Shown here in pieces: positions 1-23,759 of a stretch of DNA of 23,759 nucleotides. The notes beneath the pieces are model-generated. The model did not search any database. It had not been told where the DNA came from and saw nothing but the letters and a program-made list of their open reading frames with translations. How positions within the stretch are numbered: the first letter of the stretch is position 1; each line of letters begins with the position of its first letter. The DNA comes from an uncultured Candidatus Bathyarchaeia archaeon (lineage in GTDB: Archaea; Thermoproteota; Bathyarchaeia; Bathyarchaeales; Bathycorpusculaceae), in assembly GCA_964450845.1 (NCBI GenBank), contig CAYVGZ010000012.1, forward strand, positions 1 to 23,759. The letters are read 5' to 3'. The translations under genes were made by a program, and so were the position numbers.

Positions 1-2
1 GC

Positions 3-836
3 ACAGGCGTAATCGTTGGATTTACCATGGACTGCTGTGAAAAAGGCATTCTAACAGAGAAGGATTTTGATGGAGTAGATGTGCGGTTCGGCAACCATGA
101 AGCTTTAGTTCAGCTTATCGAGAAAATTGGCAAACGGGAAGGTATAGGAGACATCCTCGCCGAAGGTGTGAAAGTCGCTGGAGAAAAAATAGGCAATGGA
201 GCAGAAAAATTGGGGCAGCACATTAAGGGAGTGGAGGTTACGGGCTACGACCTTAGAGCTTTGAAAACAGCAGCATTAGGTTTTGCTGTTTCCTTCCGAG
301 GAGCAGACCACAACAGACATGGCGCTTACGCTTTCGACGTTAAAGGAAAAGTCAACCGCCTAATCGCTGAAAAAGGAAGGGGCAAAATGGTTAAAGACAT
401 GGAAGACGTTTACACGCTCATCGACTCCTTTATTGTCTGCAAATTCTCAAGAGGCACGTACTACAAGGAACTTGAAGACTTGACTAAGCTTTACACTTTG
501 GTGACGGGAATCGAAATGACACCAGAAGAGCTGAAACGAAGTGGCGAGAGAATAAACAATGTAGCAAAACTATTCAACATCAGAGAAGGCTTAGGCAGAA
601 AAGACGACACGTTACCCTACAAAGTTATGCATATGCCAATACCCGACGAAGGACCATCAAAAGGAGCATATGTTTCACAAGAAGAACTTGATTTGCTTTT
701 AGATGATTATTACATGTCGCGTGGATGGACGAGAGAAGGCATACCAACAGTGGAAAAACTCAAAGAGTTAGGCATGGAAGACCTGATTCCCATTGTTGAA
801 CGTAAAATTGGAAAAACAGCGGAGACGGAGGAATAG
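3..836 (+). CDS. aor: Tungsten-dependent aldehyde:ferredoxin oxidoreductase (AOR/WOR family), C-terminal part; 5'-truncated by the window
   Basis: The frame is open upstream of ATG 27 back to the window edge (TGVIVGFTMDC). AOR motifs: LAEG, HIKGVE, GYDLR, RGADH, DSFIVCKF, GERINN, FNIREG, DDTLP, YYMSRGW...GIPT. Confidence 0.92.
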   Translation, partial: TGVIVGFTMDCCEKGILTEKDFDGVDVRFGNHEALVQLIEKIGKREGIGDILAEGVKVAGEKIGNGAEKLGQHIKGVEVTGYDLRALKTAALGFAVSFRGADHNRHGAYAFDVKGKVNRLIAEKGRGKMVKDMEDVYTLIDSFIVCKFSRGTYYKELEDLTKLYTLVTGIEMTPEELKRSGERINNVAKLFNIREGLGRKDDTLPYKVMHMPIPDEGPSKGAYVSQEELDLLLDDYYMSRGWTREGIPTVEKLKELGMEDLIPIVERKIGKTAETEE

Positions 837-839
837 CTA

Positions 840-1340
840 ATGGTAAAGATTCATGAGAGAAAATTTGTTTCAGCGGACCCAGAAAAATGTGTAGGATGCC
901 AAGTCTGCGAATACATTTGTTCAATGACAAAAGGAAAAAGTTTCAACCCGTTAAAATCCAGAATAAGAGTTGTCAGAATAAATCAGCTGATAAACCTAGC
1001 AGTCACTTGTAGGCTCTGTGAAGACCCGCCATGCGTTGCTGCTTGTCCAAGAGATGCCTTAACGCAATCCGAGGAAACGGGTATAATACAAGTGGACGAA
1101 GACAAATGCAACGGATGCGGATGGTGCATTGAAGCATGCGACTACGGCGCTATCATGCTTCACCCAGAAAACAAGGTTGTGTATGTCTGTGACTTGTGCA
1201 AAGAACTAGGCGAACCACAATGCGTTAAATGGTGTCCAGAAGAAGCCTTAGACTTAGTTACAAGCGATGTTCTAGCGCAGAAAGCTAGAATAACAGCAGT
1301 GAAAAAGCTCTTCCAAGAAGCCTTAAAAACCACAAAATAA
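840..1340 (+). CDS. 4x[4Fe-4S] electron-transfer protein (DmsB/HydN/CooF-like), probable AOR small subunit
   Basis: Four Cys groups: CVGCQVCEYIC, CRLCEDPPCVAACP, CNGCGWCIEAC, CDLC...PQCVKWCP. Starts 3 nt after the aor stop, with GGAGG upstream. Confidence 0.9.
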   Translation: MVKIHERKFVSADPEKCVGCQVCEYICSMTKGKSFNPLKSRIRVVRINQLINLAVTCRLCEDPPCVAACPRDALTQSEETGIIQVDEDKCNGCGWCIEACDYGAIMLHPENKVVYVCDLCKELGEPQCVKWCPEEALDLVTSDVLAQKARITAVKKLFQEALKTTK

Positions 1341-1356
1341 TTCCCATTTCCACATC

Positions 1357-1367
1357 TTTTTACTTTT
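1357..1367 (+). terminator. Oligo-T tract, candidate archaeal terminator of the aor operon
   Basis: TTTTTACTTTT 16 nt after the stop at 1340, between convergent genes. Confidence 0.4.
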
Positions 1368-1377
1368 AATGCAGTTT

Positions 1378-1872
1378 CTACGGAAGAAGTTTAAGCAAAA
1401 AATTAACTAGGAAATCTGCGGCAGTTTCAACTTCAGATGTTATGCCTTCTCCAAAATCAGTTTTTTCAGGTTCTATTAGCAGTAATGCAATCTTCGCATT
1501 TGCTGTTTTGGCAAGATATTCACAAAAAATGCGCAGTGGAAGCATGTGTGTTGAAATTGCAGGAAAATTTGCTAATCGTTCTGGATTAATGAGCCTTGAA
1601 TTTCCGGGTTTTAAACCTAAAACTGCGGCATCTATCAGAAGAAGATGTGTCGGGTTAAAATCTATGATTTGTTGGATAAAGTTCTCTGGGACAGTTTCGC
1701 ACTCGATTAAGTAAACTTTTTCAGAAACTTTTCCCTGCAAATTTTGAACTATCTTAATACCGACGAAATCATCCATGCGGATAGGATTTCCAATGCCTGC
1801 TACAACTACTTTTTTAGCGTTTGAGAGCCATTCTTCTAGCTCTTTTTGAATATTGTATTTTTCGTTAGTCAT
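1378..1872 (-). CDS. hycI: [NiFe]-hydrogenase maturation endopeptidase (HycI-like)
   Basis: GIGNPIRMDDFVG, ETVPEN, LLLIDAA and STHMLPL motifs; last gene of the mvh operon. Confidence 0.88.
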   Translation of the reverse strand: MTNEKYNIQKELEEWLSNAKKVVVAGIGNPIRMDDFVGIKIVQNLQGKVSEKVYLIECETVPENFIQQIIDFNPTHLLLIDAAVLGLKPGNSRLINPERLANFPAISTHMLPLRIFCEYLAKTANAKIALLLIEPEKTDFGEGITSEVETAADFLVNFLLKLLP

Positions 1873-1918
1873 TAGAAATCGCCATAGAACCTAACCGAAA
1901 CTGAAGGGAATAAAAGGC

Positions 1919-3373
1919 TTATCTATGCACAGTTTTGAGCAATTTCTTTTCGTGGTTATAGATTTCTACTGTTAACGGCATCTGTCCAATAGCGAAGTGT
2001 GAGGCGCACGCGAAGCATGGGTCGTAGGCTCTGAAAGCCATCTCCACCCTGTTGAGTACTCCTTCGCTTACTTTGTCGCTGTGAATTAAACCTTTAGCGG
2101 CATCACGAATCGACATGCAAATTGCCGGATAATTGTTAGTCGTTGCAACAATCAAGTTCACATTTTTAATGAGCGCATTTTCATCCAAAACATAATGATG
2201 AATCAATGTGCCTCTGGCTGCCTCCACTATTCCTACACCCTCTCCCGGCTTTCCCGGTAGATTGCGAACTTCTTTACTTGTTATCTCCGGGTCCTTGCTT
2301 AGTTCTACAGCATGCTCAGCAGCGTAAAGAATTTCAATAAGCCTAGCCCAGTGAAAAGCCAGCGTGGAGTGTACGGGTTTTCCGCCAAGTGTTTTGTACA
2401 TAATTTCGTATTCCTCTTGTGCCGAGGGAGTTGCCATGCCGTCTGCGGCGTTAAGTCTTCCAAGTGGTCCAACGCGGTAAACTCCGCTGTCTGAGCCGTC
2501 GACGAATCCTTTCCATCCCACTTTTTTAAGGTAGGGCGTTTTCACGTAAGTCCATTCTTCCACATGTTCATTAATGTGATTAAGATAGTCTTTGGGCGCA
2601 AATTTTAGAAACTCGTTACCGTTCGGGTCGACAACTCTAACTTTGCCGTCGTAGAAGTTAACCTTGTTATCCTCATCAACCAAACCCATATAGTAGGTTT
2701 TCAGCGTGTAAGCGTCGCTTTTAATCATCTCAACATAGTTTTCGTTTCCCAGAATAATGTCGTGAAACAGCTTCAACGAACGCTTTACGAAATCCACGCA
2801 GGAAGTAGCCATTTTTTCGATTTCTTGCCTGTCTTCTTCTCTTAACGGTTTAGAGATTCCGCCAGGTAACCCGCAAGCGGGATGGATGGCTTTTCCACCG
2901 ATGATTTCTACAATTCTTTGTCCATACGCCCTATGCTTTATGACTTCTTTGCCTATTTCTAACCCCGCCTTTTCAATTATTCCTAAAATGTTTCTTTTCT
3001 CTGGCGGAGCATCTGGTCCAACTATAAAGTCTGGGCCACCCAGATAGAAGAAGTGCAGTGTGTGATCTTCGATCATGTAGCCGCAGTACATGAGTTCCCT
3101 AAGTTTTTTCGCAACAGATGGAGGTTCAACGTTGAACGCGGCGTCTAAGGTTTTTGTACCAGCCATATGATGAGCAACTGGGCAGACTCCGCATATTCTG
3201 CTCGTCAGTTGCGGCATGTCCTCCGCTTTTCTTCCAACACAGAATCTTTCAAAGCCTCGTAGTTCTGGAATTTGAAGGTAAGCATTCTCCACATTTCCTT
3301 GCTCATTCAGAAAAATTGTGATTTTTCCGTGACCTTCAAGTCTAGTAATAGGATTTATGGTTACTTCTCTCAT
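1919..3373 (-). CDS. mvhA: Group 3c [NiFe]-hydrogenase large subunit MvhA (copy 1)
   Basis: TRLEGH, L1 RICGVCP, EAARG, L2 DPCFACASH followed by a cleavable tail. ATGA overlap with mvhG; Hdr context. Confidence 0.95.
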   Translation of the reverse strand: MREVTINPITRLEGHGKITIFLNEQGNVENAYLQIPELRGFERFCVGRKAEDMPQLTSRICGVCPVAHHMAGTKTLDAAFNVEPPSVAKKLRELMYCGYMIEDHTLHFFYLGGPDFIVGPDAPPEKRNILGIIEKAGLEIGKEVIKHRAYGQRIVEIIGGKAIHPACGLPGGISKPLREEDRQEIEKMATSCVDFVKRSLKLFHDIILGNENYVEMIKSDAYTLKTYYMGLVDEDNKVNFYDGKVRVVDPNGNEFLKFAPKDYLNHINEHVEEWTYVKTPYLKKVGWKGFVDGSDSGVYRVGPLGRLNAADGMATPSAQEEYEIMYKTLGGKPVHSTLAFHWARLIEILYAAEHAVELSKDPEITSKEVRNLPGKPGEGVGIVEAARGTLIHHYVLDENALIKNVNLIVATTNNYPAICMSIRDAAKGLIHSDKVSEGVLNRVEMAFRAYDPCFACASHFAIGQMPLTVEIYNHEKKLLKTVHR

Positions 3374-4362
3374 TTCTTCATCACTTTCCTTCTCAGAATT
3401 GAAGATGGAAGCGAATACATGTAAAACGTTCCCAGCGGGTCTTTTATTTGAGCAATAAGCTTTTCAACATCAGCTTCTGTGTACTTTTGCTTCTCTTCTT
3501 CTAAGCCGAGCAGCGACGCTAACGCACTCATCATCGCAGCTCCTTGCTCAGACGAATTTGGACACGGTCCCCCGCATCCAGTGCATGGCATACCTATCTG
3601 TATACATCTCGCATCGCATCCTCCGCGGGTTGCCGGACCCATGCAGATTATCCCTTGTTCTAAAAGACATTTGTTGGGGTCTGGGATAATTTCGTATATG
3701 CGGTGTATTTCAGTGATTTGCATCTTTCCTTTCTTCAAGGGGTTCAATGGGCATTCATCGCAGACCGATTTTGGCGGAGCGAGCACTGAGCCCTTCGGTG
3801 GAAGTTTACCTTTCGCTATGGTTTCTAAAGCATTTATTGTAAGCTCGACTGGTGGAGGACATCCTGGAATATAATAGTCAACGTCCACTGTTTGGGCTAA
3901 GGTTTTAACCGTGTCGTAGAATTCTGGAAGTTCCAGTTCTCCTTCTTTAACTTTGACTCGAGTTTTAGGAGCTACACCGTTCGGATTGGGTGTGGAGACA
4001 TTTTTGAGATAAACTTCTTCGAACACTTCTCTTCTGTTTGTGACGTTTGCTAAGCCAGGTATCCCTCCCATGTACGAGCATGACCCGTATGCGATTAGAG
4101 TTTTTGATTTCTTTCTCAGCAATTTCGCCATTTTCTCGTTTTCTTCTGTTCTTACCGCTCCGTTAAAGAAGCAGACGTCTATGTGTTTATCCGGCATGTT
4201 TTCAACGTCTTTGTATTTAATGTCGATGGCTACTGGCCAGAAAACGATGTCAGCTGCTTGTACAACTTCCAAGATTTTCTCGTTTATGTCTAAGACTGAG
4301 ATTTCGCAACCGCCGCAGCTTGCAGCCCAGTAAAACGCGAATTTCAGTTTCTCTTTCGCCAT
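3370..4362 (-). CDS. mvhG: Group 3c [NiFe]-hydrogenase small subunit MvhG (copy 1)
   Basis: SCGGCE, GSC, PGCPP, CDECP, CMGPATRGGC..RC, PCTGC. Start at ATG 4362 preferred; ATG 4371 is an alternative. Confidence 0.95.
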   Translation of the reverse strand: MAKEKLKFAFYWAASCGGCEISVLDINEKILEVVQAADIVFWPVAIDIKYKDVENMPDKHIDVCFFNGAVRTEENEKMAKLLRKKSKTLIAYGSCSYMGGIPGLANVTNRREVFEEVYLKNVSTPNPNGVAPKTRVKVKEGELELPEFYDTVKTLAQTVDVDYYIPGCPPPVELTINALETIAKGKLPPKGSVLAPPKSVCDECPLNPLKKGKMQITEIHRIYEIIPDPNKCLLEQGIICMGPATRGGCDARCIQIGMPCTGCGGPCPNSSEQGAAMMSALASLLGLEEEKQKYTEADVEKLIAQIKDPLGTFYMYSLPSSILRRKVMKK

Positions 4363-4372
4363 TCTTATCATC

Positions 4373-5254
4373 CTACCCTTGAATTTGACCTAGAAGCTCT
4401 GTTGGTTTAACCCTGAGCTCGTTTAGAGCAAGTTCTTCAGGTGTGAAACCCATTGCTAAGCCCAGCAACTGTGGATAATGCAGAACGGGTATACCAATCT
4501 TCGCGTTGAAAGCTTTTTCTATTCTTGGTTGGTTTAAGTCGTACATCATGTGACAGAATGGACAAACCGTGATGAGCGCTTGGGTTCCCACGGCTATGAC
4601 GTGGTCAAACTTTTCTTTCGCCATCTGAAATGGAATTGTTTCGTTGACTCCAATTATTGGGTTTCCACAGCATTCAGCCTCATCCATGTAGTCCAAACAC
4701 TCCGCACCGGTCAACCTAATTAGGGTTTTAAGAAATGTTGGGTTCTCAGGATCGTCTTTTTCTATGAGTTTCTTGGGACGGACTATGTGGCATCCAGTAT
4801 GCTGAGTGACACGAAGGTTGGTCAGTGGCTTTTTGACAGCGTTCTTTATTTTCTCAAAGCCTACGTCTTCAACTAAAACGTGGACGAGGTGTTTGATCTC
4901 TATTGTTCCCTTAAATTCCATGCCGATTTCCTTTAGGTATCCGTTAACTTTTTCTCTCAGCTTTTTGTCCTCTTTGAGCATCTTGTTTGTTTCATTTAAG
5001 ATGCCGAAACATCCGTTGCATAAAGTTAGAATGTTCAAGTTTTGTTTTTCTGCTAAACAAAGATTTCGCGCTGCCAAAGTTAGCATCAAGTCATGGTTTA
5101 TTGGATCCATCGGAAATCCGCAGCAGTTAAACTCGGGCATTTCAACTAATTCTACTCCGAGTTTATCAAGAACCTTTCTCGCAGAAATTTCGTAGCTTGA
5201 AAGCCTGTAGGGAATAACGCACCCTAAAAACAGTAAATACTTTGATTCTGGCAT
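4373..5254 (-). CDS. hdrB: Heterodisulfide reductase subunit B (copy 1)
   Basis: Two CCG domains with all 10 Cys: LGC, NCCG, CNGC, TGCH, ECCG, CPFC. Confidence 0.95.
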   Translation of the reverse strand: MPESKYLLFLGCVIPYRLSSYEISARKVLDKLGVELVEMPEFNCCGFPMDPINHDLMLTLAARNLCLAEKQNLNILTLCNGCFGILNETNKMLKEDKKLREKVNGYLKEIGMEFKGTIEIKHLVHVLVEDVGFEKIKNAVKKPLTNLRVTQHTGCHIVRPKKLIEKDDPENPTFLKTLIRLTGAECLDYMDEAECCGNPIIGVNETIPFQMAKEKFDHVIAVGTQALITVCPFCHMMYDLNQPRIEKAFNAKIGIPVLHYPQLLGLAMGFTPEELALNELRVKPTELLGQIQG

Positions 5255-5255
5255 T

Positions 5256-5810
5256 TTAACTTTTCACCTTTTCGAAGGTTTTCACATTCTCAAGTATTTT
5301 TGAGGAACCTGTAACCTCGAAGATTTTTGCGACGTCTTCTAGGTTGGGTTTTGGCAATTGTGGAAGCCCCTGCTCTGTTCTTTTTTTATGTCGTGATTCT
5401 GGGATTTCGTAAACGTAGCCTGTTTTTAAGAGGTTAGAAGCTAATTCCTTGAAGACAAGGGGCATAATGCCTCTTTCTTTTATAGTTAGGTTTCGTAGGA
5501 CTCGTACAATGCTGGCGATCTCCACATTCTGAGGGCAATGGTCAACGCATGTGAAACAGGTGGAGCACAGCCAAAGGGCATCATCTGAAAGGAGTCTATC
5601 TTTCAATCCGAACTGCACCATACGCGCGATTTTTCTTGGTCTGTAAAGGTCACTGAATTTGGAAATTGGGCAGTCAGCAGTGCAGGTTCCGCATTGGAAG
5701 CACAGCATAAGTTTTTCTGCGCCATGCATCTTGCTAATTTCATACTTGAATTTCGGGTCTATTTCCTCAGCTTTTATAACGCTTGGAACATGTTCTTGTG
5801 TTTCACTCAT
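5256..5810 (-). CDS. hdrC: Heterodisulfide reductase subunit C (copy 1)
   Basis: CFQCGTCTADCP and LWLCSTCFTCVDHCP; directly precedes hdrB. Confidence 0.95.
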   Translation of the reverse strand: MSETQEHVPSVIKAEEIDPKFKYEISKMHGAEKLMLCFQCGTCTADCPISKFSDLYRPRKIARMVQFGLKDRLLSDDALWLCSTCFTCVDHCPQNVEIASIVRVLRNLTIKERGIMPLVFKELASNLLKTGYVYEIPESRHKKRTEQGLPQLPKPNLEDVAKIFEVTGSSKILENVKTFEKVKS

Positions 5811-6243
5811 TTTGTTTTCCTCCCATTTTTAACGGGTTTGGTCCAAGCTTTTTTATTTGTTCAACCATGTCCCGTACGATTGTAGCGAATTTGTCTCCTT
5901 CGCTTGCGGAAACCCATTCAAGCCGCACACGCTCTGGTTCAATTCCGAAATCTTGTAGAACTTTCTTTAATAGAGTTATCCTTCTTAAAGCTTTGAAGTT
6001 TCCGCTAATGTAATGGCAGTCTGATGGCAGGTGACATCCAGCAATAAGCACTCCATCTGCACCATCCTTTAAAGCTTCGAGGACAAACGAGGGGTCAATT
6101 CTGCCGCTACACATGACGCTTATGATTCTAATGTTCGGTGGATACTGAATTCTGCTAACTCCAGCCAAGTCTGCGCCCGCGTAGCTACACCAGTTGCAGA
6201 GGAAACCAATAATTTTTGGTTCAAACCCGTTTTTCTCGGTCAT
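5803..6243 (-). CDS. mvhD: MvhD [2Fe-2S] hydrogenase-HdrA adaptor
   Basis: Canonical CNWCSYAGAD, VMCSGR, GCH...DCHY, EWVSASEG. ATGA overlap with hdrA. Confidence 0.95.
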   Translation of the reverse strand: MTEKNGFEPKIIGFLCNWCSYAGADLAGVSRIQYPPNIRIISVMCSGRIDPSFVLEALKDGADGVLIAGCHLPSDCHYISGNFKALRRITLLKKVLQDFGIEPERVRLEWVSASEGDKFATIVRDMVEQIKKLGPNPLKMGGKQNE

Positions 6244-9200
6244 GCTTGTACCTCCACAAGTGCGGCTTTAACTTGGGCGAGTATCTCTTCCGTGGTGAAG
6301 TGCCCCATTATGATAGCTTTTGTTGGGCATGCTGTGCCGCAGACTCCGCAGCCTTTGCATAGGGCTTCAATTACATGCGCAATGGGTTTCCCATCTTTTT
6401 CCTTCATTTCAATCGCACTATATGGACATAGATGTTCACAAATCTTACATCCGCTACATAAATCTTCGTTAACGTTTGCCACTATTCCTTCCATCTCAAG
6501 TGTGAGTTTTGAGAGTATAGTTGTTGCCCGTGAAGCTGCTGCACAGGCTTGAGCAATGCTTTCGTCTATGTATTTTGGCGAGTGAGCTATTCCGCAGAGG
6601 AAAACGCCCTCTGTTGCGAAATCTACTGGTCTAAGTTTCATGTGGGCTTCTAAGAAAAAGCCATCCTCTGTTAATGGCACTTTCAGCAGTTCTGCCACAC
6701 GTTTGTTGTCTGGATTTGGAATTGTAGCTACGCTTAAAACGACGAGGTCTGGCTCAATTTCAACTTCTTCGTTTACTACTGGTTCCCAGAAGGATAATTT
6801 GAGTTTTCCATCTTCGTTTACAACTTGCGGTTTTCTTTCATCGTCATAATTTATGAATAGAACCCCTTTTTGTGCAGCTTCACGGTAATAGTCTTCTTTA
6901 AAGCCATATGCTCGCATATCTTTGTACAAAATGTAGACTTCTGTTTTTGGACTCTTTTCTTTGATTTTCAGTGCGTTTTTTATTGCTTGTCCACAGCATA
7001 TTCTTGCACAGTTTGGTCGTTTTTCATTTCTTGCTCCGACACATTGAATCATAACAACGTTTTTTGCATTAAAACGGTCATTCGCGATTTTTTCTTCTAG
7101 CTCGCGTTGGGTTATTACTCTCGGGTCTTTGCCGTAGAGGTATTCCGTGGGCTTATATTCAACTGCGCCCGTTGCTACTATTACTATGCCATGTTCAACC
7201 TCTTTTTCATCATCTCGCTGCTTTATTTTTGATTTGAAGTTGCCAACAAAACCAGTGACATCGACGACTTCAGCTTCCAAGTGAACATGTATCTTGTCGT
7301 TCTCCATAACAGCTTTGGCTAGAGCGTTTAACTTTTGCTTTGGGTCTTCATTCTCCAACAAGTAATGAATCTTACGTAAATGTCCGCCTAACTCTTTTTC
7401 TTTTTCAACAAGATGAACTTCAAATCCTTGATTTGCAAGTTCTAGGGCTGCAGTCATGCCGGAGACACCACCGCCTATGATTAAGCCAACTGGTGTGACA
7501 TTTATCACAGGTTTTTTCAATGGTTTTAGAAGTTTGGCTTTTGCCACTACTGAGCGGATTAGGTCTTTGGCTTTTTCTGTTGCCTTTTCTGGCTCATGTA
7601 TGTGAACCCAACTGCATTGGTCTCGAATGTTTGCCATCTCGAATAAGTAGGGGTTCAGCCCAGCCTCTTGAACTGTTTCTCTAAACAGTGGCTCATGGGT
7701 TCGCGGGGTACATGAAGCAACAACAACACGGTTAAGATTGTTCTCTTGAATTTTCTCTTTAATTAATTTTTGTGTATCTTGCGAGCATGTGTAAAGGTTG
7801 GCTTCTGCATAAGCCACGTTGGGCAAGGTTCTAGCATACGCTACGACCTCTGGAACATTTACTACTCCGCCTATGTTTATTCCGCAGTGACATACAAAAA
7901 CACCTATGCGTGGCTCTTCTTGGCTTATGTCCCTTTCATGCGGGTACTCTTTAACAGTTACAAGTTTCCCTCTTTCAGTTGCAATTGTACCCATAGCTTT
8001 AGCTGCTGCGCCGCTTGCCTGTGCAACGCTTTCTGGAATATCCTTTGGGGCACTGAACGCACCGCACACGAATATGCCTGGTTTTGAGGTTTCCAATGGC
8101 GAAAAATATTTTGTTTCACAGAACTTGTATTTGTTCAGCTCTACCCCCAAAATTTTAGCTAGTTTCTCCACGTTTTTTGGTGGCTGCATTCCAATTGACA
8201 GAACAACCATGTCGAATTCTTCAGTTTTAGGCGTCTCATTCTCAACATAGTGAACAAAAAGATTGGCTGTTAACGGATTTTCAGTTACGCTTGCAACCCT
8301 TGACCTCACAAATCTTATTCCCCACTCGCCTTTAGCTCGATTATAGTAAGCGTCAAACTCTTTTCCGTAAGCCCGCAAATCCATGTAGAAAATTGTGGGT
8401 TCCAGCTTCGTAGGCGTGTGTTCTTTAGCGATTACCGCCTCTTTTATTCCATACATACAACATGCAGCAGAACAATAGTTATTTCCAAGCTGGAAATCCC
8501 TTGAACCTACGCATTGGATAAAGGCTATTTTCTTCGGAATTTCACCGTCTGAAGGTCTTAAGACAAGCCCGCCATAGGGTCCAGAGGCGCTTAGAATGCG
8601 TTCAAATTCTATGCTTGTTACAACATTAAGATAGCGTCCATAGCCATATTCGCTTTTCAATTTTGCATCGAAAGCTTCGAATCCTGGTGCTAGTATTATT
8701 GAGCCTACGTTTAATGTGGCTTCGCTGTCTTGTTGGTCGTATTCTATTGCTTTTGCCTTGCAGATTTCAAGGCACGTTCCGCATCCAATGCATTTTTCAC
8801 GATCAATTTTATACTTTAATGGTACTGCTTGGGGATAGTCCACGTAAATTGCGCTTCTTCGGCTTAACCCTTCATTATATACGTCTACGGCTTCGATTGG
8901 GCATTTTTGTGCGCATAAACCGCATCCGTTGCATTTGTCTTCGATTATGTAACGACTTCGTTTTCGAACTTTTACTTCGAAGTTTCCAGCTTCACCGTTT
9001 AAGCCAGTTATTTCAGCGTTGGTCAAAATTGAAATGTTCGGGTGTCTTCCAGTTGCTACAAGTTTAGGCGAAAGAATGCACATTGAACAGTCGTTTGTTG
9101 GAAATGTCTTGTCAAGCTGAGCCATCACTCCGCCGACACTTGCTCCCTGATCAATTAAGTACACTTTAAACCCAGAATCTGCCAAGTCTAAAGATGCTTG

Positions 9201-9257
9201 TATCCCAGCAACTCCTCCTCCGACTACAAGGACCGCACCAACTTTTTGCTCAGCCAT
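6240..9257 (-). CDS. hdrA: Large two-module HdrA (1005 aa): FAD module 1 with inserted ferredoxin, HdrA N-type Fe-S domain, FAD module 2, C-terminal 2x[4Fe-4S]
   Basis: GGGVAG and GGGVSG Rossmann motifs; PTNDCSMC; two QCVG(S/A)R...C..(I/A)CC...K motifs; internal VCHCG/CS/CTP/QCSWVH domain; C-terminal CSGCKICEHLCP and CKGCGVCGTACP. GGAGGT RBS at 9270-9265. Confidence 0.95.
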   Translation of the reverse strand: MAEQKVGAVLVVGGGVAGIQASLDLADSGFKVYLIDQGASVGGVMAQLDKTFPTNDCSMCILSPKLVATGRHPNISILTNAEITGLNGEAGNFEVKVRKRSRYIIEDKCNGCGLCAQKCPIEAVDVYNEGLSRRSAIYVDYPQAVPLKYKIDREKCIGCGTCLEICKAKAIEYDQQDSEATLNVGSIILAPGFEAFDAKLKSEYGYGRYLNVVTSIEFERILSASGPYGGLVLRPSDGEIPKKIAFIQCVGSRDFQLGNNYCSAACCMYGIKEAVIAKEHTPTKLEPTIFYMDLRAYGKEFDAYYNRAKGEWGIRFVRSRVASVTENPLTANLFVHYVENETPKTEEFDMVVLSIGMQPPKNVEKLAKILGVELNKYKFCETKYFSPLETSKPGIFVCGAFSAPKDIPESVAQASGAAAKAMGTIATERGKLVTVKEYPHERDISQEEPRIGVFVCHCGINIGGVVNVPEVVAYARTLPNVAYAEANLYTCSQDTQKLIKEKIQENNLNRVVVASCTPRTHEPLFRETVQEAGLNPYLFEMANIRDQCSWVHIHEPEKATEKAKDLIRSVVAKAKLLKPLKKPVINVTPVGLIIGGGVSGMTAALELANQGFEVHLVEKEKELGGHLRKIHYLLENEDPKQKLNALAKAVMENDKIHVHLEAEVVDVTGFVGNFKSKIKQRDDEKEVEHGIVIVATGAVEYKPTEYLYGKDPRVITQRELEEKIANDRFNAKNVVMIQCVGARNEKRPNCARICCGQAIKNALKIKEKSPKTEVYILYKDMRAYGFKEDYYREAAQKGVLFINYDDERKPQVVNEDGKLKLSFWEPVVNEEVEIEPDLVVLSVATIPNPDNKRVAELLKVPLTEDGFFLEAHMKLRPVDFATEGVFLCGIAHSPKYIDESIAQACAAASRATTILSKLTLEMEGIVANVNEDLCSGCKICEHLCPYSAIEMKEKDGKPIAHVIEALCKGCGVCGTACPTKAIIMGHFTTEEILAQVKAALVEVQA

Positions 9258-10014
9258 TTATTTAACCTCCAATGCTTTGTAAAATGGAGTTGTTCCTTCC
9301 ACATGGTCTAATGCTATCATGTTTCTTCTGCGCATGTCCACAATTTGTCTAAGCACGTCTGATGGTTTCATTTCAACTGTTTTTGCTAAATCTTTGACCG
9401 AAAGTGGCCTAGTTTTCGTTAATAGGTAAAATTTATGTCGAATGAACTCTTCTTTAACAATTTCATCCATCAATGCGTCAAACTCATCTTGAGGAATTTT
9501 CTCGCCATAAACATTCACGCCTTCTGTCAACTCTTTTTCTCTTCCAAGCAAAACTCTCAAGCGAAAATCAGAAGCAGCATTCTTAGCCGCTAAAACATTC
9601 ACCATTAATCCAGATTCCAGCTTCCCGCTTTTTAAAGGAGAAGAACCGAGCTTGGCTATTTCACTAGAAAATTCTTTTGCATAGTAATTGAAGCTTTTCT
9701 CCTCTAAAGGCGAAACCAGAAGAAGTTTTTATACGTTCAGGCTCTAAGCCAGTAAACGCTACAAGCTTCTTTAACATTTTGACTGCACGTTCTGCTTGAA
9801 CGTTTCCTTCAATAAAGTGGCAGTCAGGCGGCTTGCAGCCAACCATCATAACAGCGTCTGCGCCTTTTTCAAGCGTCTCAAGGACTATGACTGGATCGAT
9901 TCTTCCTAGGCACATGACACGGACGACATTTACGTTGGATGGAACATGCATTTCACTCTGGCAAAAAGTCCAGTTGCACATGAAACAAACAATCTTATGC
10001 TCACGAGAACCCAT
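9258..10014 (-). pseudogene. MvhD-like [2Fe-2S] domain fused to a helical/winged-helix domain, interrupted by a single extra base (ORFs 9664-10014 and 9258-9605). May be a sequencing error rather than a true pseudogene.
   Basis: Removing one base of the T5 run at 9726-9730 changes ERIKTSSG... into ERIKLLLVSPLEEKSFNYYAKEFSSEIAKLGSSPLK. This aligns with MvhD ERVRLEWVSASEGDKFATIVRDMVEQIKKLGPNPLK and reads in frame into ORF 9258-9605, giving 251 aa. Confidence 0.85.
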
Positions 10015-10020
10015 AATCTA

Positions 10021-11736
10021 TCACTCCTTCACAGTTGCTAAGGCAAGGCTCATTATTTGCTCGTTAGACACTTTCTTCATTGTTATGGCTTGTTCAGGGC
10101 ACCTTGCTACACATATTCCACAGCCCTTGCAAAGGTCTTCATTCACTTGTGCAACCTCTCTTTCATTCTTTTTAATCGCCCCAAACGGGCAAACAACTGC
10201 ACAAACATTACAGCCTGTGCAAAGACCTTCATCCACAACAGCCTTGTCAGCTTCACATAATTCCAAGTTTCCGAGGCACTCTGCGCATGGGCCACAGCCT
10301 AAGCAGCGAAAAGCTTCAAACATTGCTTTCTGTTCTATCTTTTTTAAATACTCTTTTGCTTCTTCAAAACTCAGCCGTGGCTTCTCCAATGGAGACTCAT
10401 ACCTACGTTCTTTCTTTCCGACGTGCCCCCAGTTTTTAACCCACGTTGTCTCTTCAACGTTTCCTTCCCTTCCTTCACGCAAGTCTTGCCCCGTCAAGTA
10501 GAGATTGATTGAAACAGCTGCTCTTTTTCCTGCTCCGACAGCTTCAATTATGCTTGCTGGTCCTGTGGCTATGTCGCCTCCTGCAAATACACCTGGCAAT
10601 CTAGTTTCTAATGTCACTGGATCAACTTGCATTGATGGAACTTTTGCTTCCTTGTCCCAAAGCTCCTCGGGTACGCATGACATTTCTGCTACTTGTCCAA
10701 GGGCAGGAATTACCATGTCCACCTCGTATTGATGTTCAGAGAAGCTTATTGGAATTGGGCGCCTTCTGCCGCTTGCATCAGGTTCACCCAACCGCATGCG
10801 CAAACATTCAACAGCCTTAACCTTGCCATTTTCACCTATGATCTGTTTTGGTGCAACTAGAAAATAGAATTTGATTCCGTCTCTTTCAGCTTCTGCAATT
10901 TCATGCGGTAGCGCTGGCATTTCTTCACGCGAACGCCTGTATAGAATCATGACTCGTTTTGCACCAAGTCTTTTTGCCGTTCTCGCAGCATCTATGGCGC
11001 TGTTTCCGCCACCAACAACCGCTACTTTTTCTCCAACATCAACATGCTCACCAAGCGCTACAGCCTTTAAAAAGTCAACAGCGTTTATTGAACCTTCTAA
11101 ATCTTCACCTGACACGTTTAACTTCATGCCTTGCTGAGCCCCAATAGCTATGAAAATGGCTTTGTAGCCTTCGTTTCGTAAGCTTTCAAGGGTTATGTCT
11201 TTTCCGAATTCCACACCTGTTTTGATTTCTACGCCTAAGTCTTTGATGTATGCTATCTCGTTTGCAACTACAAATTTTTCGAGGCGAAAGTCAGGAATGC
11301 AATAACGCATCATGCCTCCGTTTTCAGACATTCGCTCGAAAACTGTTACTGGATAACCGAGTTTTGCAAGCTCGTATGCAGCAGTTAAGCCTGCTGGACC
11401 TGCACCTATAATTGCAACTTTTTCACTATGCTTCTTTGGTATAGGCTCTGGTCTGACGCGCCCTTGATCACGCTCAATGTCAGCAACCAATCTTTTCAGA
11501 GCACGAATAGCCACTGCCTGATCAACATTCGTTCTTGCACATGCATCTTCGCAGGGACTGAAGCAAACTCTTCCACATATCGCTGGAAAAGGCATGTCTT
11601 TTCGTATAAGTTCCACAGCTTCCTTGAATTTTCCTCTCTGAATCAGAGAAACGTACCCTTGAACGTTAACATGTGCCGGACATGCAGCTCTGCACGGAGG
11701 GAATTTCTTTACGTTTGTGTGGCTATTATTTGCCAT
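10021..11736 (-). CDS. GltD/NfnB-like FAD/NAD(P)H oxidoreductase with N-terminal Fe-S clusters and an HdrA-type C-terminal 2x[4Fe-4S] ferredoxin
   Basis: PPCRAACPAH, CGRVCFSPCEDAC, GAGPAG, GGGNSA...YRRS, FAGGD, RCLGCGPCAEC, then CTGCNVCAVVCP and CKGCGICVARCP. ATG 11736 preferred over TTG 11778. Confidence 0.88.
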   Translation of the reverse strand: MANNSHTNVKKFPPCRAACPAHVNVQGYVSLIQRGKFKEAVELIRKDMPFPAICGRVCFSPCEDACARTNVDQAVAIRALKRLVADIERDQGRVRPEPIPKKHSEKVAIIGAGPAGLTAAYELAKLGYPVTVFERMSENGGMMRYCIPDFRLEKFVVANEIAYIKDLGVEIKTGVEFGKDITLESLRNEGYKAIFIAIGAQQGMKLNVSGEDLEGSINAVDFLKAVALGEHVDVGEKVAVVGGGNSAIDAARTAKRLGAKRVMILYRRSREEMPALPHEIAEAERDGIKFYFLVAPKQIIGENGKVKAVECLRMRLGEPDASGRRRPIPISFSEHQYEVDMVIPALGQVAEMSCVPEELWDKEAKVPSMQVDPVTLETRLPGVFAGGDIATGPASIIEAVGAGKRAAVSINLYLTGQDLREGREGNVEETTWVKNWGHVGKKERRYESPLEKPRLSFEEAKEYLKKIEQKAMFEAFRCLGCGPCAECLGNLELCEADKAVVDEGLCTGCNVCAVVCPFGAIKKNEREVAQVNEDLCKGCGICVARCPEQAITMKKVSNEQIMSLALATVKE

Positions 11737-11780
11737 TGTTAAACCAGCTGAGTGTAGAATAATACTCGTTCCCTGCAAAA

Positions 11781-11788
11781 TATATTAA
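11781..11788 (-). promoter_or_regulatory. Candidate TATA box of operon A
   Basis: TTAATATA on the minus strand about 45 nt upstream of ATG 11736, in the intergenic gap. Confidence 0.4.
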
Positions 11789-11847
11789 CCAACCTAAGTT
11801 AAACATAATTCAAATGTGACATAACGAGAGTGGAACAAAACACGTTT

Positions 11848-11854
11848 AAAAAAA
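11848..11854 (-). terminator. Oligo-T terminator candidate after the RHH-GcvH gene
   Basis: T7 run on the minus strand 13 nt after the stop at 11868. Confidence 0.45.
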
Positions 11855-11867
11855 GGGAAGATAGGGA

Positions 11868-12458
11868 TTATTCGCGTAATCTGCCTTCTAATTTGCTTAC
11901 CCACTTATTGTAATCCCGGGCACCTAGCAAGTTCCCTAATTCCTGTTCCAAGACCAGAGAGTTATTGGGTTTGATCTCCACGATCCATCCTTCTTTATAT
12001 GGGTCTTCATTGATTATGCGAGGCTCATTCTTCAGTTTTTCGTTAACCTTGACTATTTTACCAGTGACTGGTGCGTATAGGTCGAACATGAACATCCATG
12101 TTTCAGCAACGCCGAAAGGCTCCATTTTGTTGATTTCTTTTCCAACAGGATCAGTCATTACGTGAGCTATACCTTTTAGGTGATTTTGCGCATAGTCTGA
12201 AACTCCGACGCGGATGTTTCCTTTAGGTGTTACTTGAGCCCAAGTGTGTTTAGGCGTATATAACATCAACTCTGGTGTCAGCAAAAGTTCTTTGCGCTTT
12301 TCTGCTGGGATTCCTTCAGCACGCATAAGGTCTTCCAAGCGCAGGCGGATGGCTTCGGAGACGAATTCTGATATGCTTCGGTAGCGACCAGTTCTAATGG
12401 CTTCTTCGATTTCTTTGATGAGTTCTTGTCTTATACTCACGGTTTTCCATTCAGACAT
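11868..12458 (-). CDS. Ribbon-helix-helix (CopG/Arc/MetJ-type) domain fused to a glycine-cleavage H-protein-like domain lacking the lipoyl-lysine
   Basis: N-terminus WKTVSIRQELIKEIEE...YRSISEFVSEAIR (RHH). C-terminus LYTPKHTW, RVGVSDYAQ, GVAETWMFMFDLYAPVTG, VNEKL, INEDPYKEGWI (GcvH). Strong RBS GGAGGGTGA. Confidence 0.85.
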   Translation of the reverse strand: MSEWKTVSIRQELIKEIEEAIRTGRYRSISEFVSEAIRLRLEDLMRAEGIPAEKRKELLLTPELMLYTPKHTWAQVTPKGNIRVGVSDYAQNHLKGIAHVMTDPVGKEINKMEPFGVAETWMFMFDLYAPVTGKIVKVNEKLKNEPRIINEDPYKEGWIVEIKPNNSLVLEQELGNLLGARDYNKWVSKLEGRLRE

Positions 12459-12487
12459 TTTCCATCACCCTCCTTTTTCATCTGAGT

Positions 12488-12549
12488 GATATATAGCGCA
12501 AACCTGACATATATACTTGATGCATATACGATGTATAGAAGTATATACT
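12488..12549. promoter_or_regulatory. Array of TATAC/GTATA-type elements upstream of the RHH-GcvH gene (promoter and candidate operators)
   Basis: GATATATAG 12488-96, TATATACTT 12510-18 with its exact inverted copy AAGTATATA 12539-47, TATAC-gat-GTATA 12525-37, palindrome AGTATATACT 12540-49. Confidence 0.5.
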
Positions 12550-12621
12550 ATATTACACAATAACGGCAAGCCATAATTCTCTTTGAAGGCGTTATTTTAA
12601 ACACACTCACTGCACATTGTG

Positions 12622-12828
12622 TCACTTTTGTTGTCTGCCAAAATCTGACAGATTCCAGACACGTTCATGTATAAAATAAATGAGAGGTTTCAATACGAGT
12701 TCTGCGAATCCAATAGTGCCACTTAAAACCACGTTTCCCGTGAAAATAAACACCAAAAATATAGTTGTAAAAGACGCAACTATTCTCCAAGAAATTGCTT
12801 TTGCTAAACTTCTAATGGGCTTTTCCAT
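12622..12828 (-). CDS. DUF2061-family small membrane protein (68 aa)
   Basis: RSLAKAISWRIVA...FTG...E...IYFIHERVW signature with hydrophobic segments. ATG 12828 with GGAGA upstream. Confidence 0.8.
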   Translation of the reverse strand: MEKPIRSLAKAISWRIVASFTTIFLVFIFTGNVVLSGTIGFAELVLKPLIYFIHERVWNLSDFGRQQK

Positions 12829-12956
12829 TTCTAATCTCCTTTGCCGTACACTCTCTATTGGACAGTGCGTAAGCATAATTAACCCTTTCTAAATCCACAA
12901 GGTCCTGTAGTATGCTGCCAATGTTTCCAATGCTCATGTTTTTCTCCAAAATTCCG

Positions 12957-12968
12957 ATTAATATATAA
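12957..12968. promoter_or_regulatory. AT-only TATA-like element in the divergent DUF2061/PhoU intergenic region
   Basis: ATTAATATATAA, readable as a TATA box on either strand. Confidence 0.4.
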
Positions 12969-13038
12969 CAGAAACGGAAAAATACGGGTAATGGATATAG
13001 AACAAATAATGTAAATACTAGTAAAAACGGTGACTTTT

Positions 13039-14112
13039 TTGGAAAGCAGGAAAGTACAGAAAGTAGGATACTCAACTATAACTGTGTCGCTTCCAAGTGA
13101 ATGGGTAAAACAAAACAACATTAATCCTGGCGATCTTGTTTTTCTCACATCAGAAAAGGATGGCACATTAAGAATTATGCCGAGCCAGATTGCACACAAA
13201 GAAGAAGCAGAAGAATACATAATAAACACTGATGCATGCGACGAGAAGGGTATGCTTGAAAGAATAGTTGTTGGAAGCTACATACTTGGGCGCGATGTTA
13301 TACGAGTAACATCCTCACGCAGAATAGGAAAGGAACATGTTGATGAAGTTAGAAAGATTGTTCGCAAACTAATTGGTTTAGGCATTCTAGAAGAGACTCC
13401 GAAAAACATCCTTTTGCAATGTTCGGTTGATCCTGCCAAATTCAAACTTGACATGTTAATTAGACGATTATCTATAATTGCATCAACAATTTTGTCTGAA
13501 ACAATGCAGGCTTTTCTGGAAAAAAATAAATCTCTGGCAGAGGAAGCGATCAACCGTGAAGATGAAGCTGACACAATTTACTATCTTGCAGTGCGTCTGC
13601 TTCTTTCTGCACAGCTAAAACCAGATGTAGCAGAACAAATAGGCGCAACAGACGTTGTTTTTATCCCGGCTACCCGTGTGATACTACAATATTTAGAGTT
13701 AATTGCAGACTTTTCTGAAGACATAGCCAAAAAAATCATTGCACTTGATATTCGCAGAAGCAAATTGACCAAAGATATGGTTGAAAGAATTTATCATCTA
13801 AGCGAATTAGCACAAGTCATATTCCAGAAGGCCTTAGACTGCATTTTCACACGAGACCTTAAAGTTGCGAATGGATTGTTGGAAATGAAAAATGTGCTGG
13901 AAATGGAATCTGATAAGCTTATGCGAGAGCTTCCTGAAATTCCATATCTGAGAGCAATCATTTCATGTTTAAACAAAATCGGAGACATGGGTGCAACAAT
14001 TGCAGAAATAGCGATAAACAGAGCTCTGGAAAAACCAAGCAAAGAAGTGGAAAACATTATTCGAACAGTGAAGCACATGCGAACTTTACCATTGACGACG
14101 AGTAAGAAGTAA
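13039..14112 (+). CDS. Archaeal AbrB/SpoVT-domain plus PhoU-repeat regulator
   Basis: RKVQKVGYSTITVSLPSEWV..NNINPGD (AbrB-like); helical PhoU repeats with REDEAD. The longest ORF starts at GTG 13030; TTG 13039 sits 5 nt after GGTGA. Confidence 0.85.
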   Translation: MESRKVQKVGYSTITVSLPSEWVKQNNINPGDLVFLTSEKDGTLRIMPSQIAHKEEAEEYIINTDACDEKGMLERIVVGSYILGRDVIRVTSSRRIGKEHVDEVRKIVRKLIGLGILEETPKNILLQCSVDPAKFKLDMLIRRLSIIASTILSETMQAFLEKNKSLAEEAINREDEADTIYYLAVRLLLSAQLKPDVAEQIGATDVVFIPATRVILQYLELIADFSEDIAKKIIALDIRRSKLTKDMVERIYHLSELAQVIFQKALDCIFTRDLKVANGLLEMKNVLEMESDKLMRELPEIPYLRAIISCLNKIGDMGATIAEIAINRALEKPSKEVENIIRTVKHMRTLPLTTSKK

Positions 14113-14170
14113 TATTGATTAGCGTATACTTGCGTTATGCGTAACGTGAGAACGCTTAAGAGCACCGAAG

Positions 14171-14204
14171 TAAATACTATAAATACAGGCAAGAGGTCGA
14201 CCTC
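14171..14204 (+). promoter_or_regulatory. Promoter of the Hsp20-like gene: TATA box with direct repeat plus a 12-bp palindrome abutting the ATG
   Basis: TAAATAC twice (14171-77, 14180-86), TATAAATA 14178-85, GAGGTCGACCTC 14193-14204. Confidence 0.5.
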
Positions 14205-14675
14205 ATGGACGATTTTGAAGAAGCGTTGCGAAACATAGATGTTTTCTGCAAAGTCCTAGTTAAGAAACTTGCCGATAATGAAGACGGTAACATTGTTGTG
14301 GAGCCAATAGAAGAGTTACTCTACAGAAAAAACATAATAGACACGCAAGCAGAGCCAAATTCTTCACCTAAACATTTGATTTCTCTTCCACAAGCAGAAG
14401 AGCCTCTAATCGACGTTTTCGAAGACAATAATCACGTTAAGGTTTTGATGCAATGTCGCTGCAAAGACCAACCAGTTACGGTACACACAAGCACAGATGG
14501 TGTAGAAATCTGCAAAAAAGAATGTCACACAAACGCAGAAGGCCTTGAAGTATGCATAGATAAATGCCAAAAACTAAACGTGCCAGTTGAACATTTAGAA
14601 ATTGGAAACATGACCGCAAAATGTAGCAACAATGCAGTCTTCGAAGTGAACATTCCGAAAACAAGGTCAACGTAA
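14205..14675 (+). CDS. Divergent Cys-rich Hsp20/alpha-crystallin-like protein
   Basis: EEPLIDVFED..HVKV and terminal NNAVFEVNIPK resemble the first and last strands of archaeal sHSP alpha-crystallin domains; 8 Cys. Confidence 0.55.
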   Translation: MDDFEEALRNIDVFCKVLVKKLADNEDGNIVVEPIEELLYRKNIIDTQAEPNSSPKHLISLPQAEEPLIDVFEDNNHVKVLMQCRCKDQPVTVHTSTDGVEICKKECHTNAEGLEVCIDKCQKLNVPVEHLEIGNMTAKCSNNAVFEVNIPKTRST

Positions 14676-14691
14676 GCCATAAGCAGACGAA

Positions 14692-15567
14692 TTAGCCGAT
14701 TTTGTTTAGTACATTGTCCACTTTTATTTTGTGAAAATCAAGCACAAGCTCCTTCGAGTCTATTCCTAAGCCTAAGCTTAAAAGTTCCGAATAATGGAGA
14801 ACTGGCATATTGTAATCTTCGTGAAATGTTGACTTTATCAGCATCTGCCCCAAGTCTAGTGTTAAGAAACAGAAAGGGCAGAGAGTTGCTATACAGTCAG
14901 CGCCTGCTTTAGTGGTGTTCACGATTTTTTCACGGGCGATCGCCAATGCGACATCGTCAGCGTAACCCCTCAGAAGCCCTCCGCAACATTTCAACTTGTT
15001 TCGGTACCAAATGCTTTCTGCACCTAATGCCCCGATCAGATCGTCAAAGATGTGGGGACGCTCAGGGTCATCGAATTTGAGAAGTGTACTCGGTCTAAGC
15101 AGGTGACAGCCTGAAAACGATGCCACTTTCAGTTTGCCCAAATCTTTTGATACACTCTTCTTTAAGCGATCTAAGCCCACATCATTCATCAAGACTTGTA
15201 GGTAATGTTTCACTTCTTTGTTGCCCTTGAATTCTTTTCCAGCATTAGACAAAATTTGGTTCACTCTTGCCCGCAGTTTTTCATTTTCTTTCAACGTAGC
15301 ATTCGCCATAGCTAGAGACTCAAAACAGCCTGTGCATAATGTAACAATATTTAGGTCAGATTCTTCAGCCAGACAGATGTTGTATGCGGCAATGGATAAG
15401 CTTGTTTCCAAATCTATGGACTGCAACGGCGGTGGAGCGCAGCATGTCATGTTGTCTAGATCAACAAGCTCTATTCCCAGCTTAGCTAAAGCTTTCCTTG
15501 CAGACACTTCGTAGTGTGGCTGACGAGCTGGTATGGTGCAACCGAGAAATAGAGCATAACTTGTCAT
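14692..15567 (-). CDS. hdrB: Heterodisulfide reductase subunit B (copy 2)
   Basis: LGC, TCCA, CTGC, SGCH, KCCGG, CPFC: 10 Cys. ATGA overlap with hdrC2. Confidence 0.94.
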   Translation of the reverse strand: MTSYALFLGCTIPARQPHYEVSARKALAKLGIELVDLDNMTCCAPPPLQSIDLETSLSIAAYNICLAEESDLNIVTLCTGCFESLAMANATLKENEKLRARVNQILSNAGKEFKGNKEVKHYLQVLMNDVGLDRLKKSVSKDLGKLKVASFSGCHLLRPSTLLKFDDPERPHIFDDLIGALGAESIWYRNKLKCCGGLLRGYADDVALAIAREKIVNTTKAGADCIATLCPFCFLTLDLGQMLIKSTFHEDYNMPVLHYSELLSLGLGIDSKELVLDFHKIKVDNVLNKIG

Positions 15568-16079
15568 GATGCTTCTTCCTTCTTCTGCAACTCATCAAAC
15601 CCAGTGGCGGAAAGTATCTTTCTCAACCCATCTACGCCTGCTGGCTTAAGAGGCGGTAAACCCACTTCGGGTCTTTTCTTTTCCAAGAATTTAGAAATTG
15701 GGACTATGCGACCTTCACTCAACAATCCAGCTGCAAACTCTGAATAAATGTTTGGGATATTGCCTTCTTTGATGGCTATGTTTCTTAACGCGTAAATTAC
15801 ATCGGCTATTTCAACTTTTTGAGGGCATCGCTCTTGGCAGTTGTAGCATGAGCAGCAAAGCCATATTGCATCGCCAGAGAGAATCTCTTTCTTTTCTCCC
15901 CAAAGCGACAGTTTAATAACTTCTCTTGGATTGAACTTTTCTGTAATTTTAGCCACTGGACAGCTGCTGGCGCAGGTTCCACACTGGTAGCATAGAGTTA
16001 CAGTTTCACCGCCTAATCGACTCGTAATTTCCTTAGAAAACGCCAGGTCGTTGATGTTTTCTTCTTTTCTCTGCACCAT
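15564..16079 (-). CDS. hdrC: Heterodisulfide reductase subunit C (copy 2)
   Basis: CYQCGTCASSCP and IWLCCSCYNCQERCP. Confidence 0.94.
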   Translation of the reverse strand: MVQRKEENINDLAFSKEITSRLGGETVTLCYQCGTCASSCPVAKITEKFNPREVIKLSLWGEKKEILSGDAIWLCCSCYNCQERCPQKVEIADVIYALRNIAIKEGNIPNIYSEFAAGLLSEGRIVPISKFLEKKRPEVGLPPLKPAGVDGLRKILSATGFDELQKKEEAS

Positions 16080-16095
16080 TCCAGCTTGTCTCCGT

Positions 16096-18513
16096 TTAGG
16101 TTTTCATCAGCTGCAGTGGACCCAGCTTTTCTAATTTTTCAGTCATCATTTGAGCGGCTTCGGCAAACTTGTCTCCTTCAATGTACACCATATTGAACAT
16201 CTCCAACCGTTCTGGCTCTATGCCATATTCCTTCAGCAACGCTTTTGTAAGTTCCACTTTCTTTTCAGCCTTGTTGACGCCGACTTCGTAGTGGCAACCG
16301 TCACTCTTGCAGCCTACAACCATTACTCCTTGGGCGCCAGCTTCGAACGCTTTTAGAAACTGGTTGATTTGCAATAAGCCCGTGCATGGAACCTTCATAA
16401 CTCTAACGTTAGCAGGGTACTGCATCTTGGCCATGCCTGAAGAGTCCACGGCTGTGCCTCCGCATTCTGAACAGCAGACAGCAAGAACCAAGGGTTTTGA
16501 TGTTCCATTTATGGACATAAGAGCCGTCATTTGAGCTTGCATCTGTTCTGGCCTATAATGCCGAAGTTCGATAGCGTTGACGGGACAAGTTCCTACGCAA
16601 ATGCCGCAGCCTTCACATAGGAGATCGGATATCCTCGCAACAAAATGCTCTTCATCCTTAGGCTCCAAACTTATGGCTCCGTAAGGACACGTGACAGGAC
16701 AGAATTCGCAGTCGCCGCAATATTCTTCATTAACCACGGCAGTTCTCTGATCTTTGACTATCTTGCCCGTGTTCAAGAACTTGGCAGTCTTCACAGCCGC
16801 TGAATGAGCATGAAGCGAAGTCGTCGGTGCATCTTTCGGGAATGTGGCGCCTCCACAGAGAAACACTCCTCTAAGCTTGGTCTCCGTGGGTCTTAACTTG
16901 GCATTGTACTCTTTAAAGAAGCCATCTTCATCTAACTCGATACCGAGAATTTCGGCTAGTTCCTTAGTTCCTTCAGCTGGCACCATGGCTGGCGCAAGCA
17001 CCACTAAGTCAGCTTCTAACTCGAGGAATTTTCTCGAAATTTGATCCTCAACATCGACGATTAGCAAGTTGACTTCTGGGTCATGCACGATTTCGGTTGG
17101 TCTACCTTTTACGAATTTTATTCCCATCTCTCTGGCTTTTTCATAATAGTACTCATGCTCTCTTCCTGTGGTTCTTACATCTATGTAACATATAGTGACG
17201 TCTGCATCGGGATAGGCTGATTTAATTAACATTGCATGTTTTAGCGAAATCATGCAACAAATGCCTGAGCACCAAGGATTCCATCGTCTATCGCGCGAAC
17301 CGACACATTGAATCATAACGATTCTTTTAGCAGGCTTTCGATCTGAAGGTCTAATAATCTCACCAGCAGTGGGGCCAAAGCCATCGATCATTCTTGCAAA
17401 TTCGAGATTAGTTATGATGTCTGGATACTCGCCATAGTGATACTCCTTTATCACGCTGGGGTCGTATTCTTGGAAGCCAGTAGCAACTATTATGCTGCCT
17501 ACGTTAAGTGTTGTTTTCTTACTTTTCTGGTTTAATTCAATGGCTTTGGTTGGGCAAACTTCAACGCATTTGGCGCAATCTTGAAATTTGCATACACTAT
17601 CGTCAATGACGTAGACTGGCGGATAAACGTTAGGAATGTTCATGTAAATAGCCTTGCGAGTTTTCAGCTTCGCATTGTATTCATCTGGCACTTCCACGGG
17701 ACAAACAGTTGTGCAAAGATCACAGCCAACGCATTTCAGTTCATTGACGTATCGTGGTTTCTTCTCTACTGTGACCTTATAGTTTCCAGGAACCCCCTCA
17801 ACGCCAACGATTTTGGAATTGGTCAGTATATTTAAGTTAGAAATCTCTGTGAATCCTGAACGGTACACGCACTTTCTGGAGGTGTGAGTTATCGTTTTGA
17901 CATCTGAAGCTGGAGACTGTATACAAATGGCGCAGTCATCAGTAGGGAAGAATCGACCTGCGCGAGCAGCCAAGCCTCCGAGAAAAGGCGCTTTTTCAAC
18001 CAGATGCACTTTGAATCCTAAATCCGCCAAATCTTCAGCTGCCTGCATTCCAGCTATACCTCCGCCTATCACTAGGACAGATTTCAAAGCTGGAAATTCG
18101 AGTTTCTCTATGGGCTCAAGAAGCTTTGCGCGTTCGATAGCAGCTAAAAGCATGGCTTTGGCTTTTTCAGTAGCTTCCGACGGCGTGTCTCGATGAGGCC
18201 ATGCACAGTGATCTTTAAGGTCTAAGACCGTCACTAAATATGGATTGAGCCCTGCATTTTCAACTGCTTGAACGATTTTCACTTCGCTTAGCTTTGGAAG
18301 ACTTTCTGCAACGACGACCCTGCTTAGCTTTCCATTCTTAATGGCATCTACGATGGTCTGTAGTCCTGGGTCTCGCCAAAACTCGCTGCCTCTTGCAACA
18401 AAAGCCACACCAGAAACTTTTTTCACGTAGCTTGTTAAGGCATCAAAGTCCAAGATTTCAGAAAGCTGTTTTCCGCAATCAGATAGAAATACTCCAACTT
18501 TAACTTCTTCCAT
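16096..18513 (-). CDS. hdrA: HdrA::MvhD fusion (805 aa) with degenerate N-terminal Fe-S domain
   Basis: GGGIAG, PTDDCAIC, inserted ferredoxin, QCVGSRD...CSGICCMISLK, C-terminal ferredoxin, then MvhD-like CCSEC, VPCTG, GCKSDGCHY, ERLEM. RBS GGTGAGGGG. Confidence 0.93.
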   Translation of the reverse strand: MEEVKVGVFLSDCGKQLSEILDFDALTSYVKKVSGVAFVARGSEFWRDPGLQTIVDAIKNGKLSRVVVAESLPKLSEVKIVQAVENAGLNPYLVTVLDLKDHCAWPHRDTPSEATEKAKAMLLAAIERAKLLEPIEKLEFPALKSVLVIGGGIAGMQAAEDLADLGFKVHLVEKAPFLGGLAARAGRFFPTDDCAICIQSPASDVKTITHTSRKCVYRSGFTEISNLNILTNSKIVGVEGVPGNYKVTVEKKPRYVNELKCVGCDLCTTVCPVEVPDEYNAKLKTRKAIYMNIPNVYPPVYVIDDSVCKFQDCAKCVEVCPTKAIELNQKSKKTTLNVGSIIVATGFQEYDPSVIKEYHYGEYPDIITNLEFARMIDGFGPTAGEIIRPSDRKPAKRIVMIQCVGSRDRRWNPWCSGICCMISLKHAMLIKSAYPDADVTICYIDVRTTGREHEYYYEKAREMGIKFVKGRPTEIVHDPEVNLLIVDVEDQISRKFLELEADLVVLAPAMVPAEGTKELAEILGIELDEDGFFKEYNAKLRPTETKLRGVFLCGGATFPKDAPTTSLHAHSAAVKTAKFLNTGKIVKDQRTAVVNEEYCGDCEFCPVTCPYGAISLEPKDEEHFVARISDLLCEGCGICVGTCPVNAIELRHYRPEQMQAQMTALMSINGTSKPLVLAVCCSECGGTAVDSSGMAKMQYPANVRVMKVPCTGLLQINQFLKAFEAGAQGVMVVGCKSDGCHYEVGVNKAEKKVELTKALLKEYGIEPERLEMFNMVYIEGDKFAEAAQMMTEKLEKLGPLQLMKT

Positions 18514-18523
18514 GTTTAACCCC

Positions 18524-19981
18524 TCACCTTCTCAACTTCTTTACAAGTTGCCTTTCGCTGTCGTAAATCTCCACTTCTAAAGGCATTTCCCCAATAGCAA
18601 AGTGAGTAGCACAAGCAAAGCATGGATCATAAGCCCTAAAAGCCATCTCCACCATGTTCAATATTCCATCACTGACTTTACCGTTGTGTATAAGGCCTTT
18701 TGCAGCATTTTTCACCGACATACAAATGCCAGGAGCGTTATGAGTTGTAGCTACTATAAGGTTAACTTTTTTGGCTAAGGCTTTCTCATCAAGTATATAA
18801 TGGTGAATTAAAGTGCCCCTAGCAGCCTCGACTATTCCAATTCCTTCACCAGGTTTTCCAGGTTTGTTTTTTATGTCTTTTCTAGTTATTTCTGGGTCTG
18901 TTATCAATTCTAGTGCCCGTTCAGTTGCGTACATTAATTCTATAAGCCGCGCCCAGTGGAAAGCTAAAGTGGCGTGGACTGGTTTTCCACCTAAAGTTTT
19001 ATACATTCTTGTGTATTCTTCTTGTGCTATGGGCGTTGCCATGCCTTCTGCAGCGTTAAGTCTTCCTAGCGGGCCTACCCTGTAAATGCCGCTGTCAACT
19101 CCATCAACCAAGCCTTTCCAACCAACCTTTTTGAGGTAGGTCAACTTGACGTAGGTCCATGGTTCAACATGCTCTTCGATAACATCCAAATATTCTTTAG
19201 GAGCAAACTTCAAAAACTCCTTTCCTTCGGGGTTTACCACTCGCACATTGCCGTCGTAGAAGTTCACTTTATTGTTTTTGTCAACTGTTCCCATGTAATA
19301 GGTTTTCAGAGCGTAAGGCTCGCTTTTAATCAAGTTTACGTAGTCAACGTTTTTGAGAACCACATCGCCGAAGAGTTTCAGAGAGAACTTGGCGAAATCG
19401 ACACAACTTCTAACCATTTTCTCGATTTCTTGCCTATCTTCCTCAGACAACGCCTTTGCAATTCCGCCAGGAATACATGCACTTACAGGATGAGTCGGTC
19501 TCCCTCCAAGTATGCCTGTTATCTTCTGCCCATAAGCCCTATGTTTTATTACTTCCTTGCCAATTTCTAAACCAGCCTTTTCTATCACTCCAAGCACGTT
19601 TCTTTTCGCTGGCGGAGCATCTGGTCCTACGACAAAGTCGGGACCGCCCAAAAAGTAGAAGTGAAGTATATGGTCATAGATAAAGTAGCCACAATACATT
19701 AGTTCTCTAAGTTTTTTAGCGGTTTCTGTAGGTTCTACGTTGAATGCCGCGTCTAAAGCCTTTGCTCCTGCCATGTGATGTGCAACTGGGCATACGCCGC
19801 AGATTCTAGTGGTTATTATAGGCAGGTCTTCGGCTCTTCTTCCTTCGCAGAACTTTTCGAACCCTCTGAGTTCAGGAACTTGAAGGTAAGCGTTTTCAAC
19901 ATTTCCCTCATCATTCAAGAATATTGTTATTTTTCCATGCCCTTCAAGCCTTGTGATTGGGTCTATGATTACTTCTTTCAT
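18524..19981 (-). CDS. mvhA: Group 3c [NiFe]-hydrogenase large subunit MvhA (copy 2)
   Basis: TRLEGH, RICGVCP, EAARG, DPCFACATH plus tail. Colinear with copy 1. Confidence 0.95.
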   Translation of the reverse strand: MKEVIIDPITRLEGHGKITIFLNDEGNVENAYLQVPELRGFEKFCEGRRAEDLPIITTRICGVCPVAHHMAGAKALDAAFNVEPTETAKKLRELMYCGYFIYDHILHFYFLGGPDFVVGPDAPPAKRNVLGVIEKAGLEIGKEVIKHRAYGQKITGILGGRPTHPVSACIPGGIAKALSEEDRQEIEKMVRSCVDFAKFSLKLFGDVVLKNVDYVNLIKSEPYALKTYYMGTVDKNNKVNFYDGNVRVVNPEGKEFLKFAPKEYLDVIEEHVEPWTYVKLTYLKKVGWKGLVDGVDSGIYRVGPLGRLNAAEGMATPIAQEEYTRMYKTLGGKPVHATLAFHWARLIELMYATERALELITDPEITRKDIKNKPGKPGEGIGIVEAARGTLIHHYILDEKALAKKVNLIVATTHNAPGICMSVKNAAKGLIHNGKVSDGILNMVEMAFRAYDPCFACATHFAIGEMPLEVEIYDSERQLVKKLRR

Positions 19982-20919
19982 TTCATCACTTTCCTCCGCA
20001 AAATGGAATTGGCAAGAGAATACTTATAGAAAGTTCCTACTGGATCAACAACCTGTTCGATGACGCTTGAATCAGTAGCAATAGAAGCAAGCGCACTTAC
20101 AATGGCAGCGCCTTGATCAGCCACGCGAGGACCTGGTCCGTCGCAGCCAGTGCAAGGTATGTTTACTTTTGGACATTGTGCACCGCAGCCTGCTCGTGTT
20201 GCAGGACCCATGCAAATTACTCCTTGATCCCAGAAACATGTTTCAAAGTCGTCTTCAATTTCGTAAATTCTCTTTATTTCAGAAAGCTTTCGATCTTTTT
20301 TCTTTCTTGGGCATTCGTCGCAGATTGACTTGTTTGGTAGGAAGCTTGATCCTTTAGGAGGCAACTTGTTGTTTATGATAGCTTCGAAGGCTTGGATTAT
20401 GCTTGGAATCGGTGGTGGACAGCCTGAGAGAAAATAGTCCACGTCTACAGTTTGAGCTAAGGTTTTTACTGTGTCGTAAAATTCAGGCAATTCAAGTTCT
20501 CCTTCTTCGACTTTAACAGAGGTTTTAGGGGTTACTTGTTCAGAGTTTTTAGTTGAAGGAGTTTCAAAGTAGGCTCGTTCAAAAATTGTTTTTTTGTTCC
20601 AGAGATTTGCTAGCCCTTTAACGCATCCATCACAGGCGCAGGATCCGAAGGCTACGAGAATTTTTGATTTTGCCCTCAGAAGTCTAGCCATGTGCTCGTT
20701 TTCTGAGGTTCTTATGGCTCCGTTGAAGAAGCAGGCGTCTATGCTTTTGTCGGGCATGTCTTCAACGTCTTTGTATTTGATGTCGATGGCTACTGGCCAG
20801 AAGACTATGTCCGCTTTTGCTACAATGTCTAGGATTTTTTCGTTTATGTCTAAAACTGCTATTTCGCAGCCGCCGCAACTAGCTGCCCAGTAGAAGGCTA
20901 ATTTCAGCTTTTCTGTCAT
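19978..20919 (-). CDS. mvhG: Group 3c [NiFe]-hydrogenase small subunit MvhG (copy 2)
   Basis: SCGGCE, GSCACDGC, SGCPP, CDECP, CMGPATRAGC..QC, PCTGC. ATG 20919 preferred; the ORF is open to 20934. Confidence 0.95.
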   Translation of the reverse strand: MTEKLKLAFYWAASCGGCEIAVLDINEKILDIVAKADIVFWPVAIDIKYKDVEDMPDKSIDACFFNGAIRTSENEHMARLLRAKSKILVAFGSCACDGCVKGLANLWNKKTIFERAYFETPSTKNSEQVTPKTSVKVEEGELELPEFYDTVKTLAQTVDVDYFLSGCPPPIPSIIQAFEAIINNKLPPKGSSFLPNKSICDECPRKKKDRKLSEIKRIYEIEDDFETCFWDQGVICMGPATRAGCGAQCPKVNIPCTGCDGPGPRVADQGAAIVSALASIATDSSVIEQVVDPVGTFYKYSLANSILRRKVMK

Positions 20920-20962
20920 CAGCCTCATCCTCAAATTATAGAAAACTCAATAAACTAGGAAA

Positions 20963-20977
20963 GTTAAATATCTTTTT
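20963..20977 (-). promoter_or_regulatory. Candidate BRE/TATA of operon B
   Basis: Minus strand reads AAAAAGA-TATTTAAC, about 30-45 nt upstream of the mvhG2 start candidates. Confidence 0.5.
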
Positions 20978-20992
20978 ATCCTATTTCACGTT

Positions 20993-21010
20993 TTTATTAT
21001 TAATAATAAA
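20993..21010. promoter_or_regulatory. Perfect 18-bp palindrome between the divergent mvhG2 and lrp promoters; candidate operator
   Basis: TTTATTATTAATAATAAA equals its own reverse complement. Confidence 0.55.
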
Positions 21011-21027
21011 TTAAAAAACCAAAACCC

Positions 21028-21035
21028 TTATAATT
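21028..21035 (+). promoter_or_regulatory. Candidate TATA box of the lrp gene
   Basis: TTATAATT preceded by AAAACCC, about 50 nt upstream of the start. Confidence 0.4.
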
Positions 21036-21090
21036 TATGTGGTCCGCAATCAATTAAAAATCCAATAGCGGCAATTATTAGGTGAAGAGT

Positions 21091-21651
21091 TTGGAAAAAT
21101 TTGATGAAACAGATAAAAGAATTATTTCATTGCTTATGGAAAACTCTGACATGTCACAAAGCGAAATAGCAAGTCATTTGAAGCTGTCGCAGCCTGCTAT
21201 CTATACAAGGATACGACAATTAAAAAACCGTGAAATGATAAATAGCTTAGTTGGCGTAAACCTGAAGAAGACAAATCTACATATAGCAAAAATAGAAATA
21301 ACAGCTAAAGATCCGTGGAAAATTGTAGAGTTTTTCAAAAACTGCCCTATGTGTGTGAATGGATTTATTACCTCTGGAAAACATAACCTGTGCCTCTTTT
21401 TCGTAAGCGAAAAGCTGCAAGCAATCGACTGCTGCGCTAATCATAACCTAAGGAAAAACCCGAATGTTGTGGACGTAGAATTTAATGTAGTAGTTACTCC
21501 AGTGAAAGACTTGGTAGTTCCTCTCAAAATGTATTATAAAAGGAAGGAAAAAGCTCCTTGTGGAAAAGTCTGCCCAGAACAACCTTGCTATCCAATTGAA
21601 AAATGTCTAGGATGCCCAGCCACAGTGTTCTACAAGGGAAAATTCTTATAG
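21091..21651 (+). CDS. Lrp/AsnC-family transcriptional regulator with a Cys-rich C-terminal extension
   Basis: DETDKRIISLL...SQSEIASHLKLSQPAIYTRIRQL HTH; RAM-like TSGKHNL; 10 Cys. The longest ORF starts at GTG 21082; TTG 21091 sits 5 nt after GGTGA. Confidence 0.85.
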   Translation: MEKFDETDKRIISLLMENSDMSQSEIASHLKLSQPAIYTRIRQLKNREMINSLVGVNLKKTNLHIAKIEITAKDPWKIVEFFKNCPMCVNGFITSGKHNLCLFFVSEKLQAIDCCANHNLRKNPNVVDVEFNVVVTPVKDLVVPLKMYYKRKEKAPCGKVCPEQPCYPIEKCLGCPATVFYKGKFL

Positions 21652-21756
21652 ATTAGCATTTTTACTCTCAAAGAAACAATTCTGCGAAACTAGTTGATTG
21701 AAAGGCATCGTAAATACACAGGTAATAGAATGAGACAAAACCATAAATTTCCAGCC

Positions 21757-23759
21757 TTATGGCTCGCTTAAGGCTTCAGCCTCTTTATCTTCTTCCTGCT
21801 TTTTTACCTGTTCTTGCGACTTTTGCTGTTGTGTTTCTATAGTCTTTTCTTCAATTTTTAAAGAGCCTTGCTGTTTCTCGCATTTCATAGGCATTTCCTC
21901 TTTTAGGTTTAAATTGCCTCTAATTGTGCCGTCTTCCTGATATTTCAGTGTAAAGCCCATTTTCTTTGTTAGGTTTATAGCTCTATAGTTGTCTGAAAGC
22001 ATTATAGCATATAGGGTTTCGACGCCCATGTCCTTGCATATGTCGATGGTATGGTCAACCATTTTCGTGCCTAACCCCAGTCCTTGCCATGGGTCAGCGA
22101 TTATGAAGGCTATTTCGCCGTTTTTTCGGTCTGGTTCTAGGCTGACTCGGACAACTCCCAAGATTTTTCTTTGTCCGTTTTCGTTTAGTTCTGGGACAAT
22201 AGCTATTTCTCTGTCGTAATCAATGTTGCAGTAGCGAACTCGAACTTCGTGCGGCGTGTCTTTGATTATTTGGAAGAATCTGTAGCGTATTGATTCTTCT
22301 GAGAAGTTTTGGAACATTTCCAACCATAATGGTTCATCTTCAGGTTTTATGGGTCTTAGCAGTACTGTTCGTCCGTCGCGGAGTTTCCATAAAGTTTCAT
22401 ATTTTTTGGGATATGGACTTATGACCAGATGTTGGTGAGGCTCAAATTTTTCGAATACCCGTTGCTTGTCAACTGCTATTCGCGCGTCGATAGCATAAGC
22501 TTCTTTTTGATCTATAAGCAATGGGTTAATGTCAACCTCTTTAAGTTGCGGAAAATCAACTAGCATCTGCGAAAAGCGTACAATTATCTCTTCGAGTAGC
22601 TTGATGTTTGCTGGTGGCACGTTTCTGTAGCCCTTTAGAAGTTGGTAAACTTTTGTTTCCTCCATCATTCTTCTGACTAATGTTTGGTTTAATGGCGGAA
22701 GCCCAAGAGAGAAATCTTTAAAAAGTTCTACTTCAACGCCGCCCATCCCAAACAAAATTACTGGACCGAACAGTGGGTCAGTTTTGGCTCCAATTATAAC
22801 TTCAAAGCCTTGTTTCTTGATCATGGGCTGAACTGTAACGCCTTGAATCGAAGCGTTTGGGTTATAGTTTTTTGCATTTCTTATGATTTGCTCAAAGGCT
22901 TCTCTAACTTCAGTGCTGGTGTTGATGTCGAGAACGACGCCACCTGCATCTGTTTTGTGGACTATTTGAGGAGACAGAATCTTGAGTACTACGGGATAGC
23001 CTATCTGGGATGCGTAGGCAACGGCTTCATCTGCAGTAGCGGCGACGCAAACCTTTGCTACTGGAAAATTGTAGTACTCTAAGAGTTTCTTTGATTCTGC
23101 TTCGGTGAGCAGTTCACGGTTTTCCAGAACAACGTTTCTCAATATTGTCGTAATTGGACGCTTAGGCGGGGCAATGTCAACTGGAAGCTCTTCTGGTGTT
23201 TCATAAATTAGTTCTAGGTTGCGTTTGTACTGGTGCATGTAGATGTATGTTTTGATTGCTTGTTCTGGAGTAGAGTATGTGGGAATGCTGTTTTCGTTGA
23301 AGACACGGTTTGCCTCTTCCACAGCATCGCGACCCATGAAAGAGGTTAAAATTGTTTTATTATGATAACCTTCGTTTTTGTATAATTCGACAATTGTTTT
23401 TGCGATTTCAACTGGTTCCGCTATAGCTTGAGGCGTGTAAACGATTAGTATGCCGTCTACGTTTTCGTCGTTGAGGCAAGCTTCAACTACTGCTTTGTAA
23501 CGATCAGCTTTGGCATCTCCCAGAATATCAATTGGATTGCCTTTGCTCCAATAATGCGGCAAAATGCTGTTTAGAGTTTTCATTGTTTTCTGGCTTAATT
23601 TAGCCAGTTTTCCTTCTTTAGCGATTAACGCGTCAGTAGCCATGACGCCTGGACCGCCAGCATTCGTAATTATGGCAAGGTTTGGACCTTTTGGCATGGG
23701 CTGCATTCCAAGGGCTTCGGCGCAGTTGAATAGGTCGGAGATTTCGTCAACGCGGACGA
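21757..23759 (-). CDS. Acyl-CoA synthetase (ADP-forming) alpha/beta fused to a C-terminal GNAT acetyltransferase (Pat/YfiQ-like architecture); 5'-truncated
   Basis: ITNAGGPG, NPIDILGDA, ATP-grasp with SPQIVHKTDAGGV and DINPL, GNAT with LRPIKPED and QGLGLG. The frame is open to the window edge (VRVDEISDLFNCAEALG). Confidence 0.9.
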   Translation of the reverse strand, partial: VRVDEISDLFNCAEALGMQPMPKGPNLAIITNAGGPGVMATDALIAKEGKLAKLSQKTMKTLNSILPHYWSKGNPIDILGDAKADRYKAVVEACLNDENVDGILIVYTPQAIAEPVEIAKTIVELYKNEGYHNKTILTSFMGRDAVEEANRVFNENSIPTYSTPEQAIKTYIYMHQYKRNLELIYETPEELPVDIAPPKRPITTILRNVVLENRELLTEAESKKLLEYYNFPVAKVCVAATADEAVAYASQIGYPVVLKILSPQIVHKTDAGGVVLDINTSTEVREAFEQIIRNAKNYNPNASIQGVTVQPMIKKQGFEVIIGAKTDPLFGPVILFGMGGVEVELFKDFSLGLPPLNQTLVRRMMEETKVYQLLKGYRNVPPANIKLLEEIIVRFSQMLVDFPQLKEVDINPLLIDQKEAYAIDARIAVDKQRVFEKFEPHQHLVISPYPKKYETLWKLRDGRTVLLRPIKPEDEPLWLEMFQNFSEESIRYRFFQIIKDTPHEVRVRYCNIDYDREIAIVPELNENGQRKILGVVRVSLEPDRKNGEIAFIIADPWQGLGLGTKMVDHTIDICKDMGVETLYAIMLSDNYRAINLTKKMGFTLKYQEDGTIRGNLNLKEEMPMKCEKQQGSLKIEEKTIETQQQKSQEQVKKQEEDKEAEALSEP

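Follow-up and report, generated by a model that had tools for sequence, protein, structure and literature searches.

A permuted GltD-type flavoprotein with an HdrA-type ferredoxin tail as a candidate NAD(P)H-binding subunit of a Bathyarchaeial Mvh-Hdr-type complex

Among the uncultured archaea of anoxic sediments, Bathyarchaeia rank with the most abundant, and to our knowledge their energy metabolism has been inferred from genomes only. Their Mvh-Hdr clusters are usually taken as plain H2-dependent ferredoxin/heterodisulfide reductases. The window, as the whole analysed stretch of 23,759 nt is called here, contains such a cluster headed by a gene for a flavoprotein that ends in a ferredoxin domain (gltD-Fd), which raises the question of whether this protein belongs to the complex and what it would contribute. 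An earlier note on this DNA had taken it for part of a split HdrL.

Architecture and affiliation of the flavoprotein

The gene and its parts are located as follows.

10021-11736, (-) strand: gltD-Fd, 571 aa, an FAD/NAD(P)H flavoprotein of the permuted NfnB/GltD-like kind that ends in an HdrA-type ferredoxin tail; stop codon at 10021-10023
11464-11700, (-) strand: N-terminal 2x[4Fe-4S] domain of the GltD/DPD type (Fer4_20), covering only Pfam profile positions 30-111 of 113
10528-11421, (-) strand: FAD and NAD(P)H Rossmann domains (Pyr_redox_2; GAGPAG and GGGNSA...YRRS)
10255-10425, (-) strand: permuted segment and junction, with a helix and RCLGC relocated behind the core, then the CxxCx6C common to HdrL junctions
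10024-10242, (-) strand: HdrA-type C-terminal 2x[4Fe-4S] ferredoxin tail (NCBIfam, BLASTP)

The open reading frame that holds gltD-Fd spans 10021-11778 on the (-) strand, and the ATG at 11736 yields 571 aa, a start consistent with ortholog lengths of 567-577 aa. The earlier note had described a GltD/NfnB core followed by RCLGCGPCAEC and a 2x[4Fe-4S] tail, and both the Pfam domains (Fer4_20, Pyr_redox_2 and a C-terminal 2x[4Fe-4S] dicluster) and the cysteines agree with that description. All Fe-S cysteines, the FAD-binding GxGxxG and GGGNxA/YRR are kept in 12 orthologs of 51-85% identity, with Cys15, 19, 54, 58, 62 and 66 of the N-terminal domain being invariant (n=12), as are RCLGCGPCAEC and all 16 cysteines of tail and junction. 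Databases label these proteins merely 'FAD-dependent oxidoreductase' and 'hydrogenase iron-sulfur subunit'. The family model NF009410 (PRK12771, 'NAD(P)-binding protein'), which bears a generic name and has no assigned function, is colinear with the TTG-extended translation from model position 38 to 561 (of 566) and scores 513.8 bits, against a cut-off of 516.

The order of the cluster ligands departs from that of canonical GltD proteins. The Fer4_20 domain begins at the third cysteine of the canonical first motif (PPCRAACP), and the first two cysteines of that motif are found behind the core as RCLGC, which splits the cluster motif between residues 15/19 (Cys3/Cys4) and 478/481 (Cys1/Cys2). 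When residues ~438-493 are aligned with the first 60 aa of canonical NfnB, the score is 65, compared with 24.7 +/- 4.4 for shuffled sequences. Judged by its sequence, the core is of a circularly permuted GltD type, and the junction behind it holds three further conserved cysteines beyond the two GltD-type [4Fe-4S] clusters. The NAD(P)H-site stretch aligns with those of NADPH-dependent NfnI-L, NfnB, StnC and the NfnA subunit of NfnABC, all from solved structures; the motif being the same as in these enzymes, the previous assignment of GGGNxA and YRR to the NADPH type is upheld, and the GGGNxA...YRRS motifs suggest a preference for NADPH.

In a 67-row IQ-TREE phylogeny (FastTree was also run), the core falls into a clade of 25 rows (support 95) that includes nine HdrL sequences, with canonical Bathyarchaeial NfnB, represented by the genes of relatives at loci L036-L038, as an outgroup (support 100). 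The search of control genomes with TIGR01316 yielded no loci. The Bfu-family NADPH modules mostly form a separate basal clade (support 96; FastTree, 168 rows), and the four sampled cores of this family group at 81 in the 67-row tree. The core thus groups with the inserts of HdrL/type III HdrA, apart from canonical NfnB; the tree supports no particular sister group for it and speaks neither for nor against descent from an HdrL. The junction motif CxxCxxC(xxxC) behind RCLxC was considered as a relic of the inserted ferredoxin that would prove descent from HdrL, and was dropped because many stand-alone GltD-Fd(-MvhD) proteins of other lineages have the full motif.

These data bear on the plainest alternative, namely that gltD-Fd encodes an ordinary NfnB/SudA/GltD-type subunit of a transhydrogenase, sulfide dehydrogenase or glutamate synthase and just happens to adjoin hdr genes. 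The high-scoring matches to TIGR01316/gltA, GltD models and NfnB structures would fit such a protein; nevertheless, the scores lie under all curated cut-offs (368.4 versus 471.75 for TIGR01316; 239.5 versus 447.7 for TIGR01317), the topology is permuted, canonical NfnB is the outgroup, and the genome has its own canonical NfnB-type gene. Moreover, neither the window nor the 12 orthologous loci contain an NfnA/SudB (PyrK-like) or GltB partner gene, and orthologs as distant as 51% identity remain syntenic with hdrA. Taken together, these points make this alternative very improbable. The genome's separate NfnB-type gene is interrupted, its parts lying at the ends of contigs C45 and C114.

The tail, the MvhD-type partner and the operon

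The genes surrounding gltD-Fd are the following.

11868-12458, (-) strand: RHH::GcvH-like protein, upstream neighbour, without the lipoyl lysine; conserved beside the cluster
9258-10014, (-) strand: mvhD::wHTH, 251-258 aa in every relative, interrupted in this assembly by a single additional A in the A5 run at 9726-9730
6240-9257, (-) strand: tandem (type II) hdrA, 1005 aa (Pfam, NCBIfam, alignment to 5ODC_A)
5803-6243, (-) strand: canonical mvhD, 146 aa (FlpD, 189 bits, full length); start overlaps the hdrA stop by 4 nt
5256-5810, (-) strand: hdrC (Pfam/NCBIfam)
4373-5254, (-) strand: hdrB (Pfam/NCBIfam)
3370-4371, (-) strand: mvhG (Pfam/NCBIfam)
1919-3373, (-) strand: mvhA (Pfam/NCBIfam)
1378-1872, (-) strand: HycI-type maturation protease (Pfam/NCBIfam)

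The operon runs gltD-Fd, mvhD::wHTH, tandem hdrA, mvhD, hdrC, hdrB, mvhG, mvhA, hycI, with a gene spacing of -8 to +6 nt from gltD-Fd through mvhA. The RHH::GcvH-like neighbour is probably a regulator outside the enzyme; its reading as a lipoyl-disulfide substrate of HdrBC was abandoned since Met replaces the lipoyl lysine. A second operon of the window encodes an 805-aa HdrA::MvhD fusion, and the genome also holds a true HdrL of 1127 aa.

The gltD-Fd tail was said to parallel closely the HdrA tail of the window, and the comparison confirms this: the two share 42% identity over 76 aa (BLASTP, E 5e-16), and the match extends beyond the last Cys motif into the '...EEIL'-type helix. Residues 509-581 of the TTG-extended translation align to positions 568-639 of the HdrA2 model with 75 bits, compared with 52-54 bits for PorD-type ferredoxins (NCBIfam), and the top four matches of the tail genome-wide are all C-terminal ferredoxin domains of HdrA. 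The closest matches (48-55% identity, 81-92 bits) are, on the other hand, five of the nine compared tails of A12-like HdrA that precede MvhD::wHTH, together with GltD-Fd-MvhD fusions. These A12-like proteins of other Bathyarchaeia are a different HdrA class, and the tail of the neighbouring tandem HdrA is not the best match.

The assertion that each tail is immediately followed by an mvhD-type gene holds for the starts at 10014 and 6243, although the first of these genes proved to be part of a frameshift-split MvhD::wHTH gene. The first mvhD-type ORF (9664-10014) and a 115-aa ORF (9258-9605) are one gene in relatives, and an intact ortholog spans both frames in tblastn; the start at 10014 lies 6 nt downstream of the gltD-Fd stop. 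The AF2 model has a pLDDT of 88.8, and its MvhD domain, 40% identical to the canonical MvhD encoded in the operon, matches 5ODC_D with a TM of 0.80. The C-terminus resembles ArsR/SmtB-like winged helices (NolR, HlyU, SmtB, CzrA), a weak match with TMt 0.5-0.59 and Foldseek E 6e-3 to 2e-2. MvhD::wHTH sequences make up 525 clusters, each organism-named one being Bathyarchaeial, and the gene is carried by 76 of 301 sampled Bathyarchaeia genomes.

The order gltD-Fd, mvhD::wHTH is kept at all 12 orthologous loci examined, 11 of which run on into tandem hdrA (the contig of the remaining one ends first), and the arrangement recurs at three more distant loci, including that of a 51%-identical ortholog in another family. 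Among orthologous loci, synteny with tandem hdrA is found wherever the contig reaches far enough, and the objection that the arrangement might not be syntenic in relatives fails; nor was any other of the refuting outcomes listed in the earlier note encountered. At the fragmented locus L052, treating TAG as a sense codon did not restore the genes, whose fragmentation is due to frameshifts. The slot upstream of mvhD::wHTH is occupied either by GltD-Fd or, in other Bathyarchaeia, by a second HdrA pair, A6-like and A12-like, with the same kind of tail. There is one mvhD::wHTH per upstream tail-bearing module.

Single-chain GltD-Fd-MvhD fusions account for 14 of 168 classified sequences (representatives and locus ORFs), two Bathyarchaeia paralogs having been verified by Pfam. 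The Bathyarchaeial paralogs with the order GltD core, ferredoxin, MvhD are 702-735 aa long, and the fusions suggest a functional link of gltD-Fd to MvhD. Along with the co-variation of tail and MvhD::wHTH, these fusions are the data that bear on a putative association and electron transfer with HdrA/MvhD. Elsewhere, fused 'tandem HdrL' proteins of 1400-1500 aa have the domain content of the gltD-Fd core plus the 1005-aa tandem HdrA of the window. The description as a split HdrL therefore stands with respect to domain content, but not with respect to wiring, as gltD-Fd has its own input-arm-type tail and an MvhD::wHTH, whereas the core of HdrL lies in the ferredoxin-output domain; nor does it fit the affinity of the tail to the A12-like class rather than to the neighbouring HdrA.

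Proposed role in the complex

The co-location and co-orientation of gltD-Fd with hdrA, mvhD and hdrBC are conserved, and on this genomic evidence we favour, as rather likely, the reading that gltD-Fd is the NAD(P)H-binding donor or acceptor subunit of a Bathyarchaeial Mvh-Hdr-type complex. Electrons would pass from NADPH via FAD, the GltD clusters and the tail clusters to the [2Fe-2S] of MvhD::wHTH and on to the tandem HdrA, or in the reverse direction, which would open a port for NADP(H) in addition to that for H2. This reading is in keeping with the competition of Fdh and Mvh for MvhD (PMC6085437). A docking arm made up of the tail and MvhD::wHTH may be regarded as portable: other Bathyarchaeia have this arm on a second HdrA pair, and the GltD-Fd-MvhD paralogs carry it fused to their GltD core. 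If the extra base at 9726-9730 is real, this arm would be broken in the present organism, and the frameshift of mvhD::wHTH in this assembly counts against the favoured reading, as does the winged helix, since it may point to regulation instead of electron transfer.

The first half of the tandem HdrA comprises a thioredoxin-reductase (TrxR) domain and the inserted ferredoxin with the Cys197 equivalent, without the N-terminal domain and the C-terminal ferredoxin, and the second half comprises the N-terminal domain, TrxR and the C-terminal ferredoxin (residues 9-373, 447-600 and 833-998 align to 146-511, 2-155 and 483-648 of 5ODC_A). The second half has a complete path from H2 via FAD to ferredoxin/HdrBC, so that a second port is not strictly needed, a further point against the favoured reading. 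A more specific proposal, which we advance only tentatively and hold to be possible rather than likely, is that GltD-Fd and MvhD::wHTH supply in trans the C-terminal-ferredoxin/MvhD input arm that is missing from the A6-like first half of the type II HdrA. This would give an asymmetric Hdr machine with two donors (H2, NADPH) and two flavins, MvhD::wHTH being the Bathyarchaeia-specific connector that daisy-chains interchangeable donor modules (the NADPH flavoprotein or the second HdrA pair) onto the tandem HdrA. We know of no description of such a wiring principle for Hdr complexes.

Docking of GltD-Fd and MvhD::wHTH on MvhAG instead of HdrA would create a simple H2:NADP+ oxidoreductase competing with HdrA for the hydrogenase. 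In the solved Mvh-Hdr complex, MvhD lies between MvhG and the C-terminal ferredoxin of HdrA (PMC9012536). From this arrangement and the 5ODC_D match, the tail would take the HdrA face of MvhD and leave the MvhG face free; the operon also encodes two MvhD-type proteins for one MvhAG. We nevertheless consider this docking unlikely, given that an HdrA1005-type tandem hdrA lies directly downstream of mvhD::wHTH in 14 of 14 distant loci examined, that at least two lineages have GltD-Fd, MvhD::wHTH and HdrA without adjacent mvhAG, and that in other Bathyarchaeia the arm sits on a second HdrA pair instead of an NADPH enzyme.

Similarly doubtful is a redox sensor in which GltD-Fd would signal the NADPH/NADP+ state to MvhD::wHTH through the [2Fe-2S] of the latter, and the winged helix would bind DNA to regulate the Hdr/Mvh operons. 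The resemblance of its C-terminal domain to ArsR/SmtB-family repressors and the other putative regulators flanking the cluster are in keeping with such a function, which is opposed by the weakness of the fold match, by the position of mvhD::wHTH within the operon, translationally coupled between structural genes, and by its copy number, which tracks the tail-bearing modules (two in locus L051, which has two tandem HdrA genes). In addition, the GltD-Fd-MvhD paralogs join the core to an MvhD without the wHTH.

If the donor/acceptor reading is true, a conserved, detachable NADPH arm on the tandem HdrA would link H2, NADP(H), ferredoxin and a thiol/disulfide couple within one machine, and a counterpart acting in trans would exist for the GltD insert of HdrL/type III HdrA. 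Hypotheses for expression and cryo-EM studies follow from three results: the arm is exchangeable between the NADPH flavoprotein and the second HdrA pair, paralogs have it fused to the core, and the tail groups with those of HdrA proteins that share its partner.

Comparison with known systems

The arrangement of gltD-Fd beside hdrA was not found described in the literature searched, although the kind of system is already known. [quoted passage not shown] It differs in being a separate polypeptide without the TrxR or N-terminal domain of HdrA, in having a dedicated MvhD::wHTH partner and in missing one Cys of the HdrL junction motif. Moreover, the core of HdrL is embedded within the HdrA chain, flanked by the TrxR-like FAD domain on either side, and sits in the inserted ferredoxin (output arm), whereas that of gltD-Fd is joined directly to a C-terminal-type ferredoxin (input arm).

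NfnB (4YLF_B/5JCA_L), SudA and GltD resemble gltD-Fd (E 2e-91 to 3e-69) in FAD, the NADPH site GGGNxA...YRR and the two [4Fe-4S] clusters of the N-terminal domain. Their contiguous N-terminal CxxCx4CxxxCP motif is, however, absent as such from gltD-Fd, where it is split, and gltD-Fd is permuted, carries the extra ferredoxin tail and has no NfnA/GltB partner. Among solved structures, the best matches (E 3e-124 to 8e-113) are the Bfu-family modules StnC (8OH5_C), NfnA of NfnABC (9N5U_A; PMC11829005) and 9BOV_A. The matches to 8OH5_C and 9BOV_A take in the RCLxC segment that follows the core, and the permuted topology is therefore common to these and gltD-Fd, whereas the 9N5U_A alignment ends at residue 425, ahead of that segment. 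Bfu-family cores are fused to molybdopterin/hydrogenase-like domains and have NuoE/F-like partners, neither of which is present in the gltD-Fd protein or the window, and they lack an HdrA-type tail or MvhD. Finally, the HdrA::MvhD fusions (type Ia HdrA/HdrA2, and the 805-aa protein of the window) share the order of C-terminal ferredoxin followed by MvhD, but carry the bifurcating flavoprotein of HdrA in the position where gltD-Fd has a GltD-type NADPH flavoprotein.

The operon and its flavoprotein

A tight operon lies on the minus strand of contig C12 of the 1.64 Mb, 93 % complete Bathyarchaeia MAG, at window positions 1378–11736, and the spacing between its genes is −8 to +6 nt from gltD-Fd, the flavoprotein gene under study, through mvhA.

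Genes of the operon (ORFs, assigned with Pfam and NCBIfam)
10021–11736, minus strand: gltD-Fd, GltD/NfnB-like flavoprotein with a ferredoxin tail
9258–10014, minus strand: mvhD-type gene (mvhD::wHTH, MvhD fused to a winged helix)
6240–9257, minus strand: tandem hdrA, 1005 aa
5803–6243, minus strand: mvhD
5256–5810, minus strand: hdrC
4373–5254, minus strand: hdrB
3370–4371, minus strand: mvhG
1919–3373, minus strand: mvhA
1378–1872, minus strand: hycI-like protease

A TATA-like AT-rich element (TTAATATATTTT, 11777–11788), a putative promoter element, lies across an alternative TTG start, approximately 47 nt 5′ of the ATG at 11736; its position, together with the ortholog lengths, favours ATG 11736 as the gltD-Fd start. 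The upstream gene (11868–12458, minus strand) encodes an RHH::GcvH-like protein with Met at the lipoyl-lysine position (ETWMFMF vs ESVKAAS), and is found there in all orthologous loci, sometimes as two tandem copies. At the hydrogenase end, genes for an aldehyde:ferredoxin oxidoreductase and a 4Fe–4S protein (3–1340, plus strand) are convergent with the operon and are kept at the same place in several relatives. A second Mvh–Hdr operon, containing an HdrA::MvhD fusion, occupies 14692–20934.

The gltD-Fd protein, whose closest named homologues belong to Bathyarchaeia/Bathycorpusculaceae, begins with a GltD/DPD-type cluster domain, continues with Rossmann domains for FAD and NAD(P)H, and ends in a dicluster ferredoxin (Pfam). 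Against NCBIfam models, the tail scores 75 bits with the C-terminal ferredoxin part of HdrA2, more than with PorD-type ferredoxins, and it shares 42 % identity over 76 aa with the tail of the neighbouring HdrA (E 5e-16); its four best genome-wide matches are all HdrA C-termini. These results bear out the description in the earlier note of a GltD/NfnB core followed by an HdrA-like 2×[4Fe–4S] tail, as does the FlpD/MvhD-family gene found, as it had stated, directly 3′ of both tails. The 12 orthologs, with identity down to 51 %, retain every Fe–S cysteine as well as the FAD and NAD(P)H motifs, the latter being GGGNSA...YRRS. In its NAD(P)H stretch, the protein matches the NADPH-dependent NfnI-L, NfnB, StnC and the NfnA subunit of NfnABC, in agreement with the NADPH-type motif noticed earlier.

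The MvhD–winged-helix gene and the conserved locus

Between gltD-Fd and hdrA, all relatives have a single ORF of 247–258 aa, in which the N-terminus is MvhD and the C-terminus is the counterpart of a 115-aa ORF of the window. The window copy is split into ORFs 9664–10014 and 9258–9605 (both minus strand) by a frame change between ERIK and LLLVSP (tblastn), within an A5 run at 9726–9730, and deletion of one A from this run restores the frame. Since the gene is intact at 251 aa in close relatives, including 93 %-identical ones, the frameshift is either an artefact of assembly or sequencing or a lesion peculiar to this strain. In an AF2 model of an intact ortholog (pLDDT 88.8, pTM 0.86), the first 135 residues superpose on MvhD of the solved Mvh–Hdr/Fdh–Hdr complexes (E 1e-10, TMt 0.8), while the last 70–85 residues superpose weakly on ArsR/SmtB-type winged helices. 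Of 301 Bathyarchaeia genomes sampled, 76 have the winged-helix part, nearly always within ORFs of 250–290 aa; it is also present in 525 protein clusters, of which all those with an organism name are from Bathyarchaeia. A winged helix beside a flavoprotein would also suit an NADPH-linked redox sensor working through that domain, a reading that we consider unlikely. The database label of the fused protein is ‘hydrogenase iron-sulfur subunit’, and its first Cys pair is CNWxxC, vs CNWC (window 9258–10014, minus strand; L012:11239–11994).

Full-length gltD-Fd orthologs (68–85 % identity) are present in 14 of 40 related genomes. The order RHH::GcvH-like gene, gltD-Fd, mvhD::wHTH is found in all 12 fetched loci, and 11 of them continue with tandem hdrA, mvhD, hdrC and hdrB (then mvhG, mvhA and hycI), the remaining contig ending early; the synteny with hdrA on which the earlier note depended is thus upheld. 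One genome (G030) retains the cluster through hdrB and hycI without adjacent mvhGA. An HdrA-independent H2:NADP+ module docked on MvhAG, the products of two genes of the operon, is likewise improbable beside this gene order.

A further 14 loci, more distant ones, were anchored on the winged-helix domain; in each, a gene of the 1005-aa HdrA type directly follows mvhD::wHTH. The gene upstream of mvhD::wHTH is of two kinds: in some loci it is GltD-Fd (L045, 51 % identity; L051; L054), and in others it is the second member of a split HdrA pair (435 + 557 aa), which corresponds to the two halves of tandem HdrA and whose second member ends in the C-terminal ferredoxin. GltD-Fd therefore takes the place that a second HdrA unit has in the other loci. 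Tail similarity agrees with this: the tails compared, from four divergent GltD-Fd proteins, best match those of these A12-like second HdrA members and of Core-Fd-MvhD proteins (81–102 bits), with lower scores against the tails of tandem HdrA (50–77 bits), HdrL (HdrA with the GltD-like core inside it) and the HdrA::MvhD fusion. The trend, though clear, does not hold strictly, since scores drop for the tails of the most distant lineages. In L051 (G167:C5), the ortholog at 7438–8718 has 426 aa and is devoid of residues ~200–345, the NAD(P)H-binding domain, and two mvhD::wHTH–tandem hdrA pairs occur in succession. In L045 (G155:C1, 5847–9578), the tandem HdrA frame continues into an M20 peptidase domain (1243 aa), reflecting either a real fusion or truncation of HdrA at approximately residue 885, or an assembly chimera.

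The permuted core and its relatives

Canonical NfnB/GltD carries RC-x2-C-x4-C-x3-CP at the N-terminus. The gltD-Fd protein starts from the third Cys of this motif (PPCRAACP); RCLGC and the helix ahead of it lie behind the core (residues ~455–481), which makes the core a circularly permuted member of the GltD/NfnB superfamily: residues 438–493 align with the first 60 of canonical Bathyarchaeial NfnB at a score of 65 (shuffles 24.7 ± 4.4, maximum 42), and in the HdrL of the same genome, TIGR01316 positions 1–42 match downstream of positions 10–449. The permutation itself is not new: of the 150 best representative clusters, almost every one has it, as do the best-matching solved structures, 8OH5_C and 9BOV_A, which align across the RCLxC segment (the 9N5U_A alignment reaches no further than residue 425). 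The break falls between Cys2 and Cys3 of a single cluster motif, and the two ends of the core should therefore be adjacent in space, which would suit domain insertion.

The true HdrL (type III HdrA) of this genome (contig C29, L009:6147–9530, minus strand; 1127 aa) is followed by hdrC, hdrB, a 128-aa ORF without a Pfam match and an acyl-CoA dehydrogenase gene. Its insert (residues 282–754) shares 54 % identity with gltD-Fd residues 4–479, its C-terminal ferredoxin (1032–1112) shares 49 % with the gltD-Fd tail, and its NAD(P)H-site motif, GGGNVA...YRRS, is of the NADPH type; for type III HdrA, a GXGXXG motif has been taken to indicate NADH (PMC12054007). Behind RCLxC, HdrL has the junction CxxCxxCxxxC, whereas gltD-Fd has CxxCx6C, and as other lineages have stand-alone proteins with the full motif too, the shared junction carries no information on the direction of change.

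Near-complete cores from most of the 150 best clusters (1.8-billion-protein library) and from ORFs of the fetched loci gave 168 sequences, classified by BLAST with HdrA, MvhD, tail and core segments. The core is inside HdrA in 59 (13 of them ‘tandem HdrL’ of 1400–1500 aa, colinear with the 1005-aa HdrA of the window plus the core), precedes ferredoxin and MvhD in 14, precedes ferredoxin in 24, and is fused to large non-Hdr, presumably molybdopterin-type, domains in 26. In the core trees (FastTree, 168 rows; IQ-TREE, 67 rows), canonical NfnB of relatives is the outgroup (support 100) and the 10 (or 8) gltD-Fd orthologs form one clade (100), which a clade with support 95 unites with Bathyarchaeial HdrL inserts, Bathyarchaeial Core-Fd-MvhD fusions and a second HdrL group including a Dehalogenimonas protein. 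Given this placement with HdrL inserts, it is very improbable that gltD-Fd, for all its GltD-type domains, is an ordinary NfnB/GltD. The trees give no branching order within the 95 clade, and architecture changes repeatedly (71 changes over 168 rows).

Two Bathyarchaeial paralogs of 702–735 aa (L024:10051–12258 and L025:5000–7108) combine GltD core, ferredoxin tail and MvhD in a single chain, and BLAST of their flanks gave no match to any Hdr or Mvh protein of the window. A third GltD-like paralog of the MAG (contig C6, L010:5266–6702, plus strand; 478 aa), in which an N-terminal Fer4_8 dicluster replaces the RCLxC segment, is directly followed by an HdrA-like flavoprotein (L010:6707–8302, plus strand; >532 aa).

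A possible input arm and known systems

Aligned to 5ODC_A, the first half of tandem HdrA has a TrxR domain and an inserted ferredoxin with TNDCSxC (Cys197 equivalent), without N-terminal domain or C-terminal ferredoxin; the second half has the N-terminal domain, TrxR without Cys197 or inserted ferredoxin, and the C-terminal ferredoxin. The same complementary pattern has been described for fused or tandem HdrA acting as its own heterodimer (PMC9012536), and such proteins are type II, fusions of classes A6 and A12 (PMC12054007). [quoted passage not shown] NADPH would reduce the FAD of the GltD core, or FAD would reduce NADP+; electrons would cross the two GltD clusters, possibly also one at three conserved junction Cys, and then the two tail clusters, reaching the [2Fe–2S] cluster of MvhD::wHTH and finally tandem HdrA. 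MvhD is a generic adaptor for whose binding hydrogenase and formate dehydrogenase compete (PMC6085437). NADPH may be a second donor, at mid potential; alternatively, H2-driven bifurcation may use NADP+ as an acceptor.

The defining HdrL is a D. autotrophicum fusion of HdrA and glutamate synthase, with mvhD as the next gene (PMC2702500), ANME-1 HdrA carries NfnB inserts (PMC9012536), and type III HdrA includes a Bathyarchaeota class whose hdrA cluster has mvhADG (PMC12054007). In the open-access papers and preprints searched, we found no description of stand-alone GltD-Fd and MvhD::wHTH beside type II HdrA. The protein family, which is large and close to NF009410/PRK12771 (NCBIfam), and the core permutation are already known; what would be new is this arrangement.

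Follow-up and report, generated by a model that had tools for sequence, protein, structure and literature searches.

RHH-GcvH, a conserved and mis-annotated archaeal family joining a ribbon-helix-helix domain to an H-protein fold without the lipoyl lysine

NikR and PutA both carry a ribbon-helix-helix (RHH) domain on the same chain as a larger module. In NikR that module is an ACT-like metal-binding tetramerisation domain; in PutA it is a metabolic module that is still enzymatically active and responds to the redox state of its own flavin. H-proteins of the glycine cleavage system (GcvH) are cofactor carriers in whose structures a hairpin, a neighbouring strand and the Glu of an H-E-W motif enclose the lipoamide arm and the cleft in which it docks, this Glu holding the aminomethyl group. 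H-protein relatives have also been reported in other roles. GcvH has been proposed as the ancestor of Simiate/FAM206A (Abitram), an unrelated function reached by a descendant of an H-protein (PMC3859600). Two reports describe GcvH-like LbpA proteins that work together with the sHdr complexes of sulfur oxidisers (10.1101/2023.12.18.572138; 10.64898/2026.10.01.755906). LbpA carries lipoate on a conserved lysine, is not known to have a DNA-binding domain, is bacterial or specific to sulfur oxidisers and is accompanied by dedicated ligases.

Here we describe RHH-GcvH, a real, conserved and mis-annotated protein family of Candidatus Bathyarchaeia, whose function we infer from its fold, its conservation and its genomic surroundings. 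A literature search on RHH combined with GcvH, on lysine-less GcvH-like proteins and on archaeal AbrB-PhoU proteins found no publication describing the family. The gene lies on the reverse strand at 11868..12458 of the window (the whole 23,759-nucleotide stretch analysed) and encodes a 196-aa protein, P0001, as given by the open reading frame list, its translation and Pfam. From the letters of the window, the original prediction had read this product as an RHH domain fused to a GcvH-like domain, an architecture that Pfam, profile matches and a structure model bear out. It is a new architecture within a known class of regulators.

The C-terminal domain is plainly an H-protein fold. Pfam GCV_H (PF01597) matches residues 66-188 with an E-value of 1e-29, and sequence matches to PDB entries (1e-22), AlphaFold2 and Foldseek delimit the domain, which lacks the lipoyl lysine, at residues 62-188 (11895..12275, reverse strand). 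The AlphaFold2 model of the 196-aa protein has a mean pLDDT of 83.6, with blocks across residues 71-190 at 86-96; Foldseek superposes it on solved H-proteins (3a8j, 3klr, 1onl) with a TM-score by target of 0.91-0.94 and an rmsd of 1.1-1.6 Å. In sequence the protein shares 29-37% identity with solved H-proteins and 36% with the GcvH encoded in the same genome. Besides ordinary GcvH, an Atlas fold search returned only a 52-member archaeal cluster of this 196-aa protein, and a language-model search for look-alikes with GCV_H clusters left out gave no usable match.

The N-terminal RHH motif, residues 4-45 (12324..12449, reverse strand), is defined by RHH_1, a family profile and the model helices. 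RHH_1 matches residues 6-42 of the full protein with 21.1 bits (3e-4), only marginally above the Pfam cut-off of 20.5, and the N-terminus alone with 24.9 bits. When 21 divergent N-termini were scored singly, nine matched RHH_1 at E-values up to 0.01; the consensus of the 21 is W-K-x-V-x-[IV]-[RK]-x-x-L ... S-[LI]-S-E-F-V-x-E-A-[IV]-x-x-R-L. The motif of P0001 is made up of a strand (WKTVSIR), helix A, the turn G-x-Y-x-S-[IL]-S-E-F, and helix B. L13, F32 and L41 are invariant, V33 and E35 occur in at least 90% of rows, and the basic or polar strand residues K5, T6 and R10 are conserved together with the S-E-F turn. In the family profile, the strand and both helices line up with the RHH of Helicobacter pylori NikR at an E-value of about 0.01, and the profile matches RHHs of CopG/Arc/MetJ-type antitoxins at about the same value. 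Weak NCBIfam matches to ParD and NikR are also found at the N-terminus, the NikR models covering the N-terminal 45 residues only (E 0.015-0.16). In the monomer model, helices are predicted at residues 7-22 and 29-47 and the strand is left unpaired, as would be expected if dimerisation is needed to complete the fold. A homodimer prediction with two copies of the protein scored 0.19 and 0.22, the mark being 0.42; we count these values neither for nor against binding.

This layout resembles that of NikR, in which an N-terminal RHH likewise shares one chain with a non-DNA-binding domain of roughly 100-130 aa. It differs in that the C-terminal domain of RHH-GcvH is a GcvH barrel-sandwich with no Cys and no His cluster. 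PutA offers the parallel of an RHH joined to a module of core metabolism, but PutA is still enzymatic, whereas the metabolic module of RHH-GcvH is without its cofactor site. The original prediction also held that the protein is free of Cys, and its sequence agrees; this excludes thiol redox sensing by the protein itself. A word-indexed search gave 780 relatives, and among the best 120 of these, which are 83-97% identical and 196-202 aa long, only three have any Cys. These 120 come from Candidatus Bathyarchaeia and are labelled 'glycine cleavage system protein GcvH' or, rarely, 'ribbon-helix-helix protein'.

The attachment site is lost across the whole family. In HMMER alignments to solved H-proteins, the query reads ETWMF opposite ESTKS or ESVKT, within a remodelled hairpin E119-T-W-M-F-M-F125 (12084..12104, reverse strand) that alignments and column comparison set against the canonical E-S-V-K-A-V-S. 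As had been predicted, the column of the lipoyl lysine is occupied by Met122 (ATG 12095-12093), a reading upheld by both the alignments and the codon; the preceding column holds Trp121 (TGG 12098-12096). Around Met122 the hairpin frame F-G-x-x-E ... D-L-Y-A-P-V-x-G is intact in these alignments, and the E-x-x-x-x-x-x-D-L-Y-A-P frame, N-x-D-P-Y and G-W motifs of GcvH are still present. The lipoyl lysine is absent from all of the approximately 170 relatives examined, so that no orthologue retains it. Among the best 120 of the 780 relatives, every one keeps ETWMF, which indicates purifying selection on the hairpin; 117 match the full motif pattern of the original prediction, and the other three deviate outside ETWMF. 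An intact open reading frame and a motif conserved in more than 120 relatives rule out a sequencing error or a pseudogene.

Setting 24 divergent family members against 82 canonical GcvH proteins, column by column, shows how far the remodelling extends. Lys occupies the attachment column in 80 of the 82 canonical proteins and in none of the 24 family rows. Within the hairpin the changes are S to T, V to W (20 of 24), K to M, W or L, A to F, and S to F, H or Y; in the strand beside it, G-D-[IV]-V-[FY]-V-E-L-P becomes K-G-I-A-[NH]-V-x-T-[ED]; and the Glu of H-E-W is replaced by M, T or I. Conservation of the ETWM substitution, named as a check in the original prediction, is thus complete in the close homologues (the best 120 of 780) and partial beyond them: distant branches mostly keep the Trp, while the residue at the former lysine position varies by branch (M, W or L). 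A Met-rich Cu(I)-type metal site formed by W121, M122 and M124 was considered and rejected as a property of the family, the Trp alone being conserved while the Met positions vary.

That the protein is a working H-protein with another cofactor or none, as its public name 'GcvH' implies, is scarcely credible. The strong GCV_H match and a score of 116.7 with the NCBIfam subfamily model NF002270, just below its cut-off of 117, speak for such a role; set against them are the missing attachment lysine in every family member, the lost H-E-W Glu, the extra RHH domain and a score of 99.2 with the NCBIfam equivalog TIGR00527, whose cut-off is 115.85. Furthermore, the same genome encodes a canonical GcvH (136 aa, with E-S-V-K) on contig C33, next to a gene for a 452-aa reductase, GcvT on C38 and an LplA-type ligase on C28, all away from the RHH-GcvH locus; with the true components elsewhere, the window gene is a spare, diverged paralogue. 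It keeps the fold, hairpin frame, N-x-D-P-Y and G-W of GcvH, and differs in the lost lysine, the Trp before that site, the altered Glu and strand, the added domain, the sub-cut-off scores and its separate clade. Simiate/FAM206A gives a precedent for an H-protein descendant in a non-enzymatic role, but it is eukaryotic, about 20% identical to GcvH and without RHH, whereas the RHH-GcvH family is archaeal and far closer to GcvH.

In a maximum-likelihood tree, all Lys-bearing GcvH proteins, bathyarchaeial ones included, form one clan (support 100/99, branch length 0.64) that contains no member of the RHH-GcvH family. The family itself divides into two types, A, to which the window gene belongs, and B (support 100/99). 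An exhaustive search of representatives recovered distant full-length members at 32-67% identity and a natural tandem fusion of 417 aa. When 201 species-level genomes from the class were searched, those with a full-length RHH-fused form all belonged to the window's own order, where 14 of roughly 50 sampled genomes are carriers; a second sample of the order added six more. The distribution is patchy even within the window's family; for instance, none of the 11 genomes of one genus carries RHH-GcvH. One cluster member bears the label 'Baldrarchaeota', which we do not count as a wider range because its contig carries 85%-identical copies of the RHH-GcvH and GltD-like genes.

We compared gene neighbourhoods over 11-19 kb around 14 genome loci, matching all open reading frames against the window proteins. 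The tightest association, and the only constant one, is with a divergent gene encoding an AbrB(SpoVT/MazE-type)-PhoU regulator (13030..14112, forward strand; Pfam MazE_antitoxin and PhoU). It is adjacent and divergent at 12 of the 14 loci, the two exceptions being the second locus of one genome and a locus with a split gene. The pairing recurs in six further genomes, three others carry diverged AbrB-PhoU/RHH-GcvH pairs side by side, and on metagenome contigs it extends to members at 33-45% identity, for a total of about 25 genomes or contigs with the divergent pairing, down to 33% identity. Genomes contain several AbrB-PhoU paralogues; the specific orthologue (at least 54% identity) is essentially restricted to genomes with RHH-GcvH, and each time adjoins it. 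In one apparent exception to this co-occurrence, the sequence begins at a contig end. Recurrent but not constant neighbours are a Cys-rich 150-aa protein (14205-14675 in the window) and a small DUF2061 membrane protein, whose gene lies between the two regulator genes (12622..12876, reverse strand; Pfam DUF2061, 7e-18).

RHH and AbrB/MazE folds are the two commonest DNA-binding domains of antitoxins. With an N-terminus that weakly matches ParD and CopG/Arc/MetJ antitoxins next to a protein whose own N-terminus matches Pfam MazE_antitoxin, the pair could be taken for a remnant or variant of a toxin-antitoxin-like module. We regard this origin as highly implausible: no toxin-like gene occurs in about 25 loci, both proteins bear large C-terminal domains of non-toxin type (GcvH fold and PhoU), and the chromosomal context, beside energy-metabolism operons, stays the same throughout an order.

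In at least seven genomes and on several contigs, a B-type gene stands directly before an A-type gene, and the 417-aa protein P0121 is a natural B-A fusion in a single chain; MAFFT places all single-domain relatives on its C-terminal half. The tandem pairs and the fusion suggest a joint role for the two types, of which heterodimers would be one form. They also bear on a reading in which the protein is a DNA-binding regulator whose GcvH-derived domain senses nothing and is only a scaffold, of the dimer-of-dimers or heterodimer kind, that spaces two RHH dimers or pairs A with B, any signal coming through the AbrB-PhoU partner. The domains do seem to associate, the bulky hydrophobic patch W-M-F-M-F is typical of a protein interface, and the constantly adjacent partner has PhoU domains, which are regulatory modules. 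Yet the window's lineage has the A type only, and it and other single-copy A-type lineages do without a B partner; conserved remodelling also extends to the H-E-W Glu and the G-D-x-V-x-V-E-L-P strand, which would fit a new pocket as well as an interface. A purely structural domain is thus possible, and in our judgement rather unlikely.

On its other side the gene is followed, on the same strand, by an operon (1378..11736, reverse strand; Pfam, NCBIfam) that encodes, in order, a GltD-like flavoprotein, an MvhD-like::wHTH protein (split here), HdrA (1005 aa), MvhD, HdrC, HdrB, MvhG, MvhA and a protease. The set GltD-like, MvhD::wHTH, HdrA, MvhD and HdrCB, with or without MvhGA, lies directly downstream at eight of the 14 genome loci, and the hdr set is likewise downstream on five metagenome contigs, three for P0129 and one each for P0130 (L054) and P0131 (L058). 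In one genus a TauE-like permease, a 124-aa protein and a NuoE/NuoF-type [NiFe] hydrogenase cluster stand there in place of hdr, and the second locus of another genome is also without hdr linkage. One distant member is found between TauE/DUF2061/AbrB-PhoU genes and a split HdrA about 4 kb away. The location upstream of an Hdr operon, as originally put forward, is thus correct for this locus, and most orthologues are linked to hdr genes; across the family, however, AbrB-PhoU is the tighter neighbour and hdr the secondary one. The GltD-like/Hdr/Mvh operon is likely a target of RHH-GcvH or a unit co-regulated with it.

Transcription signals separate the two. A run of seven Ts, 14 nt past the stop codon (11848..11854, reverse strand), is by its sequence a likely archaeal terminator, and T-runs are equally placed in eight orthologous loci of closer relatives. 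The operon has its own TATA-like box, TTAATATAT (11780..11788, reverse strand), conserved in six orthologous intergenic regions about 45-55 nt before the GltD-like start; the motif has 26 copies in the genome, two of them in the window. Taken together, the T-run and the conserved box indicate that RHH-GcvH is a separate transcription unit. Sigma-70 and hairpin-terminator scans, which use bacterial models, are uninformative for an archaeon.

These contexts also weigh on a reading in which the transcriptional role is not primary and the domain is a pseudo-lipoyl decoy or adaptor, docking by its H-protein surface onto a lipoyl-recognising or Hdr-type enzyme, such as the GltD-like flavoprotein, HdrB, LplA or an L-protein-like reductase, and either coupling the state of that enzyme to DNA binding or merely modulating it. 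LbpA, a GcvH-like protein encoded beside Hdr-type genes and acting with sHdr, offers a parallel for such docking; GltD-like and HdrA genes are immediately downstream at most loci, and the overall H-protein surface and hairpin shape are kept in the predicted structure. For the Hdr of non-methanogenic Bathyarchaeia, moreover, Loh et al. note that it is not known which disulfide the enzyme reduces in Bathy-6 archaea (PMC7886697). Against this, the domain, while scoring as GcvH-derived, groups apart from every Lys-bearing H-protein, the hdr linkage, unlike that to AbrB-PhoU, fails in one genus and at second loci, the gene is transcribed apart from the operon, and the locus has no dedicated lipoate ligase, Pfam finding none among the window's open reading frames. 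The missing lysine sets RHH-GcvH apart from LbpA; in addition, no ligase gene is seen at its locus and hdr genes lie beside most loci but not all. We consider a decoy or adaptor improbable.

The promoter of the gene carries a candidate operator. Ahead of the ATG, a Shine-Dalgarno-like GGAGGG (12468..12473, reverse strand) is recognisable in the sequence and conserved in orthologous upstream regions; further upstream, at 12489..12515 (reverse strand), lies the dyad TATATAT-N13-TATATAT, a candidate TATA box plus operator by its uniqueness and conservation, with box 1 beginning 57 nt upstream of the ATG. The exact dyad has one match in the window, where 0.05 would be expected, and one in the whole 1.64 Mb genome. 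At 13 orthologous loci it is present with no mismatches, with a spacer of N13 or N14 and 48-59 nt upstream of the ATG, although the spacers themselves have diverged; it is degraded or absent in the tandem-pair lineages and in those that diverge most. Archaeal TATA boxes are usually centred near -26, a geometry that would make box 1 the TATA box of the transcript containing the Shine-Dalgarno sequence and place box 2 (TATATATCA[CA]) between TATA and start site, the classical position for a repressor. The boxes are 20-21 bp apart from centre to centre, a spacing similar to that of NikR half-sites; two palindromic boxes about two helical turns apart would suit two RHH dimers linked by C-terminal domains, by analogy with NikR. 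TATATAT is also the archaeal TATA-box consensus, so that the dyad may represent a pair of promoters, stacked or divergent, and not an operator. A whole-genome motif search found no copy of the dyad before the hdr operon, a second mvh/hdr operon or the AbrB-PhoU gene, so that control of the hdr operon and of AbrB-PhoU is suggested by their position only.

With slightly better than even confidence, we favour the view that RHH-GcvH is a one-component regulator in the manner of NikR, built with a recycled H-protein domain that can no longer be lipoylated, and acting with or on AbrB-PhoU and the flanking redox operons. The N-terminal RHH, judging by its fold family, would contact DNA as a dimer. 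The C-terminal domain would be a duplicated H-protein whose hairpin and neighbouring strand were rebuilt as a conserved, hydrophobic, Trp-centred surface, and this surface may serve as an effector-binding module, an oligomerisation module or both, as the C-terminal domain does in NikR. Conservation of the TATATAT pair points to binding at the gene's own promoter and hence to probable autoregulation. By synteny, RHH-GcvH and the divergent AbrB-PhoU may form a two-regulator cassette over the neighbouring redox operons, whose putative targets would be GltD-like/HdrA/HdrBC/Mvh in most lineages and TauE with the NuoEF-type hydrogenase cluster in one genus.

A more specific mechanism can be imagined, in which the Trp-tipped hairpin mimics a lipoylated carrier and docks into the enzyme that handles the true disulfide substrate of the bathyarchaeial Hdr/GltD-like complex, or into the PhoU partner, enzyme occupancy governing DNA binding; this seems to us very unlikely. 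Were it true, carrier mimicry would make protein-bound lipoamide, or another dithiol bound to a carrier of this kind, a candidate for the 'heterodisulfide' of Hdr/Mvh in non-methanogenic archaea. The decoy for lipoyl-recognising enzymes and the tie to lipoyl, glycine or C1 status that the original prediction drew, with lipoamide as the Hdr disulfide, are speculation, for which hdr synteny and the LbpA-sHdr analogy are the sole support.

Besides the architecture, what is new here is that the gene is constantly paired with AbrB-PhoU, has a conserved dyad that occurs once in the genome and forms a transcription unit of its own, that the family splits into A and B clades and has remodelled patches, and that some loci lie in contexts without hdr. 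As several hundred family proteins are publicly named 'glycine cleavage system protein GcvH' and cannot be H-proteins, metabolic reconstructions of Bathyarchaeia over-count H-proteins wherever the gene is present. As a regulator, the family would show clearly how an archaeal one-component regulator can take a former cofactor carrier as its non-DNA-binding module. With its AbrB-PhoU partner and sharply defined candidate operator beside Hdr/Mvh genes, it gives a clean entry to the regulation of bathyarchaeial Hdr/Mvh systems, and its ligand and regulon may offer a tractable in-vitro route to the Hdr substrate in an uncultured lineage.

The RHH-GcvH* gene, which joins a ribbon-helix-helix domain to a GcvH-fold domain without the lipoyl lysine, is flanked by two copies of the 9-mer TTAATATAT: one in the promoter of the downstream GltD-like/Hdr operon (11780-11788, minus strand), the other in the promoter of the divergent AbrB-PhoU gene (12958-12966, plus strand). 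The 9-mer, counted genome-wide, occurs 26 times in 1.64 Mb, and may be no more than a strong TATA box, or else a control element in common. The AbrB-PhoU gene is followed on the plus strand by a gene for a Cys-rich protein of 156 aa (14205-14675), which belongs to no family in Pfam or NCBIfam. Of the 14 genome loci compared, 10 have a homologue (33-61% identity) in this place, and the protein may be part of the same module as RHH-GcvH* and AbrB-PhoU.

Within the operon, on the minus strand, an MvhD-like gene (9664-10014) and a wHTH-like ORF of 115 aa (9258-9605) lie as separate ORFs in the region 9258-10014. Since both form a single ORF of 251-278 aa in eight orthologous loci among the 14 and in metagenome contigs, the window copy has a frameshift or a sequencing error. 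HdrA (1005 aa; 6240-9257, minus strand) scores 1052.7 bits against the HdrA2 model, below its cut-off of 1100 bits; a relative's locus (L044) carries two consecutive HdrA genes of the 1000-aa class.

Other neighbours are found elsewhere. At two loci from one genus (L040:2602-8954 and L043:4131-13100), no hdr gene follows the RHH-GcvH* gene; in its place is a hydrogenase-containing cluster, with a TauE/SafE-like permease, a 124-aa protein without family, NuoE- and NuoF-like genes, a 2Fe-2S/NuoG-like gene and a [NiFe] hydrogenase small/large pair. Genome G062 has the gene in two pieces (L049:9074-9675), an RHH ORF of 78 aa and a GcvH* ORF of 122 aa, without an AbrB-PhoU neighbour. The adjoining genes (L049:9820-11879), judging by their N-terminal sequences read by eye, look like three of DsrE/F/H type, a YeeE/YedE-type transporter and an arsenate-reductase-type phosphatase.

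In the window's own genome, a region of another contig, C33 (L001:117-1896), also encodes a canonical GcvH (ESVK). The next gene there is neither gcvT nor gcvP, GcvT lying on a different contig; it encodes a 452-aa pyridine-nucleotide-disulfide oxidoreductase, which to the eye resembles the CoA-disulfide-reductase/NADH-oxidase type and could possibly be an L-protein stand-in.

At one further locus (L058:44-1799), a 123-aa AhpD/CMD-family (alkylhydroperoxidase-like) gene lies between two RHH-GcvH* copies, the first a divergent paralogue whose hairpin lacks both Trp and Lys, the second an 85%-identical copy of the window's gene. In the tree, the A-type (the window's clade) and B-type proteins are well-supported sister clades. 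Their genes stand in tandem in many genomes (for example L046:2047-3396, L047:7594-8802, L048:9059-10205 and L050:642-1944), and in one case (P0121, 417 aa) a B-type and an A-type unit are naturally fused. Together, the tandem pairs and the fusion suggest that A-type and B-type RHH-GcvH* act as a heteromer.

Follow-up and report, generated by a model that had tools for sequence, protein, structure and literature searches.

The window analysed here, the whole stretch of 23,759 nucleotides from an uncultured Candidatus Bathyarchaeia archaeon, carries two operons, A and B. The genes of operon B all lie on the minus strand. The first encodes an MvhG-like [NiFe]-hydrogenase small subunit of 318 residues (19978..20934; Pfam Oxidored_q6), which shares 62% identity with its operon A counterpart, and is followed by a gene for an MvhA-like large subunit of 485 residues (18524..19981; Pfam NiFeSe_Hases and NCBIfam VhuA, 429 bits), in which both metal-site motifs are complete (RICGVCPVAH and DPCFACATH) and the C-terminal tail is present. 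Then come an hdrA::mvhD fusion of 805 residues (16096..18513), classed as type Ia or HdrA2-like from NCBIfam, alignment and AF2/Foldseek comparisons, hdrC (15564..16079; 171 residues with two 4-Cys motifs, identified from Pfam Fer4_8, its Cys pattern and conserved synteny) and hdrB (14692..15567; 291 residues, two Pfam CCG domains, TIGR03288 at 330 bits), whose product has Cys42/43, 78/81, 194/195 and 230/233. The fusion is thus adjoined by MvhA with its NiFe motifs, MvhG, HdrC and a two-CCG HdrB, the full gene set of an MvhAGD-HdrABC complex. All 12 orthologous loci from genomes, and 3 from metagenomes, keep the order mvhG-mvhA-hdrA::mvhD-hdrC-hdrB, and the mvhG-like gene stands upstream of mvhA-hdrA in every orthologous locus. 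Gene order predicts that operon B encodes a self-contained soluble [NiFe]-hydrogenase/heterodisulfide-reductase complex, a design restricted to a single order of Bathyarchaeia. The genome (93% complete) contains CdhC, but a search for McrA found none, so the disulfide substrate is probably not CoM-S-S-CoB.

The best NCBIfam family for the fused HdrA is hetero_SS_HdrA2 (NF040770), with a score of 781 bits that lies under the cut-off of 1100, a paralogue in the same genome (C24) reaching 1082 bits. The protein (P0001) is at most 45% identical to any sequence beyond its own clade pair and 40% identical by phmmer to HdrA of M. thermolithotrophicus (5odc_A). Its AF2 model has a pLDDT of 88 and matches the 8rvu HdrA core in Foldseek with a TM of 0.96 and an rmsd of 1.9 Å. 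The TrxR-like FAD-binding fold with its GxGxxG motif is present (Pfam Pyr_redox_2, FAD_oxidored and NAD_binding_8 at residues 145-187), and a C-terminal MvhD domain with [2Fe-2S] cysteines is fused, as in type Ia enzymes. Conservation was assessed in 120 homologue clusters at 82% identity or more.

One departure from the canonical enzyme lies in the MvhD-like N-terminal domain (residues 1-130; 18124..18513, minus strand), which is without the ligands of the [4Fe-4S] cluster HA3. Alignment to 5odc_A and 9sfi_A sets Ser11, Cys13, Trp46 and Ser71 opposite Cys11, Cys13, Cys46 and Cys72 of 5odc_A: three of the four conserved cysteines are replaced, and the Cys13 equivalent is the sole HA3 ligand left. 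The codons (Ser11 TCT, Asp12, Cys13 TGC and Gly14, spelling SDCG; Trp46 TGG at 18376-18378; Ser71 AGT at 18301-18303) confirm what a first, sequence-only reading had remarked at these positions. The other HdrA with which that reading contrasted them, by its EFER, CHCG, CS and CTP motifs, is a 1005-residue tandem protein in the window (6240-9257), which indeed carries SIEFERI, CHCG, TCS and SCTP. Position 46 is Trp in 118 of the 120 homologue clusters and position 11 is always Ser or Ala, while positions 13 and 71 vary freely (position 13 is not Cys in 24/120). A sequencing error or a pseudogene can be ruled out because the substitutions recur, fixed, across the 120 clusters and were seen in 22 of 301 sampled genomes. 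The domain still folds with confidence in the AF2 model (pLDDT 83-96) and is the least conserved domain across the clade (81% identity). With these residues, canonical binding of HA3 is no longer possible. The loss is recent and confined to a Bathyarchaeial clade that always has mvhG-mvhA-hdrA::mvhD-hdrC-hdrB. In current cryo-EM models HA3 is the proposed low-potential shuttle (PMC13580544, PMC12350162, PMC13518236), its essential job being to pass the low-potential electron to HA5' (PMC13580544, PMC12350162). HA3 is assigned to the N-terminal domain by PMC13518236 and PMC9012536, which we follow here, and one figure legend in PMC12350162 places it at the 'C terminus'. Since the cluster lost is the one called the low-potential shuttle, the word 'rewired', which had been applied to this protein, is a fair one.

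The flavin pocket is also altered. Ala373 (GCA at 17395-17397), within the motif LEFARM, falls on Glu356 of 5odc_A and Lys425 (AAA at 17239-17241) on Lys409, with no gap over query residues 312-410 in the phmmer alignment; both equivalences, proposed from the letters at the outset, hold. A misalignment of Ala373 was considered and is ruled out by the ungapped alignment and by a predicted fold that matches solved HdrA. Position 373 is Ala in 119 of the 120 clusters and position 425 is Lys in all. As AF2 predicts a helix at residues 369-376 that holds Ala373, residue 377 stands at i+4; it is Asp in 120/120 clade homologues. The pocket as identified by alignment, codons, the model and conservation thus comprises Ala373 and Asp377 (equivalent to residue 360) on 17383..17397 and, on 17236..17241 of the same minus strand, Lys425, equivalent to the N5 contact Lys409, followed by His426 (equivalent to residue 410). 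Where operon B has Ala373/Asp377/His426, characterised enzymes have Glu/Ser-or-Asn/Asn, and all five solved methanogen HdrAs keep the Glu as well as the four N-terminal cysteines. The substitutions were looked for in the characterised bifurcating lineages (five solved HdrAs and 120 Methanosarcinales HdrA2) and occur in none. The literature uses E356 and K409 as markers of bifurcating versus non-bifurcating HdrA flavins (PMC12054007, PMC9430772), in agreement with the link of these residues to the bifurcating FAD made in the sequence-only reading; of the two markers, operon B HdrA has the Lys and not the Glu. The only role that the literature gives to Glu356 is to position Lys409 (PMC12054007).

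The Glu to Ala replacement is not peculiar to operon B. Ala occupies the Glu356 position in 17 of 28 single-module representatives and in 45 of 113 metagenome ORFs, the latter from a biased survey whose generic patterns were aimed at the insertion subfamily described below and returned a mixed HdrA sample. The replacement is old and common and defines a large archaeal and bacterial subfamily, in which Asp usually stands at +4 and His directly behind the Lys: His410 accompanies Ala or Ser at position 356 in 43 of 47 cases, versus 8 of 68 with other residues there, and Asp360 is present in 28 of the 47. Operon B HdrA has its Ala/Asp/His set by inheritance from this subfamily. The association itself is largely inherited; a tree test of Ala356 against His410 and Asp360 was not significant, and co-evolution is not demonstrated because there are only 4 well-supported independent contrasts. 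On the whole, Ala373 looks like part of an alternative pocket rather than a lesion. As a separate observation, which speaks against bifurcation in operon B HdrA, Glu356 and a complete HA3 site are found in all HdrAs for which bifurcation has been shown. We know of no Ala356-type HdrA that has been characterised biochemically. Methanobacterium, whose 791-residue fused HdrA has Ala356 and His410, was considered as proof of a bifurcating Ala356 enzyme and set aside, because in M. oryzae and strain MBAC-LM it is accompanied by a canonical HdrA of about 650 residues.

Except for the N-terminal HA3 ligands and Glu356, all cofactor sites are invariant in the 120 close homologues. The HA4 ligands (CVGSRD ... 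CSxxCC) are Cys403, 415, 419 and 420, found in 120/120. [quoted passage not shown] The fused MvhD domain (16099..16500, minus strand; Pfam FlpD, E 6e-38, residues 676-798) aligns over its full length with the solved MvhD/VhuD chains, and Cys681, 684, 710, 735 and 740 are invariant around its [2Fe-2S] site. Cys194 and Cys197, a Cys-x-x-Cys pair (17923..17934, minus strand) equivalent to Cys197 of M. thermolithotrophicus and to Cys202/205 of M. marburgensis, are present in 120/120; PMC9012536 and PMC13580544 describe what the pair does in canonical enzymes.

We propose, with a probability of roughly 45%, that the operon B complex has three ports, for H2, a disulfide and ferredoxin, and that its low-potential branch has been rerouted. 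MvhAG would oxidise H2, and the electrons would travel from the tethered MvhD cluster by way of the Cys pair to the FAD. One branch would run through HA4 and HdrC to the noncubane clusters of HdrB and a disulfide, probably other than CoM-S-S-CoB. The third port, the inserted ferredoxin domain, would still be used, so that the complex would remain bifurcating (or confurcating), the low-potential electron reaching HA5/HA6 although the HA3 shuttle is missing; its alternative relay could be either the MvhD cluster, which sits on the same mobile arm, or a loop of Cys194, Cys197 and Cys215. Asp377 and His426 may take over the role of Glu356 and hold Lys425 at the flavin N5. The pattern of conserved ligands and drifting HA3 positions fits selection on a working ferredoxin port; the conservation of HA5/HA6 would equally fit a plain ferredoxin input port. 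The stronger proposal, that the clade still bifurcates without HA3 and Glu356, using the MvhD [2Fe-2S] cluster and/or the Cys194/Cys197/Cys215 loop and the Ala/Asp/His pocket, we consider unlikely.

The main rival to the three-port reading, a tentative possibility in our view, is a non-bifurcating H2:disulfide oxidoreductase, in which both FAD electrons would run downhill through HA4 and HdrBC and the ferredoxin domains would be wiring or an input for reduced ferredoxin. Both marks of the characterised bifurcating HdrAs, Glu356 and HA3, are lost; E356/K409 separate bifurcating from non-bifurcating flavins in the literature (PMC9430772, PMC12054007), the missing HA3 is the proposed low-potential shuttle (PMC13580544), and at least five of the other HdrA paralogues in the genome have the canonical Glu and Cys and could do the bifurcating work. 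However, (i) Lys425 is invariant and so is each of the eight cysteines in the inserted ferredoxin domain, (ii) the known non-bifurcating sHdrA-type protein (6tjr, 349 residues) has no ferredoxin domains, (iii) the Ala pocket is common to a very large subfamily, including a second HdrA of Methanobacterium, which argues for a working alternative and not for decay and, (iv) wasting the whole H2-to-disulfide energy drop would be odd for an energy-limited anaerobe. Sequence alone does not show that operon B HdrA has stopped splitting electrons, and the label 'non-bifurcating', offered as one option by the sequence-only reading, does not follow, because the ferredoxin-port domain and all the other cofactor ligands are invariant.

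HA3 could also be supplied by a partner. Complementary losses of the N-domain or of Cys197 are documented in tandem or fused HdrAs of ANME, for which pairing in trans was proposed (PMC9012536), and three MvhAG-linked loci (L071, L086 and L107) have two adjacent hdrA genes, one whose N-terminal ligand motifs are degenerate (DFNG, EFNG, SWPC) and one intact. With at least six HdrA paralogues in the genome, the operon B protein could then be half of a bifurcating unit, an obligate heterodimer with a paralogue that gives an HA3-bearing N-domain in trans. We hold this to be improbable: operon B has a single hdrA, as do 15 of 15 clade loci, Cys194 and Cys197 are retained, so that the complementary loss pattern is missing, and operon A is adjacent only in the window's own family. 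Moreover, at least eight genomes have the operon A HdrA but no operon B orthologue. As operons A and B are not obligately paired, the earlier idea of a switch between a putatively bifurcating operon A and operon B is weak.

The sequence that follows Cys197 could offer another way to replace HA3. Residues 198-221 (17851..17922, minus strand; motif R-K-Cys215-x-Y-R-S), found from alignment and conservation, include 14-15 extra residues beside Cys194/Cys197 that are absent from solved HdrAs and common to a subfamily spanning archaea and bacteria. This insertion is the most conserved segment of the protein in the clade (97% identity), yet its AF2 pLDDT is below 50. Cys103, 194, 197, 215 and 442 are each present in 120/120 homologues, and an unexplained ligand density was seen by cryo-EM at the equivalent Cys pair (PMC13580544, PMC13518236). 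The Cys215 loop, Cys194/Cys197 and Cys103 or Cys442 might accordingly bind a relocated metal cluster or a redox-active di/trithiol. But relatives with the four N-terminal cysteines intact likewise carry the insertion and Cys215, and the sister clade (P0122), itself partly without the ligands, has Gly in place of Cys215; we regard such a relocated site as very improbable.

The operon B lineage of these sediment archaea, hydrogenase-linked and with a single hdrA, is in effect a ready-made knockout, in which HA3 is deleted and the ferredoxin port strictly conserved, and it provides a natural test case for the need for HA3 and Glu356 in the Hdr mechanism. Recent cryo-EM papers call upon a swinging arm, HA3 as the shuttle and the unexplained ligand at the Cys pair. 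If bifurcation does proceed without HA3 and Glu356, neither would be a mechanistic requirement of Hdr-type flavin-based bifurcation, and current sequence markers would misclassify a large share of environmental HdrAs. Already in our biased samples, the Glu356 marker does not hold for about 40-60% of the non-methanogen HdrAs, and marker-based bifurcation calls need care. The lineage also matters for metabolic models of Bathyarchaeia and other uncultured anaerobes, which as a rule take every Mvh-Hdr cluster to produce reduced ferredoxin from H2.

Among known systems, the methanogen MvhAGD-HdrABC complexes of M. thermolithotrophicus (5ODC), M. marburgensis (8RVU/9SW2) and M. maripaludis (9SFI) have the same subunit set and domain order and share with operon B the FAD-site Lys, HA4, the Cys pair, both ferredoxin domains, the MvhD [2Fe-2S] cluster, the HdrB CCG motifs and the MvhA NiFe motifs, on top of the 40% identity and the core TM of 0.96 given above. 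In contrast to them, operon B has MvhD fused to HdrA, Ala for Glu356 together with the Asp at +4 and the His next to the Lys, only one of the four HA3 cysteines, the 14-15 residues inserted after Cys197 and two extra residues within the second motif of the ferredoxin domain that carries HA5/HA6, and its organism has no detected McrA and probably another disulfide. HdrA2B2C2 of Methanosarcina acetivorans, a type Ia, F420H2-dependent bifurcating enzyme (PMC5296606), likewise has an HdrA::MvhD fusion of about 790-805 residues followed by hdrBC-type genes, and its family model is the top-scoring one for operon B HdrA, again below its cut-off (781 bits vs 1100). Methanosarcinales HdrA2 is the lineage of the only biochemically characterised HdrA::MvhD fusion; unlike operon B, its orthologues (Methanosarcinaceae and Methanothrix, standing here for the M. 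acetivorans lineage) have Glu356/Asn360/Lys409/Asn410 and the four N-terminal cysteines in 120/120 and no mvhAG linkage. The Mvh:Hdl complex of Archaeoglobus, likened here by description only, also joins a soluble MvhAG-type hydrogenase to HdrABC-like subunits in a non-methanogen; as far as Mander et al. 2004 is cited in PMC3949148, its bifurcation is presumed. Finally, sHdrA of Hyphomicrobium denitrificans (6TJR), the reference non-bifurcating flavoprotein, shares the TrxR-like FAD core with one [4Fe-4S] cluster (Foldseek TMt 0.90, 25% identity), but this 349-residue protein, which covers only residues 331-576 of operon B HdrA, has no N-terminal, ferredoxin or MvhD domains, whereas operon B HdrA has them all and is thus far from an sHdrA-like minimal architecture.

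Names carried by its homologues (Candidatus Bathyarchaeota/Bathyarchaeia) point to the source of the contig, and its genome (1.64 Mb, 93% complete) encodes a CODH/ACS subunit and three NiFe large subunits; McrA was not found in this 93% complete assembly. The minus strand of the window carries two Hdr-hydrogenase gene sets, operons A and B, with intact NiFe motifs in both MvhA copies and two CCG motifs in each HdrB. Operon B consists of mvhG (19978-20934), mvhA (18524-19981), hdrA::mvhD (16096-18513), hdrC (15564-16079) and hdrB (14692-15567), all on the minus strand. Judged by sequence, its product certainly belongs among the Mvh-linked type Ia Hdr complexes, although its design is unusual. 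Operon A contains genes for a GltD/NfnB-like flavoprotein, an MvhD-like protein, a 115-aa ORF and a 1005-aa tandem (type II) HdrA (6240-9257, minus strand), followed by mvhD, hdrC, hdrB, mvhG, mvhA and hycI. Module 1 of this HdrA has FAD, an inserted ferredoxin domain and EFER and is devoid of the N-terminal domain; module 2 begins with a canonical CHCG/TCS/SCTP N-domain, continues with a TrxR part free of the inserted ferredoxin domain and ends in a C-terminal ferredoxin domain. The gene at 11868-12458 (minus strand) joins an RHH domain to a GcvH-like one that has Met at the expected lipoyl-lysine site (ETWMF vs ESVKA); this gene keeps synteny with Hdr operons in related genomes.

To the sequence-only reading the 805-aa HdrA::MvhD fusion looked rewired, and the residue changes it listed are confirmed by an ungapped alignment, by AF2 superposition and by the codons. 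The fusion is 40% identical to the solved M. thermolithotrophicus HdrA (5odc_A, whose numbering is used for positions 356 to 410), ungapped between residues 312 and 410. Ala373 aligns with Glu356 and Lys425 with Lys409, and Ser11, Cys13, Trp46 and Ser71 of the N-terminal domain fall on Cys11, Cys13, Cys46 and Cys72; the AF2 model (pLDDT 88) matches solved HdrA cores with a TM of 0.96. Fixation across 120 homologue clusters (>=82% identity; Ala373 in 119/120, Lys425 in 120/120, Trp46 in 118/120) rules out an assembly artefact, while positions 13 and 71 drift. The genome holds at least six HdrA paralogues, and all except that of operon B have the canonical Glu and Cys. Contigs C24, C45, C6/C16 and C29 carry further paralogues, three more HdrA::MvhD fusions among them; a 1127-aa (type III) HdrA has a GltD-like insert within its inserted ferredoxin domain, with canonical Glu356 and N-terminal Cys.

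In characterised HdrA, Lys409 touches N5 of the flavin and is kept in place by Glu356. Together the two residues serve as a marker that separates bifurcating from non-bifurcating HdrA flavins, yet Glu356 is missing in 21.7% of 401 representative HdrAs of archaea with a methane metabolism (PMC12054007, PMC9430772, PMC6405883). The N-terminal cluster, bound by N-domain cysteines and Cys197 of the partner HdrA, lies on the path that leads to the inserted ferredoxin domain (PMC9012536). In recent cryo-EM studies it is named HA3, the 'shuttle cluster', and we take HA3 as the N-terminal-domain cluster, following PMC13518236 and PMC9012536, although one legend places it at the 'HdrA C terminus' (PMC12350162). 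That HdrAs differ in their cluster content and at E356/K409 has already been catalogued in the literature.

The two changes differ in history. Among relatives compared as cluster representatives at 50% identity, the nearest is P0122, representative of the sister clade (62%), all others being at most 45% identical. Of the 28 representatives that are single-module HdrA or HdrA::MvhD proteins, 17 have Ala or Ser at position 356, and these belong to Asgard archaea, Methanoperedenaceae, Methanobacterium, Schekmanbacteria and Thermodesulfobacteriota. In a tree, the query and P0122 clades form a fully supported pair, nested within a group whose members have in common Ala/Ser356 and an insertion of 14-15 residues behind Cys197, and the sister of this pair (Hodarchaeales among it) keeps all four N-terminal Cys. 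The Glu to Ala change is thus old and widespread and the loss of HA3 derived. His410 accompanies Ala/Ser356 in 43/47 cases, versus 8/68 with other residues, and Asp360 does so in 28/47; as co-evolution these associations lack statistical support, since there are just four well-supported independent contrasts. Asp377 is present in 120/120 of the query clade and lies one helix turn beyond residue 373 in the AF2 model, so that a relocated carboxylate is plausible.

The remaining cofactor sites are strictly kept. Across the 120 homologues, Cys194 and Cys197, the four ligands of HA4 (the TrxR-domain cluster), all 16 ferredoxin-domain cysteines and five MvhD cysteines are invariant. We favour, at a rough probability of 45%, an enzyme with three ports whose low-potential branch is rerouted, because the ferredoxin port is strictly conserved and the Ala pocket is a widespread arrangement that is consistent in itself. 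A plain H2:disulfide reductase, in line with the missing half of the E356/K409 marker and with the non-bifurcating or retuned role suggested by the sequence-only reading, ranks second as a somewhat less probable alternative. The N-terminal domain has a confident fold in the AF2 model, yet is the least conserved domain. Residues 198-221 (R-K-Cys215-x-Y-R-S) are the most conserved of the protein within the clade (97% identity) and would suit a cluster relocated to the Cys loop; their placement is not resolved by AF2 (pLDDT <50), and this idea, improbable in itself, overlaps the three-port reading. The insertion (17851-17922, minus strand) directly follows the Cys194/Cys197 pair, and its motif is common to a subfamily spanning archaea and bacteria. 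The operon B complex is of value as a test case, provided by nature, for the HA3-shuttle model.

About 22 of the 301 Bathyarchaeia genomes sampled have an orthologue at >=75% identity, in one order only, and the P0122 type in three further genomes. The suggested pairing with a bifurcating operon A is not obligate, because the two operons adjoin solely in the window's own family and operon A HdrA orthologues occur in at least 8 genomes that have no operon B orthologue. Among 113 HdrA ORFs sampled, with bias, from metagenomes, the 11 in MvhA-linked loci have Ala or Ser at 356 without exception. Tandem hdrA genes, one copy with degenerate N-terminal ligands, are present in other Mvh-linked lineages, so HA3 loss seems to recur in hydrogenase-linked Ala-type HdrAs. 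In one MvhAG-linked lineage distinct from that of the query (metagenome loci L071, L086, L107, L111), two adjacent hdrA genes follow mvhA, one degenerate (DFNG, EFNG or SWPC) and the other intact, which suggests heterodimeric HdrA pairs. A heterodimer of the operon B HdrA with another HdrA would resemble these and could draw on the canonical paralogues; it is unlikely, the order mvhG-mvhA-hdrA::mvhD-hdrC-hdrB with a single hdrA being found at 12/12 genome loci and 3 metagenome loci.

Characterised enzymes differ from this design. In M. marburgensis MvhD, His68 and Asp71 touch the unexplained ligand at the Cys pair of HdrA; the query has Lys736 and Gly739 there, with Asp738 one position off, in its Cys735-Lys-Ser-Asp-Gly-Cys740 segment (16297-16314, minus strand). 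The hydrogenotrophic methanogens Methanobacterium sp. MBAC-LM and M. oryzae DSM 11106 (L035, L042, L057-L060) have a canonical HdrA (about 650 aa) plus a 791-aa HdrA::MvhD fusion with Ala356, His410 and all N-terminal Cys, named by NCBI as the HdrA equivalog of Methanobacteria. All five methanogen HdrAs with solved structures keep Glu356 and the N-terminal cysteines, unlike the query. Likewise, Glu356, Asn360, Lys409 and Asn410 are present in each of the best 120 HdrA2 orthologues (Methanothrix, Methanolobus, Methanococcoides), with four N-terminal Cys in every full-length sequence; their lineage is the one to which the sole biochemically characterised HdrA::MvhD fusion belongs. Neither finding that would have refuted the sequence-only reading thus arises: Ala373 is equivalent to Glu356, and the characterised lineages compared do not share the substitutions of the query.
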